A DNA stretch of 64,000 nucleotides from Bacillota bacterium (GTDB lineage Bacteria; Bacillota; Clostridia; Acetivibrionales; DTU013), in NCBI GenBank assembly GCA_023409735.1, contig JAEYRB010000023.1, positions 1,482 to 65,481 on the forward strand, read 5' to 3'. Below the pieces are notes generated by a model. It saw nothing but the letters and a program-made list of their open reading frames with translations, made no database searches and was not told where the DNA came from. Positions 1 to 64,000 of the stretch are shown piece after piece. The translations under genes and the position numbers were made by a program. Within the stretch, counting starts at the first letter, position 1. Each line of letters starts with the position of its first letter.

Positions 1-1
1 G

Positions 2-760
2 TTTGGTCTCCGCTGAAAGGAAAGGAGGCAGGCATAATACTGCCGCTCCTGCAATGCAGATCAAAAAGCGGATACCAAATATTTTTAGAGAATCAATAAG
101 ATATTCTTTTTTAAGCTTAATTTCTACCATCATGCCAATCATAAGCATAGCCAAAAAGGTATTTGCTGAACTAATTGTCCCTGCGATGTCCAAAATTGGT
201 TTTGGCGTTGGTATCTTTAAGATCAGCAGTATTGCTAATACTAAGAAGGTGTCAAAGATAACCGACGAAAAGAGATTCCTTGCAATAAACCGAACCGTTC
301 CTTTTTCATTCTTACCGGTTTTCAGAATATACGATGTAATTACATATGAACCACAGGTACAAAGCAGTGAATTGCCCATATCGAACATACAGGTGCTCAT
401 GACCCCTGAAGAACCCATAAAGGATTGAACAATAGCCAGAGTAAAGATACCTATGTTGAAGCCCTGTGAATTAAGCATATACAGAGCTTTTTTGTTGTCA
501 GGCTGTTTTTTTGAAGCAAGGTAACCTGCAAATAAAAGAATAAGGTTGATTATAAATGCAGCAGCTGTCAATAAAACAGAATCAGCCTTAAAGCCGCTGT
601 AGGAAAAATTGCAGATTATAGCCGCAGGAAGAGTAATCTTTAGCACAATTATAGAAATAATCTTATAATCAGAGGCCTTAAAAACGCCGAAGTGCTTCAG
701 GAAATATCCCAAAAGTATTATCAATATCAATGCTGCAACCTTCAGCAATATCTGCTCCAT
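2..760 (-). CDS. AEC (auxin efflux carrier) family transporter, partial; the C-terminus runs off the window edge
   Basis: Own translation of the reverse complement from ATG at 760 (MEQILLKVAALILIILLGYFLKHFGVFKASDYK...). It stays open to position 2, is multi-TM hydrophobic, and has GGGGA 8 nt upstream. It is absent from the ORF track because it is truncated. The 3..428 + ORF is its antisense shadow. Confidence 0.6.
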   Translation of the reverse strand, partial: MEQILLKVAALILIILLGYFLKHFGVFKASDYKIISIIVLKITLPAAIICNFSYSGFKADSVLLTAAAFIINLILLFAGYLASKKQPDNKKALYMLNSQGFNIGIFTLAIVQSFMGSSGVMSTCMFDMGNSLLCTCGSYVITSYILKTGKNEKGTVRFIARNLFSSVIFDTFLVLAILLILKIPTPKPILDIAGTISSANTFLAMLMIGMMVEIKLKKEYLIDSLKIFGIRFLICIAGAAVLCLPPFLSAETK

Positions 761-1021
761 AACAAATGTCCCCAGTGCCGCTGCAATTTAGGTCTATAAA
801 AATGCATAGCAAAAAATAATTATTTTTTTGACTACATTGTCAAAATATTTAGTGTTTGGTTTGACTGTTTAGTCAAGTAATAATTATAATACTTTATTCA
901 CCTGCAAGATACAGTAAATATAGTCAATCGATACAGAAGAATCGGCATCTTTTGAGTCAAATTAGCCTAAGATTTTAATATCATGGCAGAGTGGAATTAT
1001 TATTTTTTAGAATGGAATTGT

Positions 1022-1630
1022 TTAGACTATAAATATATAGTAAGACAAAACAGCTGCAGCCAGTGATCCAATCAAATCTGATAGCATATCAAAGTCAGTA
1101 TCCCTTAAACCCTTCTGCATTTTTTGCCTGTTCCTTGAATCACTCATAAACTCTATCAACTCGTAAATAGTACCATAAAAAACACCCAGCAGCAGAATAT
1201 AGAAGGCTTGAAACACCTTTGAGCCTCCATATTCAAAGATATTTGATAAGAAGAAATAAAAGAATATTGCAAATGAAAATGACCCTATTACATGTTGTAT
1301 TCTATCAAATTTTTTTGTGCTGTAATAAAGTCCTTTGTAATACCCGAAAAATGAATCCATTAATAGAGATGCTATAATAAATATATAGGCTATATTGGGT
1401 ATTTTAAACTTAAAGATATAAGATACAATAAAAGTCAACCATAAAAACGCAATTGATGCTATCGCTGATTTCTTTGCAATCTTATCTCTTTTAGCAGAAA
1501 ATTTTGGCAGCAAGAGCAGCTCAATGATAGTAAATAGAATTAAAGATGCTAAAACAACCCAGTCCATTTGAATTCTCAATCCCCTCAGTCTTGCAGCGTT
1601 TTCAGTTAACAGCATGATCACCGCGTACAA
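1022..1630 (-). CDS. Hypothetical integral membrane protein (about 5-6 TM segments)
   Basis: 202-aa ORF with hydrophobic segments throughout. The start is uncertain: TTG at 1630, or internal ATG codons at aa 6 and aa 22. No family recognised. Confidence 0.5.
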   Translation of the reverse strand: MYAVIMLLTENAARLRGLRIQMDWVVLASLILFTIIELLLLPKFSAKRDKIAKKSAIASIAFLWLTFIVSYIFKFKIPNIAYIFIIASLLMDSFFGYYKGLYYSTKKFDRIQHVIGSFSFAIFFYFFLSNIFEYGGSKVFQAFYILLLGVFYGTIYELIEFMSDSRNRQKMQKGLRDTDFDMLSDLIGSLAAAVLSYYIFIV

Positions 1631-1810
1631 ATTACTGTTTCATCCATTACTACGCGTATCCTATCAGTTACTAAGTAATTAATTCTAGTATTGCATTTAA
1701 GGCTGCTAATTATTACTGTTACTGCCTTGTCTATTAACCTATGGAAATTATCGACTAAAGGATTATTGAATTAAAATAAGGAATTATCCATTTAATATGG
1801 AAGTTCTAGG

Positions 1811-4597
1811 TTATATAAGCTTTTGATCATTCAGAAAAAAGTCCTTCCATGGGTCGACGCTCATAATTCTACGTAATGCATCTGACATATCAACACCATC
1901 TGGTGAAACATCATTAAGCTCATCCCAGGCAATTGGCATTGACACCTTAGCGCCCTTCCTCGCTCTTAAGGAATAGGGAGCAATACTTGTGGCGCCTCTT
2001 GTATTGCGGATCCAGTCAATAAATATTTTATCCGTCCGCTTAGCCTTCCTGACGTTGCTTGTGTATCGATCAGGCCATTTCTGCTCCATAACCTCAGCCA
2101 CACGGCGTGCAAAATTACGAAACACGTCCCATGAAGCAACAGTCGTAAACGGGACAACAACATGATAGCCCTTGCCACCGCTGGTTTTCAAATATGAATT
2201 AAGCGAAAGCTCGGCAAGAATGCTTTTCAGGTCCTTCACTCCTTGACGCACCCTGCCAAGGTCCATGCCTTCATCGGGGTCAAGGTCAAAAACCATTACA
2301 TCAGGTTTATCAAGCTTATCTATACGGCTTCCCCAAATGTGAAATTCAAGCGTTCCCATCTGTGCTTCAGTTATCAGCCCAAGCGCGTTCTCAATATAAA
2401 AGTAGTTCTCTTTTTCCCCGCCATCAGTAGGAACAGCTATTGTTACAACGCCCTTAGTATCAGGGCCGGAATGCTTTTTGTAGAAACAGGTCTGTGATAC
2501 TCCTTTAGGGCAGCGAACAATACTCAGAATCCTGTGCGAAGTGTAAGGGAGCATATGTTGTGAAACCTTTTCATAATATCTGATCACATCTTCTTTAGTG
2601 GTTTGTGTGTCATCAAACAGAACCTTATCCGGGTGAGTTACCCTGACACCTGCTATTGTCAGGTCACTTTTGCCAGTTTTAGGTGATCTCCCCGCTATGT
2701 TGTCTGCAGGTATATCAATAGACGGTACATTAGCTGTGGTATCAGTATCTGTTTTTTCTGCTTTATCGGCTTTATCAACCTTTTCAGTTTCTCTTGTTTT
2801 GTCTGTCTTATTCGTTTGTTCTACTTTATTCACATTCTTTATTAATTTCGCTTTTTTTGTTTTTTCTATTTTATCCTCGTTTTCCCTATTGTCTCCTTTA
2901 TTCGCTTGTTCAACTTTAGCGGTTTCCTCTTTTTCTGGTGCTTTCTCCACTTCCCCTGCTTCATGCACTTTATCTGCCATTCCCGCTTTCACTACCCTAT
3001 CCCAATTATCTGCTATGTCTGCTTCTTCTGCTTCTTGCGCTATCTCTTCTTCCTGTTCTTCCTCTTTATCTGCAATTTCCATTTTTACATCCTTCGGGCT
3101 TTTATCTGTCCGCAAACCTTTGTAACTGGCCTGCCTTAGTAAATTTTCTTTTGTTAATTCCGCGAACTTAACTTCTGCTACCATGCTTGGCTCTACCCAG
3201 GTAAACCTTTCATTTGATTTTGCCTTTGGAACAGCTTTAAATGGGGAATACGGACTTTGTATAGCCCTTAACTCCTTCTCCAGTCTTTTTGCCTCCGCTT
3301 CACTAAAGCCTGTTCCTGTACGGCCAACATATACGAGGTCATCCCCTTCATACGCTCCGAGCAGCAGTGAGCTAAGTCCACTTGTTTTTTTATCCGAAAG
3401 CGTGTAACCTCCGATAACAAACTCCTGCCGCTTATCGCACTTAAGCTTGATCCAGTCCCCGTTTCTGGTCCCGCTGTAAACAGACTCGACTTTTTTACCT
3501 ACTATCCCTTCCATTCCAAGCTTACAGGCCGCCGCAAAGCTTTCCTTCCCATTACCTATGACATGGCGACTGTACCATAAATTATTAGGAGCTTCCTTCA
3601 TCAATGCCTCAAGGGCTTCCTTTCTTTTAATAAGGGATTGTCCTCGGAGATCCTTGCCTTCCAGTGCCAACAGGTCAAAAACAATATAGGTAAGCCTCTG
3701 TTCCCCCGGGCTCTTCATGTAATTCTGAAGTGCCTGAAAATCAGTCTTTCCCTTATCGTCCGTAACCGTCATTTCACCGTCAAGGATCATTGCTCTTCCA
3801 TTTGCCCAATCAGCGAGAGAGGCTGCTATGCTCCGAAACCGCCCAGTATAATCGTTGCCGTTTCTCGTTATCAGCTGGACGCTGCTGCCTTCAATATATG
3901 CAAGAATTCTGTAGCCGTCATACTTCATTTCATAAAGCCAATTTTCACCGTTTGGTACCGTTTTAGCAAGCTTCGCAAGTTGAATCTCTGCCGAGCTAAA
4001 GGGATTTTTCATATTTCTGTCATCGCTCCCTTTCTCTATCTCCTCCATTGTGCGACCGGTTCTGACGCTTGTTATGAATTCACCAATTCCATCTGTAGTC
4101 TTTACGTACTCATCTCTTTCCTTGAGTAAAAGCCAATTATCCTTCTCCTCGTCAGCTTTCTTCTTAAGTCTGACTAAAGCCCATTTACCTTTGAGACGCC
4201 TTCCATTGAGAACAAATTTTATTGCTCCCTTACTAAGGCTTTCCTCAACACTCCCCAGGGGCTCCCAAAAGCCTTCGTCCCAGAGCATAACCACGCCCCC
4301 GCCATATTCCCCCTTTGGAATAGTCCCTTCAAAATTTCTATATTCAAGAGGGTGATCCTCAACCTGTATCGCAAGCCGTTTATCCCGGGTATTATAGGAA
4401 GGCCCCTTTGGTACTGCCCAACTCAAAAGAACACCTCTATGTTCAAGTCGAAAATCATAATGGTCTTTACGGGCCAGGTGGTGCTGCACCACAAATCTCA
4501 AGCCCTCCGATGACTCAGTTGTTTCGCCTTCCGGTTCAATTGTCTTTTCAAAATTTCTTTTACGGTTGTAGTCAGCAAGCTCGGTCATGAATTTCAC
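1811..4597 (-). CDS. ligD: Three-domain ATP-dependent DNA ligase D (phosphoesterase - ligase - polymerase/primase)
   Basis: N-terminal PE motifs (VVQHHLARKDHYDFRLE). Ligase adenylation motif EMKYDGYR (KxDG). C-terminal LigD-Pol motifs (VFDLDPD, SGGKGYHV). GTG at 4597 overlaps the ku stop (GTGA); an alternative ATG lies at 4588. Confidence 0.9.
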   Translation of the reverse strand: MKFMTELADYNRKRNFEKTIEPEGETTESSEGLRFVVQHHLARKDHYDFRLEHRGVLLSWAVPKGPSYNTRDKRLAIQVEDHPLEYRNFEGTIPKGEYGGGVVMLWDEGFWEPLGSVEESLSKGAIKFVLNGRRLKGKWALVRLKKKADEEKDNWLLLKERDEYVKTTDGIGEFITSVRTGRTMEEIEKGSDDRNMKNPFSSAEIQLAKLAKTVPNGENWLYEMKYDGYRILAYIEGSSVQLITRNGNDYTGRFRSIAASLADWANGRAMILDGEMTVTDDKGKTDFQALQNYMKSPGEQRLTYIVFDLLALEGKDLRGQSLIKRKEALEALMKEAPNNLWYSRHVIGNGKESFAAACKLGMEGIVGKKVESVYSGTRNGDWIKLKCDKRQEFVIGGYTLSDKKTSGLSSLLLGAYEGDDLVYVGRTGTGFSEAEAKRLEKELRAIQSPYSPFKAVPKAKSNERFTWVEPSMVAEVKFAELTKENLLRQASYKGLRTDKSPKDVKMEIADKEEEQEEEIAQEAEEADIADNWDRVVKAGMADKVHEAGEVEKAPEKEETAKVEQANKGDNRENEDKIEKTKKAKLIKNVNKVEQTNKTDKTRETEKVDKADKAEKTDTDTTANVPSIDIPADNIAGRSPKTGKSDLTIAGVRVTHPDKVLFDDTQTTKEDVIRYYEKVSQHMLPYTSHRILSIVRCPKGVSQTCFYKKHSGPDTKGVVTIAVPTDGGEKENYFYIENALGLITEAQMGTLEFHIWGSRIDKLDKPDVMVFDLDPDEGMDLGRVRQGVKDLKSILAELSLNSYLKTSGGKGYHVVVPFTTVASWDVFRNFARRVAEVMEQKWPDRYTSNVRKAKRTDKIFIDWIRNTRGATSIAPYSLRARKGAKVSMPIAWDELNDVSPDGVDMSDALRRIMSVDPWKDFFLNDQKLI
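2735..3085 (-). other. Low-complexity E/K/D/T-rich linker (about 115 aa) between the LigD ligase and polymerase domains
   Basis: Translation reads KMEIADKEEEQEEEIAQEAEEAD...KVEQANK...KVEQTNKTDKTRETEKVDKADKAEKTDTDTT. The biased DNA composition creates several long spurious antisense ORFs (2670..3125, 2906..3139, 2938..3171). Confidence 0.8.
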
Positions 4598-5367
4598 ACC
4601 GGTACCCTTTCCTTCTTAGCATTTTCAACACTGGCTCTGAGTGCCTCCATAAGGTCGATGACTACACTGGTTCCTGCTTGCTCAGCGGCAACGACCTCCT
4701 TGCCGGAAATTTTGTTCTCAATAAGCTCTTTTAATTTGGACTGATATTCATCCTTATATTTTGATGCATCGAAGGGCGTATCCATAGAATTGATAAGGAC
4801 TTTAGCCATATTAAGCTCCTGCTCGGACACACCCGGCTTATTATATTGCTTTTGCAGTTCCTTAACGTCGTCCGCATAGAACATGGTAGAAATAAGAATA
4901 CCATCCTCACGTGGAATGATAGCCATGAGCGTATCCTTCGTTCCCATGACGGTTTTCCCTATGGCTATTTTCTGCTCAGCCATCAATGCGGCGCGCAGCA
5001 ATTCGAAGGCTTTTTCACCGCCTGTTTCCGGTACAGCCTGATAGGTCTTATCATAGAAGACTGGTGAGATTTGGTTCAGCTGTGCAAAATGCAGTATCTG
5101 AATGGATTTTTCTTTTTCTGTCTTGATTTTTTCAATTTCTTCATCGGTTATAACAACATATTTATCGTTGTCGTATTCAAAGCCTTTTACAATATCCTCT
5201 GAACCAAGCTCTTTGCCGCAGTGGGCGCAGGTCTTCTTATATCTGACCCGACTATTGTCTTCCTTGTGAAGCTGATTAAAATGGATGTCGTTGTCCTGGG
5301 TTGCCGTGAACATTGCTATTGGAATTGCAACCATGCCGAATGTAATGACAGATTTACGTGATACCAT
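4594..5367 (-). CDS. ku: Ku protein (NHEJ DNA-end-binding)
   Basis: 257 aa. The N-terminus ITFGMVAIPIAMFTATQDNDIHFNQLH and overall length are typical of bacterial Ku. It lies directly upstream of ligD and is translationally coupled to it. Confidence 0.9.
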   Translation of the reverse strand: MVSRKSVITFGMVAIPIAMFTATQDNDIHFNQLHKEDNSRVRYKKTCAHCGKELGSEDIVKGFEYDNDKYVVITDEEIEKIKTEKEKSIQILHFAQLNQISPVFYDKTYQAVPETGGEKAFELLRAALMAEQKIAIGKTVMGTKDTLMAIIPREDGILISTMFYADDVKELQKQYNKPGVSEQELNMAKVLINSMDTPFDASKYKDEYQSKLKELIENKISGKEVVAAEQAGTSVVIDLMEALRASVENAKKERVPV

Positions 5368-5438
5368 AATGAAACACCTCCTGCGCTAGTGTTTCCATTG
5401 ATCAATTTTCTTAATCATGTACAGCTCCTGAGAACCAA

Positions 5439-5467
5439 ATTATAGCAGCTTAGTTAGATATGGTCAA
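5439..5467 (-). promoter_or_regulatory. Sigma-A-type promoter for ku-ligD
   Basis: The minus strand reads TTGACC - 17 nt - TATAAT (-35 at 5462-5467, -10 at 5439-5444), about 70 nt upstream of the ku ATG. Confidence 0.45.
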
Positions 5468-5638
5468 TTTTTTGTCAATATTTTCTGGAATAACTTGACC
5501 ATTTAACAAGCAACTGGTATTCTGATTAAAACTAAGGGGACGGTGTCCGAGTAGATGAAATACGCTGTGGTTTCAACGACGATGTAGAATCTTTTATGAC
5601 TTACAACAAATCAGTTATTGTAAATCAGGAGGTCACCA

Positions 5639-6456
5639 ATGATACTTGTTAATAAAAATACAAAGTTAAAGAATGTAGCTAATATAGTGAATGAAAGCTC
5701 CCCCAGCTTCTCCGGTATCGTAAGTCAGGAATGCAAAGGAAAGCTTGGGGTCAATGACATTGAGATACCGACTATTGCCATTGCCGAATCCTATGCAGTC
5801 GGAAGCTTTGCATTCCTTGGTAAATATAAAACTAATGAAACTTTGTAAGTTTAAAGGATTTTTTAGAAAATAGTTTATTTGATCACCTAAGGAAAAACGG
5901 CTATGATTGCTTTGAGTTCTCAATTGAAAGTGAATGCATACGTGAAAGTATTCTTGAACTATTTAAGGATAAATCGATTCAGACAGAAAAGGAATTCTCG
6001 TTCAGAATTAATGCAATACCCGAAAAGAATAGGGACATACCCAATGAATATCAAGTGAAAAAGGTTGATGCTCCCTTCTGGCATATGCTGACAGAAGGGA
6101 AATTTGAAAATGAGGAGCTCTTAAAAGCGCGGCTGCTTGAGTCCTGGTACTCATTTGAGGAATTTGAAGATAAAAGTATTGCCTATTGTGTAATTTTCAA
6201 AAACAGAATCGTTGCAGTAATGGTTGGAACTGCATGCTTTAATAATGTAGTAGCAATAGACATTGAAACAGAGGAGGAGCATCGCAGAAAGGGCTTGGCA
6301 TACGCTATGGCGGTGGAATTCATCAGAGATTGTTTAAAGAATAATTACATTCCACAATGGGACTGTGTTGAATCAAATCCGATTTCATATAATATGGCAA
6401 ATAAATTAGGATTTAAATTATTCAAAGAAAACACAGTCTATTGGTTTAAGCTTTAA
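5639..6456 (+). pseudogene. GNAT-family acetyltransferase (long N-terminal-domain type) disrupted by a single frameshift
   Basis: The 5639..5848 ORF (MILVNKNTKLKN...GKYKTNETL*) stops at 5846. The other frame is open from 5839 (NFVSLKDFLENSLFDHLRKNGYDCFEFSIE...). That frame runs without an ATG into the 6055..6456 GNAT core (RRKGLAYAMAVEF..., NMANKLGF). One indel near 5834-5848 joins the two frames. Confidence 0.55.
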
Positions 6457-6607
6457 GCTTGACAGTGCAAAGCTTTTATGTAAACTGCTTTCCAGGTAAT
6501 ACTGAACTTATTCTGTAAACTGCCAGTCAGTGTAAAAATCTCTTTCCATATGATATTTTTTGGGGCTTGTAAGCCGAACTTTTGCTTACAAGCCTTAGAT
6601 TACATCA

Positions 6608-7303
6608 TCAGCCTTTAATGAATTTAACTACCTTCTTTTTGTCAGCGGTAGGATTTAGTTTCATTACCTGCGCTTCGATTCTTCCATATGCTTCCTCAGG
6701 GTCTATGTCTTCAAGTACGACTCCGCGCTTACTCCAGAAATCCTCAACAGTTGTGAAAACTGTGCTGTTCCAGCCATAGCCCTCACCGTACTTATTGGTC
6801 TTCTGCTGCCGTCCGCACATAGTTATATACATTCTCATCTGCAGATCGACAATGGCACGCTCAAATCTCGCATTATCTTCCTTTGTAAAGCCACCGAGCC
6901 GTTTTATCTCATGAAGTGCGGTTTCACCGTTTGCTGATATGGTCTCGTATATCTGTTTTTCTGTCTGAGTGATTGTCCCGTAATCATATGCTTCATCAAA
7001 TATCTCACCACGCCTGCGTACAGCCAAAAAATAAGGATACCATTCCTTTGTGATATAGCCGCTTGTGCGAAAGAATACCTTCGAGTAAGCAATATCGCTG
7101 TATTCCTCAAGCACACGCATACGCCATTCCCATGGGTCAGTTTCAGGTTGTCCTGTGTGCCATTTGACCGGCGAGCCGATCTTGTCTTGATTCTCCCATG
7201 AGTAAGGTATCAGAGCAAATATGCCCTTATCATTGCCTCCGCCCATAGAAAAGCCACACTCACACAAAGCACTATAAAAGTCAGAAAAATTATTTATCTT
7301 CAT
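6608..7303 (-). CDS. Conserved hypothetical protein; possibly an AlkZ/YcaQ-related winged-helix protein (from memory, low certainty)
   Basis: ORF with a good RBS (GAGGTG) before ATG 7303 (MKINNFSDFYSAL...). The family assignment is recollection only, not motif-proven. Confidence 0.5.
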   Translation of the reverse strand: MKINNFSDFYSALCECGFSMGGGNDKGIFALIPYSWENQDKIGSPVKWHTGQPETDPWEWRMRVLEEYSDIAYSKVFFRTSGYITKEWYPYFLAVRRRGEIFDEAYDYGTITQTEKQIYETISANGETALHEIKRLGGFTKEDNARFERAIVDLQMRMYITMCGRQQKTNKYGEGYGWNSTVFTTVEDFWSKRGVVLEDIDPEEAYGRIEAQVMKLNPTADKKKVVKFIKG

Positions 7304-7339
7304 AATACACCTCATCTTTACTAGCAATTAAACATGCAT

Positions 7340-8110
7340 TCATTTAACCTCAGTATTGCTCACACCCTCGCACCTTGCTGTCATTTTACTCATAAACCTG
7401 CCGAAGGCAAGTGGAAACAGATAACAAAATTTTGTTTGAACCTTTTGCCCGAAGCTGTGACAAATAACAAAGCCCTTTGACTGCAAATGTCGGGCAAGTC
7501 CGTAGCCTACTGTCTTAGGGTCAGCTTTAAATTCCTTTGGAATTGGTAGAGGTTCTGCGGATTTTGTGCGCGTAAGTGGAGGATGGATTATATGAAATGT
7601 TATTCCATCATTTTGATATTCAATACTCAGGCACTTTGCAAGCGCTTCAATAGCACCCTTACTGGAGGCATACGGACTAATCCTGAAAAATCCGGTAACG
7701 CCTACTCCGGAGCTTGTGAAGATAATCCTTCCGTTTTTCTGTTTTTTCATATATGGAATTACAGCCTTTGTTAGTCGTAATGCGCCAAAATAATTGACAT
7801 TAAACACTTTTCTGTATACATCTTCATTTGTTGTTTCCATAGAATCAAAAGTACAGCAGCAGGCATTATGAACCGCGATATCAATGCTACCAAAGCTAGC
7901 GGCTATTTTATCTATTGTGTTTGTTACGGCTTCTGTATCCTCCATATCACAGATACATGATAAAAGCCTGTCTTTGTATTTATTTTTTAGCATCTGCAGA
8001 TTTTCAATGTCCAAATCCAAAACCGCAACTATATTACCATCTGCTAAAAGCTGCTCCACCATATGATAGCCAATTCCCTGATTGGCTCCAGTTATAACAA
8101 TGTTTTTCAT
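7340..8110 (-). CDS. Short-chain dehydrogenase/reductase (SDR) family oxidoreductase
   Basis: TGANQGIG cofactor motif at the N-terminus and YASSK (YxxxK) catalytic motif. 256 aa. Confidence 0.85.
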   Translation of the reverse strand: MKNIVITGANQGIGYHMVEQLLADGNIVAVLDLDIENLQMLKNKYKDRLLSCICDMEDTEAVTNTIDKIAASFGSIDIAVHNACCCTFDSMETTNEDVYRKVFNVNYFGALRLTKAVIPYMKKQKNGRIIFTSSGVGVTGFFRISPYASSKGAIEALAKCLSIEYQNDGITFHIIHPPLTRTKSAEPLPIPKEFKADPKTVGYGLARHLQSKGFVICHSFGQKVQTKFCYLFPLAFGRFMSKMTARCEGVSNTEVK

Positions 8111-8259
8111 TTATCCCCTCCGATTACTGAACAAAACATGTTATGATCTACCTTTTACATGATTATTGTATACCAAATTACTCCTATTTTGTAAATAATA
8201 TTTTCTTGCTTATCTCTCTGTCAGGCCTATAATACTTCCGAGTGCAGCACCCTTCCTCG

Positions 8260-8973
8260 CTAAGCAAGCTTTATGCTGAATTTTTTAAACAGAATATATA
8301 CCCATAATGCTGTTATCAGAATTGCAGGCAGCAAAAACAGATAATATCTGTCTATACAAAGCTTTGCGATCCAGAAGGACGGAAGGATAGAGAATAGATA
8401 CTGTACATTGGATGTAATGAAAAACGGCATCGGCAAGCCCAGCATAATAAGGCCTGAAAGCTTTGCCATGGCCATACCTTCAACACGATTATGCGAAAAG
8501 ATGAAGATAAAAAGCGATACTGCTATACTTAAAGCACACGTCAGAAGGCATGTAATAATTATCATATAAAACGACCAGACTGTAAGCGTAAACAATAGCA
8601 TAATAACGACCGAAGCCAGGAATGATATGGCTACCGGGAAAGCCAGACGGGAAATGAGGTAGCCGCTTTTACCTATAGGTGTTACAGCTATGTAATTAGT
8701 CATATTTTCATCATATTCTGTGAGCATGACCATGGCAGATGCAAAACAGAACATATATGGTGTTATCAGGCTCAAAAACATATCAAAGAGCAGATAATAC
8801 CCTGCCAGAATTGACGCTTTACCAAAATATCCGCAAAGAAGCCTTTCTATATACGGAATTGCAAAACGGAAAAAGCAAGCAGCCAGAAGTGGGGCAATAG
8901 ATACTGCTACAAGCATGTCATCCTCCCAAATCTGCCTTATGAACATCTTAAAAGAGCGCCACTGAGATCTCAT
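8260..8973 (-). CDS. ABC exporter permease subunit (ABC-2-like, 6 TM)
   Basis: Polytopic 237-aa protein. It overlaps the upstream permease by 4 nt and is the last gene of the tetR-ATPase-permease-permease operon. Confidence 0.6.
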   Translation of the reverse strand: MRSQWRSFKMFIRQIWEDDMLVAVSIAPLLAACFFRFAIPYIERLLCGYFGKASILAGYYLLFDMFLSLITPYMFCFASAMVMLTEYDENMTNYIAVTPIGKSGYLISRLAFPVAISFLASVVIMLLFTLTVWSFYMIIITCLLTCALSIAVSLFIFIFSHNRVEGMAMAKLSGLIMLGLPMPFFITSNVQYLFSILPSFWIAKLCIDRYYLFLLPAILITALWVYILFKKFSIKLA

Positions 8974-9653
8974 AGATTTACACCCCCAACTGATTTAAAC
9001 ATTTTCCTGATGGTACGATTAGCAATCATAATGATAAATATAGTCCATAATACCAGAACAGTAACAGCTATAAGCTTGTTCAGCCCGTCCGAGCAAAGCT
9101 CGATCATGCAGACACCAGGATGAAAAAGTAGCCAGCTCTTTTTATACCCAAAAAGCCATGCTATGGCAGGTACATTTATAAGCAGCTCAGCAGGTATTGT
9201 TGCAATAATGAATTCATTGAGCGTAGATATTTTAGCTGCTATGATTAAACCTACAGCTGAAAATAGGCATGAGCACAAAAATACTGAGATTATAAACCAA
9301 ACAGCATTCATCACAAAACCGCCTGAAAGTCCTATCACTACCGCAACAAGTGTTGAGATCACAGCAATAGAGTTCAACTTTGACAGCACATATTCCCACG
9401 GCTTTACAGGAGATATTGCAATACTGTTGAGCACTCTTTCACTTTTTTCAAATAATACGATTGCGCCCATAAAATATAGCCCCATTGCCGCAGGATCCGA
9501 AAAAATCATAAGTATGCCCGCTGTTTTTCTCCAGCCTGCAGGGAAAGCAAAAAGCAAGCTTATGTACAAAACCGAGAACACAAGGTATATGAAATAGAAA
9601 CCGTATTTAAACTGAAAAATAACATCACCTATAAATAGCGCCCTTCTCCTCAT
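8970..9653 (-). CDS. ABC exporter permease subunit (ABC-2-like)
   Basis: Polytopic 227-aa protein with 4-nt overlaps on both sides. The arrangement of one ATPase plus two permeases of about 230 aa resembles drug-export (fluoroquinolone-export-type) ABC systems. Confidence 0.6.
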   Translation of the reverse strand: MRRRALFIGDVIFQFKYGFYFIYLVFSVLYISLLFAFPAGWRKTAGILMIFSDPAAMGLYFMGAIVLFEKSERVLNSIAISPVKPWEYVLSKLNSIAVISTLVAVVIGLSGGFVMNAVWFIISVFLCSCLFSAVGLIIAAKISTLNEFIIATIPAELLINVPAIAWLFGYKKSWLLFHPGVCMIELCSDGLNKLIAVTVLVLWTIFIIMIANRTIRKMFKSVGGVNL

Positions 9654-10495
9654 TGCAGCTGCCTCCCTGTTATATCAACAAATATATCGTTTAGGGTCGG
9701 TTCGCTGCTGTGTATGGACAATAGTCCATTACCTGAAATAAGCTTTGATAGAACAGCATCTTCACTTATCTTTTTAAGCTCAGTTACTGCTCTCTTTTCC
9801 TTGCCATTTTCAAAGTAAGTATATACAATTTTTGACGCTCCTTTTGACATAATAAGATTGTGAGGGGCATCCAGCGCTTTAACCCTGCCGTCTACAATAA
9901 AGGCCACACGATCACACAGCTCTGTTGCATCATACATATTGTGAGTTGTGAGTATAATTGTTTTTCCTATTGCTTTTTGCGACAATATAATGTCCTTCAT
10001 TAGCCTGGCGTTTGATGGATCTAGTCCTGAGGTAGGTTCATCGAGGAAAAGAATTTCCGGATCATGCAGAAGCGCTTTGATGAAATTCAACCTTGATTTC
10101 ATTCCTTTCGAAAAATCCATAACCTTTTTATCAGCATCTGCGGTAAGTCCAACACTTGCCAGAAGCTCATCCATATCCCTGCGTCTCTTGTACAGTGAAG
10201 CAAAATATCGCAGATTTTCCTTTGCTGTAAGCTTCTCGTATAAGCTGGGAAACTCAAAATCAACCCCAATATTTTCATAGAAGCTGTTATCATGCTTTTT
10301 TACTTCACAGCTGTTTACCGTGACACTACCCGAGTAATTTGTAAGAAGCCCGGTAAGTATTTTTTGAAGAGTACTCTTCCCTGCACCGGACGGGCCTAGG
10401 AAGCCAAATATCTCACCCTTATGGACATCAAAATAAATATCCTCTATAAATGGCTTTTTTGTATAGCTGAAGCTGAGATCCTTTACTTTAATCAT
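9650..10495 (-). CDS. ABC transporter ATP-binding protein
   Basis: Walker A GPSGAGKST, signature-like sequence FSKGMKSRL, and Walker B ILFLDEPTSGLD. Confidence 0.9.
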   Translation of the reverse strand: MIKVKDLSFSYTKKPFIEDIYFDVHKGEIFGFLGPSGAGKSTLQKILTGLLTNYSGSVTVNSCEVKKHDNSFYENIGVDFEFPSLYEKLTAKENLRYFASLYKRRRDMDELLASVGLTADADKKVMDFSKGMKSRLNFIKALLHDPEILFLDEPTSGLDPSNARLMKDIILSQKAIGKTIILTTHNMYDATELCDRVAFIVDGRVKALDAPHNLIMSKGASKIVYTYFENGKEKRAVTELKKISEDAVLSKLISGNGLLSIHSSEPTLNDIFVDITGRQLQ

Positions 10496-11094
10496 TATGC
10501 TTCTCCTTCAAACATCTGTAGAACAACACCATGAATCATTACTCTCAATGCATCCTTAAAAATGTCCTCTCCGATTTCATGCTTGTAATGCAATGTTAAA
10601 AATATTCCTCTGAAAGCGGCACTTATAGCTTTGATGTTCTTAGCCTGAATTTGCGGCGCTACCTGAAATAGATGTTCTACGCTGAAATTATCCTTTAGTG
10701 CATGTTCCTTAGCTATTTCAGGCGGTAACCTTCTCAACAGAAGCTCCATTTCTCCGTCTGCTAAAAACCTTACCAAAAATGACTCATCTACCATTTTATA
10801 AAGTCCAAGTATCAATTCAGTAAGCCTTTGCGGTGTAATATTATTCTGTATTGCCGCAGCTTCTTTTAACAGCTTCTCATGCATTTCATCATGAAATTCA
10901 CAGAGTACATCATAAAATAGAAGCTCCTTTGATTCGTAAAAAAGATAAAAGGTACCCTTCGGTATATTTACTCTCTTTACAAGCTCGTCTACTGTTGTTT
11001 TCTTCACACCATAGCTGGCAAGACACTTTTTTGCCTCCTCCATCAGTCTGTTCTTTATGTATGTGCGTTCGCTTTCGTTAAATGTTCTTGGCAT
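10495..11094 (-). CDS. TetR/AcrR family transcriptional regulator
   Basis: N-terminal HTH (GVKKTTVDELVKRVNIPKGTFYLFYESKE). AGGAG lies 7 nt before ATG 11094. The stop overlaps the ATPase start (TAATG). Confidence 0.85.
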   Translation of the reverse strand: MPRTFNESERTYIKNRLMEEAKKCLASYGVKKTTVDELVKRVNIPKGTFYLFYESKELLFYDVLCEFHDEMHEKLLKEAAAIQNNITPQRLTELILGLYKMVDESFLVRFLADGEMELLLRRLPPEIAKEHALKDNFSVEHLFQVAPQIQAKNIKAISAAFRGIFLTLHYKHEIGEDIFKDALRVMIHGVVLQMFEGEA

Positions 11095-11662
11095 GTCAGG
11101 CTCCTTTTTGTACACTCTGATATGATTTTCTGTTGTTTCAACAATGGCTGATCCCCTATAAATTTCAGTTGTGGGGTAGCTTACGTTTCGTTAAAAACAT
11201 TTTGACTATTTATGCCCTTTTAGTCATTATAGATTGGTCTCCATTATTTGTCAACATTTTAAAACAAATATTATCATGGATAGAAATTCTATTTATAAAT
11301 TCTAAAAAGCAAATAGCAATGCTGAAGATGAGAAAAAGCAGGTGTGAGTAAAAATACCATTGTTAATAAATATTCCGACATTGAAAATACAGGCATGGTG
11401 TATGCATAGATAAAAAGGAGGTCAATAGGTATTTGGAAAATAATCTAAATAGATAATCCTCAACAGAAGCTCAACGTTTTGTTACTCTTTACAACTGAAG
11501 CAATTTCAGCGATTGCACGAATTTAAGGAACATAGCTTTAAGTATAACGTCAAATAAAACATCTTAATCACTGATCAGCGTTTAATAGTGTAAAGTAACA
11601 TATGAAAACCGTGGGTTTATACCATCAGGATGAATATCAATAGTTTTAAAGGAGGCACAAAT

Positions 11663-12922
11663 ATGATAAAACATTCTATCACTAGAATACTCAGCTTAGC
11701 TCTGATTCTTACAACACTGCTTTCGCTTTCCGGCTGCAGTAGATCTGCTCAATCAGCGAATCTTATGAAGGGTGTTAAGGTTAATACTGCAAACTTTGAT
11801 ATTGACCTTAAAGGAGACGATCTTAAATCTGTAGCCGACTTTACTGTGTCATTATTTAAAAGAAGCACTCCCTCTGAAAAAAATGCACTTATTTCTCCCC
11901 TATCAGTACTATGTGCTCTTTCAATGACAGCTAACGGTGCAAAAAGTGAAACACTTGCACAAATGGAAAATGCATTCGGCCTCAGCGTTCCGGAGCTCAA
12001 CAATTATCTGCATTCTTATCTGAACAGTCTCTCCACCGGGAGCAAATACAAGCTCAGCATTGCTAATTCCATTTGGTTTAAGGATGACAAGAGTCTGACA
12101 GTGGAAAAGGACTTCCTGCAAAAAAATGCCGATTATTATAACACAGCCATTTATAAATCAGCTTTTGACAAGGCTACACTGAAGGACATTAATACCTGGG
12201 TCAGTGACAATACCGACTCAATGGTCAGAAATATACTCGACAAGCTTTCGGAGGATGCTGTTATGTATCTTATCAACGCTCTGGCCTTCGATGCTGAATG
12301 GGAGAACATCTACCAAAAATATCAGGTACGCGATGGCATTTTCACAACTGAATCAGGAGAAGCACAGGCTGTAAAAATGATGAATAGCGCTGAGAACCGG
12401 TATCTGGACGATGGTAATGCGACAGGCTTTATAAAATACTACGCCGACAGGAGATATGCCTTTGCCGCCCTGCTTCCAAACGAGGGGCTTTCGGCAGTTG
12501 ATTATATTGAAACCCTTACCGGTGACAATCTTATCAGCACCCTTAATAATGCACAGGATACAGAAGTAACAGTCGCTATCCCCAGTTTCGAAAGCGAATA
12601 CACTATAGAGATGAGCAGTATTCTTACTTCCATGGGCATGACTGATGCCTTTAGCTCTGAAGCAGCGGATTTCACCGGACTTGCCAGGTCAGAAAAGGGC
12701 AACATTTATATAAGTCGTGTTCTTCATAAAACATTTATCGCAGTTGATGAAAGAGGCACTAAAGCAGGCGCAGCCACTGTTGTTGAAATGAACGCCGGAT
12801 CTGCTTTAATGAAGAAAGAGCCCAAAACTGTATTTTTAGATCGTCCCTTTGTCTATATGCTTATTGATTGTGATACCAATTTACCTATCTTTATAGGCAC
12901 CATGATGGATACAGGGAAATAA
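11663..12922 (+). CDS. Serpin-family serine protease inhibitor, predicted lipoprotein
   Basis: Lipobox LLSLSGC after a hydrophobic signal sequence. Serpin core (ISPLSVLCALSMTANGAKSETL). Inhibitory-type hinge ERGTKAGAATVVEM. GGAGG lies 7 nt before ATG 11663. Confidence 0.85.
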   Translation: MIKHSITRILSLALILTTLLSLSGCSRSAQSANLMKGVKVNTANFDIDLKGDDLKSVADFTVSLFKRSTPSEKNALISPLSVLCALSMTANGAKSETLAQMENAFGLSVPELNNYLHSYLNSLSTGSKYKLSIANSIWFKDDKSLTVEKDFLQKNADYYNTAIYKSAFDKATLKDINTWVSDNTDSMVRNILDKLSEDAVMYLINALAFDAEWENIYQKYQVRDGIFTTESGEAQAVKMMNSAENRYLDDGNATGFIKYYADRRYAFAALLPNEGLSAVDYIETLTGDNLISTLNNAQDTEVTVAIPSFESEYTIEMSSILTSMGMTDAFSSEAADFTGLARSEKGNIYISRVLHKTFIAVDERGTKAGAATVVEMNAGSALMKKEPKTVFLDRPFVYMLIDCDTNLPIFIGTMMDTGK

Positions 12923-12957
12923 TAATTATTCAAAGCCTTTATGGCATTTAAAATGCC

Positions 12958-12987
12958 TTGACATGATTTTTTAGCATATGATATACT
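12958..12987 (+). promoter_or_regulatory. Sigma-A promoter (extended -10) for the tyrS leader
   Basis: TTGACA (12958-12963) - 18 nt - TGaTATACT (-10 at 12982-12987). Confidence 0.5.
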
Positions 12988-12994
12988 GGCAAAA

Positions 12995-13292
12995 ACTAAA
13001 TATATATTTTGCGAAAAGCTGTGATAAGAAATAGTAGCGCTGACGATTCCAAACAGAAAGATGCCGGTTGATGAGAGGCTTATGGATAGTTTTCGTGAAT
13101 ACATCTTGGAGCTGCGCACCGAAAAATGTTTTATTTATTAGGCTGCGACGGAAATGCACCCCGTAATCGAGTGCAAGAGTATCGCTAAGGCTGTACTTTG
13201 TGAGGTAAGCAATGCAAGCTGCTTATAAAATTAAGGTGGTAACACGAGTATGATCTCGTCCTTATGGTTGACATAGGGACGGGATTTTTTAT
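12995..13292 (+). promoter_or_regulatory. T-box riboswitch leader, tyrosine specifier (UAC)
   Basis: Stem-I elements (UGAUAAGAAAUAGUA, AG-rich bay). Specifier GAA-UAC-A at 13100-13102. T-box sequence AAUUAAGGUGGUAACACGAG at 13228-13248. Terminator hairpin CGTCCTTATG/CATAGGGACG plus T6 at 13256-13292. Confidence 0.85.
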
Positions 13293-13306
13293 TTATTGCA
13301 TTGTCT

Positions 13307-13391
13307 TAAGGTCTACAGCCCTTTATTAATTAGCTGCCTAAAGGTCTACAGCCTTTATTGTTGAGTTGTCTAAGGGGCTGCAGCAATAAGG
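13307..13391 (+). repeat. Three roughly 21-nt units at 32-nt period between the T-box terminator and the tyrS RBS
   Basis: TAAGGTCTACAGCCCTTTATT (13307-13327), TAAAGGTCTACAGCCTTTATT (13339-13359), and degenerate TAAGGGGCTGCAGCAATAAGG (13371-13391). The core GGTCTACAGC recurs at 14816-14825, downstream of tyrS. Confidence 0.7.
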
Positions 13392-13471
13392 CGAGAGGAG
13401 TTCGATGCACCCGACTTTTATTATCCTCATGCTTTTTCGCAAGCCATAAAATTATTAGGAGGAAAAAGCTA

Positions 13472-14692
13472 ATGCTGTCACCGGAAGAACAAGTAAAAAT
13501 TATCTGCAAGGGCGTTGATAACCTTGTAAACAGGGAGGAGCTTATTTCAAAGCTCAAAAGATCAGTAACAGAAAACAAACCTCTCATTATTAAGCTTGGG
13601 CTTGACCCATCGGCACCCGATATCCATCTCGGGCATGCAGTAGTTCTGAGAAAAATAAAACAAATGCAGGATCTGGGGCATCATGCAGTTATTGTAATAG
13701 GTGACTTTACTGGCAGGATCGGCGACCCGACAGGTAAAGCTAAGGGCAGAGTTGCGTTGTCAGATGAAAAGGTACGTGAAAATGCAAAAACATATTGCGA
13801 ACAGATCTTTAAGGTAATCGACAAAGAAAAAACAGAGGTACGTTTTAATAGTGAGTGGCTTTCAAAGCTGAATTTTGAGGAAGTGATACACCTTGCCTCA
13901 ATCACAACAGTTGCACGTATGCTCGAACGTGATGATTTCCAAAACAGGTATAGAAATCAGGTGCCTATAGGAATACACGAATTTTTCTATCCGCTGATGC
14001 AAGCCTATGATTCGGTTCAGCTTAATGCGGATATTGAACTGGGCGGAACAGATCAGACCTTTAACGTCCTTATGGGACGTACTCTGCAGAAAAGTCTCGG
14101 AAAGGACCCTCAGGTCGCCATGTTTATGCCTATACTTGTTGGTCTCGACGGTGCTGAAAAAATGAGTAAAAGTCTCGGGAATTATATTGGCGTCAGTGAA
14201 AGTGCAGAGGTAATGTTTAAAAAGGTAATGGAGATTCCGGATTCACTAATAATAAATTACTACGAGCTTACAACAGACGAACATCCTGATGCCATTGAAA
14301 GGATAAAAAGTGAACTTTCCTCCGGCAGGAATCCGCGTGATATAAAATACAGCCTTGCTAAGATAATTACGGGACTATATCACTCAAGTGAAGAGGTTAT
14401 TCGTGCTGAAGAATATTACAATACTGCCTTTGCCAAAAAAGCCATCCCTGAAAACATCCCTGAGCTAACAATACCATCAGAGATGCAGACGCTTAGCGAT
14501 GTTGTTCCACTTCTATCAGATGCCGGCTATATCTCCAGCAAAAGTGAGTTTATCCGATTAATTAAGCAAGGTGGAGTACAAATCAACGGGGATAAAATAA
14601 ACATTGAGCTAATGAACACATTAGTACACTCCGACGATGTATTGAAAATAGGGAAAAAGAAGTTTATCAGATTTTCAGGTAGAATTCAGTAA
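13472..14692 (+). CDS. tyrS: Tyrosine--tRNA ligase
   Basis: HIGH-class motif DIHLGHAV, KMSKS motif, and a C-terminal S4-like domain. AGGAGG lies 8 nt before ATG 13472. The longer track ORF from 13358 would read through the leader spacer. Confidence 0.9.
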   Translation: MLSPEEQVKIICKGVDNLVNREELISKLKRSVTENKPLIIKLGLDPSAPDIHLGHAVVLRKIKQMQDLGHHAVIVIGDFTGRIGDPTGKAKGRVALSDEKVRENAKTYCEQIFKVIDKEKTEVRFNSEWLSKLNFEEVIHLASITTVARMLERDDFQNRYRNQVPIGIHEFFYPLMQAYDSVQLNADIELGGTDQTFNVLMGRTLQKSLGKDPQVAMFMPILVGLDGAEKMSKSLGNYIGVSESAEVMFKKVMEIPDSLIINYYELTTDEHPDAIERIKSELSSGRNPRDIKYSLAKIITGLYHSSEEVIRAEEYYNTAFAKKAIPENIPELTIPSEMQTLSDVVPLLSDAGYISSKSEFIRLIKQGGVQINGDKINIELMNTLVHSDDVLKIGKKKFIRFSGRIQ

Positions 14693-14755
14693 TAAGCCTG
14701 GCAGATACGGGACTTACGCCCATTTAATCACGTGCCAGCCGGCATCGCCAATGTT

Positions 14756-14797
14756 AAGCAAGCCTTTCGATTTTTAATTTTGAAAGGCTTGCTTTAG
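14756..14797 (+). terminator. Intrinsic terminator-like hairpin downstream of tyrS
   Basis: 13-bp perfect stem AAGCAAGCCTTTC / GAAAGGCTTGCTT with a 13-nt loop. The T-run is only short. Confidence 0.55.
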
Positions 14798-15063
14798 TTA
14801 TGGCGATGTACCTCCGGTCTACAGCATCCATTATCACTCTATTTATATCTGTATCGGTGGCTTCGCAGACTTCAAGCTTCCTCATTTTAGCCCAAGCTGC
14901 ACACCAAGTACCTTAATATACGCCGCATTTGTTCCACAGCAGTCGCCGGTATAGGTTACTCAGCACTCAACAGCCGGTATGCTGTTGTTGACAAATGCCT
15001 CAATAACGCACTCGCCATGACATAATCAACCATGGCGATTTCTTCTCCATGGTACAACCTCAA

Positions 15064-16404
15064 TCAGGCAAATAGCTCTGCATGTTTCCTGTGCAGCCAG
15101 AAATACGCCCCAAGGCAAATTAGAACCGACAGTGCAGAGCCCGCGGGGGATGCAATGCCCATTGGAAACAGGGTATCTGCAAAAGCTGCTGATGCAAAAT
15201 AGGCAACCGGTATCCGTACTAAGATAATTGATAAAGAATTGTGCAGAAAGGATATCGCGGACTTGCCATATGCACAAAAATAGCCGCTGAAGCTGAAATG
15301 AATGCCTGCAAAGATGCAGTCCCAAACATAGCTTCGCATATACTGCCCGCCCATATGAACCACACTTGGATCCTTTGTAAACAGGCCAACAAAGGTTTCT
15401 GCCTGAAACTGCATCAAAACAGATGCTGCGACACCAAATACGACAGTAATCATTACAGCATATCCAAGTGTTTGTTTTACCCGCTCATGCTTTTTGGCTC
15501 CAATATTCTGCGCAGAAAGCGCCGATACAGAGGCTAGCATGGTAGAAGGGATGAGGAACAAAATACCGATTATTTTTTCCACAACGCCTACTGCTGCTGC
15601 ATCAGACAACCCCCTCCGATTAGCTATGATTGTAATCACCAAAAAAGCGACCTGGATAAAGCCGTCCTGAACCGCTACAGGAATTCCGATCTTCAGTAAA
15701 GTGCCAAGAACGTTCCGCTTAGGACGGAAGTCGGCTACTGAAAGATAAATACCGGTTTCTCGTTTCGCGATAATGATAAACGACACAATAACACTGATTG
15801 CCTGTGCGATTGTTGTTCCCAGTGCCGCTCCTGCTGCACCCATCTGCAAAGCGCCGATAAACAGATAATCCAGCACGATATTAGCAACACAGGCAATGAA
15901 TGCAAAATACATTGGGCTTTTAGAATCTCCCATCCCACGAAAAATTGAGCTTATGATATTGTAGGCCGTAATAAACGGAATCCCCAAAAAACAGATAGCC
16001 AGGTAGGAGATTGTCTCTTCAAAAGCAGCTTCCGGTGTAGACATGACTGCTGCAACCTGACGAACCAGCAGAAGCAGCAAAACAGCCAAACCAACAGAAA
16101 ACACCATAAACAATATAACTGTGTTTCCTATAATAGTTCCGGTTTCCTCCTGCTTCTTTGCACCGATGGATCGTCCAATCATTATCGTGGCCCCCATTGC
16201 CAGGCCAACAATAACAACTGTGACCATGTGCATCACCTGACTGCCAATAGAAACAGCTGTAGTGCAATCTGTTCCATTGAACTGTCCGATTATAAAGAGG
16301 TCAGCCATTCCATAAAGTGTCTGCAAAAAGTATGACAGCAAAAATGGCAGAGAAAATGAAATTAATGTTTTAAAGACATTGCCGCTTGTCAAATCTCGTT
16401 TCAT
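15064..16404 (-). CDS. MATE family efflux transporter
   Basis: About 446 aa and 12 TM. The N-terminus (KTLISFSLPFLLSYFLQTLYGMADLFIIGQF) is typical of MATE/NorM. ATG 16404 follows AGGAG by 9 nt. Confidence 0.9.
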   Translation of the reverse strand: MKRDLTSGNVFKTLISFSLPFLLSYFLQTLYGMADLFIIGQFNGTDCTTAVSIGSQVMHMVTVVIVGLAMGATIMIGRSIGAKKQEETGTIIGNTVILFMVFSVGLAVLLLLLVRQVAAVMSTPEAAFEETISYLAICFLGIPFITAYNIISSIFRGMGDSKSPMYFAFIACVANIVLDYLFIGALQMGAAGAALGTTIAQAISVIVSFIIIAKRETGIYLSVADFRPKRNVLGTLLKIGIPVAVQDGFIQVAFLVITIIANRRGLSDAAAVGVVEKIIGILFLIPSTMLASVSALSAQNIGAKKHERVKQTLGYAVMITVVFGVAASVLMQFQAETFVGLFTKDPSVVHMGGQYMRSYVWDCIFAGIHFSFSGYFCAYGKSAISFLHNSLSIILVRIPVAYFASAAFADTLFPMGIASPAGSALSVLICLGAYFWLHRKHAELFA

Positions 16405-16532
16405 ATACAAATACTCCTGATATTTATCTGATTATAACATAATGCGTATGAATTTTGTCACAATAGCCCCAAAGCAAAAATGCTCAAACACAACAACGCA
16501 TAAGAAAGCCTTGCGGTTAGACATTTTGGGGC

Positions 16533-16566
16533 AAAAAAAACCGCAATTGAAATTATTTCAACTGCG
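16533..16566 (-). terminator. Intrinsic terminator (minus sense) with no intact gene upstream of it
   Basis: The minus strand reads CGCAGTTGAAAT-A-ATTTCAATTGCG (12-bp stem, one mismatch) followed by T8. The sequence upstream (16620-17030) holds only decayed ORF fragments. Confidence 0.5.
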
Positions 16567-17150
16567 TACAAATCTCTCTTAACTAAATAATTTCTTCTCG
16601 GAAGACATAACACTATGCCATTCTTTTGGTTTGATTTTGGTTTAATTTATTTTGCTGGGATAGTGCTCTCTATATGATGTATCATTGCTTCCTTACTCTG
16701 TCTCATTATCTCCTGGACGTCACATCCTACAATGTCAAGGTTTTGTGCATCGTAATAATAGCAATCATTTATCCCAAACATACCATTTGCCAATGCTTCT
16801 CTGTATTAGTCAGTAAGAAAGTCATAGTAAATGCCTTTTCCCTTGAGTTGTCTCATCCCCATTGCCTCGAGTGTGGGATTTCTCTTTGATAATACCTTTC
16901 ATCATAAAGTTGTGTCAAGAATCGCACAACTCGTGTATATATTAATAATATCCAAACTGACATCAGCAATAATGGCTGCTTGATGTGGCAATGCAAAAAA
17001 AGCTCCCCCGCCTACCGCAATGCATTTACCTTGTTATAAACTGTTATTAGTGATAACATGTAAAATATCATAAAATACAATTATTTATTATATGTGCGTG
17101 CAAATCAGAGACTGCTGATGCATATTTGCATTTTAGGGGGAGTGCTCACA

Positions 17151-17756
17151 ATGAATTTTACCAAGCTTTCAAACTCGCTTCAATTGAAGGGCTACAAGGT
17201 TCAATGCTTCGATAACCACGTAGAAGCTTCCAACTATCTGAACGCATCCATCGATGAAACAAATGTTGCGTTTGGCGGTTCTGTGACTTTGCAGCAAATG
17301 AACTTATTTGACTTACTTTCTTCTCATAATACTGTTCTTTGGCATTGGAGAAGGCCGGAAGGTAAAACAGCTTCCGAGATACGGCGGGAAGCTATGGTAT
17401 CGGATATTTATATCTCTTCAGTAAATGCAATTGCCGAAACAGGTGAGATCATCAACATTGATGGTACTTGCAACCGTATTTCTTCTATGCTCTTCGGCCA
17501 TAAGATACTATATCTGGTTATTGGCAAGAACAAGATTGCACCTGATTTTTCCTCTGCGCTTGACCGTGCTCGAAATATTGCGGCGCCTATGAACGCAAAA
17601 AGACTTAACAGAAAAACTCCCTGTGCTGTAAAAGGTGACCGCTGCTATAATTGTTCCAGTCCCGAACGAATCTGCAATGCACTATCCGTATTTTGGCAAA
17701 AGCCTGACAGTATGGAAGTTGAAGTCATACTTATCCAAGAGGACCTGGGCTATTGA
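17151..17756 (+). CDS. LUD-domain (LutC/YkgG-like, DUF162) lactate-utilisation-family protein
   Basis: About 200 aa with IYISSVNAIAETGEIINIDGTCNR and a C-terminal Cys cluster CAVKGDRCYNCSSPERIC. GGGGGAG lies before ATG 17151. Confidence 0.7.
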   Translation: MNFTKLSNSLQLKGYKVQCFDNHVEASNYLNASIDETNVAFGGSVTLQQMNLFDLLSSHNTVLWHWRRPEGKTASEIRREAMVSDIYISSVNAIAETGEIINIDGTCNRISSMLFGHKILYLVIGKNKIAPDFSSALDRARNIAAPMNAKRLNRKTPCAVKGDRCYNCSSPERICNALSVFWQKPDSMEVEVILIQEDLGY

Positions 17757-17945
17757 GAATTATTATTTGCTTATACATTTATTCTCTGCGCATTTTGCTG
17801 CCTTTAGATTTCTTCTTGTCTGCAATCCCTTAGTATATTTTTATTAATTAATGCTATACTTTAAGACGGTCTTGTAATTGTTGACACAATTTTAAATAAG
17901 ATATATTATAGCCATAAATGAACACGTTCAAATTGAGGCCGCTTG

Positions 17946-18464
17946 ATGAAAATAAACAGTGAACTATATGAAAAAATAATGTCCTGCGGAAAAAAGGTAT
18001 TGCTCGAAAAATCTTATAATGATCTTACAATGCGCTATATTGCTGGAGAATGCAATGTGTCGGTCGGTACGGTGTATAACTGCTTTCCGTCAAAAGAAAT
18101 GCTTGTTGCCAAAATCATGCTTAAAGATTGGCTTGTTCTGCTGGATAAGGCTTCACAAGAGATCGAGGAGACTTCTTCATGCATTTACGGGCTTGAAACA
18201 GTATACAACACGATCCGAAGTTATGTTACGCTTTACAGCGGCGTATTTGAAAGCCGCGGATCCGAGGTCAATCTTCATGTCGATCAGCACAAAACGCTTA
18301 TCGGTCAGCTCAGCAGTCTGATTGATCTACTTCTCACGCGATTTGGAAAAAGTACCGACCCTGATCCGACGCTTTTTTTGGCGGAGGCACTTCTTCTCGC
18401 CGGTTGCAGGCGAGATATAACCTTCAATGATATCAGCATTTTTATCAATAGAGTTATTCAATAA
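17946..18464 (+). CDS. TetR family transcriptional regulator
   Basis: HTH MRYIAGECNVSVGTVYNCFPSKEMLV. First gene of a tightly spaced + strand operon. Confidence 0.8.
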   Translation: MKINSELYEKIMSCGKKVLLEKSYNDLTMRYIAGECNVSVGTVYNCFPSKEMLVAKIMLKDWLVLLDKASQEIEETSSCIYGLETVYNTIRSYVTLYSGVFESRGSEVNLHVDQHKTLIGQLSSLIDLLLTRFGKSTDPDPTLFLAEALLLAGCRRDITFNDISIFINRVIQ

Positions 18465-18482
18465 TTATTAAACAAAGGAGAC

Positions 18483-19412
18483 ATGATGATGAGCAGCTTT
18501 GAAAATTTGCGGATCGTTGATAATTTCTATCAGACATCACTGTTCTTTCCGATGCCGACAGTCGTTATCAGCACCCTGTGCGAGGACGGAGGCACCTCTC
18601 TCGGCCCCTATTCTCTTGTCCAGCCTTACTACATCGCCGGCAAGGACTACTATGCTATGCTTCTCGAATGCCGCAACTCCTCAAACACCGCACAAAACAT
18701 TCTTCGTACCGGAAAATGTGCCCTGAACTTCGTTACAGACGGGAGAAAGACCTTTAAAGAGTGTGTGAAACTTTCATGGCCGGGCGATAAGCCGGATGAG
18801 AAAATGCCCAAGTGCAACTTCATACTCGAAAAAGGTATTGTCCAGGAAGAAAATCCTGATGATATCCGTCCTCTCGTCGTTGCCGACTCATATCAGGTCA
18901 TCGAATGTACATGGATGAGAGATCTCGATGGTGCAGGCATCGATCAGCCCGGGAACCTTAATGGCTATGAGCCGCCGTATCACGATTTCAACGGTATTAC
19001 TTCCAAATTCGGCGCGCATTTCATCCTACGGATTGACAAAATTCTGATGAAGAAAAAGTATAAGAATGCGATCATCAACGGTGTCAAAAGAAGAGATTTC
19101 CCCAATGTTCCCATTGATTTCGGATATCGTGACAGCAAAAACTTCTGGTATTGCAAGAGATCTCGCATGATCCCCGAGCTTCTTGCTTTCCGTCCTCAGA
19201 CCATCGAATCGGTTCGTTATGCTGCAGATCGTGCAGATGATGTTGTCAAATTCACCGATGATGCGCTGAAGACTATTTTAAATGTTCCACGTGTATTCCT
19301 GCCGGTGGTTCTCAAGGGTTGTGTCAGTTGGGCAAAGGAAAACAACTGCACCCTCATCACCGAAAAAGAAATGGCCATCATTAACGACAAACGCTCGAAA
19401 GATAAAAAATAA
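18483..19412 (+). CDS. Flavin reductase-like (FMN-binding split-barrel) domain protein with a C-terminal extension
   Basis: N-terminal FPMPTVVISTLCEDGGTSLGPYS pattern typical of Flavin_Reduct domains. 309 aa. Confidence 0.65.
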   Translation: MMMSSFENLRIVDNFYQTSLFFPMPTVVISTLCEDGGTSLGPYSLVQPYYIAGKDYYAMLLECRNSSNTAQNILRTGKCALNFVTDGRKTFKECVKLSWPGDKPDEKMPKCNFILEKGIVQEENPDDIRPLVVADSYQVIECTWMRDLDGAGIDQPGNLNGYEPPYHDFNGITSKFGAHFILRIDKILMKKKYKNAIINGVKRRDFPNVPIDFGYRDSKNFWYCKRSRMIPELLAFRPQTIESVRYAADRADDVVKFTDDALKTILNVPRVFLPVVLKGCVSWAKENNCTLITEKEMAIINDKRSKDKK

Positions 19413-19638
19413 GTTCTGTCCTCCAGAGACTTAACGCAGAGCTATATGAACTGGATCGCTGAAATCATCAATGTATTCGGCCAGGGTTGTCTGCTTACCG
19501 GAACGGTGATACTCGACAAAAACGGTCTTGCCGAATTTCAATTTACAGACAAGGACTGACTGACCTATAAGTCTGTATATTACCAAAAGAAAGGAGAGGT
19601 ATGAGACGGCTCTTGATTATCTCATGCCATAGAAAAAA

Positions 19639-20487
19639 ATGAAAGTTTTACTTGCAGGTGCGTTCGGTCACCTAGGTACGGACATTTTACATTCTCTCGT
19701 TGACGCAAATCATGAGGTTATTGCTGCCGATATTGCCATTCGCGAGCTTGACTTTGACGGATTTACTCCCATGAAAATTGATATGACCGACCGCGGTTCT
19801 CTGAAAGGAGTCTGCGACGGAGTTGATGTCGTTATTACGACAGTCGGCCTTACAAAGGCGAGTCAGACCGTGACCGCATACGATATAGACTACGGTGCAA
19901 ACAAAAATCTTCTTGATGAAGCTATCTCGGCAGGAGTTAAGCACTTTGCATACATTTCTGTACTGAAGTCATCGAAGGGAAAACATATCCCCATGCTCGG
20001 CGCAAAGGCAAAGCTTGAAGAAGAGCTGATGAAGTCTCCGATTCAACATGCGATCTTCCGACCCACCGGTTATTTCTACGACACCGCACACATCTTTCAA
20101 CCCAAAGTAGAAGAAGGCAAGGTAACTCTTCTCAAAACAAAAGAGCCTATCAGATGCAATGTTATTGACACTCGTGATTTTGCCGACTACATAGTTGAGC
20201 ATATGTGTGATGAAAACAAAGAATACGATGTCGGCGGAACGGAGACATACACCTATGAAGAAATCGCGAAAATGTTTTTCGCCGCCGCAGGAAAGAAGCC
20301 TATGATAAAATTTGCTCCTGCTTTCCTATTTGACATGATAATTGCAATGTCTCCAAAGTGGAAAAAGGGCGTTATTATGTTCGGCAAGTGGACTATGACC
20401 GAGGACATGGTCGCAGAAGTTCACACCGGCAAACGCAGTTTTGCCGCATATATTAAAGAAATTTATAAAAAGGGATTGAAATTCTGA
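19639..20487 (+). CDS. NAD(P)H-binding NmrA/atypical-SDR family protein
   Basis: N-terminal Rossmann motif MKVLLAGAFGHLGTDIL. 282 aa. Confidence 0.75.
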   Translation: MKVLLAGAFGHLGTDILHSLVDANHEVIAADIAIRELDFDGFTPMKIDMTDRGSLKGVCDGVDVVITTVGLTKASQTVTAYDIDYGANKNLLDEAISAGVKHFAYISVLKSSKGKHIPMLGAKAKLEEELMKSPIQHAIFRPTGYFYDTAHIFQPKVEEGKVTLLKTKEPIRCNVIDTRDFADYIVEHMCDENKEYDVGGTETYTYEEIAKMFFAAAGKKPMIKFAPAFLFDMIIAMSPKWKKGVIMFGKWTMTEDMVAEVHTGKRSFAAYIKEIYKKGLKF

Positions 20488-20515
20488 TATCAAAATTCAG
20501 CAGGAGGATAACAAT

Positions 20516-21343
20516 ATGTTCCCAAATGGATATTTAATTCTGCTTGCAGTCAGCCTTATCTGCTGCTGTATCGGCTATTACAGATTTGTATGGTTTATGT
20601 CTGTCGGCTACGGATTTTCCGCTGCCGGTATCGGAATCACAATGTTCGTAATTTCGCTTATTCGCGGTCAGTTTGATATTCTCTTTACACTTCAGTGCCT
20701 TCTTTTTGTAATCTATGGAATTCGCCTTGGCCTGTTCTTATTTATTCGCGAGATGAAGAACGTAAGATATCGCGAAAAGATGAAAGAGGTCGGCGGCGAT
20801 ACCAAGGTTCCCGTATTCGTATCTCTGTTCATATGGATCATCTGCGGCGCAATTTATGTAATGCAATCCTCAGGTGCCGTTTATCGTCTTCTCAACAATT
20901 CTGAAACGAATTATGCCCTGATCATTGGCATCATTATCAGCGCTGTCGGCATCGTACTTGAAGCCGTTGCCGACAAACAGAAAGGCTATGCAAAAGAAAA
21001 GAATCCCAATATGCCTGCAATGCACGGTCTTTATAAAATTTGCCGTTGCCCGAACTACTTCGGCGAAGTTCTGTTCTGGACAGGCACCTTTATTTCCGGC
21101 ATCGGTGCAGTCATCGGTTTGCAGTGGCTCATTGCGGCAATAGGTTACATTGAGATAGTGTTTGTCATGCTGTCCGGCGCAAAGCGTGTCGAAACGCGCC
21201 ACATCAAGCACTACGGCACAAATCCCGACTATATCAAATACGCCGATTCAACTCCCCTTTTATTCCCGCTTATTCCCTTGTACCATATGACAAACGAAGA
21301 AAAAATCGCATCTGAGGAATCTGCTAAAAAAGCTAAGGCTTAG
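20516..21343 (+). CDS. DUF1295 / steroid-5-alpha-reductase-like membrane protein
   Basis: Polytopic protein with conserved C-terminal YKICRCPNYFGEVLFWTG. Confidence 0.7.
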   Translation: MFPNGYLILLAVSLICCCIGYYRFVWFMSVGYGFSAAGIGITMFVISLIRGQFDILFTLQCLLFVIYGIRLGLFLFIREMKNVRYREKMKEVGGDTKVPVFVSLFIWIICGAIYVMQSSGAVYRLLNNSETNYALIIGIIISAVGIVLEAVADKQKGYAKEKNPNMPAMHGLYKICRCPNYFGEVLFWTGTFISGIGAVIGLQWLIAAIGYIEIVFVMLSGAKRVETRHIKHYGTNPDYIKYADSTPLLFPLIPLYHMTNEEKIASEESAKKAKA

Positions 21344-21360
21344 AAGAGAGGTAAGAAATA

Positions 21361-21885
21361 ATGGCTGAAAAGAATTGTGAAGCAGTTGATATTTCGCATT
21401 TCAAAAACTTTTGGATTGAACAACAAAAGACAGCAAAACATATGGTTCGGGATGATGCTCTCGCTCATATCGTAGGTTTTATCAAAAGTCATAACACCTG
21501 CGCACTTGCAACCGCTGCCGGTGACTTTGTGCGCTGCACGCCGATAGAATATGCATACATGGACGGCTGTTTTTACCTTTATTCCGAAGGGGGCGCAAAG
21601 TTCATTGGTCTTGAGAAAAACAAAAACGTGTCTCTAAGCATCTTCGAGTATTACGGAGATAAGAATGACTCGCACGGGCTTCAGGTGATGGGTACGGCCG
21701 AACTCTTCCCTCCGGGATGTGAACTGTTTAAAAAGGTGCTTGAATTCAAAGGAATCCCGTACGACGTTATGAAAGCGGCAAAGGTCGATGTATGCCTTAT
21801 CAAAATTACGCCGAAACAATACGAAATGTATGACACCAACTTTGTAAAGGCGGGCTTTGACGTTCGTCAAATTATCAATTTCTGA
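21361..21885 (+). CDS. Pyridoxamine 5'-phosphate oxidase (PNPOx-like FMN-binding) family protein
   Basis: About 174 aa with HNTCALATAAGDFVRCTPIEYAYMDGCFYLYSEGGAKF, a split-barrel pattern. Confidence 0.7.
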   Translation: MAEKNCEAVDISHFKNFWIEQQKTAKHMVRDDALAHIVGFIKSHNTCALATAAGDFVRCTPIEYAYMDGCFYLYSEGGAKFIGLEKNKNVSLSIFEYYGDKNDSHGLQVMGTAELFPPGCELFKKVLEFKGIPYDVMKAAKVDVCLIKITPKQYEMYDTNFVKAGFDVRQIINF

Positions 21886-21901
21886 TCCGGAGGAAGCAAA
21901 A

Positions 21902-22564
21902 ATGACAGAAAAAATGCTTGAGGCTATCGGACAAATATATCCGCTTACGGAAAAAGATTGCGGGGAATTTGCCAAAAGCAAAGTCAACGGAATGAAGTTT
22001 TTGATCCGCGCTTTTGAGGCAAGAGGACTCGGTAATGTTTCGATGATGAGCGGGACTGCCATGTTCGGGATGATGAAAATGGATACCGTAATTATCAACC
22101 CTTTTGAAAAGGATATGGCACTCTTTTCTTATGACAGAATCTATGCGGTAGGAAATGACACAATTTTTCTTGAACTTTACGATACTCGAATCGAGAAAAG
22201 CACCGTTTCCGACGAACTGTCAAAGGTTGTTGCGGCTTACAGCGACATTCCCGAGGAACCCGTTGCGCCGAACTGGTACGATGACATCAAATTACCCGAA
22301 AGCATTAAAAAGAAAGGCAAAAAAGCCATAACGCCCAGGATTGACAATTTTACCGTCGAATATCTTGAAGCGTATCTTAAGTTATGCGCTGATGCAAAGG
22401 AGTGTGACCGCACCGAAAAGATGAAAGCTGCACAAGTTTATACTGAAGGGTTGCTGTCAAACGGTGGCCCCAGTACGGACCAGTTCGTGAAATCGAAGGG
22501 GCTTGAGTTCACACAAAAGCTATTCCGCACCGTTTTATTCGGAACTGGACCCCTTGAAAGCTAA
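21902..22564 (+). CDS. Uncharacterised 220-aa protein (tentative distant resemblance to ferredoxin-dependent bilin reductases)
   Basis: ORF with GGAGGAAG before ATG 21902. Last gene of the operon. No firm motif; see findings. Confidence 0.5.
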   Translation: MTEKMLEAIGQIYPLTEKDCGEFAKSKVNGMKFLIRAFEARGLGNVSMMSGTAMFGMMKMDTVIINPFEKDMALFSYDRIYAVGNDTIFLELYDTRIEKSTVSDELSKVVAAYSDIPEEPVAPNWYDDIKLPESIKKKGKKAITPRIDNFTVEYLEAYLKLCADAKECDRTEKMKAAQVYTEGLLSNGGPSTDQFVKSKGLEFTQKLFRTVLFGTGPLES

Positions 22565-22585
22565 TTTGAAAAACAATATTCTGCC

Positions 22586-22630
22586 AAAAAGGCCTTGATA
22601 ACAGGAAACTCCTGTTTCAAGACCTTTTCT
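22586..22630. terminator. Bidirectional intrinsic terminator between two convergent units
   Basis: Imperfect 14-15-bp hairpin GGCCTTGATAACAGG/CCTGTTTCAAGACC, flanked by A5 on the left and T4 on the right. Confidence 0.55.
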
Positions 22631-22671
22631 GCGATATACTGTCAAATCATCAATAATGTTTTGTATCCGCT

Positions 22672-23871
22672 TCAATTTTCCCGTTCCCGCTGGAGTCTGA
22701 ACTCCACGGAACGCATGAGATAGGTGAGGTACTCCGCATCCCGACACATGGCCTTGCTGGGCACATCAGAGAGCTTGGCCACGGGGCGGCCGTTGACATA
22801 CTGCAGCTTAATGACGATGTTCAGGGCCTTTTCGCAGGTGTCATTGGTGCAGTAGGTGCCGATGCCGAAGGAAACCTTTGCTCTATCCTTGAAGTAGTTA
22901 TTGAGCGCCTCAGCCTGATCAAAATCCAGACCGTCGCTGAACAAAAGCAGCTTGGTTCTGGGGTCCACACCGTACTTCTCGTAGTGTGCGATAATTTTCT
23001 CGCCCCACTCGTACGGATCACCGCTGTCGTGGCGAACACCTGTGTAGTTATTTACCATGGAACGGTTGAAGTCCAACAGGAACAGATCCGTTGTGATAGT
23101 GTCAGTGAGGGCGGTGCCGTTATCACCATTATATTCGTTGTACCAGTCCTCCATGGCATATTTGTTGGTATAGGCCAGGGGGATGCAATCAATGCCCTGA
23201 TACATCTGGACAAACTCGTGAGCATAGGTACCGATAGGGGTGAGTTTGTACTTCATAGCGAGGTATACATTGGAGGTGCCGACACAATTATTCGTTTCCG
23301 TGGCCAGGCGGCGAACCACCTCGTCCTCCCATTCCCGGGAGAGCCTGCGGCGGCATCCGAACTCGGCAAATTTAAAGGTGTACTTGCCGCTTTGGAAGTC
23401 CTCGATCTTCTGTGTCAGGCGCTCCTCGGCAGATTTTCTCAGAGTTCTATAGTCATACTGCATACGGAAGTAAACCTCGTTAATGATCTCCAGCAGGAAG
23501 ATCTCAAACTGCATAGCGGAAAACAGAGGGCCTCTTACTACCACGGAAAGCTCGCCATCAGGCTTTCCCTCTACGCTGACATAGTCTCGGATGGGATGCC
23601 ACAACCGCAGGAACTCCACATAGTCGCTCTTGATGAAGCGGATGGCGCGGAGATAGTCAAGCTCCTCATTGGTAAAGGTCAGGGTGCACAGATGGTCTAC
23701 CTGTTCATTTATCTCCTGTACTATTTCCGGGGTAAAGACAATACCCTTGTTTCTGCACTTGAAGTAATATTCGCCGTTCAGGTTGGTGTGCTTGTGAAAG
23801 ATTACCTGATTCATATTAAATTTATAGAGATCCGTATCCAGCAGTGATACAACAATAGGTTCCAGTTTCAT
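22672..23871 (-). CDS. pncB: Nicotinate phosphoribosyltransferase
   Basis: 399 aa. N-terminus LLDTDLYKFNMNQ plus HEFVQ and FGIGT motifs of PncB. Confidence 0.9.
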   Translation of the reverse strand: MKLEPIVVSLLDTDLYKFNMNQVIFHKHTNLNGEYYFKCRNKGIVFTPEIVQEINEQVDHLCTLTFTNEELDYLRAIRFIKSDYVEFLRLWHPIRDYVSVEGKPDGELSVVVRGPLFSAMQFEIFLLEIINEVYFRMQYDYRTLRKSAEERLTQKIEDFQSGKYTFKFAEFGCRRRLSREWEDEVVRRLATETNNCVGTSNVYLAMKYKLTPIGTYAHEFVQMYQGIDCIPLAYTNKYAMEDWYNEYNGDNGTALTDTITTDLFLLDFNRSMVNNYTGVRHDSGDPYEWGEKIIAHYEKYGVDPRTKLLLFSDGLDFDQAEALNNYFKDRAKVSFGIGTYCTNDTCEKALNIVIKLQYVNGRPVAKLSDVPSKAMCRDAEYLTYLMRSVEFRLQREREN

Positions 23872-23933
23872 TTCAGTCTTCCTTTCAATAAAAATGCAAA
23901 CTCCAGCCGCTAATTCCCCTTTTGTCGGTGGGG

Positions 23934-24458
23934 TTACTGAACATCAATCTGGCACATTTTCATGGTGGTCAGAGCAGCCTCATGGGTATCAGGGGTGACA
24001 CCTGCGCAGCAGGCGGCGTTAACTATAATCGCCTTCTCGGGAAAACTGGCCTTCAGCAGTAGGGCATTGGACACCACACAGATGTCAGTACACAGTCCCA
24101 CCAGCTCAATCTCGAAATCTTCGTCGCCTGCCTTCTCCCGAATCAGCTTCGGCAGGATGGTGCTTCCAAATGTGGGCTTTTCCACGGGAGTAAAGTCCTT
24201 TTCGGCAAGGGCTGCTGCTACCTGTACATCCAGCTGCCAGCCTTCAGTGCCCCGGATGCAGTGGGGAATCGGGAGCTTTCTGCCCTCGGCGGTTTCCATA
24301 TAGTCTTCAAAGTGCGTGTCGTAGGTTACGAAGATGTCACCATCAAAGTCAGCAATCTTCTCGGTAACGGCGGGAACAATAGCCACGGCCTCGGGGGTTC
24401 CCAGAGCACCGTCTACAAAGTCCTTCTGCATATCAACTACAATCAAGAATCTTTTCAT
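23934..24458 (-). CDS. pncA: Nicotinamidase / isochorismatase-family cysteine hydrolase
   Basis: IVVDMQKDFVDGALG and catalytic-Cys context LVGLCTDICV. 174 aa, directly upstream of pncB. Confidence 0.85.
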   Translation of the reverse strand: MKRFLIVVDMQKDFVDGALGTPEAVAIVPAVTEKIADFDGDIFVTYDTHFEDYMETAEGRKLPIPHCIRGTEGWQLDVQVAAALAEKDFTPVEKPTFGSTILPKLIREKAGDEDFEIELVGLCTDICVVSNALLLKASFPEKAIIVNAACCAGVTPDTHEAALTTMKMCQIDVQ

Positions 24459-24833
24459 AGTATCACACCTCTTTCAAATGACGCTTGAAAAAAGACATAA
24501 GCTAGAATAAAGAAAATAATACAACCAATTATTAATCTATGTATTACCCAAATATCATATTATTTATATTTTCAGTTTACAATAATGTTTAACGTATTGC
24601 AATCAATGGAATGAAAAGGCCGTATGTAGAGATGTAATTCTTTACATCAGGATGGCCTTGCCGCCTCCTGTATTTTATTGCTCGCAGTCATATGTTGCTG
24701 TAAGGCCCTCATTCTTTTTTATTATAAACCAATTGCATTTATTCGGACAGGTAATGATCCGATATCTGTTGCTTCATTATATAAGCCACAGACATAGTAC
24801 TAACTAGAAGTCAGATATTCTATATTCTTATAC

Positions 24834-25556
24834 TTACGCCCCAAAAATAGCTACAAACTGTCTATCTAAAATAAACCTATTATTATCCCATTTTAAAATA
24901 TTTTGAATAAAGCCTAAAGCATCGGCATTATATCTTCCTGCTATCTTTTGAAATGCTAATAACTCATATACTCTGTTTGCGTCAAAATCTATAGGATACA
25001 AGCCGCTTAACGGATTTACAAACCCGGAAATAGCACTCTTTAATTTGCCGTTTGAATCATATATTTCACTTAAATATTCAAGTCCTTTATAAGATATATC
25101 TAATATATATCTCGTATTGTTATTTTTGCTTACTACTTCAACCTTATAGAAGTCCCTATACGTCACTTCATATTGATATTCCTGATTATATATATTGTAA
25201 TCAAAAATTAGCCTCGGAATATTGTAAGCAAACGAGTATATATAATAATAAGTAATTCCGCCGCTTCCACCTGAAGTAATACTAATTAAAATATCGTATA
25301 CTTCGTCACCGGTAAAATCGCTTAAATAGAGTATAGGATTATAACCTGCATTTTCACCAGGTAATGTAACACTTTTGGATGTACCTGTTCTTCCATCCCT
25401 TACTATAAGTGTTATGTATTGAATAAATGGACTGTCAGGTGTTTTTATGCCAGTCAAATAAACATCATCAGGTATTCTATCACCAGTCACATCTCCCCTT
25501 ATAAACGAAACAATATTTGACTGTCTAATATTTGCATTAAAAGAATAATTATTCAT
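24834..25556 (-). CDS. Uncharacterised protein with two FG-GAP/VCBS-like DxTGD motifs; Tyr/Asn-rich
   Basis: 240-aa ORF with GAAGGGG RBS. Motifs GDVTGDRIPDDVYL and DFTGDEVYDILI. No signal peptide seen. Confidence 0.6.
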   Translation of the reverse strand: MNNYSFNANIRQSNIVSFIRGDVTGDRIPDDVYLTGIKTPDSPFIQYITLIVRDGRTGTSKSVTLPGENAGYNPILYLSDFTGDEVYDILISITSGGSGGITYYYIYSFAYNIPRLIFDYNIYNQEYQYEVTYRDFYKVEVVSKNNNTRYILDISYKGLEYLSEIYDSNGKLKSAISGFVNPLSGLYPIDFDANRVYELLAFQKIAGRYNADALGFIQNILKWDNNRFILDRQFVAIFGA

Positions 25557-25635
25557 ATATACCCCTTCATCATGGCTTTATTTTATTCTATGGTAAAGTT
25601 GATATATATGTTCTATGATAAGTTAACATAAAACC

Positions 25636-25665
25636 TGAAGAACTCATATACTGTATGAAGAACTC
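25636..25665 (+). promoter_or_regulatory. 10-bp direct repeat at 20-nt phase flanking a CATATACT box upstream of 25689
   Basis: TGAAGAACTC at 25636-25645 and again at 25656-25665. CATATACT (25645-25652) resembles a mother-cell sigma (E/K-type) -10 element. Confidence 0.35.
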
Positions 25666-25688
25666 TATCCAAATGTGGAGGAATAAAC

Positions 25689-26186
25689 ATGACAACTTTC
25701 GGCTCTTTCTCAGGCATTGTTACTATGATTAATGATTTTATGATCGGCACCGGAGAATCAATAGGTTGCTTTAAACTAATGACTGTGGGAAATGGGGATG
25801 GAAATATTGTAAATTTTGTTATATCTCCGGCAACTTACTTTGTAAACAATGTAATGATTGCAGTTGGAAATACAGTAACAGGATTTTATGATGCAAATGC
25901 TCCTGTGCCTCTGATTTACCCACCACAATATCAAGCAATTGTTATATCAAGATTTGAACCAGGTCAAAATGTGAAAGTAGACTATTTTAATGGACAGTTG
26001 TTAAGTAGTGATGGTTCCCTAAAGCTAAACATCGCTCCTTTTACTCTGATAACACTGCAAAATGGGCAAGCGTTTACTGCGAACCCGGCAAACCATGACC
26101 TGATTGTTCAATACGGCCCAACTACAATGAGTATTCCGGCTCAAACTACACCATATAAAATTATTGTTTTGTGCCCAAGGGTATAA
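25689..26186 (+). CDS. Uncharacterised 165-aa protein (beta-rich, no TM)
   Basis: ORF with GGAGG 7 nt upstream. No recognisable motif. Confidence 0.6.
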   Translation: MTTFGSFSGIVTMINDFMIGTGESIGCFKLMTVGNGDGNIVNFVISPATYFVNNVMIAVGNTVTGFYDANAPVPLIYPPQYQAIVISRFEPGQNVKVDYFNGQLLSSDGSLKLNIAPFTLITLQNGQAFTANPANHDLIVQYGPTTMSIPAQTTPYKIIVLCPRV

Positions 26187-26425
26187 GGCAGCAGCAAAGA
26201 TAAAAGTAATATATTCCGCTTAATTCAATATGTAACTATTCCTTTGATAATAATGCATTGAAGAAAATTCCGGGTGTTATACCAAGTAATTTGAATGTAC
26301 CGATAAGTGACGATTTAGAAAACTGGCTAGAAGTCTGAAAAATACCAAAAATTCAGATAATGAGATTTTAGGATACAGACACGTTAAAGGCCTTCCAGGT
26401 GAAATCCTGAAAGGCCTTATTTAAC

Positions 26426-26502
<77 letters not shown>

Positions 26503-26981
26503 ATATATAAAACTTTGCTTGCGGCATCCATCTCTCAACCGCTTAATTAGTATAACACTGTAACTATGTAATTGCAAGTGCTAATTTTAGGCATCTGCGA
26601 TGTAATCAAGTAATATATCAGTACTTATATTGCCTTGAAACCGTTGAAACCAGCAATACATCACTCTTTGGACTTAAGACATTATACATTGCAAGTATCT
26701 CTATATTATATTGATAAAAAACTGCAGATACCATTTTACATCAAATATGTAAGCGAATCCACTATTTGCCTGCCGGTAAGATGCTCACTGATAGATGCCT
26801 AAGAGGTATTAATCCATGAAAGTTATGTATCTATTGTATCAGTACCTCTGTTGAGGCCTACAAGCAAGGCTTCCTAATTATCATCCTTCTGCTTAGCAGC
26901 TTTTGATAAGCTTTCAAATTAGCTTCCGGCATGAATATAGAAAAAACCGAAGCTTTATCTAAATAGAAAAAACTTCGGATC

Positions 26982-27067
26982 TGGTGCCGCTGATCGGACT
27001 TGAACCGATACGATGTTGCCACCGAGGGATTTTAAGTCCCTTGTGTCTGCCATTCCACCACAGCGGC
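26982..27067 (-). tRNA. tRNA-Leu (UAA)
   Basis: Reverse complement GCCGCTGTGGTGGAATGGCAGACACAAGGGACTTAAAATCCCTCGGTGGCAACATCGTATCGGTTCAAGTCCGATCAGCGGCACCA. Anticodon loop CTTAAAA, long variable arm, CCA encoded. Confidence 0.9.
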
Positions 27068-27186
27068 GAGTAGGATTGAAAATTTCACTCCATAATTTAG
27101 TCAATAAATCAAATATAGAATTTTTCAACTATAATATAATAACATCTAGCTTTATAAAAAGCAAGTGTCAGCATAATCCAAACTAA

Positions 27187-27624
27187 TTAATAATATTGAG
27201 CAGATTTGCGATATCCTCCGCTGCCCCTCTTTGACTCAAAATTCTTCTTGAGGTCGTGCATTCTGTCGTCGCTGTCCTTCATATACTTTGCAAGACGGTC
27301 TTCAAACGACATATTTTCATTACTACTTCTGTTCCAATCCATATCCGCCGGTGGCCTAACTGCCTTTGGTGCTGTCTTAGGAGCTGTTTTACGGTCAATG
27401 GCTTTTTTGATTGACAAGCTTATTTTACCATTTTCCATGGATAAAACCTTAACCTTAACTTCTTGATTCTCCTGCAAATGATTCTTAATATCCTTTACAT
27501 ACTCCTCAGCGATTTCTGAGATGTGAACAAGGCCCGTTTTACCTTCGGGTAGTTGAATAAAAGCTCCAAAATTGGTGATGCCGGCAACTTTACCTTCAAC
27601 TATATTACCAACCTCAACAAGCAT
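27187..27624 (-). CDS. yabR: S1 RNA-binding domain protein (YabR-like)
   Basis: VGNIVEGKVAGITNFGAFIQLPEGKTGLVHISEI is an S1 fold. The position after divIC matches Bacillus synteny. The start is likely the ATG at 27624 (MLVEVGN). Confidence 0.85.
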   Translation of the reverse strand: MLVEVGNIVEGKVAGITNFGAFIQLPEGKTGLVHISEIAEEYVKDIKNHLQENQEVKVKVLSMENGKISLSIKKAIDRKTAPKTAPKAVRPPADMDWNRSSNENMSFEDRLAKYMKDSDDRMHDLKKNFESKRGSGGYRKSAQYY

Positions 27625-27791
27625 ACTGAAAAAAAACCTCCTTAACATTTATAAAAACGGCCTAAACCGTTGTTGGTACTCACATCCCACTTATATCATT
27701 GTATAAAAAAGTAATTTAGATTATATAGCATATGAAATAATTCGTCAAGGCTCTATTTATAAGGGCTGTAAGAAATTTCATCAGCTCAAAG

Positions 27792-28079
27792 CTATTTATT
27801 GCCTATGTCTACATAAACTGTTTCATTTTCTTTAACCATTCCCAGTTTTTCTCTTGCTACCTTTTCCTTATACGCATCGCTATTGATCATTTCTTTTTCT
27901 TTTGTCAGCTGCTCGTTAACCTTCTCTTCTTCAGCTATTTTACTTTCTATCCTATTAAGCTCATCATTTTTGGAATTTATCAACTTTTGTTGATCAATTG
28001 CCGCATAGGATAAGTACAAAAAAATGGCCAGCAGTAATATAACACCAAATGCTGAATTTTTCTTTTTGTTTTTGTTCAT
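27792..28079 (-). CDS. divIC: Septum formation initiator (FtsB/DivIC family)
   Basis: 95 aa with one N-terminal TM, then a coiled coil and C-terminal ARE.LGMV...E motif. AAGGAG RBS. Confidence 0.8.
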   Translation of the reverse strand: MNKNKKKNSAFGVILLLAIFLYLSYAAIDQQKLINSKNDELNRIESKIAEEEKVNEQLTKEKEMINSDAYKEKVAREKLGMVKENETVYVDIGNK

Positions 28080-28287
28080 GTTTATTACTCCTTATCGGAG
28101 GATGTCTTTTGTTTTAGCATAGGCCTTGATGCCTTTATGCTTAGTTGTTGTAGAATTTATCCCTTTTCATTATTAATTCTATGCATATTTCGAAATTCCT
28201 GCTACTTAAAATTTTTTTCTTGATTTTTGTACAAATCTTTTTATGGTTATTTCTCTTTTTATGGTTGCTGCTAAGCCTTTCTGTCTT

Positions 28288-28848
28288 TTACTTTTTCTTT
28301 TTGCTCTTTTCTTTTATCTTTTTATTTTTTCCTTTTTTACCCCGCTTTTTATTTCTTGCTTTTGTTTTATGCCTGTTCTTTGCCTTGCTTTTCGCTTTAG
28401 CTTTCCTGTCAGCTCTAGCCTTGCTCATTGCAGCTTTTATTCTGCATACAAGCTTTTTCACAGGTGCTTTCAATGCTCGGCATATAAGCCTTACAGGATA
28501 AGATACAACAAATATCATGGTTTTAAATGCCCTGATAAATAGATTAATAATGAAAAGTGAAGCATTAATTACGATTCTGCTGAATAATAGCTCATAAAAC
28601 ACTGCGCCTAATAATGCCCCCAAAAACATATACACTCTTAGCTCGCCGCTATTACAATAATATATGATGGCAGACATTATGAGAGCAGAAAATATCCAGA
28701 ACAGCAGATCCTCTGCATATATTGACACCCTTCCCGGCTTCAGAGCTTTTCTTATTATTCGGAAAATGTCGAAGAGGAACGATATTGCTATTCCGCATAA
28801 TATTGTACAAAAGAAAATGTAAACCTGATTGCTTATAGAAACAATCAT
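28288..28848 (-). CDS. yabQ: Spore cortex biosynthesis protein YabQ with a long polybasic C-terminal tail
   Basis: N-terminus QVYIFFCTILCGIAISFLFDIFRIIRK is typical of YabQ. It overlaps yabP by 4 nt. The last about 45 aa are K/R-rich (KAKAKSKAKNRHKTKARNKKRGKKGKNKKIKEKSKKKK). Confidence 0.75.
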   Translation of the reverse strand: MIVSISNQVYIFFCTILCGIAISFLFDIFRIIRKALKPGRVSIYAEDLLFWIFSALIMSAIIYYCNSGELRVYMFLGALLGAVFYELLFSRIVINASLFIINLFIRAFKTMIFVVSYPVRLICRALKAPVKKLVCRIKAAMSKARADRKAKAKSKAKNRHKTKARNKKRGKKGKNKKIKEKSKKKK

Positions 28849-29138
28849 TTGAACATCCGGGCGAGCAATCCTCCGCCCCTATTCCTTGAGTTGTCCTTAT
28901 CGGAATACTCACAGCTTACAATCTCACCTTCGACAACCAACTCTGAGCTGTCAAGACTTAATTTGTTTATATGGAGGTCCATACCTTTTATTATGAGTAG
29001 CCCAAGCTCTGTATCCACAATAATGCAAACATCATTGAAGCTTTCAACGTCAATGACCCCGGATATACTCATCCTTTCCCTGTTTTCAAGGATAATATTC
29101 TGAACCTTCGGCTTAATGATCTTCTTTTCCTCAGTCAT
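28845..29138 (-). CDS. yabP: Sporulation protein YabP
   Basis: LENRERMSISGVIDVESFND...LIIKGMDLHINKLSLD is the YabP family pattern. 97 aa. Confidence 0.85.
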   Translation of the reverse strand: MTEEKKIIKPKVQNIILENRERMSISGVIDVESFNDVCIIVDTELGLLIIKGMDLHINKLSLDSSELVVEGEIVSCEYSDKDNSRNRGGGLLARMFK

Positions 29139-29204
29139 TTATATCCCCCTATTCTAAGGGCTCTTCTACTATAATGATTATATGTTTGTACAATAGATAA
29201 AATG

Positions 29205-29256
29205 ATAAATAAAGAAATCTCACCAATAACAGTATAATACCTGTTACAGGTGAGAT
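29205..29256 (-). terminator. Intrinsic terminator between yabO and yabP
   Basis: 8-bp arms ATCTCACC/GGTGAGAT (29217-29224 and 29249-29256), followed on the minus strand by a T-rich run. A CATATAAT box (29177-29184, minus) lies downstream, ahead of yabP. Confidence 0.5.
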
Positions 29257-29285
29257 CGCATGATTGAAACTATTTTATTTTGCTT

Positions 29286-29525
29286 TTATTTAATAATGTA
29301 CATTTCCTTTGAATCAGCTTTTGTAACATGTTCTGCTACAGATGTAACCTCCACCCTTGTAAGACTGCTTCCAAACCTGATTTCTATAATATCTCCAACC
29401 TTTACCTCAGCTCCGGGCTTGGCAGTTTTGCCATTTATCGTTACATGTCCTGTCTCACATGCCTCATTTGCCAATGTGCGCCGTTTTATAAGTCTAGATA
29501 CCTTCAAATATTTGTCTACCCTCAT
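29286..29525 (-). CDS. yabO: S4-domain RNA-binding protein (YabO/Hsp15-like)
   Basis: MRVDKYLKVSRLIKRRTLANEACETGHVTINGKTAKPG is an S4 domain. 79 aa. Confidence 0.85.
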   Translation of the reverse strand: MRVDKYLKVSRLIKRRTLANEACETGHVTINGKTAKPGAEVKVGDIIEIRFGSSLTRVEVTSVAEHVTKADSKEMYIIK

Positions 29526-29593
29526 TCAATACAACCCCTATCCAAATAATACTCCGTTTATCAGCATATGTAATAGCTGCTGTCCGGATAAAA

Positions 29594-29869
29594 TTATTTA
29601 TTAACCATATCCTTTAAAACCTTACCCACTCTAAATACAGGTGCCTTTGAGGCTTTTATGGTAATCTCCTTTTTAGTCTGGGGATTTATGCCCTTCCTTT
29701 CGGGCTTTTCTCTGACCTCGAATGTTCCAAAGCCTACCAGTTGCACCTTATCGCCATTTACAAGAGCTTGCTCAATGCTTTCTACGATCGCATTCAAAGC
29801 TTTTTCTGCATCAACCTTCGTCAATTCACTCTTCTCTGAAATACTTTTCACAAGATCTGCCTTATTCAT
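29594..29869 (-). CDS. hup: HU family DNA-binding protein
   Basis: MNKADLV...VQLVGFGTFEVREKPERKGINPQTKKEITIKASKAPVF. 91 aa. Confidence 0.95.
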   Translation of the reverse strand: MNKADLVKSISEKSELTKVDAEKALNAIVESIEQALVNGDKVQLVGFGTFEVREKPERKGINPQTKKEITIKASKAPVFRVGKVLKDMVNK

Positions 29870-29884
29870 GTAATTTACCTCCCA

Positions 29885-30700
29885 TTAGTCCTTGTTATTT
29901 TCATCAACCTTATCCGCGAGCTGTATCTTTGCCTCATTCCATAATTCATCCATCTCTGCAAGGCTCATATCTTCCATCTTCTTACCTGCTTTACCGCTTT
30001 GCTTTTCAATGTACTCAAATCTCCTGATAAACTTATTTATTGTTCCTGTTAAAGCAAGCTCAGGCTGAACCTTAAGAAATCTGGATAAATTGACGAGAGC
30101 AAATATTGCATCCCCCAGTTCATCAGTTATTCTTTCCATGTTTTTACTTTTATATACATCTCTAAGCTCCCGAATTTCCTCATCCACCTTGTCAAACACG
30201 TCATCTATATCGTCCCAGTCAAAACCGACCTGAGCCGCCTTCTGCTGGACCTTGTAGCTTCTCATAAGAGCCGGAAGATTTGAGGGCACATCCTTTAAAA
30301 CACCTGTTTGACTTTTAAGCTTCTTTTCTTTCTTTTTTAAAGCTTCCCAGTTTATGAGCACCTGTTCTGATGTATCAGCCGTGACATCCCCAAAAATATG
30401 CGGATGTCTGTAAATAAGCTTTGAGCAGATCTCCGTAGTTACATCATTGATATCAAAGGTTCCCTCTTCCTTTGCTATCTGGGCATGGAAGACTATCTGC
30501 AGCAGCAGGTCGCCAAGCTCATTGCAGAATTTGCCCTTATCCCCCGCATCAAGGGCTTCGAGCGCCTCATAGGTTTCCTCGATCATGCATATCTTAATGC
30601 TCTCGTGTGTCTGCTCTCTGTCCCAGGGACAGCCATTTTCAGCTCTAAGTTTTGCCATTATATCTAAAAGGTCATTAAAATCATATTTTTTATCAGCCAC
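29885..30700 (-). CDS. mazG: MazG nucleoside triphosphate pyrophosphohydrolase
   Basis: Tandem MazG domains (CPWDREQTHESI..., ELGDLLLQIVFHAQIA, ELGDAIFALVNLSRFL). 271 aa. Confidence 0.9.
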   Translation of the reverse strand: MADKKYDFNDLLDIMAKLRAENGCPWDREQTHESIKICMIEETYEALEALDAGDKGKFCNELGDLLLQIVFHAQIAKEEGTFDINDVTTEICSKLIYRHPHIFGDVTADTSEQVLINWEALKKKEKKLKSQTGVLKDVPSNLPALMRSYKVQQKAAQVGFDWDDIDDVFDKVDEEIRELRDVYKSKNMERITDELGDAIFALVNLSRFLKVQPELALTGTINKFIRRFEYIEKQSGKAGKKMEDMSLAEMDELWNEAKIQLADKVDENNKD

Positions 30701-30870
30701 TTCTATGATCTCCTTCTTTACGTGTTTATCCTTCTTCTCATTATTCTATCCTATTTCTGCATATTATAGCAAATTAATTACTGACGGGCATTCGATGCAG
30801 CATTCTCTGAGCTCAGTATATTGTTGCTGCAGCCGGCAGTAAGTTTTATATATTGTGCTGCTAAATTGTT

Positions 30871-31908
30871 TTAGGGCTGTTTCGTAAATTCCATGCTGTC
30901 CCTCAAATACTCCGCCATATACTTGCTGACCTTTTCCGCTCCCCATTTATTCAGGTGCTGGGCGTGGTGACAAGCATCTTCAAAGTCATCATATTCAAGT
31001 CCGATTTCATCGTACAGCATATTGAAGTCAACATAACTTACACCTTCCTCATCACACAAGCCCATAATTTGTTCATAGAAATTCTCATAATGTACATTTG
31101 CCGCATAAATGTCATTGAACGGTGCCGCTGTTACTATAAGCCTGATATTACTTTCCTTACATATCCTTACTATACGCTTGAAAAACCTGATAGAATAAGC
31201 ATTTACTTCTGGTACGAATTTTATATCAGTCTTTTCTTTGTATTTCTCAATAGTCTCCTCTGACATTTTTGAATCCAATGCAAAAAACCCGTTGAAGTTG
31301 CTGACGTCAACCTTCGCCCTGCCAGACAGGTTCCTGAGGTTCGCCTCCATTATATCTGTTTTCTTCCAGTTGTTGTGGCAGCGGAATAGGCCAATGCTCA
31401 TTTTGAGTGCCTCCAGCTTATCGGGAAAGATCTCAAAGCAGGCCATTACCTTTCTTATTCCCGGCCTCATCGCATCAATATTAGCAACATATCCTTCATA
31501 AGAAGAGTCCGATCTGCCGAAGGCATATGCTTCAAGTATTATCGTCTCAGGGTTCTGCCGCTTCAGCATATCCCTCAGTGTGTAATACACCATATCGATC
31601 TTCTGGTCTGGGAGGCCTGCATTAAATACCCTTTTACCAATGATCGGCTCGATTACGGCAGGATCAAAGGTACAATAGGCATGAGAATTACCAATAAACA
31701 TAACGTCTACGGAATTGGCCTCAATACTGTCAATCTTCCTCTTTCTTTCAATAACGCTTCCTCCGCTTTGAAGCAGCGTTTCCAAGAAAAGCACAAGGAT
31801 CAACAGCAACGCTGTAAATGCCGCGATCTTTACAGATACTATAAGCCTCACTTTATTAGAACTGGAAGTAGATAAATTGTGCTCCATTTGCATCACCATA
31901 TACTCCAA
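30871..31908 (-). CDS. Membrane-anchored SGNH/AlgJ-AlgX-like partner protein of the MBOAT acyltransferase
   Basis: N-terminal TM, then FIGNSHAYCTFDP. It overlaps the MBOAT gene end. The start is ambiguous (Met codons at 31908, 31899, 31893 and 31887). Confidence 0.5.
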   Translation of the reverse strand: MEYMVMQMEHNLSTSSSNKVRLIVSVKIAAFTALLLILVLFLETLLQSGGSVIERKRKIDSIEANSVDVMFIGNSHAYCTFDPAVIEPIIGKRVFNAGLPDQKIDMVYYTLRDMLKRQNPETIILEAYAFGRSDSSYEGYVANIDAMRPGIRKVMACFEIFPDKLEALKMSIGLFRCHNNWKKTDIMEANLRNLSGRAKVDVSNFNGFFALDSKMSEETIEKYKEKTDIKFVPEVNAYSIRFFKRIVRICKESNIRLIVTAAPFNDIYAANVHYENFYEQIMGLCDEEGVSYVDFNMLYDEIGLEYDDFEDACHHAQHLNKWGAEKVSKYMAEYLRDSMEFTKQP

Positions 31909-33310
31909 ACACTATAATTATTGCAATAACTATCAGATAAAAGGCCCATCTCAGCACCAATGGACTATTCCTGAAGGACTTGCCTATTTTCTCCTTCTCC
32001 ATAGCAAGCTCATATATAAAGAGTATGATAATGAGCAAAGCTGAGACAACTAGATCGGTGCGGTCCATTCCAAGGCTGGCTGTATTGAAACCGGTCAAAA
32101 ACGAGGCGTTAAAGGTAAACAGCCTGGACAGTATCAGTTTAATATCACCTATACTGTTTGCCCTGAAAAATATCCATGAAAATGATATAAGGGCAAAGCA
32201 CCAAAGCATTTTAAACGCCCTGTAAATTGCAGATGAATCCTTTACCCCCAAGCGTTCCTTAAGCTTGCCTGAATAAGGCCGTAGTATTATACCAAGCACC
32301 TGGTACAGACCATTGAGCAAGCCCCAGACAATGAAGGTTAGACTAGCTCCATGCCACAGTCCGCTTACAAAGAAGACCACCATTATATTAAAAAGATGCC
32401 TTCTCCTGTTTCCACCCAGCGGTATGTATATGTAGTCTCTGAACCATGAGGTAAGGGAGATATGCCATCTTTTCCAGAACTCCGAAACGGTAGTTGCAAG
32501 ATATGGCCTTTTGAAATTCTCCATAAGCTCTATGCCAAGCAGCCTTGCACTGCCTATGGCAATATCTGAATAACCGCTGAAATCACAATATATTTGTACT
32601 GCGAAGAATACAGTTGCCGCAGCAAAATGCATTCCATAATGGTCAGCTGGAGAATCATAAACTGTATTTACCAAAACACCCAGTCTGTCTGCTATGACAA
32701 GCTTCTTGAAAAGTCCTTGCCCGATAAGCAGCAAGCCGCTTCTGATGTTCTCAAGAGTAGGTCTACTGCATAGATCAAACTGCGGTCTCAGGCTGTCTAT
32801 TCTTCCTATGGGGCCAGCCGCAAGCTGCGGAAAAAAGGAGACAAACAGCGCATATTTACCGAAATGGCTCATGGCCTTTGTCTTGTCCATGTATACATCC
32901 AGCATATACCCCAGTGATTGAAATGTGTAAAATGAGATTCCTATGGGCAATAAAAGCTTAAGCTCTACAGGCTTGTAATCTGCCCCGAACAATCCGGCAA
33001 TACCTGCCGCAGTCTCGATAAAAAAGTTGAAGTACTTGAAAATAAAGAGAATACCAAGATTCACAGCAAGGCCAGATATAAGATAAAATACTCTCTGCCT
33101 CCTGCTATCTGATTTTTTCATCAGGTTTGCGGCAAAAAAAGTCACAGCTGTTGAGGTCAACAGCAGGACAGCATATCTGGCATCCCAGCACATATAAAAA
33201 AAGTAACTGGCAACCAACAAAAACAGCCATCTGACCTTCTGAGGCAGCAGAATGTAAACTATAACTGCCATAGGCAAAAACAATGCATACTGTACAGAAT
33301 TAAAAATCAT
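31856..33310 (-). CDS. MBOAT family O-acyltransferase (AlgI/DltB-like)
   Basis: MIFNSVQYALFLP N-terminus. Conserved FWKRWHISLTSWFRDYIYIPLGGNR with the catalytic His context. 484 aa, polytopic. Confidence 0.9.
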   Translation of the reverse strand: MIFNSVQYALFLPMAVIVYILLPQKVRWLFLLVASYFFYMCWDARYAVLLLTSTAVTFFAANLMKKSDSRRQRVFYLISGLAVNLGILFIFKYFNFFIETAAGIAGLFGADYKPVELKLLLPIGISFYTFQSLGYMLDVYMDKTKAMSHFGKYALFVSFFPQLAAGPIGRIDSLRPQFDLCSRPTLENIRSGLLLIGQGLFKKLVIADRLGVLVNTVYDSPADHYGMHFAAATVFFAVQIYCDFSGYSDIAIGSARLLGIELMENFKRPYLATTVSEFWKRWHISLTSWFRDYIYIPLGGNRRRHLFNIMVVFFVSGLWHGASLTFIVWGLLNGLYQVLGIILRPYSGKLKERLGVKDSSAIYRAFKMLWCFALISFSWIFFRANSIGDIKLILSRLFTFNASFLTGFNTASLGMDRTDLVVSALLIIILFIYELAMEKEKIGKSFRNSPLVLRWAFYLIVIAIIIVFGVYGDANGAQFIYFQF

Positions 33311-33733
33311 ATTTGAGCCCTACTTAAATATTAATTATAGGTTCGAACTAATACGAGAATTATAACGAACATTCCGGGATATTACAATAATCAGCTTTTA
33401 TACATTGCAAACCCCTGGCACCTAAAATAATTTCAGAGGTTTTTGACATATGTACGAAGGCCGGATCGTAGTACAATAGTCTTTTTTGGAATCATTATGT
33501 TGTCGTCGTTGCGCAAGTCCATACAGTGAATCTTCGCCTTCATTGCGGGTATTAAAGAAGCTTTTATAATGTACATTTAGAATCTGCCCGACAACAGGTG
33601 CCAGAATGTCTGCAACCTTATTGAGGTCAGGATTCGTCATATGAATACCATCTACCGTTAAGTTGGTGATCTGGCCTTATTTTAACTGTCTCAAGCTTGA
33701 TTCTAGCGTGCCAATCTGTTATGATTGTAATAA

Positions 33734-34810
33734 ATGAAAGGTGATGGTGTCTTTTTGGCAAGTTTGAATGACGTAGCCAAAGCAGCAGGTGTGTCAATTA
33801 CGACTGCGTCCTTTGTAATCAACGGTCACGCTGAGGATATGCGGATTGCGCCCCATACGGCAGAAAAGGTCCTCGAAGCGGTACGAAAACTGGAATATGT
33901 TCCTAACGTTTCCGCAAAAAAACTTACAAATCGAATTGACCGCAGCAGTACAATACCTGAAATTGCAATATTATGGGCTCCTTCCCTGCATCCTGCTTTT
34001 CTTGGATCCTTTATTACAAATGCTCAGGAACTGTTCGATCAGGAACTGGTTCGTGAAATGCATATCACAGTCAGCCCATTTACTATAAATCATATTAATA
34101 ATCTGGAGAATGATTTTTTAGATCGTTATTATAACGGCGTTATAGTTTCACCTATTTACGATAAGGAATTCTCATATATTAACAATATAGCAACGAGAAT
34201 CCCTCTTGTTGTATTGCACGTTCGATCTGATAAACATCATAACGTAATTGTAGACAATTATATCACCGGTCGTAAAGCTGCAGAAATATTCGCAGCCAGA
34301 GGGCACCGTTCGGCTGCAATGTTTTATGTAAGAAATGTAGGAGCTACTAGCGAGCCAGACTACCGTCTGAGAGGCTTTAGTGAAACTTGCTTTACACATA
34401 ATATGGACTTCTTTGGTGTTGAGGTGCCTTTCGAATCACTAGGTCTCACTGTTGCCCGCTCGATGTACGGCAGACAGAAAGCTTTGGAATTTCTGCAAAA
34501 TAAAAAACTACCTGAAGCAATTTTTATTCAGGATGACGTCATTTCTATGGGATTTATTACAACGCTGCTTGGCGCAGGTGTTCGTATTCCTGATGATATA
34601 GAAATCATTACATACGGCAGCAACGACATTGCCGATGCTTGCCATCCTTCGATCACTACCATTGATTATCCCATATCAGACATTACAAGAGAAGCTCTAC
34701 AACTGCTAAGTGCTCAACTAAGCAACCCCTTCTCACAGCCGAAACTCATCGTTGTTACACCCACTGTTACTTTCCGGGAAAGCTGTCCAAAGCCTGATGG
34801 ATGGGAGTAA
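33734..34810 (+). CDS. LacI family transcriptional regulator
   Basis: HTH LNDVAKAAGVSITTASFVINGH plus a periplasmic-binding-fold C-terminus. An alternative TTG start lies at 33755. Confidence 0.85.
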   Translation: MKGDGVFLASLNDVAKAAGVSITTASFVINGHAEDMRIAPHTAEKVLEAVRKLEYVPNVSAKKLTNRIDRSSTIPEIAILWAPSLHPAFLGSFITNAQELFDQELVREMHITVSPFTINHINNLENDFLDRYYNGVIVSPIYDKEFSYINNIATRIPLVVLHVRSDKHHNVIVDNYITGRKAAEIFAARGHRSAAMFYVRNVGATSEPDYRLRGFSETCFTHNMDFFGVEVPFESLGLTVARSMYGRQKALEFLQNKKLPEAIFIQDDVISMGFITTLLGAGVRIPDDIEIITYGSNDIADACHPSITTIDYPISDITREALQLLSAQLSNPFSQPKLIVVTPTVTFRESCPKPDGWE

Positions 34811-34860
34811 AAAAAGCCATGTTACCTAAGCTGCCGATAACTCTATACCTTCCTTTATGT

Positions 34861-34891
34861 AAAAACAAACAAATCCTCCAATAAGGAGGAT
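34861..34891 (-). terminator. Intrinsic terminator ending the minus-strand hydrolase/ABC operon
   Basis: ATCCTCC-AATAA-GGAGGAT hairpin (34873-34891), followed on the minus strand by TTTGTTTGTTTTT. Confidence 0.55.
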
Positions 34892-34963
34892 AAAAATCTC
34901 TGCACCTTGTGGGGTATTTGCTATTACATATACAGGCTAAAGAAATCATTTCCTAAGCCGCGG

Positions 34964-36568
34964 CTATGATTTGGAAAACTGCCAGAGCGCGGCAAATTCA
35001 GGGCACCGGCGATACTCTCGAAGCAGCGGCATTAAGAGTTCTGTATCCTTCGACCTTAGTCCGTGTACAATTAAGGTCTCTTTACCTATGACCAACGTTT
35101 CTTGATTTTCTCGTGTAAACGGCAGCCATCTTACTGGGAGTGACTCACAGTTCGGATCTCCTGAGCGTGCAAAACTGCACCAAGCTCCTCGGATCTGTTT
35201 TTGCAAATACATCGGTGATTCGCAGTCATAAGCAAACAATATCGGGATTTCGCGTCCATGACCGAATCGGCTCCCATCCTGCAGCGGAAGCGCCAGATGA
35301 TACAGATATGCTCCTTTGTTGCAGGCGCAGACCATCGCATACGCCATTGCACCCATTCTTAGATATAAATCACCCTTCAAGTCCATGAACGCCTGAAATT
35401 GACTTCGGCAATCAGCATAATGAGAACAAAAAAGGTCTGTGATTTCAGGGGCAAAGCCACGCACCGGATCAAGCTTACCCCAGTTCTGAGAAACAGTAAG
35501 CTGTCTTGCTGCCTCCGCTTGACCCAATAGAGGCAACCCAGTAAACTGCTGGTCATACTCTCCGGCATTGGTACCGCCGAGAAACAGTACACGCCCGCAG
35601 CAACCCGAGCTAAAGCGCTGCCAGTAATCCTCAGGAATGGTAATACCGTCAATTACCGGTGCAAACAGCTTAGATTCTATACTTGAAAAAGCCGAGCTCC
35701 CTCCCATTGAGGCAGAGGCAATTTTGTTCTGAGCCTCGAGCAGCTCTTTATCTGACTTTTTCAATGCATGCTCTAAAGTCGAGCAGTCCAAAGCAGACAG
35801 TAGAGCATTAGATACAGTTCTGCTGTCATTGCATGTGGTCAGACTAATATCTGCCGCAAAGGAACTTTGACAGATTACCTTCTGAAAAAGTCCCTGTGCT
35901 TCTTCCATCAACATTAGTGCGGTAATATTACAGGAACCAGCTGACTGGCCGAACAGTGTAATATTTTCAGGATTGCCGCCAAATGCCTTAATGTTCTTCC
36001 TGATCCATCGCAGGCACTGCAAAATATCAAGCCTTGCAAGATTATTACTATATTGGTAAGCAGTATTTGTATCAGGTAATCCTGACAGATCCAAAGAGCC
36101 CCACATTCCAACACGGTAATTGGGTACTACCAAAATAATATCAGGATTTTCGCGGACAAGTTTACTTCCATCATAACTTAAAGGAAGCATACCGGGAGCG
36201 CAGGGCAGACATCCTACATTACTGCCGGCAATTTGCGCGCCGCCGTAGATCCACACCATAACTGCTTTATCAGTTTTTGCAGTGTCGGCCATGTAGAGGT
36301 TTAAGTTAAGGCAGTCGGCCGAAAGTCCGGCAGGAGCCATTGTTCCCCATTGTATATTATTCTGCCATGGTGCAGGGCCATATTGATCAGCAGGTATTCT
36401 ATCTTCCGAGGTGGTATTCATGTCGACAGCCCGTTTCCAACGTTCGGCGTTGCCAAAGGGTATTCCGAGAAATTTGACTGTCGATGCAGCTGTTTCATAT
36501 TTACCCAGATACGTCCCGTTTGGCGCAATTATAACCGGTGCCGTCTTATCTGTCAGCTGCATTTTCAT
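34964..36568 (-). CDS. Type-B carboxylesterase/lipase family protein
   Basis: Nucleophile elbow FGQSAGS and oxyanion-region IYGGA. 534 aa, para-nitrobenzyl-esterase-like. An alternative ATG lies at 36562. Confidence 0.85.
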   Translation of the reverse strand: MKMQLTDKTAPVIIAPNGTYLGKYETAASTVKFLGIPFGNAERWKRAVDMNTTSEDRIPADQYGPAPWQNNIQWGTMAPAGLSADCLNLNLYMADTAKTDKAVMVWIYGGAQIAGSNVGCLPCAPGMLPLSYDGSKLVRENPDIILVVPNYRVGMWGSLDLSGLPDTNTAYQYSNNLARLDILQCLRWIRKNIKAFGGNPENITLFGQSAGSCNITALMLMEEAQGLFQKVICQSSFAADISLTTCNDSRTVSNALLSALDCSTLEHALKKSDKELLEAQNKIASASMGGSSAFSSIESKLFAPVIDGITIPEDYWQRFSSGCCGRVLFLGGTNAGEYDQQFTGLPLLGQAEAARQLTVSQNWGKLDPVRGFAPEITDLFCSHYADCRSQFQAFMDLKGDLYLRMGAMAYAMVCACNKGAYLYHLALPLQDGSRFGHGREIPILFAYDCESPMYLQKQIRGAWCSFARSGDPNCESLPVRWLPFTRENQETLVIGKETLIVHGLRSKDTELLMPLLREYRRCPEFAALWQFSKS

Positions 36569-36714
36569 CTCTCCTTTATGACTATGTAGAAATTGTCTTA
36601 TATTCCAGCCAGGTGCAAAAATTTCTGCCTAATATATTTTTTTACTGCCTTAAAATACTTAACCGCTTTCATCTTAAACTTATACACTTGTTACTCAATA
36701 GTTTAAAACGGCTT

Positions 36715-37809
36715 TCAATACTCTTTGCCATATAAAATTCTGGATTGTCTATATAGCTCTTCATGGAACGCAGGTGTCATTTCCTTCATACTATATAAGT
36801 TGAAAATACTGGGCTTTTCCTTCCTGCAGAATTTATTAGCATACTCCCGTGCTGCTTCACGCTGTTCCTCCGATGTCTTTTCTGCATTGGGCACGCACAG
36901 AGGTACTGCAATAATAATTTTATCTCCGTACAACTCGTAAATCTTCTCAATATCATTCATAAGCTGAGGACGCCACGCATCCCAGCCTGCAGCAATATAG
37001 TTAGGAACCTGTTTGAAATTTTGCCCGCAGCTGTGGATAATGCAAGCTTTACTCCTGCTATGCAGGTAGTCCGTCACGCGCCGCATGTATGGAACAATCA
37101 TTTCCGCGGCAACCTCCGGTGCAAAGAAGGTTTCCTTTTGGCTGCCCCAATCATCATGAATATAGAATCCATCTATCATCGGATAATATTTCAGATAGCA
37201 CTCGAGGATTTCGATATATAAATCGGTAAGGTGCTCAAAGAATTCCTTGACAGCCCCCTTCTGATCCTCATCGATCATCGCAATTGCCGCGTTTTCAAAT
37301 CCCATGATGGAAATCAAACGTTCATACCATCCGTTCAGAAACCAGCAAATATTGAACAAGTCCTCTTTCAAAAAGTTTGTGTTAACAGTTGCACTGGATT
37401 TCCATTCCCATCGCCTAATATCCGGCCAATGCAGGCTATCCGCCAGGTCATTTGCATCATTCACAAAGCAATTACCTGGGCGTACCATAGAGCCACCGGC
37501 TGTTGGAACATATTCCCATATAATTCCAAACATGTCCGGGCCGCCTTCCTTCCTTTTTTCGTCACCTTTCGCAGTGGCATCAGCTACAAAGGCGCGTGCA
37601 ATATTGTCGGGATTGACGGCGGGAGCGAAGCTATGGTATTCCATTCCAGTGCCGCATATCTGCCATACCGGCTGGCGCGCAAAGAGTCTCTTGACAGCCT
37701 CACGGTCTGTGATTGGTGTATTATATTTTTCAATTGGTACCTCTCCATATGGATTGGGAATGGAACCAACAACCTTAAGCTCTTCTTTACTAAATGGTAT
37801 TGTATTCAT
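36715..37809 (-). CDS. Uroporphyrinogen decarboxylase (URO-D)-family protein, non-canonical
   Basis: About 364 aa with the C-terminal half pattern FYIHDDWGSQKETFFAPE...IIHSCG typical of URO-D/MtaA-like TIM barrels. AGGTG RBS before ATG 37809. Confidence 0.7.
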   Translation of the reverse strand: MNTIPFSKEELKVVGSIPNPYGEVPIEKYNTPITDREAVKRLFARQPVWQICGTGMEYHSFAPAVNPDNIARAFVADATAKGDEKRKEGGPDMFGIIWEYVPTAGGSMVRPGNCFVNDANDLADSLHWPDIRRWEWKSSATVNTNFLKEDLFNICWFLNGWYERLISIMGFENAAIAMIDEDQKGAVKEFFEHLTDLYIEILECYLKYYPMIDGFYIHDDWGSQKETFFAPEVAAEMIVPYMRRVTDYLHSRSKACIIHSCGQNFKQVPNYIAAGWDAWRPQLMNDIEKIYELYGDKIIIAVPLCVPNAEKTSEEQREAAREYANKFCRKEKPSIFNLYSMKEMTPAFHEELYRQSRILYGKEY

Positions 37810-37826
37810 TGTGTACACCTAACCTT

Positions 37827-38969
37827 TCATGAAATCACAACTTCGTCCCCATCCCAAGTAAATGTAGCATTAAGTCCTGCTTTAATTGTAATATCTTGCA
37901 TATAGTCAAAGACGGTTTGTCCGCCTTTTTCTCTGGTAACGGTATTTGTTACACCTTCCCGATCGACAATCATCGGGATGTAGCGAGTCTGCACTATACG
38001 TCCGCTTTCTACCACACACTTTGCAGCAGCAGTATAAATCGCCTCAGGATGGAACGGATAAGTAGGATATGATGGATCCGGTACAAAGCCAAACCTTTCG
38101 ATCCGCTTTCTGGCCCACTCCTCCGGATTGAAAAGAGCCGTATTGGCGCCTCCTGTGCGCTTGAAATCCGGCCGCAATGACGGAACCCAGGCAACGAAAT
38201 TGTTGAGTCCATGGTATATCGTCCGGCCCTTGTAAACTTCTATGCCATGTAGAATATGTGAGTGAGATGAGGTAACCACATCTGCACCGGCATCAATAGC
38301 AGCATGCGCAACTATTCTTTCATAATCTGCAAGTTTAATTGGTTTGTGTACGATACCCTTATGAAAATAAACACAAAGTACATCACACTGTTCCCTTAGT
38401 GTCGCTACTTCCTCCTGCATCCTTGCAAAGCTGACAGGCTCCGGCCATGTAAGAATCCGTTCAGGTGGCCCACCTGGATTGGCAATATCACCCATGTCAA
38501 ACTGTGTGATAATCTCCAAATACGAACATCCGGGCTTACCCTCCGATGCCCATGTTGCTTTAGGCCCTGTACAGTTATAGCCTATATAGCCTATCCTTGT
38601 GTCTCCATGCCGGAGAATCACTGGCTTAGATGCTTCCGTCAGGTTTTCGCCGGCGCTGGTAAAAGGCACCTGATGTGACCGCAGCCAATCCATGGTATCC
38701 TGGACTCCGACTGCTCCGGCATCATATATATGATTGCCGGCCAGAGTCAGTGCATCCACATACTGCATAAGTGGCTGCAACACACTGGGACTGCGGAAAA
38801 GACCTGCCAGCTCCGACGCACGATCACTGTACGGAACCTCCAGCTGTCCAAGCACAACATCCGCCTGCTCCAGTGTGTCTTTAACACCATGAAAATAATA
38901 ATCCGATCTATCACCAACTATTATATCACCTGTCATCAACATTATAAACCTATCAGTACTTTTTGACAT
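37827..38969 (-). CDS. CapA-family (PGA_cap, metallophosphatase-fold) protein
   Basis: MLMTGDIIVG..., LTLAGNHIYDAG, VVTSSHSHILHGIEVYKGRTIYHGLNNF. 380 aa with GGAGGG RBS. Confidence 0.75.
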   Translation of the reverse strand: MSKSTDRFIMLMTGDIIVGDRSDYYFHGVKDTLEQADVVLGQLEVPYSDRASELAGLFRSPSVLQPLMQYVDALTLAGNHIYDAGAVGVQDTMDWLRSHQVPFTSAGENLTEASKPVILRHGDTRIGYIGYNCTGPKATWASEGKPGCSYLEIITQFDMGDIANPGGPPERILTWPEPVSFARMQEEVATLREQCDVLCVYFHKGIVHKPIKLADYERIVAHAAIDAGADVVTSSHSHILHGIEVYKGRTIYHGLNNFVAWVPSLRPDFKRTGGANTALFNPEEWARKRIERFGFVPDPSYPTYPFHPEAIYTAAAKCVVESGRIVQTRYIPMIVDREGVTNTVTREKGGQTVFDYMQDITIKAGLNATFTWDGDEVVIS

Positions 38970-38987
38970 AAAGACCCTCCATTTCTT

Positions 38988-39833
38988 TTACAGAAGCTTT
39001 CTACTTCTGCAAAAATCCATGATGTCAGCTACGACTTCCTCTTTATGCTCCTGATCCAGCGCATGGCTGGCATCCTCGTATAGAATGAGTTTTGATTTTG
39101 GCACCGCGCGCACAGAACGGAGCAGATTCTCCGGAAGACTGATAGGGTCATGGATGCCACCAAGGAGCAAAGTAGGAACTTTGATCTGGTTTAAAACAGT
39201 AACAAGTTCATTTTCTGTTTTTATGTTCGCAAACGGTTTCTTAGGATTTAATCGCGCTTCCTCAAGACTCAAGCCTCGCCACCAGGACATCTGTTCCTTA
39301 TGTAGAGCAACGGCACGCGCCCATTCCTCTTCAGTTATATAATCTGGCCGATGTGGCTGTGATCTTCTCTCTATTTCGTCACAGTATGCCTTCCAGGTTT
39401 CATTACTCTGTGCGGCACGAATAGTACGCATTCTTGCATCCCCGGTCTCTTCACCATCCTTGCTGTGCGGACCTGCTACAATACCGAAAAAGCCACGCAA
39501 ACGCTCTGGATGATTAACACACAGATGCCAGCCAATACCCGCTCCATGCGACATTCCTGTATAAAAGAATTGGTCAATTCCCATAGCGTCAGCAAAATCA
39601 CATGTATCCTGTGCCCATACATCATACCAGGTATTACCCAGATCCTGCGTTACATGAGTAGACTGACCATAACCACGGATCGTAATATTAAAGACATGAA
39701 AGCTTTCTTCGGCAAGGTCAATTGTCCAGTTTTGAATTTTTGAATGATTTTGCTGGCAACAGAGCAAATATTGCTGTCCTTTGCCATATTCCTCATACTC
39801 CAGCTGAATATTTCCTAATTTTTTAATTAACAT
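38988..39833 (-). CDS. Alpha/beta hydrolase
   Basis: GxSxG elbow GMSHG and C-terminal His context ASHALDQEH. GGAGG lies 8 nt before ATG 39833; the track ORF extends to 39884. Confidence 0.75.
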   Translation of the reverse strand: MLIKKLGNIQLEYEEYGKGQQYLLCCQQNHSKIQNWTIDLAEESFHVFNITIRGYGQSTHVTQDLGNTWYDVWAQDTCDFADAMGIDQFFYTGMSHGAGIGWHLCVNHPERLRGFFGIVAGPHSKDGEETGDARMRTIRAAQSNETWKAYCDEIERRSQPHRPDYITEEEWARAVALHKEQMSWWRGLSLEEARLNPKKPFANIKTENELVTVLNQIKVPTLLLGGIHDPISLPENLLRSVRAVPKSKLILYEDASHALDQEHKEEVVADIMDFCRSRKLL

Positions 39834-39890
39834 TTCATTTACCTCCAGCAGATCGGCTATCATATAGTAGCACGTATCTGCCAATTTTAT

Positions 39891-41459
39891 TTATATACGC
39901 TTTGCCCTGATATAGTTAGCATGAATACAGCTTCGCCAGTGTTCATTTACGACATCTGTAGGGCTGCAGCGCAAATTATGTGCAATACCATTTTCCTGTT
40001 CAAGAATCAGAGAATTTGTGCATGTAAAATCCAGCGTTAAAATATTGCTGCCCATCCATGCATCGCTTCTAAACCAAAGTTCATATCTATACGGCGAGGC
40101 CCAGCGTCCTGCCGCATAACCCTCTTTTGTGTCATATCCCACATTTGTGTCAAGCCGAATACCATGATCCATTATTCTGTGTTCCGAGGGAGACTGCATT
40201 TCCATAAACCTTAAAGGAATATGACATGAGACCCATTTCCCATTTGGCGGCAGCAAAAGTACTTGCCTTTCATGCTCCGTCCAAAACTCCAGCCGTGTTT
40301 CCCGACTCAAAGGCGAAAAAGAAAGCTTGTTAATCCCGAAAAATGTTTCCGGTAGTACAAAATGCCCACCAAAATCCATGGCCGGTTGCGCCTCATCTCG
40401 GCCACACAAGTTCAGGTGTTCACTCTTTTCCAGCAGTCGAGCATAACTTTTGGGCGATTCGGGTATAGGATAAGCAAACATGTTACTGCTCAAGTACTTC
40501 CAAAGTAATTTCATAATTCGATCGGAACGTGGTTCATTTCCATGGATTGCTACGACAATATTCTGCTCAGGCAGTACAATACCAAGCTGGCCTGCGCCTC
40601 CATTCAGTGTAAAGCCGCCAAAATGATTGCGCCAGATTTGAAATCCGTATCCCGATCCCGGCTGAGTAGGAAATTCAGGTATGTCAATCATCTCTTTGCA
40701 GTTGGAGGTAGGAACCTGCCATGCACAAGCAGCCTTCACAATATCTGCCTGCAAAAGCTGTTTTCCATTCCATTGCCCGGCTTTTGCAAAAAATAATGAT
40801 ATTTTCAAAAAGTCAACTGTCCTTAGACAGAAAGTGGGCAGATCATCTCGTGCCCCTCTGCTCTCAATCCGCACTTCTGAAATTCCAAGTGGTTCAAATA
40901 ATCTTGGAGCGAGATACGAAGACACCCTATGCCCGGTCTTTCTAAATATAATCTCCGCAAGAATGTCAGGTATTCCGTTATCATAGAAAAAATGAGTACC
41001 CGGTTTATCAACAAATGGCTCCCTAAAGAATGCAGCAATAGGATCATCAGCTGCATGCATTTTGACATAGCTATCCTCCCTATGTCCAGCGTGCATCGTT
41101 AAGAGATTATATACTGTCATTCCTGCTGCAGCTTTATCTGCATATTCTGCTGCCTCAGGCAAAAGCTCTAATACATGATCTTGCAGAGAAAAAAGATCCT
41201 CCTCAACAGCAAACAGAACCGCTGCTGCAACAAGAGTCTTTCCTGCAGAACAAATTCGCTGTAGCTTATCAAGTCCAAACGGTTTCCAGAAGCAATTCAG
41301 CAGAAGCTTCTCATTTCGCAGAAGCAAAAGACTATGCAGCTCCAGATGCTCTCGCTCTACAGCATCGAGAAACGCTAGCAATGCTTCGGAACGGATACCT
41401 TCAGATTCCGGCGTTGCAGTTCTCCATTCAATGGCCACGTGCATACTTACCCCTTTCAT
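39891..41459 (-). CDS. Beta-lactamase-fold serine hydrolase (class C / D-aminopeptidase-like) with a roughly 170-aa C-terminal extension
   Basis: SxxK = SAGK and YxN = YDN. 522 aa. ATG 41459 overlaps the ATPase stop (ATGA); an alternative ATG at 41444 has AAAGGGG upstream. Confidence 0.8.
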   Translation of the reverse strand: MKGVSMHVAIEWRTATPESEGIRSEALLAFLDAVEREHLELHSLLLLRNEKLLLNCFWKPFGLDKLQRICSAGKTLVAAAVLFAVEEDLFSLQDHVLELLPEAAEYADKAAAGMTVYNLLTMHAGHREDSYVKMHAADDPIAAFFREPFVDKPGTHFFYDNGIPDILAEIIFRKTGHRVSSYLAPRLFEPLGISEVRIESRGARDDLPTFCLRTVDFLKISLFFAKAGQWNGKQLLQADIVKAACAWQVPTSNCKEMIDIPEFPTQPGSGYGFQIWRNHFGGFTLNGGAGQLGIVLPEQNIVVAIHGNEPRSDRIMKLLWKYLSSNMFAYPIPESPKSYARLLEKSEHLNLCGRDEAQPAMDFGGHFVLPETFFGINKLSFSPLSRETRLEFWTEHERQVLLLPPNGKWVSCHIPLRFMEMQSPSEHRIMDHGIRLDTNVGYDTKEGYAAGRWASPYRYELWFRSDAWMGSNILTLDFTCTNSLILEQENGIAHNLRCSPTDVVNEHWRSCIHANYIRAKRI

Positions 41460-43471
41460 TTACTTGCCTGAAAACAGGCCACAAAATGTCCTGGCTGTAC
41501 CTCCTTCAGTGAAGGAATTGCATTGCAGCAGGCATCTGTTGCATAATCACAGCGATTATTAAACGGGCAACCTGCAGGCCGCTTAATAATACTTGGAACC
41601 TCGCCTTTAAGAACTACCTTTTTACTGTTGTTTTCAGCTTCAGGATCAGGCAGGGGAACTGCACACATCAGTGACTGTGTATATGGATGCAGGGGATTAT
41701 TATAAAGATCTTCACTAGATGTCAGCTCCACTATCATCCCAAGGTACATAACAGCTACACGATGACTAATATGCTTTACTACAGACAGATCATGTGCCAC
41801 AAATAGATACGACAGATTTAACTCATTTTGTAGATCCTCCAGCAAATTTATAATCTGTGCCTGAATTGAAACATCCAGCGCCGAAATTGGCTCATCACAG
41901 ATAATAATTTCAGGTTTGCAGGCTAATGCACGAGCAATACCGATACGCTGTCTTTGTCCTCCTGAAAACTCATGTGCTACACGCTCACGCATGGACGGCT
42001 CCAAACCAACCATACGAAATAACTCATCCACACGTCGGTCATATTCCGCATTGCTTTTAACAAGGCCATAGGGATAAAGAGGCTCTCCAACCAGGCTGCC
42101 GGCAGTTTTTCTTGGATCCAGTGAACTGTACGGGTCCTGAAATATCATCTGAATTCTGCGCCGTTCTCTACGAAACTTGTGTTCAGGTATAGAGAGGATT
42201 TCCTGTCCATCCAGATAAACACTGCCCTTTGCCTCATCTAGCAGCTTTAACACCGCTTTAGCAGTTGTTGTTTTTCCACATCCCGACTCTCCTACTAGTC
42301 CCAGTGTTTCACGTTTATGCAGCTGAAAGTTGACATTCTGCAATACATTCAGCGAGCCAACCTTCTTCATGAACAGGCCCTTTTTAATTGGGAAGGATAC
42401 GCAGATATTTTCTGCCTTCATTACCACCTGCTCTAAAGGAATAGCTTTTTGCTTTTTCTCTGCAGCCGTCCATGCACGCTCCTGTGTGTCAAGCTCATTT
42501 GCATTAAGAAAGCATGCGACAAAATGACCGGTGCTAATTTCCCTCAGGGTCGGTGTGCTGCCTTTCTCGCACTGATTACAAGCATACTTGCATCTATCAC
42601 GGAACTGACATCCCGGCTTTCGGTCAGAAGGAGAAGGCGGAGTGCCTTCAATAGGCGTCAAACGGTCACTTTCGACATCCAGCCTGGGGATTGCCTTTAA
42701 CAGTCCCCTTGTATAGGGATGTGATGGTGATTTAAAAATTTCCAAAGTCGTGCCTGATTCAACAATATTTCCGGCATACATAACATAGATACGCTGAGCG
42801 TATTTAGCGACTATCCCGAGATTATGAGTAATCATAACCAGCGCAGAATGATTCTTTCTTGACAGAGACTTCAGCAGATCGAGGATTTGCGCCTGAGTCG
42901 TCACATCCAGCGCGGTTGTTGGCTCATCAGCCACTATCATATCCGGATTGCCAGCTATGGCAATTGCTATCATAATTCTCTGGCGCATACCTCCGGAAAA
43001 CTGATGAGGATAATCGTCGAGTCTGTTTGCTGCGTCAGGAATTCCAACCTGCTCAAGCAGCTCTGCAGCCCTTTTCCTCGCTTCTTGCTTTGAAGCCTTA
43101 CAGTGGAGCACTATTGACTCCATCAGTTGATAGCCCACTGTTTTTACGGGATTCAGGGACGTCATCGGCTCTTGAAAAATCATACCGATTCGACCGCCGC
43201 GCACACTGCGCATATATGCACTTTTAGCTTTATGGGTAAGAAGATCTTCCCCTTCCAGCAGTACCTGTCCACTTTCGATTTTTCCGGGTGGTGTAGGGAT
43301 CAGCTGCAGTGCGGCCAGCTGAGTCTGGCTCTTCCCTGAACCGCTTTCCCCAACAATACCGATAATCTCACCGCTATCCACATATAAAGATACGTGATCC
43401 ACTGCACGTGTTAATCCATCAGTATTTTTATAGGTTACAGATAAATCTTTTATTTCCCAAAAATGTTCCAT
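41456..43471 (-). CDS. Fused double ATP-binding subunit of a peptide-type (DppD/DppF-like) ABC importer
   Basis: Two Walker A motifs (GESGSGKS, GESGCGKT), two signatures (FSGGMRQR, FSGGQRQR), and two C-terminal oligopeptide-type Cys-rich tails. The start is MEHFWEIKD at 43471, after the permease stop. Confidence 0.9.
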   Translation of the reverse strand: MEHFWEIKDLSVTYKNTDGLTRAVDHVSLYVDSGEIIGIVGESGSGKSQTQLAALQLIPTPPGKIESGQVLLEGEDLLTHKAKSAYMRSVRGGRIGMIFQEPMTSLNPVKTVGYQLMESIVLHCKASKQEARKRAAELLEQVGIPDAANRLDDYPHQFSGGMRQRIMIAIAIAGNPDMIVADEPTTALDVTTQAQILDLLKSLSRKNHSALVMITHNLGIVAKYAQRIYVMYAGNIVESGTTLEIFKSPSHPYTRGLLKAIPRLDVESDRLTPIEGTPPSPSDRKPGCQFRDRCKYACNQCEKGSTPTLREISTGHFVACFLNANELDTQERAWTAAEKKQKAIPLEQVVMKAENICVSFPIKKGLFMKKVGSLNVLQNVNFQLHKRETLGLVGESGCGKTTTAKAVLKLLDEAKGSVYLDGQEILSIPEHKFRRERRRIQMIFQDPYSSLDPRKTAGSLVGEPLYPYGLVKSNAEYDRRVDELFRMVGLEPSMRERVAHEFSGGQRQRIGIARALACKPEIIICDEPISALDVSIQAQIINLLEDLQNELNLSYLFVAHDLSVVKHISHRVAVMYLGMIVELTSSEDLYNNPLHPYTQSLMCAVPLPDPEAENNSKKVVLKGEVPSIIKRPAGCPFNNRCDYATDACCNAIPSLKEVQPGHFVACFQASK

Positions 43472-43481
43472 ATAATATCTC

Positions 43482-44339
43482 CTATAACGTTCCTCTAAGT
43501 CGCGGATCGATTGCATCACGCAGACCGTCACCAAGGATATTGAAGCCCAGAACCAGAAGCATGATGCACAGTCCTGGAGAAAGCGCATACACTGGATTTA
43601 TTAACATCATTGTATAGGATTCGCTTACCATTCCTCCCCAGCTAGCGGTAGGTGCCGACACACCAAGGCCAAGAAAATTAAGACTTGACTCGCATAAAAT
43701 TGTTGTGCCGATATTAGCAGTTAAAACTACCAGTACAGGAGAGATACAGTTTGGCAGCAAATGCAGCCATATTTTTCTTTTGTTGCTTATTCCAAGTACC
43801 TTTTCAGCTGTCATAAAATCTGAGTTGCGAATTTGCAAGACCTGTGCCGACATGATTCTCGCATATGTAGGCACAGTCGCCAGTCCGAGAACAATCATCA
43901 AGCCCAGAATAGATCCTGTTTTGAACATCATACTCAATGCCATAGCCAGCATAATGTTAGGAATAGACATCAGAGCATCGATTATACGGGATAAAACAGA
44001 GTTAATCACCCCACCGTAAAATCCGCAGACAAGGCCGATTGTAACACCTATTACAGCTGCAATTATCACTGAAGCAAAACCAATTAAAAGCGAAGTACGT
44101 GCACCAAACATTAATCGGGTCAAAATGTCACGTCCTAGCTTATCTGTTCCCAGCAGGTGCTCCGCGGAAGGTGACTTTAACGTTGTTTTAATGCTTGTAA
44201 GGTATGGATCGTAAGGAGACAATATAGGGGCAAAAATTGCCGCAAGAATAAATAACATAACAAGAATAGCGGCAAATACCACCAGTTTCCTACTGAATAA
44301 CGTTTTAATTGTATATGCGAATCTGGATTGATGTTTCAT
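43482..44339 (-). CDS. ABC importer permease (DppC/OppC-like)
   Basis: 285 aa and 6 TM, with an EAA-loop region and the C-terminal DAIDPRLR motif. Confidence 0.9.
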   Translation of the reverse strand: MKHQSRFAYTIKTLFSRKLVVFAAILVMLFILAAIFAPILSPYDPYLTSIKTTLKSPSAEHLLGTDKLGRDILTRLMFGARTSLLIGFASVIIAAVIGVTIGLVCGFYGGVINSVLSRIIDALMSIPNIMLAMALSMMFKTGSILGLMIVLGLATVPTYARIMSAQVLQIRNSDFMTAEKVLGISNKRKIWLHLLPNCISPVLVVLTANIGTTILCESSLNFLGLGVSAPTASWGGMVSESYTMMLINPVYALSPGLCIMLLVLGFNILGDGLRDAIDPRLRGTL

Positions 44340-44351
44340 ACCATTCCCTCC

Positions 44352-45296
44352 TTACTGAATCCGAATTCTAGGATCAAGATATCCGTAGCAGATATCAACG
44401 ATAAGATTAGACACCACAACCACAATAGCGATAATCATAACACAGGCTTGTATGACCGGCAGATCTCTTGCCAGAATACTTGCAACAAGCAAAGAGCCCA
44501 TGCCTGTTATAGAAAATACTGTTTCAATTGTCACAGCTCCGGAAACAATATTACGCAGGCTCATTCCAATAATCGTAATAACCGGAATAATAGCATTTTT
44601 CATAGCATGTCTCATGATTACCCGGCTTTCCTTCAAACCTTTAGAACGTGCTGTACGTATATAATCCTGACGGACTACCTCCAGCATACCTGATCGCATT
44701 TGTCTTGTCATACCGGCAATTGCTCCTACACTTAGGCAGGCGACCGGCATAATTGTCTGCTTAATGCTCATTGCCAATCCATCTGATGGAAACGAAAAAC
44801 CAAAGGACGGAAGCCATTCAAGCTTCATCGAGAATATATACATACCAACAACTGCCAGCCAGAAGCCAGGTACAACAGAGCCAAGATTAGCCAGGACAGT
44901 CAGAATATTGTCAATCAGTTTCCCACGGTTAGTGCCGCACAATGTTCCGAACAAAATACCCAATAATATACTTATTATTAGAGAAATGACTCCAAGATAC
45001 ATAGTAATTGGAAGCCGCTGTTTCAAAAGCTCCTGTACAGGTATCGTATAGCGGTAGGATTCCCCGAAATCACCCAGAGCAAACTTGCATACCCAGTGCC
45101 AGTATCGGACTGAAATGGGCTTATCCAATTCCATTAATTCATACTGTGCCTGATACTGCTCCATCGTAATATCAGGGCCCAAAATAGCGTAAACAGGATC
45201 GCCCGGTATCAGATACATCATAAAATAGGAAAACAGGGAGATCAAGATGATTACGACCAGTGCTTGTATAAGTCGCTTTACAATAAACCGGCTCAT
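44352..45296 (-). CDS. ABC importer permease (DppB/OppB-like)
   Basis: MSRFIVKRLIQALVVI N-terminus, QDYIRTARSKGL EAA motif, and C-terminal YLDPRIR. Confidence 0.9.
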   Translation of the reverse strand: MSRFIVKRLIQALVVIILISLFSYFMMYLIPGDPVYAILGPDITMEQYQAQYELMELDKPISVRYWHWVCKFALGDFGESYRYTIPVQELLKQRLPITMYLGVISLIISILLGILFGTLCGTNRGKLIDNILTVLANLGSVVPGFWLAVVGMYIFSMKLEWLPSFGFSFPSDGLAMSIKQTIMPVACLSVGAIAGMTRQMRSGMLEVVRQDYIRTARSKGLKESRVIMRHAMKNAIIPVITIIGMSLRNIVSGAVTIETVFSITGMGSLLVASILARDLPVIQACVMIIAIVVVVSNLIVDICYGYLDPRIRIQ

Positions 45297-45333
45297 GACA
45301 TGCTCCTTTCTTTCAGGAGAATATTTAAATATA

Positions 45334-45361
45334 GCAGGGGGACGGTCGGTATTCCCCCTGC
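45334..45361 (-). promoter_or_regulatory. Intercistronic GC-rich stem-loop between the SBP and permease genes
   Basis: GCAGGGGGA-10 nt-TCCCCCTGC (9-bp stem) with no strong T-run. It is a typical mRNA-stabilising or partial-termination element after binding-protein genes. Confidence 0.4.
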
Positions 45362-45384
45362 ATTAAATTTCTGAATTTTAAATA

Positions 45385-47031
45385 TTATTTTGTAAAGTGT
45401 GCTGTTTCCGGTGTCCAGATAATGTAATTGATCTGATAGATACCATGATCTGCAACATTGCCATTAGTGAAGATTGCGCTACTACTGGTCCACATAGGAA
45501 GCAACTGGCAGTAGTCGTCAATGACCATCTTGGAAAGCTGTTGGCTATAATTCTTCTTTTCATCAAATGTCTTGCAGCTCATTGCATTCTGCAGTGTTTC
45601 AACGATATCATCGTAGTGATTAACTTGGTTGACCCAACGGACTCCATCGGGTAAGAATGTACGGTTGTAATAAGTACTCAGATCAACTTCCGCACGACCG
45701 GCACTGAGAACCATACCTGTGTATGCTTCACCCTTAACACCAGATAAATCATCAAGGCGGGCCTGCTCTATAGCTTCAATGGATGCTTTTATTCCAACCT
45801 CAGCCAAGTAATCCTGAACCAGGACACAAATTGATTCAGATTCGCTGCTGTTAGTCATATAATATATTACCATATCAAAACCATCCGGGTAACCGGCCTT
45901 TTTTAAATAATCCTTTGCTGCTTGCGGATCATACGGATAACCCTTTGTTTCAGGATTACTTGACCATACGTTATTGGGACCCCATTGAATAGTGCGGTCA
46001 TATATAGCACCAGTCTGTGAAGAGCAGTACTCCCAGATTGCATCCATATCAATAGCAGAAGCTATTGCACGGCGAGCATCAACATTTCCCATAGGGCCTT
46101 TATCCTGGCAGCTAAACCAGAATATTGATGTAGCAGCGCCACTTACAAGAGGCTTGGTTTCGGACGTAAATCCTTTAGATTTCAGGGTCATACTTGTGTC
46201 ACTTGAGCAATCAATGATCGCATCAACTTCTCCTGCCATAAATGCTGAAGACTGTGTAGCTGCATCCTTTATGAAATGGAATTCAACGCCATCCAAATAA
46301 GGCATTCCATCAATCCAGTAATCTTTATTGGCTTCAAATACAACCTTCTGATCAGTTACCCAGGATGCAAACTTGAATGGTCCTGTACCAACCGGATTAC
46401 GGTCAGCAGCGTCGGTTCCATTAGCTTCAGCATAATCCTTAGAAATTATAGTACCGGCAGTATACAAGCAAGCAGTAGCTATAGAATTGGACCAGTTTTT
46501 AAGATGCACAACAATTGTATGTTCATCAATTATTTCATATTTATCAACACCGGTCAGTTCCATATTGCCGCATTCAGTCCACTTTTCCCAGTTCCATACA
46601 ACAGCTTCGGCATTGAAATCAGAACCGTCATGGAACTTTATACCTTCGCGCAGATGAACTGTTAAAGTCATTGCGTCAGGATCTTCTTCATATGCTGTGC
46701 ACAGCCAAGGTTGCAAAGTACCATCCTCATTATAGCGGCATAGATGCTCTAAACATGTATCAGCGATTAAGGAGGCCTGGAAGGTCAAGCTCAACTGCGG
46801 ATAACCAATGTGAAGAACGTCTGTACCGAGCCCAATTTTAAAGACACCGCCATATTTCGCCGCATCCCCATCTGTTGAAGGCTCTGCTTCCGTAGTTTGG
46901 GTTTGTTCAGTCTGTGTTTTATCCTGAGTTTCCGTCTCTTTGGTTGTTTCCTGCTTGCTTGTACATGCTGCAAGAGAGCATGCCATTACAAGTGCTAGGA
47001 ACAATGCAATCCACTTCTTTGTAGGTTTCAT
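45385..47031 (-). CDS. Family-5 (peptide/nickel/opine type) ABC substrate-binding lipoprotein
   Basis: Lipobox LVMACSLAAC, then a T/E/Q-rich linker. 548 aa. GGGGAGG RBS. Confidence 0.9.
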   Translation of the reverse strand: MKPTKKWIALFLALVMACSLAACTSKQETTKETETQDKTQTEQTQTTEAEPSTDGDAAKYGGVFKIGLGTDVLHIGYPQLSLTFQASLIADTCLEHLCRYNEDGTLQPWLCTAYEEDPDAMTLTVHLREGIKFHDGSDFNAEAVVWNWEKWTECGNMELTGVDKYEIIDEHTIVVHLKNWSNSIATACLYTAGTIISKDYAEANGTDAADRNPVGTGPFKFASWVTDQKVVFEANKDYWIDGMPYLDGVEFHFIKDAATQSSAFMAGEVDAIIDCSSDTSMTLKSKGFTSETKPLVSGAATSIFWFSCQDKGPMGNVDARRAIASAIDMDAIWEYCSSQTGAIYDRTIQWGPNNVWSSNPETKGYPYDPQAAKDYLKKAGYPDGFDMVIYYMTNSSESESICVLVQDYLAEVGIKASIEAIEQARLDDLSGVKGEAYTGMVLSAGRAEVDLSTYYNRTFLPDGVRWVNQVNHYDDIVETLQNAMSCKTFDEKKNYSQQLSKMVIDDYCQLLPMWTSSSAIFTNGNVADHGIYQINYIIWTPETAHFTK

Positions 47032-47065
47032 TGTTTTTCCTCCCCTTTTATTATGTATCTTTTAT

Positions 47066-47102
47066 TTTTTCCACACATGTGGAAAAATCTAAAACGTTTT
47101 AG
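47066..47102. promoter_or_regulatory. Two adjacent perfect palindromes (candidate operators) in the 5' UTR of the ABC/hydrolase operon
   Basis: TTTTTCCACA-CA-TGTGGAAAAA (47066-47087) and CTAAAACGTTTTAG (47089-47102). The second has the central-CG architecture of LacI-family operators. Confidence 0.45.
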
Positions 47103-47197
47103 CAAGGCGAGCCTTTACTAATTAATCTACAGGTTGGCTAAGTAATATATTTTTTTGTTTAAGTTATTTTTTTGCTATAACGATTTAGCACAAAAAC

Positions 47198-47226
47198 AGT
47201 ATAAATCCTTTAGTAACTAATGTCAA
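47198..47226 (-). promoter_or_regulatory. Sigma-A promoter of the ABC/hydrolase operon
   Basis: The minus strand reads TTGACA (47221-47226) - 17 nt - TATACT (47198-47203), about 160 nt upstream of the SBP ATG. Confidence 0.5.
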
Positions 47227-47310
47227 TAATAGATTTGAAAAAGGACATACGTTTTTGATTTGTAAAAGAATATAGGTTACGTGGGAATATTTCAATATTG
47301 GTGGTTATGA

Positions 47311-48435
47311 TTAAAAGACCTTTTCATGTAGATATTTTTCTATATAATCCACTACATAAAAAGAAAACTGCAACTGTTCACGTATTGAATGATCTTTCAG
47401 GGAAACACCCAAAAGCTCCTGCAGCTTCTCAAGCTTGTTAAGCATTGTATTGCGATGTATAAATAATTCTCTTGCTGTCTGGCTCATATTGCAATCATTT
47501 TCCAAAAATCTCCGCAAGACATGTGCAAAATTGGTATCATGTTTTCTATCATGCCGGAGGACATTTCCCAGAGCCGGGTGGCATAGATAGACCAGATCGT
47601 TCACCTTCAGTTCGCTTTTATATGCATTAGCACAGAATTCCGCTATATGATAATTGACATAATGCTCATAAAGAAATACTCTCTTACCATCTACTTGATG
47701 AAGCGCAATGCCAAACCTCATGGCTGCCTTCGCTTGTTGGTATAATGCTTTTACAGCGATTAGCCGTACAGCGCTGTTGGAAACAGCTGCATAAGCGGAA
47801 TTACTGTTCAGATAATCGTTCAGTACCTTATCAGGCAATGTAGGTACTGTCTCGTTTTCCTTTAGAGAAAGAAGTACCACGATGTCACCTTTGTATGCAA
47901 AAACTGAGTTCTGTTGCAAGATATGTCGAAGCTTTAGTACTGCACTTTCCCAAGGAGTGTTTTCAGAGTTCCCAAAAAAAGAAACCATAATAAGGCAAAA
48001 CCGTTTTGATAGCTGCAGTCCTAGCCCACGCACCAACTCTGCAACATTTTCACCGACCTGAAGCTTGCCCTCAATCAAACGAACTATCAGGCTGCCATAT
48101 CCGGTGGATGAATGTTCCTTTTGCCGCAGCGTGTGCAAAGCGCGCTGCGCACTAGCTGAAATGAAATTTGTCTGTAGCGGAAAGCAGACGATATTACTTT
48201 CCTCAGGTATAACAATGCTCTCAGGTAAATTGCCGGAGCAGAAAGCACATAGGTGATTCCCATTTTCACAGGATAAAAACGTTTGTATTTCATCTTGCTT
48301 TAGTACATAAATATTTGCAGGAGATGGGTTTGTGTCTGAAGGCAGCACACAAGCTTCGTCAGAAATTTCATCCATTCTGATCTGGTAGTAACTTATATCA
48401 AGTTGCATTTGTTCCAGTAATTGTGTTAGCCTCAT
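47311..48435 (-). CDS. PucR/CdaR-family transcriptional regulator
   Basis: C-terminal HTH NMSQTARELFIHRNTMLNKLEKLQELLG. 374 aa. Confidence 0.8.
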   Translation of the reverse strand: MRLTQLLEQMQLDISYYQIRMDEISDEACVLPSDTNPSPANIYVLKQDEIQTFLSCENGNHLCAFCSGNLPESIVIPEESNIVCFPLQTNFISASAQRALHTLRQKEHSSTGYGSLIVRLIEGKLQVGENVAELVRGLGLQLSKRFCLIMVSFFGNSENTPWESAVLKLRHILQQNSVFAYKGDIVVLLSLKENETVPTLPDKVLNDYLNSNSAYAAVSNSAVRLIAVKALYQQAKAAMRFGIALHQVDGKRVFLYEHYVNYHIAEFCANAYKSELKVNDLVYLCHPALGNVLRHDRKHDTNFAHVLRRFLENDCNMSQTARELFIHRNTMLNKLEKLQELLGVSLKDHSIREQLQFSFYVVDYIEKYLHEKVF

Positions 48436-48628
48436 AAATTTTTCTCCTTTGATGCAACTTTCGTTTCATCTTGCTAAAGTCCAAATTTGTGTAAAGTATA
48501 CATGACAGCTCCAAAAAACGGGGCAGGATGCACCTTCTATATTATCTACTCCATAAGCTATAATAACAAACAATAGTCTGCTTATTCAACATAAATTAAT
48601 GTACTTAAATGGAAGGGATGATATTAAT

Positions 48629-49840
48629 ATGGGAAAAGGTCCGCTTACTGGATATAAAATTTTGGATTTGACACAATTCGAATCCGGCACAGTATGCACG
48701 GAAACTCTTGCCTGGCTAGGTGCAGAGGTTTGGAAAGTAGAACGGCCTGTCACAGGAGAATTGGGACGGCACTCTGTCGCCAAGCCCGGTGTGGATACCT
48801 ATGGTTTTTTGATCATGAACATGAACAAGAAATCCATAACATGTAATATGAAGCACCCTGAAGGACTGACGTTGATAAAGCGTCTTCTTGCCATAGCTGA
48901 TGTAGTCGTTGAAAATATGGGTCCCGGCTCCATGGAAAGGCTTGGACTTGACTATGATAGCTGCAAGGCAATTAACCCCCGCATTATCTACGCATCCATC
49001 AAGGGTTTTGCGAGGGATAGCGAATACTGTGATTATCCTGCATTTGATCCCATTGCGACACACACCGGTGGTTTTGTTGCTGCAACAGGTCTGCCCGATC
49101 AACCTATCAAGGCAGGTGTTAGTGTCGCTGATTCCGGTAGCGGTATTACCTGCGCCATGTCTATTATAGCAGCTCTTTTACAGAGGGAACGGGAAGGCAT
49201 CGGTCAACGGATTGATGTGGCTATGCAGGATTTCATAATAGGATTATCCCGCGCAGGATGGGAGCCCTATTATGACAACGGTAAACCACCGCGTAGAGTC
49301 GGAAACGGTATGCCGCTCGAAGACGTTGCTCCGTCCAATACCTACCCCTGCAAACCCTTTGGACCAAACGACTATGTACATATTTACTGTTCCAGGGCGC
49401 CCGGAAGCAAACATTTTTCAAATCTGTGCAAGGCCATTGGACGTGAAGATCTTTTAGAGGATCCACGTTTTGACACACCTCGTTCCCGGTTCGAATACCG
49501 TAATATCCTCGATTCAATTATTTCTGAATGGACAAGCCGTCATACAAAGAAGGAAGCTATGGCCATTATTGCCGGTGCAGATGTTCCTGCAGGCGCAATG
49601 CTGGATGTAGCCGATATTACAAATGATCCCGATTATCAAAAACGTGGTATGATTGTAGAAATTGATCACAAAGAGCTGGGCAAAGTTAAAGTACCTGGTT
49701 TTGCGCCGCGTATGAGCGAAAACCATATCGATTACACATGCTCCCCAATTCTAGGTGATAGCAATGATGAAATTTACAGAAAGCTGCTCGGACTATCTGA
49801 CAGTGAGATAACCAAGCTAAAAGCAGAGAAGATAATTTAG
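48629..49840 (+). CDS. Family III CoA-transferase (CaiB/BaiF/Frc-like)
   Basis: MGKGPLTGYKILDLTQFESGTVCTETLAWLGAEVWKVERP N-terminus and SVADSGSG around the catalytic Asp. About 403 aa from ATG 48629. Confidence 0.85.
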   Translation: MGKGPLTGYKILDLTQFESGTVCTETLAWLGAEVWKVERPVTGELGRHSVAKPGVDTYGFLIMNMNKKSITCNMKHPEGLTLIKRLLAIADVVVENMGPGSMERLGLDYDSCKAINPRIIYASIKGFARDSEYCDYPAFDPIATHTGGFVAATGLPDQPIKAGVSVADSGSGITCAMSIIAALLQREREGIGQRIDVAMQDFIIGLSRAGWEPYYDNGKPPRRVGNGMPLEDVAPSNTYPCKPFGPNDYVHIYCSRAPGSKHFSNLCKAIGREDLLEDPRFDTPRSRFEYRNILDSIISEWTSRHTKKEAMAIIAGADVPAGAMLDVADITNDPDYQKRGMIVEIDHKELGKVKVPGFAPRMSENHIDYTCSPILGDSNDEIYRKLLGLSDSEITKLKAEKII

Positions 49841-49846
49841 TATCAG

Positions 49847-49890
49847 AAATGCACATACAACAGCATTGCTATAGTATGTGCATTTTCATT
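49847..49890 (+). terminator. Intrinsic terminator after the CoA-transferase gene
   Basis: 11-bp perfect stem AAATGCACATA / TATGTGCATTT (49847-49857 and 49875-49885), followed by TTTTCATT. Confidence 0.6.
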
Positions 49891-49995
49891 AATATTCTGG
49901 GTTTTTCAACCTGCCATAAAATTTGTTAATAGCAGTTCCCATATTTTCCAGCTCAACTGGTGAGATATTTCCCCCACCCCTTTTAAGAAAGCACT

Positions 49996-51312
49996 TTATT
50001 TTTTTATCACACGTGTCTCAATGAAATCCTCCACAATTCCTGTCATAGAATCGTGATTCCATTTACGCGGATCCACCGGGTCCGCCTTAAATAGCAACAC
50101 AGGTATTCCTGCGTCCTCTAGCGTTTTTCGGATAAAGAATGACCCTTCTACTGCCTGCATGCAGTTTTCAGGAACCATATATACAACGCCATCAACACGA
50201 TTGTGGCGGGCTTCCTTTAAAAACCACTGTGAATTCCATGGTGGCATATGCAGAAAATCTTCCATTCCGATATATCTGGCAGCGAGGGCACGCAGCGGAT
50301 CTTGTTCTACATGGTAACGGCGATAAGCATCCGCACCCATTGCAAGATATATACTCCACATAAAGACCGCACCATATTTATCCTCAAAATTCTGATAGAA
50401 GCTGAAATCATGCCACAGGCCTCTCCCCAGCCACATTAGGCGATATTTCTCATTAGGAACCGCAACATCGCCCCGTTTCTGTTTTTCTGCGACCTCTTCA
50501 TACAACCGCCTTGCGTGATCTGCAGCCCAGCGTGTACCACGCTGCCACTGTGCCGGCATAACAGCGTTTATAGTATCCACCACAGTAACAGGAACAGGAC
50601 TGCTGCCAGCAATCAGGTCACGGATTTTACCATACCATGTTTCCTGCTCGTTAATGTTGTCCATGACTTCTTGCAGACGGTTAATGTCGAACATTTTCCC
50701 TGTCTTCATTTCAAGGAAGCGTATCAGTTCTCTTAATTCTTCAACGGCTGTGTCCAAACGATCAGTATCGTAAAGGCTTTCCCAGTCATAGGGAGCCAGT
50801 TCCCACCATTTCAGCGGAGTCTTTCTTGCAACGGTGTTTTCCATAGCATAGAAGTCCGCATTGTGTTTTTTTGCAAAAAGCTCAAAAATTTTCCCTTGAC
50901 AGTCACAAGTCAGACGCGTAATGGCAATTGTGGGATTCGGCAGCCCGCCCCATGGGCCAAGTGGATTGCCCTCAGCATCAAAACTGTGATCTTCGGGATC
51001 AAGACTTTCAGCAAAAGCTGTAGCACAGTAGCTGCAAAGATCATCTCTGTAACCAGCCTGTCTGAGTAAGCCAAAATACTTGGCGGTCATACGCTTTGCA
51101 CCGCAAATAGCCGCCCACCACTGGTTTACAACAAACGGAATGTCCATAGCCCGCAGAATCTCCATTGGAACATCGGCATTGAGATATCCAAAGTCTTCGC
51201 CTGCTTCCACTCTTGCCTTCAGACCCTGAAACCACTCCTTCTGATAAGCGCTGGCCTCGGCAGTGGCATGGAGCCTTTTCTTCGCTCCGGATTTTATCAC
51301 TTGTTCAGTCAT
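49996..51312 (-). CDS. 2-hydroxyacyl-CoA dehydratase / benzoyl-CoA reductase (HgdB/BcrB-BadE) family subunit
   Basis: 438 aa. The N-terminal region VPMEILRAMDIPFVVNQWW and Cys-containing DDLCSYC and LTCDCQGK are typical of this family. Confidence 0.8.
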   Translation of the reverse strand: MTEQVIKSGAKKRLHATAEASAYQKEWFQGLKARVEAGEDFGYLNADVPMEILRAMDIPFVVNQWWAAICGAKRMTAKYFGLLRQAGYRDDLCSYCATAFAESLDPEDHSFDAEGNPLGPWGGLPNPTIAITRLTCDCQGKIFELFAKKHNADFYAMENTVARKTPLKWWELAPYDWESLYDTDRLDTAVEELRELIRFLEMKTGKMFDINRLQEVMDNINEQETWYGKIRDLIAGSSPVPVTVVDTINAVMPAQWQRGTRWAADHARRLYEEVAEKQKRGDVAVPNEKYRLMWLGRGLWHDFSFYQNFEDKYGAVFMWSIYLAMGADAYRRYHVEQDPLRALAARYIGMEDFLHMPPWNSQWFLKEARHNRVDGVVYMVPENCMQAVEGSFFIRKTLEDAGIPVLLFKADPVDPRKWNHDSMTGIVEDFIETRVIKK

Positions 51313-51315
51313 GCC

Positions 51316-52476
51316 TCATTCCTCCTTCAATTCTTGAATAAACTGCTCAATGGCAGCATCTAAGCCTATATTGCTGCAAACAGGATACTGCATTTTAGAA
51401 AAAGCCATTGTCCTGATTCCGGTAGCCTCCAATGCAGCCTTCTGCGTTGGGTAATCCCAGCTTGCCGCATCCTCATAAATATTTGTATAGAAAATTACAG
51501 CCTGTGCTTTTGTAGCAATTGCCTCACTGCTAAGGGCCTCCACGCGCTGAGAGACAAATGCTTTCTTTGAACTGAACAACCGTAGCATATATCTGTCCAC
51601 AATACTACGTACCACAGGATAATCAGGATTGCAGTCCCTGTTATAGAACCGGTCTCCCCAATCATGATCTTCGCCCACGACTACTGCACCGGCATCTTCA
51701 ATCTTATCATACAGCTCTGTGCTTTCCTGCGAACTGCCGGTAACGAAAATACGAGGGCCTTTCAGAACAGGCCAACCTGCAGCCGCCCTCGTTATAGATC
51801 TCACCAGATTTGTATGCTTTTCCCTATCCATGAAAAACGCCGAGCCTATGATGACCAGCGCCTCGCTGCCGCTGATGCGGACCTCGGAGCCTCTGCGAAG
51901 AGCTGCCATCTCACGGAGAGCCTGGCGGTTTTGGTTGCATACATGTATAGCATTCATTATATCCTCATCCGAAATCATATGTCCGCACCACTCCTCCAAC
52001 TGCTCGCGGAACAATGCGACAACCTGTTCATTGCGATCCTGATGCATTCTGTTGCGCGTAAAAAGCCAATCAAGGAATATCAACGGCGGTAAATCCTCTA
52101 GATTGATCCGCACAATTTCACGAAGATACAAAAATACACGGATAAGTACATCAGTTGAATTTGAAATAGCAAGAAAGTCTGCCTGTTTTTTATATGTACC
52201 ATCAACGACTTTTTCAAATTGTTTCCGTACTACCGGATCAAAAGCAAACTCAAGATAGGTATCGGTTTTCCGCAGCTGCTTCTCCGGGTCAGCAAAAACC
52301 TGTAGAGGAAACATTCCCGCTGCTATAATCAGCTCATCCGGTACATCAAAGCCAAGTTTTGCAACGACCTTTTTACCCGCCGCCCGAGATGAAAGCGCAT
52401 CTCTTTCACGATTACAATAAATATCCATAAGCTGCGCAAATGCCGTAGCTTGCATGGCACATTCACGAATGCCCAT
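51316..52476 (-). CDS. 2-hydroxyacyl-CoA dehydratase family subunit (second component)
   Basis: 386 aa with VPDELIIAAGMFPLQVF. Its stop is 3 nt upstream of the partner subunit's start codon. GGAGG RBS. Confidence 0.75.
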   Translation of the reverse strand: MGIRECAMQATAFAQLMDIYCNRERDALSSRAAGKKVVAKLGFDVPDELIIAAGMFPLQVFADPEKQLRKTDTYLEFAFDPVVRKQFEKVVDGTYKKQADFLAISNSTDVLIRVFLYLREIVRINLEDLPPLIFLDWLFTRNRMHQDRNEQVVALFREQLEEWCGHMISDEDIMNAIHVCNQNRQALREMAALRRGSEVRISGSEALVIIGSAFFMDREKHTNLVRSITRAAAGWPVLKGPRIFVTGSSQESTELYDKIEDAGAVVVGEDHDWGDRFYNRDCNPDYPVVRSIVDRYMLRLFSSKKAFVSQRVEALSSEAIATKAQAVIFYTNIYEDAASWDYPTQKAALEATGIRTMAFSKMQYPVCSNIGLDAAIEQFIQELKEE

Positions 52477-52776
52477 AAAAATACCTCCTGGAGCTATTTT
52501 GTAAAGATATTTTAATTATAATGCCGCGAAAAATCAGTAACCATGTTAAGGACTCCTATATTTGATGATTTTCAATGTGCAGTTAGCACATACTTTCATG
52601 AGCTTTTAATATAGCGAAGTACTTAGTCTTCTCTATAAACAAGGTAATTCAACTATTGTAAGGCAGTGATATAGTGAATAATGTTTTATATTTGCAGCAT
52701 AAAACAACTTACTATAGAAAAGCAGAAGTCCATATAATATACTATTTATAAAAGTCAACATTAGAAGGAGCTTATA

Positions 52777-53586
52777 ATGTCTTACAAACTAGTGGCTGCA
52801 GACATGGATGGAACATTGCTTGACAGTAATGGTAACATCACAGTAAAGACAATAGCTGCAATAAAAAGAGCAGCTGAAAGGAATGTGATTTTCACTGTCA
52901 GCACCGGCAGACCAATTCAGGGTGTAGAGAAATACAACCATGCCCTCAGTCTTGATGTCCCTTTTATAACATACAATGGCGCCATGATAGTCATGGGCAG
53001 ATCAAAAGAAATTATATATCAACAAAATGTTGAGTCTGAGGATGCACGAAGAGTTCTGAGAATAGCCAGAGAATTAGGAACCACATTTATCGTATGGTCA
53101 AATAACCAGCTCTATGCGAACGTGCTTAACGAGCAGGTACATAATTATAAAAAGCTTTCAGCTGTTGAACCAATTGAGATCGAAGATGACGAAATGCTTA
53201 TAAAACAGGGTATTACAAAGATACTTTGGATCAACAGCGCTGAAACACTGATCCATTATCAAGATTTCTTGAAGGATAAGCTGCCTGACTCTATCAGTTA
53301 TTACACGTCAAAGCCCATCTACCTGGAATTCGTAGACAGCAGAGTATCCAAAGCCACTGCAATGAAAAGACTGGGAGAGTATTTTGGTATAAGCCGTGAA
53401 GAAATGATAGCAGTAGGCGACGGCTACAATGATCTTTCAATGATCGAATATGCCGGCCTTGGTGTCGCCATGGAAAACGCACCTGATGAAATCAAGGCAA
53501 AGGCCGACTTTGTTACACTGTCAAATGACAATGATGGGATAGCATACTTGCTTGAGAAATTTGTATTATCAGAAGAAAAGGAATAG
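52777..53586 (+). CDS. Cof-type HAD-IIB family hydrolase
   Basis: DMDGTLL motif I, GDGYNDLSM motif IV, and a cap domain between them. 269 aa. Confidence 0.9.
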   Translation: MSYKLVAADMDGTLLDSNGNITVKTIAAIKRAAERNVIFTVSTGRPIQGVEKYNHALSLDVPFITYNGAMIVMGRSKEIIYQQNVESEDARRVLRIARELGTTFIVWSNNQLYANVLNEQVHNYKKLSAVEPIEIEDDEMLIKQGITKILWINSAETLIHYQDFLKDKLPDSISYYTSKPIYLEFVDSRVSKATAMKRLGEYFGISREEMIAVGDGYNDLSMIEYAGLGVAMENAPDEIKAKADFVTLSNDNDGIAYLLEKFVLSEEKE

Positions 53587-53722
53587 AACCATCGCCTTAC
53601 TTTGCTGGCATGCTGTACCAATTCTTTTAATGAAGGCCTTTACGATTTTTCATAGTTAGGCAAGCCCTGGCACTTGTGCCTCATTCCGGAAATAGGGCTT
53701 GCCGCAGATTAAACAAATATCC

Positions 53723-54466
53723 TTACTTTTTTGTTGCCAGTAGTCGAAGAAAAGTAATATTTCTACCATTATCAACTTCCATACCCTTTGCTTCGTCCGG
53801 ATCAAGAATCCATATGAAATCACGCCATATTTTAGCGCCTTCTTTATTCTCGAATGCATCAATAATATTTATATCAATTGACTTTGCTTTTTCCCATAAA
53901 TTACGCCACCAAGCAGGGGAATGGTAGGAATCAAAATCGGGATGCCAATATGGTTTTAGGTATTCCGGTGGTTCGGTTAATTCATTAAAAAGTCCCGGGT
54001 TTACAATGGCAATTTGTCCGCCTGGTTTAACAACGCGAGCCAAATGTGCATCAACAAAGTTCTCATCCGATCCGTAAGACCATATAGAATTAATGCTAAT
54101 CACAGCGTCAAAAAATTCATCAGCAAAAGGCATCTCTAAAGCATTACCATGAATAGGGAATACTGAATCGTGCACACCGGCTTCCCTGATGCGTTTCCAA
54201 TTATCATTTGCTCCAATCCATAAATCATATGCACAGACTTCTGCATTAAATTCTTTTGCCAAGAAAATTGAACTTATTGCTTTACCGCACCCAAGGTCTA
54301 ATATTCGCATACCAGGTCTTAAATTCATACTTTGTGTCAGTGCTTCGGTTAACCAAAGGCAATGAGAACCCATCTGATTGTTAATGATCCAGTAAGGATC
54401 ATACTTTGAAGACAAGGGGTATAAAGGGTTTTTCATTTTATCATCAATACGATTTGACAAACTCAT
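53723..54466 (-). CDS. Class I SAM-dependent methyltransferase
   Basis: ILDLGCGKA motif I. GGGAG lies 8 nt before ATG 54466; the track ORF extends to 54568. Confidence 0.8.
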   Translation of the reverse strand: MSLSNRIDDKMKNPLYPLSSKYDPYWIINNQMGSHCLWLTEALTQSMNLRPGMRILDLGCGKAISSIFLAKEFNAEVCAYDLWIGANDNWKRIREAGVHDSVFPIHGNALEMPFADEFFDAVISINSIWSYGSDENFVDAHLARVVKPGGQIAIVNPGLFNELTEPPEYLKPYWHPDFDSYHSPAWWRNLWEKAKSIDINIIDAFENKEGAKIWRDFIWILDPDEAKGMEVDNGRNITFLRLLATKK

Positions 54467-54677
54467 AAGTAATTCTCCCTTTTTATTCTTAATTATCACA
54501 ATATGCTTTGTATTTTTGTTATCAGAAGCTCCCATATTGGTATCTTTTTTATGGAGTATCCTTCCCAATTACAATATCACATACATCTTCCGTTGCTCTA
54601 TATAGCAATTTTACAAATTAAGGAATATTTTGTCAACATGCTGTGTAAACAATAGATATGAAATGCATAGGGAAATA

Positions 54678-55376
54678 CTATTCAAACTCTCGGAACCCCA
54701 TTTTTAGCCAGGCATCACGTGTTATGGTATTCTGGGCCTGAAGGCTGTTGTCACGCTGAAAGCTGTGAACTGCTTTTTTAAGCCCGTCCTCATAAATTCC
54801 ATCCAGTTCTCCAGTATAGTATCCAAGCTGCTTAAGTCTTCTTTGTATTGCAAGTACGTCCGCTCCCCTATCACCGGGGATTATTTCATCAAAGCCTCTG
54901 CCGAACGGTCCGAACTGCCCGTTGACAATGGCTACATCAGTTCCTATAGGCACTATATCATAAAGCTCCGCCACATCCTCATTGTACATCCTGATGCAGC
55001 CACCGCTTGCAGCAGAGCCTATAGAGCTATCGTATATAGTTCCATGTATTCCATAAGTCCCCCAGGGTACGTCAAGGCCTAGCCATCGCCCGCCGAAGCC
55101 CTCCCCCCAATCTCCCTTTTCAATTATGGTCCAGCATCCCAGGGGAGATGGATATCCGGATTTACCGGAAGCTATAGGATACTCCTTAATACACTTTCCA
55201 TTTTCCAAAAGATACAGCGTTTTATCTTCTATTTCAATGAATATGCTATACACCTTTTTATCATAATCAGCATAATTATTTGATATAGGATAGCTTGAAT
55301 CAACTATTATTTGTGTTATTGATAATGACAACAGCACAGATAAAAAAACAACGATAGAAAACCTTGCCCTACTCAC
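54678..55376 (-). CDS. L,D-transpeptidase (YkuD) with a C-terminal peptidoglycan-binding domain
   Basis: IHGT...SGGCIRM catalytic motif and a PG_binding_1-like QRRLKQLGYYTGELDGIY. N-terminal signal/anchor. GTG start with GGAGG RBS. Confidence 0.85.
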   Translation of the reverse strand: MSRARFSIVVFLSVLLSLSITQIIVDSSYPISNNYADYDKKVYSIFIEIEDKTLYLLENGKCIKEYPIASGKSGYPSPLGCWTIIEKGDWGEGFGGRWLGLDVPWGTYGIHGTIYDSSIGSAASGGCIRMYNEDVAELYDIVPIGTDVAIVNGQFGPFGRGFDEIIPGDRGADVLAIQRRLKQLGYYTGELDGIYEDGLKKAVHSFQRDNSLQAQNTITRDAWLKMGFREFE

Positions 55377-55417
55377 AACAACACCTCCGCAAGATATTTA
55401 TATGCAGAGGTGTTGTT
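55377..55417 (-). promoter_or_regulatory. Stem-loop whose 3' arm contains the L,D-transpeptidase Shine-Dalgarno sequence
   Basis: The minus strand reads AACAACACCTC-19 nt-GAGGTGTTGTT (11-bp perfect stem). The 3' arm ends immediately at the GTG start (55376). Confidence 0.45.
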
Positions 55418-55588
55418 TCAAATCAACAATATTACTAAATAAAAATTAATATATATGAAAGAAATTGAGTAAGCCATCCATTGTGAATATCAGAATTATC
55501 TCCAATAGTGCATTGGTAATCAATTATTGTACCGCTATTAATATTTTTATATATTTACACTCGAATATTACTCAAAGGAAACCTGCTT

Positions 55589-55900
55589 CTATCCAAGTTT
55601 TATTTCAAATTTATCAAACCATACCTTATCCATAAATTGCTCTGAAGTGAAAAATGTCTTTCTGAAAATAGCCAGCTCACGGGTATTTTTCTTAAGCCAA
55701 AGCGGAACAGGTATATCCATCTGCTTACAAAGATCGATAAGGCACTTTTCCAGCTTATCCCTGAAGCTATGCTCCTCAGCGCTGTCTTCTGCTGAATCCT
55801 CTTTTACAAGCTTGTTGTTTACATAAAGCTTACCGTCCAGTTTCATATATATCACCCTTTTTCGGCTATCATAAATACCCATTTCAAATTGATACAGCAT
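55589..55900 (-). CDS. Hypothetical protein (103 aa)
   Basis: ORF downstream of cimA. No motif recognised, and start and function are unknown. Confidence 0.4.
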   Translation of the reverse strand: MLYQFEMGIYDSRKRVIYMKLDGKLYVNNKLVKEDSAEDSAEEHSFRDKLEKCLIDLCKQMDIPVPLWLKKNTRELAIFRKTFFTSEQFMDKVWFDKFEIKLG

Positions 55901-55978
55901 TTTAATGAGGTTAGTCGTATGTCATTCATACGACCAACCTCACTATATTATCTCCGAACTCGCTGTTCCTGTAAAGTA

Positions 55979-57541
55979 TTATCTTCCAAGCTTGTATTCA
56001 ATTGAGTCGACCAATGCCCTCCAGCTTGCATCTATTATGTCGGTGGATACTCCAATGGTAGTCCAGACCTCGCTGCCATCAGTGGATTCTATAAGGACCC
56101 TTACCTTTGCCGCTGTAGCTGATGTTGAATCAAGCACCCTAACCTTGTAGTCGGTCAGCTTCATTTCCGAAATTATAGGATAGAAACGAGCAAGCGCCTT
56201 TCTAAGGGCATTATCCAGAGCATTGACCGGTCCATCGCCTTCAGCCGCAGTTATTTCCTCCTCATTTCCCACCTTTACCTTAATGAGTGCCGACGAATTC
56301 TTCTCGCTGGAGGATATAGTGGGCTCATTAACGATAACCTTGAAATCCTTGAGCTCAAAATATGGGTGATACTTACCCAGCACCTTCTTAATAATAAGCT
56401 CGAAGGAGCTTTCAGCGCCTTCATACTGATAGCCCTCGTGTTCCATTTCTTTAAGTTTTTCAAGGACCCTCATTGTTTCAGTAGAATCCTTGGTAACAGA
56501 TGGATCAATTTTGTTAATAATATTAAGAACAGCGCTTCTTCCAGCAACCTCAGACATGAGAAAAATACGCCCGTTACCCACTGCCTTAGGATCAACCATC
56601 TCATATGCAGAACTATTCTTCACAACCGCATCAGCATGCATCCCGGCCTTGTGCGCAAACGCTGCCCGCCCTACATATGGCGCCCTTTCATCAAAAACCA
56701 CATTTGATATTTCACTTATGGATCTGGCAACAGAGGTAATATGCTGCATACTCATTTCCGGAATACAACTGTAACCCATATGCAGCTGCAAATTTGGTAT
56801 GATAGTACAAAGGTTGGCATTACCACATCTTTCACCAAGGCCGTTTATCGTTCCCTGTACCTGTACAGCTCCGGCCTGTACAGCCATAATAGTACCCGCA
56901 ACAGCCATTCCATTGTCATTATGACAGTGGATCCCGATTGGTATGTCAATTAATTCTACGACCTCTTTTGTTATATTATATATATCCAATGGCATAGAGC
57001 TTCCCTTTGTATCACAAAGACATATACTGTCAGCCCCGGCTTGCCTTGCCGCTTCCAAAGTCTCCATGGCATATTCTCTGTTTTCTCTGAACCCATCAAA
57101 GAAATGCTCTGCATCATAAACAACTTCTCTTCCCATCTTCTTAAAGTAGCTGATCGTATCAGCGATCATGCTGATATTTTCATTCAAGGTGGTCTTGAGA
57201 ATATCTATGACCTGAAAATCCCACGACTTGCCGAATATAACCACAGCCTCGGTGCCAGCGGCCAGAAGAGAACGAACATTAGCATCCTCCTCGACGGGTA
57301 TACCAACTCTTCTGGTACTTCCGAAGGCAATGATTTTTGAGGTTTGCAGCTTAAGCTTTCCTACTCTTTCAAAAAACTCCAGTTCCTTTGGATTTGATGT
57401 TGGATTTCCTGCTTCAATGTATGAAATTCCAAGAGCATCAAGCTTTTTAACAACCTTAAGCTTATCCTCAACAGTGTATGAAATGCCCTGTGCCTGCGCT
57501 CCGTCTCTGAGAGTGGAATCCAATACAATTATCTTTTTCAT
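55979..57541 (-). CDS. cimA: Citramalate synthase (CimA-type member of the LeuA/HCS family)
   Basis: N-terminus VLDSTLRDGAQAQGISYTVEDKLKVVKKLDALGISYIEAGNPTSNPKELEFF (the GAQ variant typical of CimA). C-terminal LeuA-dimer regulatory domain. ATGA overlap with leuA. Confidence 0.8.
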   Translation of the reverse strand: MKKIIVLDSTLRDGAQAQGISYTVEDKLKVVKKLDALGISYIEAGNPTSNPKELEFFERVGKLKLQTSKIIAFGSTRRVGIPVEEDANVRSLLAAGTEAVVIFGKSWDFQVIDILKTTLNENISMIADTISYFKKMGREVVYDAEHFFDGFRENREYAMETLEAARQAGADSICLCDTKGSSMPLDIYNITKEVVELIDIPIGIHCHNDNGMAVAGTIMAVQAGAVQVQGTINGLGERCGNANLCTIIPNLQLHMGYSCIPEMSMQHITSVARSISEISNVVFDERAPYVGRAAFAHKAGMHADAVVKNSSAYEMVDPKAVGNGRIFLMSEVAGRSAVLNIINKIDPSVTKDSTETMRVLEKLKEMEHEGYQYEGAESSFELIIKKVLGKYHPYFELKDFKVIVNEPTISSSEKNSSALIKVKVGNEEEITAAEGDGPVNALDNALRKALARFYPIISEMKLTDYKVRVLDSTSATAAKVRVLIESTDGSEVWTTIGVSTDIIDASWRALVDSIEYKLGR

Positions 57542-59082
57542 ACTGACTCCTTCCCGTTGGAGATTCCCTTTCCACAGTCGCTGATAACTCTATTGATAGC
57601 ATTTACATAAGCTTTTATACTGGCTTCGATTACGTCTGTGCTTACGCCTCTTCCAACAAATATCCGGTTATCCTTCATAACCCGGACAGTTGCTTCGCCA
57701 AGGGCATCCGCTCCCTCTGTAACACCCTTTAGACTGTAATCCTGAAGCTCCACTTCAAAGCCAACTGTCCTTTCAACTGCCTTGAATGCTGCATTTATCG
57801 GGCCGTCGCCTGTGGCAGCTTCAGTAAGAAGCTCTCCATCCTTGTACATGCTTACCGCAGCTGTTGCAATAAGTTTGTTTCCACTGTTGATCTGATAACT
57901 TTCCAGCTTATATGCCTCACAGATCTCTGCAACCTTTTCCTCCACTAAGGCCTCAATATCCCTGTCAAGAACGACCTTTTTCTTATCTGCCAGTGCCTTG
58001 AACTTCTCAAAGGCCTTAGCTACTTCATCTGGCGACAGATTGTAGCCCATTTCCTGTAACCGTTCATCAAAGGCATGCTTGCCGGAGAGCTTTCCGAGCA
58101 TCATCCTGTTTTGTGAAAGGCCTATTGATTCAGGTGTCATTATTTCATAGGTCGATTTTTCATTCATTACGCCATGCTGGTGTATACCTGACTCGTGTGC
58201 AAAGGCATTTGCCCCCACCACTGCTTTGTTAGGCTGGACCTTAATTCCGGTGAGGCTGCTGATTAGCTTTGAGGTTCGGTATATCTGTTTTGTGTCAATA
58301 TTATGGACTATATCTCCATAATAATCCCTTCTGGTATTGATGCCCATAATTATTTCTTCTACAGATGCATTGCCGGCTCTTTCACCAAGACCATTTATCG
58401 TACATTCTATCTGTGTGGCACCATTTCGCATTGCAGCAAGAGAATTTGCCACGGCAAGGCCGAGGTCATTATGACAGTGAACGCTGATATCTACCTTTTC
58501 GATACCCGGAACATTCTCCCTGATACCCTTTATTAGCTGACCGAATTCATCGGGAGATGAATAGCCCACTGTATCCGGAATATTGACAACAGTAGCTCCT
58601 GCCTTAATTACCTCCTCAATGATCCTATAAAGAAATTCTATCCTGGTCCTGCTGGCATCCTCGGCTGAAAACTCTACATCAGAGCAGTATTTTTTTGCGT
58701 ACCTGACCATAGCCGCTGCCCGTTCAAAAACCTCGTCCTCAGTCATCTTCAGCTTATATTTCATATGAATATCCGATGTGGCAATAAAGGTGTGTATTCG
58801 TGGAGCCTCTGCATTACACACAGCATCCCATGCCTTATCTATATCGATTTGAGTGGCTCTGCTGAGACTTGCGACAGTAACACCCTTTACATTTTCAGCT
58901 ATAGTCTTAACTGCAAGATAATCTCCCTGAGAGGCTATTGCAAAGCCTGCTTCAATTACATCAACTCCAAGCCGCGACAACTGCCTTGCAATCTCAAGCT
59001 TCTCCTGTATATTTAAGCTGACGCCGGGCGTCTGCTCCCCATCCCTTAAAGTAGTATCAAATATTTTTATTCTTGTAGCCAT
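57538..59082 (-). CDS. leuA: 2-isopropylmalate synthase
   Basis: IFDTTLRDGEQTPGVSL, HCHNDLGLAVANSLAA, and a C-terminal regulatory domain. The start is ATG 59082 or 59088, after GGGAGG. Confidence 0.9.
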   Translation of the reverse strand: MATRIKIFDTTLRDGEQTPGVSLNIQEKLEIARQLSRLGVDVIEAGFAIASQGDYLAVKTIAENVKGVTVASLSRATQIDIDKAWDAVCNAEAPRIHTFIATSDIHMKYKLKMTEDEVFERAAAMVRYAKKYCSDVEFSAEDASRTRIEFLYRIIEEVIKAGATVVNIPDTVGYSSPDEFGQLIKGIRENVPGIEKVDISVHCHNDLGLAVANSLAAMRNGATQIECTINGLGERAGNASVEEIIMGINTRRDYYGDIVHNIDTKQIYRTSKLISSLTGIKVQPNKAVVGANAFAHESGIHQHGVMNEKSTYEIMTPESIGLSQNRMMLGKLSGKHAFDERLQEMGYNLSPDEVAKAFEKFKALADKKKVVLDRDIEALVEEKVAEICEAYKLESYQINSGNKLIATAAVSMYKDGELLTEAATGDGPINAAFKAVERTVGFEVELQDYSLKGVTEGADALGEATVRVMKDNRIFVGRGVSTDVIEASIKAYVNAINRVISDCGKGISNGKESV

Positions 59083-59403
59083 ATACATCAAACCTCCCTG
59101 AACCTCATTGCACACAGCGCTTAATAAAACCCATTGATTATGTGATCGTGCAGCTTCACACTTGCTTTTTATGCCCTAACCTATTCGACATACAACGACC
59201 TGTCCCGACATACTAATCCACTCTTATTCGCCTTAATAAATCTTGTACTCTAAACAGATTCAATCTTTATTCTTGACCTAAATTAACCTACCATAACGTT
59301 TTTCAACATAATAACTTACTTTATCTTCTTTATTCTGCTTGGTGCTTTTACCACTTCATTTACAACAATCACCAGGCATACTATCTACCGCTGATCCTGC
59401 ACT

Positions 59404-60917
<1,514 letters not shown>

Positions 60918-60997
60918 ATCTTTATCTCCTTTGCCGGTATTTTTATTTAACGTTTCTCAAATTCATTTTAATCATAATCGCAAAGCTGTATAGAAAA

Positions 60998-61042
60998 CTT
61001 TTCGATTGTAGAAAAATTTTCTTTCTGCCGCTGTGTTTCAAC
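60998..61042 (-). repeat. Copy A of a 45-nt element, in the ilvB-ilvN spacer
   Basis: CTTTTCGATTGTAGAAAAATTTTCTTTCTGCCGCTGTGTTTCAAC. The first 22 nt and last 12 nt are identical to copy B at 62877-62920. Confidence 0.85.
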
Positions 61043-61117
61043 GAGGCGGACGTTTCTTTTCGCCTCGTTATAATGCTGAATTAATCGCTCTGTACTGCAA
61101 ATCCCCATACAGTAGAT

Positions 61118-62740
61118 CTACAGAGATGATTCAAAGGGATCTATCACACACTCCAGCAGGTATGGTTCATTATCCTCTGTCAACCGCTTCATGGCTCCTT
61201 CAACCTCAGATGCCTTCGATATCCGCTCGCCCTTGAAACCGTATGCTTTCGCGAGCATCACAAAATCAGGATTATTGTCGAGAAAAATCTGTGAGTAGCG
61301 GCTGCCATGCTTTAAATCCTGCAGCTCTCGAACCAGTCCCAGCCTTTGATTATTAAATAAAATAATTTTAACGCCGATATTATACTGCTTCATAGTGCCA
61401 AGCTCTTGCATTGACATCTGGAAGCTCCCGTCACCACTGACCACCACTACCGGTACATCAGGCTTTCCAAGCTTTGCACCGACTGCTGCAGGCAATCCAT
61501 AGCCCATTGTCCCAAGGCCGCCTGATGTAATAAAGGTTTTTGGTGTGCTGAATCTATAATTGTTTGCTGTCCATATCTGGTTCTGGCCTACCTCTGTGGC
61601 TATTACAGCATTCGTGGGCAAAAAGTCCGACAGTATAGAAAGCATGTTCTTCGGGTCGATACTATCGCTGTTATTTCTTTTCCTCTGCTTTAACTGATTT
61701 TTATGCGCTGCAACATTATCTACCCACTCTCTGTCGTCAGATGAACCTGCTATATCCAACAATTCCTTAAGGATCAGCTTTACATCTCCTACCAGCGGGA
61801 TTGATGCATCGATGTTTTTGCCTATTTCAGCAGGATCTATATCAATATGGATAATTGTCGCCTTTTCTGACAAAACAGCTGAGGATCCTATTGCCCTGTT
61901 ACCTGCCCTTGCCCCCAGAATAATCACTACGTCGGCATTATGCAGTGCATAATTGGCAGTATTGCTGCCATGTGAGCCTACCATACCGAAATGCAGGGGG
62001 TGTTCATAAGGAATTGAGCCTATACCCATCATAGTTGTAACTACCGGAATGTTGTACGCTTCAGCCAGCTTCTGCAGCTCCATTGAGGCATCTGACGCAA
62101 TAACACCACCGCCGGCACATATGATAGGTGCGCTTGCCTTTTCAATTGCCGTCAATGCTCTTTTAATCTGCACAGGGTGGCCTTTATATGTTGGCTTGTA
62201 GCCCTTTATACTGATCGTGTCAGGATAGTTGAACTCCAGTATGCTGTTCTGCACATCAACAGGCACATCAATTACTACAGGACCTTTGCGTCCTGTCCCT
62301 GCAATATGAAAAGCTTCCTTTATTATTCTTGGAAGATTATCTGCATTTTTTACAAGATAATTGTGCTTGCAAAAAGGTGCCGTCGCTCCGGTTATGTCAG
62401 CCTCCTGAAAGGCATCGGTTCCAATGAGCTCCCTGTCAACCTGTCCTGTAATAGCAACGATTGGAATGCTGTCCATATAGGCGTTTGCTATTCCTGTAAT
62501 CAGATTTGTCGCACCCGGGCCTGAGGTAGAGACGCAGACGCCCACCCTTCCTGTAACGCGTGCATATCCGTTTGCAGCATGGGCTGCACCCTGCTCATGC
62601 CGGGTGAGTATATGGCGAACATTTGAATCAACTAAGGCATCATAAAATGGTGAAATTGCAGCACCCGGATACCCAAAAACAGTACCGACACCTTCAAGCT
62701 CCAGTGCCTTAATAATTGCCTGAGCTCCTGTCATCCTCAT
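61118..62740 (-). CDS. ilvB: Acetolactate synthase large (catalytic, ThDP) subunit
   Basis: MTGAQAIIKALELEGVGTVFGYPGAAI N-terminus and ThDP motif GDGSFQMSMQELGT. 540 aa. Confidence 0.9.
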   Translation of the reverse strand: MRMTGAQAIIKALELEGVGTVFGYPGAAISPFYDALVDSNVRHILTRHEQGAAHAANGYARVTGRVGVCVSTSGPGATNLITGIANAYMDSIPIVAITGQVDRELIGTDAFQEADITGATAPFCKHNYLVKNADNLPRIIKEAFHIAGTGRKGPVVIDVPVDVQNSILEFNYPDTISIKGYKPTYKGHPVQIKRALTAIEKASAPIICAGGGVIASDASMELQKLAEAYNIPVVTTMMGIGSIPYEHPLHFGMVGSHGSNTANYALHNADVVIILGARAGNRAIGSSAVLSEKATIIHIDIDPAEIGKNIDASIPLVGDVKLILKELLDIAGSSDDREWVDNVAAHKNQLKQRKRNNSDSIDPKNMLSILSDFLPTNAVIATEVGQNQIWTANNYRFSTPKTFITSGGLGTMGYGLPAAVGAKLGKPDVPVVVVSGDGSFQMSMQELGTMKQYNIGVKIILFNNQRLGLVRELQDLKHGSRYSQIFLDNNPDFVMLAKAYGFKGERISKASEVEGAMKRLTEDNEPYLLECVIDPFESSL

Positions 62741-62876
62741 AAAATACCTCCTTCCATTTGGTTGACCTGTAAATCAGCAGTCATCAATAATATAAGTAAT
62801 CCTAATAAATAATCCTGAGTAATTTTGTTTATATGTGTCATTTAGCCTGTATATATAACACATCGGTTCATACGGA

Positions 62877-62920
62877 CTTTTCGATTGTAGAAAAATTTCT
62901 CTCAGTAACTGTGTTTCAAC
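62877..62920 (-). repeat. Copy B of the 45-nt element, in the ilvB leader downstream of the T-box terminator
   Basis: CTTTTCGATTGTAGAAAAATTTCTCTCAGTAACTGTGTTTCAAC. Confidence 0.85.
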
Positions 62921-63028
62921 AACACTGTGCATTTTTCATATTTGCTATAGCACTTTGGGTACATGGGTAATCCTTGCGTATCGCTATAATCCTTCAGTTA
63001 TGGAAAGCTTTTTCTGCCTCGTATGTAT

Positions 63029-63305
63029 AAAAAAACCCTCGTCAACTGCACATGATGCAGGGACGAAGGAATTCCGTCGTGGTACCACCCTGATTTGATA
63101 AGCAAAGTTATGCCCATCCTCGGCGTACTAATGTACTAACTGTAACGTAGTTAACGTCATCACCTGGACTATAAGGTTTCAATGATGATGCTCCGGAATG
63201 AGTTATACGCAAATACCGTGCGTCGGTTTTCACCTGCCACCGACTCTCTAAAGCACCGATATAATGCCTTTGTTCCTTCATTGCACTCATTTTTCAAATT
63301 AATTG
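63029..63305 (-). promoter_or_regulatory. T-box riboswitch leader, leucine specifier (CUC)
   Basis: The minus strand reads AGAGAGUCGGUGG... for stem I. Specifier UAA-CUC-A (63200-63202). T-box AAUCAGGGUGGUACCACGACGG (about 63073-63094). Terminator CCUUCGUCCCUGCA...UGCAGUUGACGAGGG plus U7 (63029-63070). Confidence 0.85.
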
Positions 63306-63311
63306 TATTAT

Positions 63312-63340
63312 ATATTAGTTTATGGCAGGTCATATGTCAA
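63312..63340 (-). promoter_or_regulatory. Sigma-A promoter of the ilv-leu operon
   Basis: The minus strand reads TTGACA (63335-63340) - 17 nt - TAATAT (63312-63317). Confidence 0.5.
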
Positions 63341-63535
63341 GGATATTTTTCATACTTCTTACCTAATTCACAACCAAGTTTTTACACTTTATTACCCTGC
63401 AATAAATCGAAGGTATAATTAATCCATTTTTATGTGCAAAATCATCTTTAAAGCTATAAATCAATCTCCATTTCTCCTACCACTTCATTAACCCAAGCAA
63501 ATTGAATATTACATCTCAAGCCTGCCTATAAAATG

Positions 63536-63566
63536 GCAAAAAATAACCAGCTCCTTTTTAGCTGGT
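63536..63566 (-). terminator. Intrinsic terminator after the coiled-coil gene
   Basis: ACCAGCT-7 nt-AGCTGGT hairpin, followed on the minus strand by TTATTTTTT. Confidence 0.6.
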
Positions 63567-63581
63567 ATGTTATTCTATCTA

Positions 63582-63947
63582 TTACTTTACTCTTTTTAAG
63601 ATTACTTCATGTTCATTTAGCTTTGTATCAACGCCTATCACATATTCCTTGACTATTGTCATATTTTTTTCAAGTCCATCGACTTTTATTTCAAGTCCAT
63701 CGACTTTTATTTCAAGTTTATCAACCTTTGTTTCAATTTTATCAACCTTTGTCTCAAGCCTATCCATTTTTTCATTTAAAATACTATGTCCTTCGGCTAT
63801 TGCCTTAACATCCTTACGCAGGTCTTCAACGAGCGTTCCTGTGTGCCGTTTCATTTCTTCAACCTTTTCATCAAATTTCTTTCCCATTTTATCCATGTTT
63901 GTTTCAAACATATCTTTTATTGCAATAAGCAATTCATCATTATCCAT
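63582..63947 (-). CDS. Small coiled-coil protein with five tandem heptads (xKVDxLE)
   Basis: GGAGG lies 8 nt before ATG 63947 (MDNDELLIAIKDMFE...). Central LETKVDKIETKVDKLEIKVDGLEIKVDGLEKN. 121 aa. Confidence 0.6.
   Translation of the reverse strand: MDNDELLIAIKDMFETNMDKMGKKFDEKVEEMKRHTGTLVEDLRKDVKAIAEGHSILNEKMDRLETKVDKIETKVDKLEIKVDGLEIKVDGLEKNMTIVKEYVIGVDTKLNEHEVILKRVK
63670..63774 (-). repeat. Five tandem 21-bp units (coding heptad repeats)
   Basis: TCAAGTCCATCGACTTTTATT twice and identical (63670-63711), then three diverged units to 63774. Confidence 0.85.
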
Positions 63948-64000
63948 TTTGGCAACCTCCTGACTAATACATAATATCAAAAATTCTAAATTACATCACA

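Follow-up and report, generated by a model that had tools for sequence, protein, structure and literature searches.

Several described systems resemble parts of the locus analysed here. The usual ligands of family-5 solute-binding proteins (SBPs) are peptides, opines or nickel. The substrate site of the peptide epimerase MslH is the C-terminus of a peptide, and the phenyllactate dehydratase FldABC combines a family-III CoA-transferase with a pair of 2-hydroxyacyl-CoA-dehydratase-like (HGD-D) subunits. The bile-acid 3-O-succinyl transferase BAS-suc is a beta-lactamase-type enzyme (PMC11749272). In the window (the whole 64,000-nt stretch of DNA that was analysed), a minus-strand cluster of nine genes is real and conserved, yet it belongs to a larger breakdown locus that has not been characterised. 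No characterised pathway was found to combine these genes, in line with an earlier note, which could map them onto none. None of the core proteins has a characterised homologue, and NCBIfam equivalog scores were all far below their cut-offs.

The importer-hydrolase operon and its flanking genes

Each of the nine minus-strand ORFs described in the earlier note was found (Table 1), and Pfam and NCBIfam profile searches matched the families and gene order given there, from SBP, permeases and ATPase through the hydrolases, CapA-like and URO-D-like proteins to the carboxylesterase. Spacing is as tight as claimed: the intergenic gaps are 88, 12, 10, -4, 57, 18, 17 and 146 nt, the negative value being an ATGA overlap at 41456-41459 between the fused ATPase and beta-lactamase-fold genes. 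The 146-nt gap, upstream of the carboxylesterase gene, could hold a promoter. The true start of the fused ATPase is M40 of an ORF beginning at 43588; in the related locus L001 the protein is called as 671 aa. The predicted promoter scores 11/12 and shares the top promoter-like score within 15 kb, and at the distal end both the hairpin with its T-run and the convergent LacI-family gene were recovered.

Two descriptions needed revision. Of "five hydrolase-like enzymes", three stand as serine hydrolases, whereas the CapA-like and URO-D-fold proteins are not hydrolases by family. The operon had also been called a compositionally distinct island on the basis of 60-nt samples, which were too small to support this: it has 44.4% G+C against 40.9% in the rest of the window, but other coding blocks (17943-24458, 47311-52476 and 55979-62740) have 44-45.5%. 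No N-terminal signal peptide was apparent in any enzyme when the sequences were judged by eye, which fits import followed by cytoplasmic hydrolysis. The functional unit exceeds what had been claimed: it spans about 33734-52591, roughly 19 kb, with a family-III CoA-transferase, a PucR-type regulator and two HGD-D genes as further members, all of which accompany the cluster in Clostridia, Bacillaceae and Novosphingobium.

Table 1. Genes and candidate regulatory sites of the locus, in window coordinates
Feature	Position	Strand	Basis or remark
LacI-family repressor, convergent with operon	33734..34810	+	Pfam LacI + Peripla_BP_3
Intrinsic-terminator-like hairpin + T-run, operon end	34873..34891	-	sequence scan
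Type-B carboxylesterase (COesterase, GQSAGS), accessory	34964..36568	-	PF00135, 221 bits
URO-D-fold protein	36715..37809	-	PF01208, 24.4 bits vs cut-off 23.9 (weak)
CapA-like enzyme (PGA_cap, calcineurin-like fold), cytoplasmic	37827..38969	-	PF09587, 145 bits
PcaD-like alpha/beta hydrolase, GMSHG	38988..39833	-	Pfam Abhydrolase_1
522-aa beta-lactamase-fold serine hydrolase, C-terminal all-beta domain	39891..41459	-	PF00144
Fused double ABC ATPase, GsiA/YejF type, two oligo_HPY domains	41456..43471	-	Pfam, NCBIfam
OppC/DppC-type permease, BPD_transp_1	43482..44339	-	Pfam
OppB/DppB-type permease, BPD_transp_1	44352..45296	-	Pfam
Family-5 solute-binding lipoprotein, SBP_bac_5	45385..47031	-	PF00496, 250 bits; lipobox LAAC
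Perfect palindrome TTCCACATGTGTGGAA in leader	47069..47084	.	sequence scan
LacI-type operator candidate O2, CTAAAACGTTTTAG	47089..47102	.	perfect 14-bp palindrome, central CG
LacI-type operator candidate O1, CTAAATCGTTATAG on minus strand	47175..47188	.	9 nt downstream of -10 box
Sigma-70-type promoter TTGACA-17-TATACT	47198..47226	-	promoter scoring
PucR-type regulator (GGDEF_2 + HTH_30)	47311..48435	-	Pfam
Family-III CoA-transferase (Frc/YfdW-like)	48599..49840	+	PF02515, 320 bits
HGD-D alpha-like subunit	49996..51312	-	PF06050; PDB HadB at 4e-18
HGD-D beta-like subunit	51316..52476	-	PF06050
Palindrome ATGTGC-N5-GCACAT, candidate regulator site	52575..52591	.	upstream of HGD-D genes

Conservation of the neighbourhood

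A neighbourhood search, which the earlier note had called for, showed that the cluster is co-conserved. The metagenomic locus L006 holds all nine genes plus the PucR-type, CoA-transferase and both HGD-D genes, with gene order kept at 42-80% protein identity, and six or more other loci of various lineages keep subsets of the nine (L003, L042, L045, L050, L056 and L084). This supports the earlier proposal of an uptake-and-dismantling module. Neighbours were counted in a set of 33 metagenome loci, de-duplicated and each at least 8 kb long, that had been found via the CapA-like protein alone. HGD-D or CoA-transferase genes occur in 17 of them, the CoA-transferase itself in 15, an Opp-type ABC system likewise in 15, and at least one of ABC, TRAP, HGD-D and CoA-transferase in 26; the commonest partners are the HGD-D/CoA-transferase genes and an importer. 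The CapA-like enzyme, whose subfamily comprises 162 clusters at 50% identity (E<=1e-30), is a core component of the locus.

The core gene set also recurs in Halalkalibacter krulwichiae, and on a plasmid of an aerobic Novosphingobium a CocE/NonD hydrolase, CapA, TRAP, CoA-transferase and HGD-D genes lie together. In L006 the PucR-type gene sits at the equivalent place, and in L051, L055, L078 and L089 PucR-type genes adjoin the CapA-like, HGD-D and CoA-transferase genes. Beta-oxidation genes (a 3HCDH-ECH fusion and a thiolase) recur as neighbours.

Core enzymes

The solved structure nearest to the CapA-like protein is that of MslH (8gq9). The catalytic dyads and metal ligands of MslH are conserved (E44, N87/H88, D91, H261 and H295), whereas its H259 is replaced by Tyr; by analogy, the CapA-like protein may be an epimerase. 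The association with poly-gamma-glutamate that the earlier note had mentioned falls away, as no N-terminal membrane anchor is obvious in the protein and pgsB and pgsC are absent among the neighbours: it has nothing to do with synthesis of that polymer here.

The HGD-D alpha-like subunit has four invariant cysteines (C93, C96, C136 and C384), which are of the Fe-S type, and is 39% identical to its aerobic Novosphingobium counterpart, which keeps three of the four. In the beta-like subunit no Cys is conserved across 17 sequences, and where BzdN and HadC have their cluster Cys this protein has D, V, T and E. The beta-like subunit has lost all cluster-binding cysteines, and the pair is non-canonical. 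No BcrAD_BadFG-type activator was found among the annotated frequent neighbours or in the roughly 45 window ORFs scanned. The cluster occurs in aerobes, so the HGD-D enzyme is perhaps no radical dehydratase. The CoA-transferase comes nearest to enzymes of the oxalate/succinate type (Frc/YfdW): YfdW is matched in the PDB at 1e-65, and NF003809 scores 328 bits (cut-off 442).

Accessory enzymes

The three serine hydrolases, in which the nucleophile motifs are present, and the URO-D-fold protein are variable, lineage-specific accessories. The 522-aa protein is a rare, fast-evolving one: the search found only about nine full-length relatives with more than 35% identity, and in nine relatives neither S71-x-x-K74 nor Y159-x-N161 varies. 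Foldseek searches with its AF2 model (pLDDT 83.6) returned the Lsa45 esterase, EstG, NylB and family VIII carboxylesterases as top matches, so the predicted fold most resembles those of esterases and NylB-type enzymes. The earlier analogy with D-stereospecific aminopeptidases found no support in profile score (NF009622, 28 bits against a cut-off of 443) or fold search (DAP not in the top 50 matches).

The best NCBIfam matches of the alpha/beta hydrolase are enol-lactonase and macrolide esterases, all far under cut-off. Its gene and the beta-lactamase-fold gene form a pair in L003, L006, L008, L009 and L050; in L045, L052, L056 and L084 it pairs with the CapA-like gene. The carboxylesterase gene follows the other enzymes in L006 (51%), L003 (41%) and L042 (43%), where the gaps are short. 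In the URO-D-fold alignment HDDWG and H259-S-C261 are invariant and C256 and C328 near-invariant, giving a Zn-type motif (H-x-C...C). The top Foldseek matches of its AF2 model (pLDDT 87.8) are uroporphyrinogen decarboxylases, at a TM of about 0.53 and 15-17% identity; its approximately 970 homologues are named 'methyltransferase' by NCBI.

Importer and likely substrate

The best equivalog of the SBP is GsiB (143 bits against a cut-off of 594), and its relatives in the PDB include GsiB/YliB, AgaA, HbpA and DppA. In other lineages the place of the ABC importer is taken by TRAP, MatC/CitMHS-like or MFS transporters, and the regulators in TRAP/MatC-like lineages are LacI, GntR or MarR. The importer is interchangeable (Gsi/Yej-type ABC, TRAP or MatC-like), and its replacement by carboxylate carriers with such regulators argues for a small acidic, non-peptide ligand.

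The explanation we favour, with a confidence slightly short of even, is a two-layer catabolic locus that imports and dismantles a small anionic ester or amide conjugate. The widely conserved layer would consist of the CapA-like metalloenzyme, the atypical HGD-D pair, the CoA-transferase and a high-affinity importer, while the lineage-specific layer would comprise the family-VIII/NylB-like enzyme, the PcaD-like hydrolase, the type-B carboxylesterase and the URO-D-fold protein. We infer the substrate class and the order of reactions. The lipoprotein SBP would bind an alpha-substituted acid, probably hydroxy- or di-carboxylic, joined to another moiety by one or more ester bonds, possibly amide or lactone. 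After import, the serine hydrolases would cleave the conjugate in the cytoplasm, the CapA-like enzyme would invert the alpha-carbon of the freed acid by MslH-type two-base, metal-assisted chemistry, and the CoA-transferase would activate the acid. The HGD-D-like enzyme would then dehydrate or otherwise convert the acyl-CoA, feeding a beta-oxidation-like metabolism.

A rival model, raised in the earlier note, has the locus import and dismantle an unusual peptide, D-amino-acid-containing or gamma-linked; the beta-lactamase-fold protein would then be a D-stereospecific peptidase, the alpha/beta hydrolase an S33-type aminopeptidase and the CapA-like protein an epimerase of the peptide C-terminus. 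The transporter is of the peptide type (SBP_bac_5, OppC_N, oligo_HPY, GsiB/GsiA-like), the hydrolases give weak Hydrolase_4 (S33) and Peptidase_S15 matches, CocE/NonD S15 genes occur in related loci, and the fold matches of the 522-aa protein include the amidase NylB, the DL-peptidase Lip3 and SurE-type PBP cyclases. MslH, the nearest solved structure to the CapA-like protein, also works on a peptide C-terminus. We nevertheless consider a peptide substrate unlikely, given the failed D-aminopeptidase comparison, the carboxylate carriers and the LacI, GntR or MarR regulators found elsewhere. Moreover, no metallopeptidase or classical peptidase family appears in any locus examined, and a peptide would leave the tight linkage to CoA-transferase and HGD-D genes unexplained. 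The probable substrates are small acidic ester conjugates and not unusual peptides; of the two kinds suggested before, "ester or depsipeptide-like" agrees better with the data than "D-amino-acid or gamma-linked peptide".

One special case of the ester-conjugate explanation is breakdown of plant hydroxycinnamate or other aromatic hydroxy-acid esters (rosmarinic-, chlorogenic-, caffeoyl-malate/tartrate-type), in which the esterases would free an aryl-lactate or hydroxy-dicarboxylate for an Fld-like pair of CoA-transferase and dehydratase. The FldABC-like architecture, a weak BD-FAE (feruloyl esterase) match of the carboxylesterase and carriers in gut, rumen and plant-degrading settings are consistent with it. 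So are the aromatic hydroxylase and Dabb genes adjoining the Halalkalibacter cluster and the 3-hydroxyphenylpropionate hydroxylase, VOC family protein and FAH genes adjoining a distant CapA-like gene in N. aromaticivorans. This narrower version is rather improbable, since no FldI-type activator was seen among the neighbours and ORFs scanned, the beta subunit is without a cluster, the CoA-transferase is nearest to oxalate/succinate-type enzymes and no protein is directly tied to an aromatic ligand.

Handling of bile-acid or sterol acyl esters, with the beta-lactamase-fold protein acting like BAS-suc or its reverse and the CoA-transferase like BaiF, is very improbable. The best NCBIfam match of the 522-aa protein is indeed the 3-succinylated cholic acid synthase model (E = 5e-38, residues 11-380), BAS-suc shares the beta-lactamase type, and gut and rumen Clostridia MAGs hold the protein's closest genome relatives. 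However, that match scores 131 bits where the cut-off is 800, soil, sediment and aerobic bacteria carry the core cluster too, bai genes are absent from the window, and the CoA-transferase is closest to Frc/YfdW. Finally, mere adjacency of a generic peptide/nickel importer, unrelated detoxifying esterases and a capsule-type CapA gene, for which one could cite the large, promiscuous families, the 146-nt gap and the want of a substrate connecting the genes, is scarcely credible and largely refuted by the conserved neighbourhood, the overlapping or closely spaced genes, the one strong promoter and one terminator, and a CapA-like protein lacking both anchor and pgsB/pgsC neighbours.

Regulatory sites

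The motif CTAxAxCGxTxTAG is present in two copies in the leader of the operon and is conserved in two other species: in L006 (4309) and L056 (4392, beside a LacI gene) it precedes the SBP gene. LacI genes are found inside the clusters of L003, L045, L047, L054, L056 and L084, and L049 carries together the CoA-transferase, CapA, a 53%-identical LacI orthologue and the HGD-D pair. The ester-conjugate explanation would have the LacI-family protein repress the importer-hydrolase operon through the two operators bracketing the leader, with the HGD-D genes probably under the PucR-type regulator; these pairings of regulator and site are putative. The leader itself gave a fold z of -1.87 and no Rfam match. 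The palindrome upstream of the HGD-D genes has a counterpart in the equivalent intergenic region of L006, ATGTGC-N4-GCACAT (3102).

Organisation of the operon

An open reading frame scan reproduced the nine-gene minus-strand operon that the earlier note had read from the sequence, and the Pfam and NCBIfam matches agree with its family assignments. The intergenic gaps (88, 12, 10, -4 (an ATGA overlap), 57, 18, 17 and 146 nt) are likewise as described, as are the terminal hairpin with its T-run and the TTGACA-17-TATACT promoter, whose promoter-like score is the joint best within 15 kb. Four more genes lie directly upstream.

The same note had called the operon compositionally distinct, and this did not hold: its G+C content is 44.4% and that of the remaining window 40.9%, yet other coding blocks reach 44–45.5%. 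Since these blocks equal the operon in G+C, we rejected the idea, as judged by composition, of a horizontally acquired island. Flanking the operon are housekeeping genes of the chromosome (MazG, YabQ, tRNAs, NAPRTase and an ilv/leu block headed by T-box leaders); YabQ, the T-boxes and the ilv/leu genes point to a spore-forming, Clostridia-like chromosome.

Features of the locus and of the rest of the window, in window positions
Feature	Position	Strand	Remarks
LigD and Ku genes	1811-5367		LigD with ligase, primase-polymerase and phosphoesterase domains
T-box leader	13012-13266	+	above Rfam gathering score
MBOAT (DltB/AlgI-like) gene and 345-aa ORF	30871-33310		overlapping; ORF without Pfam match
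LacI-family gene	33734-34810		
Hairpin and T-run	34891-34873		operon end
Type-B carboxylesterase	34964-36568	-	Pfam/NCBIfam; GQSAGS (G-x-S-x-G nucleophile elbow)
146-nt gap	36569-36714		
URO-D-like protein		-	Pfam/NCBIfam; borderline URO-D match
CapA-like (PGA_cap) protein	37827-38969	-	Pfam/NCBIfam
Alpha/beta hydrolase	38988-39833	-	Pfam/NCBIfam; GMSHG
522-aa beta-lactamase-fold protein	39891-41459	-	Pfam/NCBIfam
Fused double ATPase	true start 43471	-	M40 of the long ORF; 671 aa, as called in the identical metagenomic contig L001
Two permeases		-	Pfam/NCBIfam
Family-5 solute-binding lipoprotein (SBP)	45385-47031	-	lipobox LAAC
Palindrome TTCCACATGTGTGGAA	47069-47084		leader
Candidate LacI-type operators	47089-47102, 47175-47188		CTAxAxCGxTxTAG, central CG
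TTGACA-17-TATACT promoter	47226-47198		
PucR-type regulator	47311-48435		directly upstream of operon
Family-III CoA-transferase (CoAT3)	48599-49840		upstream of operon
HGD-D alpha-like gene	49996-51312		2-hydroxyacyl-CoA-dehydratase-like (PF06050); upstream of operon
HGD-D beta-like gene	51316-52476		as above
Two LeuA-like genes	55979-59115		HMGL-like + LeuA_dimer; tandem, stop/start overlapping
T-box leader	63056-63290	-	above Rfam gathering score; precedes ilv/leu block

Conservation and extent of the locus

That the operon genes are conserved together was confirmed by the neighbourhoods of homologues of the 522-aa and CapA-like proteins in related loci (L numbers, mostly metagenomic). L006 retains all nine genes in the same order, with identities to the window of 72–80% for the transport genes, 72% for the alpha/beta hydrolase, 69% for the CapA-like, 63% for the URO-D-like and 51% for the esterase protein, and only 42% for the beta-lactamase-fold protein; the four upstream genes are also present, in changed order. 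L003 has the transporter, beta-lactamase-fold gene, alpha/beta hydrolase and esterase, after which come an MFS and a LacI gene. Transporter, alpha/beta hydrolase and CapA recur together with the esterase in a Blautia contig (L042) and with LacI in Ruminiclostridium papyrosolvens (L045), and searches with CapA-like homologues found additional subsets in L056, L084 and L050.

As an unbiased test of linkage, we retrieved 79 metagenome loci by the CapA-like subfamily alone, clustered all neighbouring ORFs, and counted on the 33 loci of 8 kb or longer that remained after de-duplication. HGD-D or CoA-transferase genes were found in 17/33 and an Opp-type ABC system in 15/33, while 26 of the 33 carried at least one of ABC, TRAP, HGD-D and CoA-transferase. 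The accessory genes were rare: the alpha/beta hydrolase was present in two loci, the esterase in one, a window-type URO-D protein in one and the beta-lactamase-fold protein in none. The association also recurs in distant lineages. Halalkalibacter krulwichiae has three HGD-D genes, CoAT3, an SBP5 gene, two CapA genes, an S15 hydrolase and an alpha/beta hydrolase, with LacI nearby; L049 carries CoAT3, CapA, a LacI orthologue (53% identical) and both HGD-D subunits (67% and 91% identity); and an aerobic Novosphingobium plasmid combines a CocE/NonD hydrolase, a TonB receptor, CapA, TRAP, CoA-transferase and HGD-D. A second recurrent layout runs MarR, HGD-D, two CoAT3 genes, HGD-D, CapA-like, TRAP (DctPQM) and then a 442-aa URO-D-family protein, so that a URO-D-fold protein accompanies the core in two independent layouts. 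The MarR/HGD-D/TRAP layout was seen in L105, L111, L114, L116, L119 and L126, mostly from sediment metagenomes.

From the neighbour counts and the recurrence in distant lineages it follows that the core of the system is CapA-like, HGD-D and CoA-transferase with an interchangeable importer, and that the serine hydrolases are lineage-specific add-ons. We consider it highly probable that a single conserved catabolic system unites the operon with the HGD-D/CoA-transferase genes, a unit larger than the earlier note described. In Cupriavidus and Rhizobium, more distant plasmid-borne CapA-like genes (~30% identity) have organic-acid or aromatic catabolic neighbourhoods; as HGD-D is absent there, we count them as weak support.

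In L048, L055 and L124, a PFL-like glycyl-radical enzyme and its activase are encoded close to CapA-like genes. The window's own species had no match among 185,579 GTDB species representatives, though assemblies in NCBI, ENA and Logan contain its exact proteins: either this organism has seldom been sampled, or the cluster is missing from its representative genome.

The CapA-like protein

The CapA-like protein (~380 aa) is strongly conserved, with a mean column identity of 66% over 20 sequences, and its subfamily falls into 162 clusters (50% identity, E<=1e-30), while a word-index search at E<=0.001 finds over 2,300 proteins. It carries the PGA_cap domain (PF09587, 145.5 bits). Read by eye, its N-terminus, MSKSTDRFIMLMTGDIIVGD, has no obvious hydrophobic anchor, and the protein appears to be cytoplasmic. 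The earlier note had mentioned the association of CapA with poly-gamma-glutamate; synthesis or degradation of this polymer was rejected, given the apparently cytoplasmic location and the absence of pgsB/pgsC (capB/capC)-like genes from the window and from the frequent neighbours of 89 related loci.

The nearest solved relative is MslH, a Ca-dependent peptide epimerase (PDB 8gq9) of the same PGA_cap/calcineurin-like family and likewise soluble. MslH epimerizes the C-terminal Trp of a lasso peptide using the catalytic dyads His88/Asp91 and His295/Asp11, with Glu44, Asn87, His259 and His261 as metal ligands (PMC10406935). The CapA-like protein keeps E44, N79/H80 (N87/H88 in MslH), D83 (D91), H203 (H261) and a His aligned to H295, with D15 in the N-terminal GD motif, and MslH H259 aligns to Y201; for the most part these residues are common features of PGA_cap proteins in general. 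Unlike MslH, it has a highly conserved C-terminal extension (RFGFVPDPxYPTYPFHPE) and a catabolic context, scores only 69.7 bits on NF038314 (cut-off 700), and has no lasso-peptide genes in its locus.

The HGD-D pair and the CoA-transferase

Both HGD-D subunits match PF06050 (171 and 154 bits). The alpha-like subunit has four invariant cysteines and the beta-like subunit none: the BzdN and HadC cysteines align there to D, V, T and E. A [4Fe-4S] cysteine set in both subunits is thus excluded. We found no BcrAD_BadFG activator among ~45 scanned window ORFs, or among the annotated clusters of recurrent neighbours from 89 loci, although one could sit elsewhere in the genome.

As in FldABC/FldI and HadA/HadBC/HadI, a family-III CoA-transferase adjoins an HGD-D alpha/beta pair, and the nearest solved structures include HadB and HadC. 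However, of the two defining features of those systems, the beta-subunit cluster is lost here and the activator ATPase was not found; the window-type cluster also occurs in aerobes, and its CoA-transferase is nearest to Frc/YfdW and succinate-type enzymes. The HGD-D alpha-like protein of Novosphingobium sp. ES2-1 is 39% identical to the window's and keeps three of the four cysteines, C384 being Asn. On plasmid p1 of this aerobe (L128; NZ_CP063446.1 388134-407228), what is annotated as a 'hypothetical protein' of 292 aa is an HGD-D beta-like subunit in degenerate form (22% identity, E = 3e-12).

Serine hydrolases

The 522-aa protein is a serine beta-lactamase-fold hydrolase by its SxxK (S71, K74) and YxN (Y159, N161) motifs, invariant in 9 sequences, within PF00144 (96 bits), and the fold matches agree. 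At the position expected by alignment for the third motif (KTG/HxG/WxG) the family has N-G-G-x-G-Q, with G287, G288, G290 and Q291 invariant; the window protein reads GGAGQ. The AF2 model (pLDDT 83.6) shows a catalytic domain and an all-beta C-terminal domain of ~160 residues. In the Foldseek ranking the Lsa45 esterase (TM 0.81 over Lsa45's own length, E = 3.5e-17), EstG, the nylon-oligomer amidase NylB and family VIII carboxylesterases lead, with macrolactin and lovastatin acyl-enzymes after them. The family VIII enzymes, NylB, Lsa45 and EstG share the SxxK and YxN motifs and are the top structural matches, but they lack the extra all-beta C-terminal domain and identity to them is only 16–20%. 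The protein is rare: 5.8 billion clusters yielded only ~9 full-length relatives with more than 35% identity, and these relatives occur in the same gene context.

The best NCBIfam model, covering residues 11–380, is BAS-suc (3-succinylated cholic acid synthase, a bile-acid succinyl-transferase, NF045925); as it reaches only 130.8 bits against a cut-off of 800, we rejected membership, and the genomic context differs. The comparison with D-stereospecific aminopeptidases drawn in the earlier note also failed: the protein scores 28 bits against 443 on NF009622, no such enzyme is among the top 50 Foldseek PDB matches, and SxxK and YxN are generic to the fold.

The beta-lactamase-fold protein is 42–44% identical in the L006 and L003 clusters, where its neighbours are 58–80% identical, a much faster divergence than that of every neighbour. 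Such identities may reflect a substrate specificity that is shifting, or a relaxed constraint. The type-B carboxylesterase matches PF00135 with 221 bits across residues 11–508.

The URO-D-like protein

This protein has the URO-D fold (PF01208, 24.4 bits against a cut-off of 23.9; AF2 pLDDT 87.8), and its top 23 Foldseek PDB matches are all UROD, with TM 0.45–0.58 and typically ~0.53. A true HemE (uroporphyrinogen decarboxylase) was not supported: identity to solved URODs is 15–17%, no PDB entry matches by sequence, and the context is catabolic. The sequence has an invariant H259-S-C261 and a near-invariant C328 downstream, a pattern that resembles, by analogy, the zinc site of MT2/MetE-type alkyl-transferases. 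Identity as a corrinoid methyltransferase was not supported: the MT2-type (MtaA/CmuA) model NF004889 gave only 19.7 bits against 244, MtaA structures are not in the top fold matches, and we found no corrinoid-protein partner in the locus. At 10001–12183 of the related locus L046, tandem URO-D-like paralogues (60% and 57% identity to the window protein) have an unrelated context, so the gene is not a universal partner and its family is not restricted to this pathway.

The importer

The transport genes have the features of an Opp/Dpp/Nik-type (PepT) importer: an SBP with PF00496 (250 bits), PF00528 twice with PF12911 (OppC_N), and a fused ATPase with PF00005 and PF08352 (oligo_HPY) each twice in one protein. 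E. coli GsiABCD and YejABEF are built alike, from a family-5 SBP, two permeases and a fused double ATPase that carries two oligo_HPY domains, and the best NCBIfam matches include GsiB/GsiA and YejF. In contrast to these systems, the window SBP is a Gram-positive lipoprotein and the equivalog cut-offs are missed (SBP 143 against 594 for GsiB; ATPase 610 against 1077 for GsiA, and 633 against 834), so that the importer does not qualify as a GsiABCD glutathione importer. As to the peptide, opine or nickel ligands expected of the family, the importer reaches no NCBIfam equivalog cut-off, and related enzyme clusters carry TRAP or MatC-like carriers instead. One rumen Oscillospiraceae MAG has the paired genes for the beta-lactamase-fold protein and the alpha/beta hydrolase behind a MatC/CitMHS-like dicarboxylate carrier rather than an ABC system.

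Regulation

The LacI-family protein has a LacI HTH and a periplasmic-binding-protein-like domain. Two candidate operators lie in the 160-nt leader region: CTAAATCGTTATAG, 9 nt past the -10 box, and CTAAAACGTTTTAG, a perfect palindrome 86 bp beyond CTAAATCGTTATAG. Their motif also occurs ahead of the SBP gene of both L006 and L056, with a LacI gene adjoining in L056, and a different palindrome, ATGTGC-N4/5-GCACAT, precedes the HGD-D genes in the window and in L006. These motifs suggest that the importer-hydrolase operon is under LacI control and the HGD-D genes under PucR-type control. A perfect 16-bp palindrome, TTCCACATGTGTGGAA, lies beside a LacI-type site; no U-run follows it, so it is not a terminator, and it may be the candidate site of a second regulator. 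A riboswitch in the leader was rejected, with no Rfam match at E<=1 and an unremarkable fold (z = -1.87).

Proposed pathway

The earlier note had favoured an unusual peptide or ester conjugate as substrate. The replacement of the ABC system by carboxylate carriers (TRAP, MatC-like), together with LacI/GntR/MarR regulators, favours an organic-acid conjugate over a peptide. In the model that we propose for substrate, reaction order and activities, a small anionic conjugate with ester (or amide or lactone) bonds would be imported and split by three cytoplasmic serine hydrolases. By analogy with what MslH does on a metal-bound carboxylate, the CapA-like enzyme could then invert the stereochemistry of the alpha-substituted acid released, which would be activated via CoA transfer, after which the HGD-D-like enzyme would convert it toward beta-oxidation-type steps; 3HCDH-ECH fusions and thiolases recur near related loci. 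We put this sequence of events forward tentatively, judging its chances to be slightly less than even; what the data do show is which genes, families and motifs are present, their linkage, and the conservation of the operator motif.

A bolder reading takes the CapA-like protein, the activator-less HGD-D pair with its cluster-free beta subunit, and CoAT3 as an undescribed pathway for catabolism of alpha-substituted (hydroxy- or di-)carboxylic acids, widespread (Clostridia, Bacillaceae, Sphingomonadaceae) and possibly oxygen-tolerant. The calcineurin-fold enzyme would then racemise or epimerise a small molecule, chemistry on the HGD-D scaffold would need no classical ATP-driven radical activation, and the window operon would be a version with a recruited ABC importer and esterases for ester conjugates. 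We regard this joint reading as unlikely.

The B. subtilis dppABCDE-ykfABCD operon for murein-peptide uptake and recycling combines a Dpp/Opp-type importer with co-transcribed cytoplasmic dismantling enzymes, including an epimerase, and the E. coli iaaA-gsi arrangement follows a similar logic. To our knowledge, neither has an enzyme family in common with the window locus. Unlike dpp-ykf, the locus has linked CoA-transferase and HGD-D genes and apparent LacI control, and it lacks DppA D-aminopeptidase, LD-carboxypeptidase, enolase-type epimerase and NlpC/P60 genes. Our literature searches found no description of this gene combination, nor of a catabolic role for CapA/MslH homologues. We class the locus with a known type, substrate-specific uptake and catabolism, and its uncharacterised core could be new enzymology.

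PGA_cap proteins are routinely labelled "capsule biosynthesis" (for example in GO terms), and here a conserved subfamily sits in catabolic clusters; if the CapA-like protein is a small-molecule epimerase, many genes would be re-annotated. An HGD-D pair without beta-subunit clusters or a nearby activator, found also in aerobes, would if confirmed widen the known chemistry of the scaffold. For gut microbiology the cluster would mark an unrecognised nutrient niche in Clostridia, probably organic-acid ester conjugates. Cultivable carriers are Ruminiclostridium papyrosolvens, Halalkalibacter krulwichiae and Novosphingobium sp. ES2-1.

Other features of the window

Beyond the locus, the window carries two T-box leaders, a bacterial NHEJ module (LigD and Ku) and two LeuA-like paralogues, one of which may be a citramalate or homocitrate-type synthase. 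The MBOAT gene and its overlapping 345-aa ORF, kept beside the LacI gene in L001 and in the related locus L002, are probably an O-acyltransferase pair unrelated to the operon.

Follow-up and report, generated by a model that had tools for sequence, protein, structure and literature searches.

All four genes of the initial annotation, a PucR-type regulator, a family-III CoA-transferase and an alpha-like and a beta-like HGD-D protein, were present in the 64 kb stretch of DNA analysed here (the window). ORF and Pfam searches bore out their identities, coordinates and orientations, and the Pfam scores of the regulator, the transferase and the HGD-D pair far exceeded chance (Table 1). The alpha and beta genes were separated by 3 nt on the same strand, as first described. 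The regulator gene was divergent from the transferase gene across a 193-nt spacer, and the transferase gene was convergent with the alpha gene across a spacer of 155 nt. The inverted repeat within the latter folded at −18.3 kcal/mol (z = −4.15), a stability equalled by none of 200 shuffled sequences, and is a probable terminator between the two convergent genes.

Table 1. Features of the cassette region and of the neighbouring import/hydrolase operon (34964-47031).
Feature	Position	Strand	Details
Type-B carboxylesterase, last gene of operon	34964-36568	-	534 aa; Pfam COesterase 221 bits
URO-D/MtaA-like protein	36715-37818	-	367 aa; weak URO-D match
PGA_cap/CapA-family protein, MslH-related	37827-38969	-	380 aa; Pfam 145 bits
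Alpha/beta-hydrolase, S33/S15-like	38988-39884	-	298 aa; Pfam
Beta-lactamase-fold serine hydrolase, esterase or D-peptidase type	39891-41459	-	522 aa; Pfam
Fused double ABC ATPase	41456 to about 43480/43588	-	Pfam
Two ABC permeases	44352-45296 and 43482-44339	-	Pfam
Family-5 solute-binding protein, Opp/Dpp-type ABC importer, first gene of operon	45385-47031	-	Pfam
PucR-type transcriptional regulator	47311-48435	-	374 aa; GGDEF_2 31 bits and C-terminal HTH_30 62 bits (Pfam)
Family-III CoA-transferase, Frc/YfdW/SUGCT-like	48629-49840	+	403 aa; CoA_transf_3 320 bits, E = 2e-95 (Pfam)
Inverted repeat, probable terminator	49849-49883		10-bp arms ATGCACATAC/GTATGTGCAT; transferase/alpha spacer
HGD-D alpha-like large subunit, probably catalytic	49996-51312	-	438 aa; Pfam 171 bits
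HGD-D beta-like small subunit	51316-52476	-	386 aa; Pfam 154 bits; no cluster-ligand cysteine

The transferase start at 48629 agrees with the 403-aa length of its homologues, the mechanical ORF beginning at 48599. Asp168, in the motif VADSGSG, aligned with the Asp of LGDSNTG in YfdW and was invariant in all 51 homologues. The CoA_transf_3 fold and this catalytic Asp place the protein in family III (CaiB/BaiF/Frc), and its closest PDB matches were YfdW, Frc, SUGCT and YfdE. NCBIfam Frc models scored about 316-328 bits against cut-offs of 442 and 504. Assignment as formyl-CoA:oxalate CoA-transferase (Frc) was rejected on a score of 315.7 bits, below the equivalog cut-off of 504.2, and on the missing oxalyl-CoA decarboxylase partner: none was identified in the window, where the sole TPP enzyme adjoins an acetolactate synthase small subunit and IlvC. 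Frc/YfdW and SUGCT are its nearest solved relatives and share the catalytic Asp, whereas the cassette gene has a fixed operon partnership with HGD-D genes. This relationship and the retained Asp suggest a small acid substrate, probably dicarboxylic or polar.

The regulator showed the C-terminal HTH_30 and GGDEF-like middle domain of PucR/CdaR-type proteins. No N-terminal PucR domain was detected by Pfam in its 374 aa, and the cassette-linked PucR relatives (about 520-560 aa) exceed it in length by about 150-190 aa. In 23-30 related loci the beta gene and a homologous regulator gene are divergently oriented, and the protein may act as a local regulator.

The alignment of cluster cysteines proposed in the initial annotation separated the two subunits, with three ligand positions retained in alpha and every ligand replaced in beta. 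The [8Fe-9S] ligands of BzdN are Cys36/73/100/263/293/327 (PMC11971306); by alignment mapping all six were replaced in beta, by G42, D80, T108, D272, S302 and E335, with S107 adjoining the residue at the Cys100 position. The PDB alignment with HadC likewise placed D80, T108 and E335 opposite Cys72/99/325, so that three of three were replaced. Cys occupied the ligand positions in none of 66 related loci, and in a set of 123 distant sequences, each representing a 50%-identity cluster, the loss held for about 120. Among the 123, Cys was found at position 80 in three and at position 335 in one, and position 335 was Asp or Glu in 121. The beta subunit of one distant lineage (L081) is still cysteine-rich, an observation that counts against a reading without an activator.

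In alpha, C93, C136 and C384 aligned with the cluster cysteines of HadB, MbdO and BzdO in PDB alignments, and these three canonical positions were kept in 64 of 68 loci. Alpha holds equivalents of the BzdO ligands Cys95/128/380 and of the thioester-binding Tyr97/Tyr298 (PMC11971306), and its Tyr95 and Tyr322 were invariant across homologues. C96 (forming CxxC), C70 and C138 are additional conserved cysteines, the first of which may close the open iron site. C93, C96, C136, C138 and C384 were all gone from the alpha subunits of Intestinimonas, Ca. Ventricola and a Clostridiales MAG (72-73% identical), and also from that of Citricoccus. These Cys-free relatives show that evolution can dispense with the alpha cluster.

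The initial annotation had placed the pair in the HgdAB/FldBC/HadBC family. The locus shares with 2-hydroxyacyl-CoA dehydratases (HgdAB/HadBC/FldBC/LcdAB) the two adjacent HGD-D (PF06050) subunits, which matched HadB and HadC in PDB, and the three-Cys [4Fe-4S] site of the subunit that binds the substrate, here alpha. The assignment was nevertheless abandoned: beta has no three-Cys [4Fe-4S] electron-storing site, no activator is linked, and the NCBIfam scores of 79.4 and 91.2 bits lie far below the cut-offs for HadB (750 bits) and HadC (700 bits). Class I benzoyl-CoA reductase (Bzd/Bcr/Mbd) was rejected on the replaced six-Cys [8Fe-9S] site, the missing BzdPQ-like gene and scores of 66 and 104 bits against about 450. 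Double-cubane cluster protein (DCCP/YjiM) was rejected on 52 and 92 bits against 350 and on the lack of an activator gene; each subunit has six cysteines, none spaced as in the 7-Cys motif CX19CX18-19CX29CX166-170CX32-34CX32C (PMC7317905). Judged by sequence, the beta-alpha pair is a separate HGD-D clade, about equidistant from dehydratases, benzoyl-CoA reductases and double-cubane proteins. No paper on this clade was found in the literature.

The FldABC and HadA-HadBC systems typically include a family-III CoA-transferase. The locus resembles HadBC with HadA/HadI of Clostridioides difficile and FldABC with FldI of Clostridium sporogenes in this dedicated transferase, in its adjacent paralogous large and small HGD-D subunits, and in a large subunit with three ligand-Cys positions and a C-x-Y motif. 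It differs in that beta has none of the three cysteines of HadC, alpha has the additional Cys96, the transferase is Frc/YfdW-like and not HadA/FldA-like, neither HadI/FldI nor a 2-hydroxyacid dehydrogenase is linked, and homologues of the pair occur in aerobes. The DCCP of E. coli (YjiM with YjiL) shares the superfamily, with weak to moderate similarity (52-92 bits), but DCCPs are homodimers always paired with an activator gene.

The pair was also compared with BzdNO/MbdNO (PDB 8S02, 9G87), the catalytic dimer of class I benzoyl-CoA reductase: BzdN was the best match of beta (104 bits in NCBIfam, 95 bits in PDB) and alpha aligned full-length to MbdO, but the transferase stands in place of a CoA ligase and there is no BzdPQ ATPase module. 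It is conceivable that the enzyme is a BzdO-like reductase, with an unsaturated or aromatic acyl-CoA receiving electrons or hydrogen atoms from the alpha cluster and with ferredoxin, flavodoxin or an ETF complex replacing the ATPase module as donor. Acyl-CoA dehydrogenase and ETF genes (AcrC- and AcrA-like), which flank the cassette in at least eight loci, would suit such a role. We consider it improbable, however, given the missing BzdN [8Fe-9S] site and BzdPQ/BcrAD module, the Cys-free alpha variants, the aerobic homologues and scores far below the cut-offs for benzoyl-CoA reductases.

In gut and rumen Clostridia, about 65 of 68 species-level loci had the beta, alpha and transferase genes side by side in this order on one strand, as did all six distant contexts sampled. 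In this genome the transferase gene is inverted relative to the canonical order and lies outside the beta-alpha transcription unit. Diverged forms of the cassette were found in Actinobacteria, Chloroflexi and aerobic Sphingomonadales. Homologous modules occur in the strict aerobes Citricoccus, Croceicoccus, Novosphingobium and Rhizobium, again with CapA, hydrolases and CoA-transferases. Purifying selection on the three genes was strong (dN/dS 0.01-0.17 overall, 0.01-0.06 for alpha and 0.04-0.17 for beta). Among the three proteins, conservation was highest in alpha (70-86% identity), in which 79 positions were invariant across 51 species.

These data bear on the possibility that the locus is what remains of a dehydratase operon in decay, with no catalytic activity. 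The loss of all cluster cysteines from beta and the rearrangement that split the transferase from beta and alpha in this genome could be read in that way, but the ORFs are intact, all three genes are under the selection described, the invariant alpha positions persist and the cassette is kept across phyla. We regard decay as very improbable. The initial annotation had equated loss of the cluster cysteines with a non-catalytic relic, and that equation fails for beta: its cysteines are lost, yet its dN/dS and the conserved operon show that the protein is functional.

The absence of an activator and of a 2-hydroxyacid dehydrogenase from the window, reported at first reading, was confirmed. Pfam found no BcrAD_BadFG activator among all plausible ORFs of at least 170 aa in the 64 kb, and neither tblastn with E. 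coli YjiL nor two activator signature motifs gave a match there. In related loci and contigs, YjiL tblastn returned nothing better than E = 0.97, and when 80 loci and contigs (1.37 Mb) were scanned for the two motifs, only the E. coli control matched. The activator was also absent from the precomputed Pfam annotation of nine cassette contexts, from two Pfam-annotated contigs (without DNA) and from two annotated plasmids, and no gene of a BzdPQ/BcrAD ATPase module accompanied the cassette. A linked activator was thus found in none of about 85 related places examined, strict aerobes included. The window contained no D-2-hydroxyacid dehydrogenase by Pfam, the lone 2-Hacid_dh_C match being a weak secondary match on IlvC.

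In canonical dehydratase systems the activator is normally encoded inside or beside the operon, and orphan BcrAD/BadFG-type genes are frequent in Clostridia. The pair could be a classical radical 2-hydroxyacyl-CoA dehydratase that depends, for the reduction of its alpha cluster, on an ATP-dependent activator whose gene lies elsewhere in the genome and which also serves other HGD-D enzymes. The three alpha cysteines aligned with known ligands, the kept C-x-Y thioester motif and the transferase partner are all in keeping with such an enzyme, and the activator search in the source genome covered the 64 kb window. However, the electron of the activator enters at the beta cluster (PMC11574389; PMC7317905), and this published site of electron entry and storage has no ligand left. 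The lack of a linked activator in about 85 places departs from the usual operon linkage, the alpha subunits of close relatives are without these cysteines too, homologues are found in strict aerobes, and no (R)-2-hydroxyacid dehydrogenase is present. A classical dehydratase is therefore quite unlikely. The initial annotation had left a choice between a borrowed activator and activator independence; the latter is the better supported, because the electron-accepting cluster ligands of beta are all gone and no activator was linked in any place examined. For the same reasons the beta-alpha pair probably works without radical activation.

The functional link to the operon at 34964-47031, suggested earlier, was strengthened by neighbour analysis: transporter, PGA_cap, alpha/beta-hydrolase and URO-D-like genes adjoin the cassette in many species and are colinear in some. 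The 2-hydroxy acid that the initial annotation envisaged from this operon is a candidate substrate. The solute-binding protein cluster (c16) adjoins the cassette in seven loci, and the ABC permease/ATPase clusters recur beside it in 18 (c6), 16 (c7) and seven (c15). In four loci (L026, L028, L034 and L075) a gene of the alpha/beta-hydrolase cluster (c18) is the immediate upstream neighbour of the beta gene, and analogous hydrolases occur at distant cassette loci; the serine hydrolase showed no recurrence beside the cassette. The URO-D-like protein is 37% identical (E = 4e-77) to a cassette-adjacent gene in Blautia, of a cluster (c12) present at nine cassette loci. The commonest accessory partner was the PGA_cap gene (cluster c3), at 24 loci and at distant loci as well. 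The cassette is repeatedly accompanied by the ABC/hydrolase operon, the PGA_cap/MslH-like gene included. Cassette-linked transporters differ among loci (Opp, CitMHS, TctABC and TRAP), which suggests that the clade has no single substrate.

The PGA_cap protein matched the PDB 8GQ9 family (E = 2e-13, 53 bits), and the representative of its cluster matched the NCBIfam MslH model at 82 bits against a cut-off of 700. MslH is a C-terminal C-alpha epimerase (PMC8179263) acting on the Trp of a lasso peptide. It shares the PGA_cap/CapA Pfam family, and both its structure and its model were matched, but the similarity is distant and the lasso-peptide context is absent here, so that an epimerase role in this operon is putative.

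We propose that the two HGD-D genes and the CoA-transferase form one unit, the BAT module (beta, alpha, transferase), representing a distinct HGD-D clade past ATP-driven electron injection; we give this reading a probability of roughly 0.55. The Opp-type importer and the esterase/peptidase-type hydrolases would supply a carboxylic acid, whose alpha-carbon configuration may be set by the PGA_cap/MslH-like protein. The transferase, through Asp168, would load the acid onto CoA, and the product acyl-CoA would probably be recycled as CoA donor, as for FldA and HadA. Alpha, with its thioester-binding tyrosines and cysteine-rich metal site (C93, C96, C136 and C384), may convert the acyl-CoA by acid-base/Lewis-acid chemistry, and beta, which has lost every cluster ligand, may serve as its structural partner. 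The likeliest reaction of alpha would be hydration/dehydration (beta-elimination) to or from an enoyl-CoA with a chemically accessible proton, a ketyl-radical route being unlikely. Redox or radical chemistry at the alpha cluster nevertheless keeps some probability, since alpha retains all three canonical [4Fe-4S] ligand positions. The tentative assignment of hydration/dehydration follows from family resemblance and from the acyl-CoA dehydrogenase/ETF neighbours in a minority of loci, which are consistent with an enoyl-CoA as product or substrate.

Other acyl-CoA chemistry would also be compatible with the repeated loss of cluster ligands from a sequence that remains constrained: elimination of an alpha or beta substituent (amine, ester or ether), isomerisation/epimerisation or decarboxylation. 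Alternatively, the chief role of the pair might be to scaffold the CoA-transferase or to confer specificity on it. Its obligate partners are the PGA_cap/MslH-like putative epimerase and several esterases/peptidases, not redox enzymes, and no curated family exists for the pair. On the other hand, all characterised HGD-D enzymes use a metal cluster to act on the acyl moiety of a CoA thioester, the acyl-CoA dehydrogenase/ETF neighbours fit an enoyl-CoA intermediate, and the conservation of alpha, higher than that of beta or the transferase, speaks for a catalytic function over a scaffolding one. These alternatives are unlikely. The BAT-module reading retains the gene identities, the absences, the activator independence and the operon link of the initial annotation, and drops its dehydratase-family filing and its relic criterion.

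More broadly, there is about an even chance that the locus belongs to a pan-bacterial four-component CoA pathway of PGA_cap/MslH-like epimerase, family-III CoA-transferase and large and small HGD-D subunits, with a core enzyme that performs a non-radical acyl-CoA transformation. That core would be an ex-radical enzyme that descended from the ATP-activated dehydratase/reductase family and shed the activator and the small-subunit cluster; several lineages, strict aerobes among them, would have shed the large-subunit cluster too. If true, this would be the first branch of the HGD-D superfamily to work without an activator and, in part, without a metal cluster.

Enzymes of the HGD-D family (PF06050), namely 2-hydroxyacyl-CoA dehydratases, class I benzoyl-CoA reductases and double-cubane proteins, carry out ATP-driven low-potential radical chemistry. 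To our knowledge, all characterised members described in the accessible literature require an ATP-dependent 'archerase' activator of the BcrAD_BadFG type (HadI, HgdC or FldI). According to the accepted mechanism, the activator puts an electron into the cluster of the small (beta) subunit, which stores it between turnovers and hands it to the cluster of the large (alpha) subunit (PMC11574389; PMC7317905).

An ORF check and Pfam searches confirmed the four ORFs proposed in the initial annotation, which encode a PucR-type regulator, a family-III CoA-transferase and the alpha and beta HGD-D proteins. The alpha and beta genes are 3 nt apart, and the transferase gene is divergent from the regulator gene and convergent with alpha. 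A stable hairpin between the convergent genes was spotted by eye and supported by folding; a terminator consensus scan of the same spacer gave no match. The regulator is 374 aa long, against ~520-560 aa for regulators adjoining the module in other species, and no N-terminal domain was detected in it. Judging from this shortened sequence, ligand sensing may be altered or lost in the source genome.

Genes and other features of the window (scores from Pfam)
Feature	Position	Strand	Evidence
LigD and Ku genes	1811-5367	-	
Serpin, 430 aa	11630-12922	+	Serpin 288 bits
Import/hydrolase operon	34964-47031	-	
Fused double ABC ATPase, mechanical ORF, 710 aa	41456-43588	-	
Permease upstream of the ATPase	43482-44339	-	
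PucR-type regulator	47311-48435	-	HTH_30 62 bits, GGDEF_2 31 bits
Family-III CoA-transferase	48629-49840	+	CoA_transf_3 320 bits
Hairpin	49849-49883		Folding
Large HGD-D protein (alpha)	49996-51312	-	171 bits
Small HGD-D protein (beta)	51316-52476	-	154 bits
Two LeuA/CimA-type synthases	55979-59115	-	HMGL-like plus LeuA_dimer
ilvC	59404-60408		
ilvN	60405-60917		
ilvB	61118-62740		

Elsewhere in the window, the gene for LigD (928 aa, with phosphoesterase, ligase and primase-polymerase domains) overlaps the Ku gene (257 aa), and the two form a complete bacterial NHEJ pair. A serpin is also encoded. The two LeuA/CimA-type synthase genes are tandem, overlapping paralogues immediately downstream of ilvB, ilvN and ilvC. 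The mechanical ORF of the fused ABC ATPase overlaps the upstream permease gene by 107 nt; its true start is probably near 43480, since related sequences are 673-674 aa long.

More than 1,300 relatives of alpha were detectable, the best 120 of which were 76-100% identical. A sample of 68 loci, one genome per species, spanned Lachnospiraceae, Oscillospiraceae, Blautia, Murimonas intestini, Geosporobacter ferrireducens, Clostridium sp. chh4-2 and MCC353 and, at a greater distance, Chloroflexi and Citricoccus. The beta, alpha and transferase genes were directly adjacent in this order on the same strand in ~65 of the 68 loci (the BAT module); the inverted transferase gene of the window, shared with an identical 6.5 kb contig, is unusual by comparison. 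Within the close family, identity to the window proteins was 66-86% for alpha, 45-64% for beta and 61-79% for the transferase, and dN/dS was 0.01-0.06, 0.04-0.17 and 0.02-0.05, respectively. The low dN/dS values indicate that all three proteins are functional. The clade is present in Clostridia of gut and rumen and in aerobes from soil and sea; two strict aerobes, Croceicoccus marinus and Novosphingobium, carry homologous modules on megaplasmids, and such modules also occur in Rhizobium and Citricoccus.

Pfam searches of every plausible window ORF of at least ~170 aa detected neither a BcrAD_BadFG activator nor a D-2-hydroxyacid dehydrogenase, in agreement with the initial annotation. When E. 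coli YjiL, a genuine activator, was used as a tblastn query against the window and all loci, 28 of the 68 having full 10 kb flanks on both sides, nothing better than E = 0.97 was obtained. Two activator signatures, GIDxGST and C[AS][AS]GTG, were scanned in six frames over 80 loci and contigs (1.37 Mb) and occurred together only in the E. coli control. In nine independent contexts with precomputed Pfam annotation, PF01869 was not listed.

The [8Fe-9S] cluster of BzdN is bound by Cys36, Cys73, Cys100, Cys263, Cys293 and Cys327 (PMC11971306), and HadB and HadC have three ligand cysteines each (PMC7317905). Residues of beta were mapped with HMMER alignments, which reproduced the published BzdN numbering. 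The six BzdN positions correspond to G42, D80, T108 (with S107 adjacent), D272, S302 and E335 of the window beta, and HadC Cys72, Cys99 and Cys325 to D80, T108 and E335. No cysteine was found at any of these positions in 66 of 66 related loci. A whole-library search with beta returned 153 clusters (50% identity) at E < 1e-30, of which 123 full-length representatives were aligned: Cys was present at position 80 in three and at position 335 in one, the latter position being Asp or Glu in 121.

The ligands of the BzdO [4Fe-4S] cluster are Cys95, Cys128 and Cys380 (PMC11971306). Alpha retains C93, C136 and C384, which align with the ligands of HadB, MbdO and BzdO, and C96, C70 and C138 are likewise conserved. 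Tyr95 and Tyr322 are invariant among the homologues; Tyr322 is the aligned counterpart of BzdO Tyr298, and C93 is followed two residues on by Tyr95, the same spacing as that of Tyr97 past Cys95 in BzdO, in which Tyr97 and Tyr298 both bind the thioester (PMC11971306). In the gut anaerobes Intestinimonas, a Clostridiales MAG and Ca. Ventricola (loci L054, L055 and L058; alpha gene at about 10001-11293), alpha is 72-73% identical to that of the window and carries the joint replacements C93N, C96D, C136G, C138A and C384D, with C70 kept. Alpha of Citricoccus and of another actinobacterial-type locus lacks all of these cysteines. C96 probably belongs to the alpha metal site, because it is lost along with the canonical ligands while C70 stays. 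As a ligand, it would probably make the site four-coordinate, in contrast to HadB and BzdO, whose three-Cys sites are open. A double-cubane site formed by the six cysteines was rejected, as their spacing misfits the published 7-Cys motif (PMC7317905) and, in some relatives, five of the six have disappeared jointly with only C70 remaining.

In the source genome, the enzyme could use an activator borrowed from outside the window. Loss of radical activation agrees better than such borrowing with four observations: a beta subunit devoid of ligands, the lack of a linked activator in any lineage examined, alpha ligands that were lost repeatedly while purifying selection went on, and the homologous modules of strict aerobes. 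With the mechanism read from sequence and synteny, the window pair is best described as belonging to an activator-independent, cluster-reduced HGD-D clade.

Scores against NCBIfam models fell far below the cut-offs: 79 against 750 bits for HadB, 91 against 700 for HadC, 66 against 449 for BzdO, 104 against 454 for BzdN, and 52 and 92 against 350 for DCCP. The clade is about equidistant from dehydratases, benzoyl-CoA reductases and double-cubane proteins. PDB searches with alpha and beta found no solved structure inside the clade, and no account of an HGD-D clade that is activator-free or Cys-less, or of this gene combination, turned up in the accessible literature. Like FldABC-type systems, the clade would work as a CoA-transferase-coupled acyl-CoA-converting enzyme; since the beta cluster and the activator, both of which define that family, are missing, the clade should not be filed there. 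Membership of the HgdAB/FldBC/HadBC family, as first proposed for the pair, failed on both features. The nearest relatives of the transferase are YfdW, Frc, SUGCT and YfdE, enzymes that have small dicarboxylates as substrates.

Among the divergent lineages, locus L081 (497-4280) has a beta 29% identical to that of the window, with cysteines at most BzdN-type ligand positions (window 42, 80, about 108 and 335). Its alpha lacks C136, the CoA-transferase is retained and the 10.5 kb contig shows no activator; this lineage may be intermediate in evolution. In the aerobic Sphingomonadales (L085 5979-8962, Croceicoccus marinus plasmid pCME4A9I; L086, Novosphingobium sp. ES2-1 p1), beta has shrunk to a 294-aa 'hypothetical protein' matching its C-terminal half only (26% identity, E = 4e-9), and the adjacent CoA-transferase is 700 aa long with an extra degenerate N-terminal transferase-like half. 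The Croceicoccus cluster adjoins genes for p-hydroxycinnamoyl-CoA hydratase/lyase, aldehyde dehydrogenase, acyl-CoA synthetase, DUF3237 and P450.

All ORFs of the 68 loci were clustered and cluster representatives annotated. Recurrent neighbours were a PGA_cap/CapA-family protein (24 loci, often in two copies), a PucR-type regulator divergent from beta (23), an Opp-type ABC importer (about 18), a CitMHS transporter (14), a URO-D/MtaA-like protein (9), a glycyl-radical enzyme pair (9) and its activase (7), an AcrC-like acyl-CoA dehydrogenase (8), an AcrA-type ETF subunit (a few loci, at least 3) and an alpha/beta-hydrolase (5). The import/hydrolase operon of the window carries the same binding protein, permease, fused ATPase, hydrolase, PGA_cap and URO-D-like genes. 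In four species, Murimonas intestini among them, the genes for transporter, PGA_cap protein and hydrolase run colinear with BAT. Five distant members showed, respectively, PGA_cap, hydrolase and family-5 binding protein genes with two CoA-transferases; BAT followed by an Opp importer; TctABC followed by BAT; BAT followed by a binding protein and two PGA_cap genes; and a PGA_cap gene overlapping beta. Sphingomonad plasmids carry CocE/NonD hydrolase, CapA, TRAP transporter, CoA-transferase and PETase-like hydrolase genes. The suggested link between the module and the import/hydrolase operon is thus supported, because the operon genes are recurrent partners of the module, also at distant loci. 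MslH, the only characterised PGA_cap enzyme, epimerises the alpha-carbon beside a free C-terminal carboxylate (PMC8179263), and the window PGA_cap protein matches its structure. The HGD-D clade is fixed in a module with the CoA-transferase and, usually, an MslH-like protein.

In Blautia and Lachnospiraceae (L002-L004, L020, L024, L025 and L068), BAT is part of a gene string that also encodes two glycyl-radical enzymes (paralogues of ~800 aa), their radical-SAM activase, a CitMHS/MatC-type transporter and the URO-D-like protein, which hints at a longer pathway joining a glycyl-radical step and a CoA-dependent step. The flanks in Oscillospiraceae (L008-L010) encode a BaiCD/BaiH-like Oxidored_FMN plus Pyr_redox_2 protein, a 3-beta-HSD/epimerase-type dehydrogenase, FAD_binding_2 proteins and a DUF3237 protein, surroundings of a steroid- or enoate-modifying type; DUF3237 is found again beside the module in Croceicoccus. 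D-Glu or gamma-glutamyl peptides, metal-chelating polycarboxylates, hydroxycinnamate or other esters, and tartrate or ascorbate products were considered as substrates, each on neighbourhood hints only, and none was adopted.

If this description is true, a large, strongly conserved clade without activator and electron-storing cluster would represent a radical scaffold re-used for ordinary chemistry. Any PF06050/IPR010327 protein is at present counted among the radical dehydratases when Stickland-type or aromatic reductive metabolism is predicted from the genomes of microbiomes, and these predictions would then need correcting. The conserved partners (MslH-like protein, esterases and importers) mark a still unassigned catabolic pathway, one abundant in gut metagenomes.
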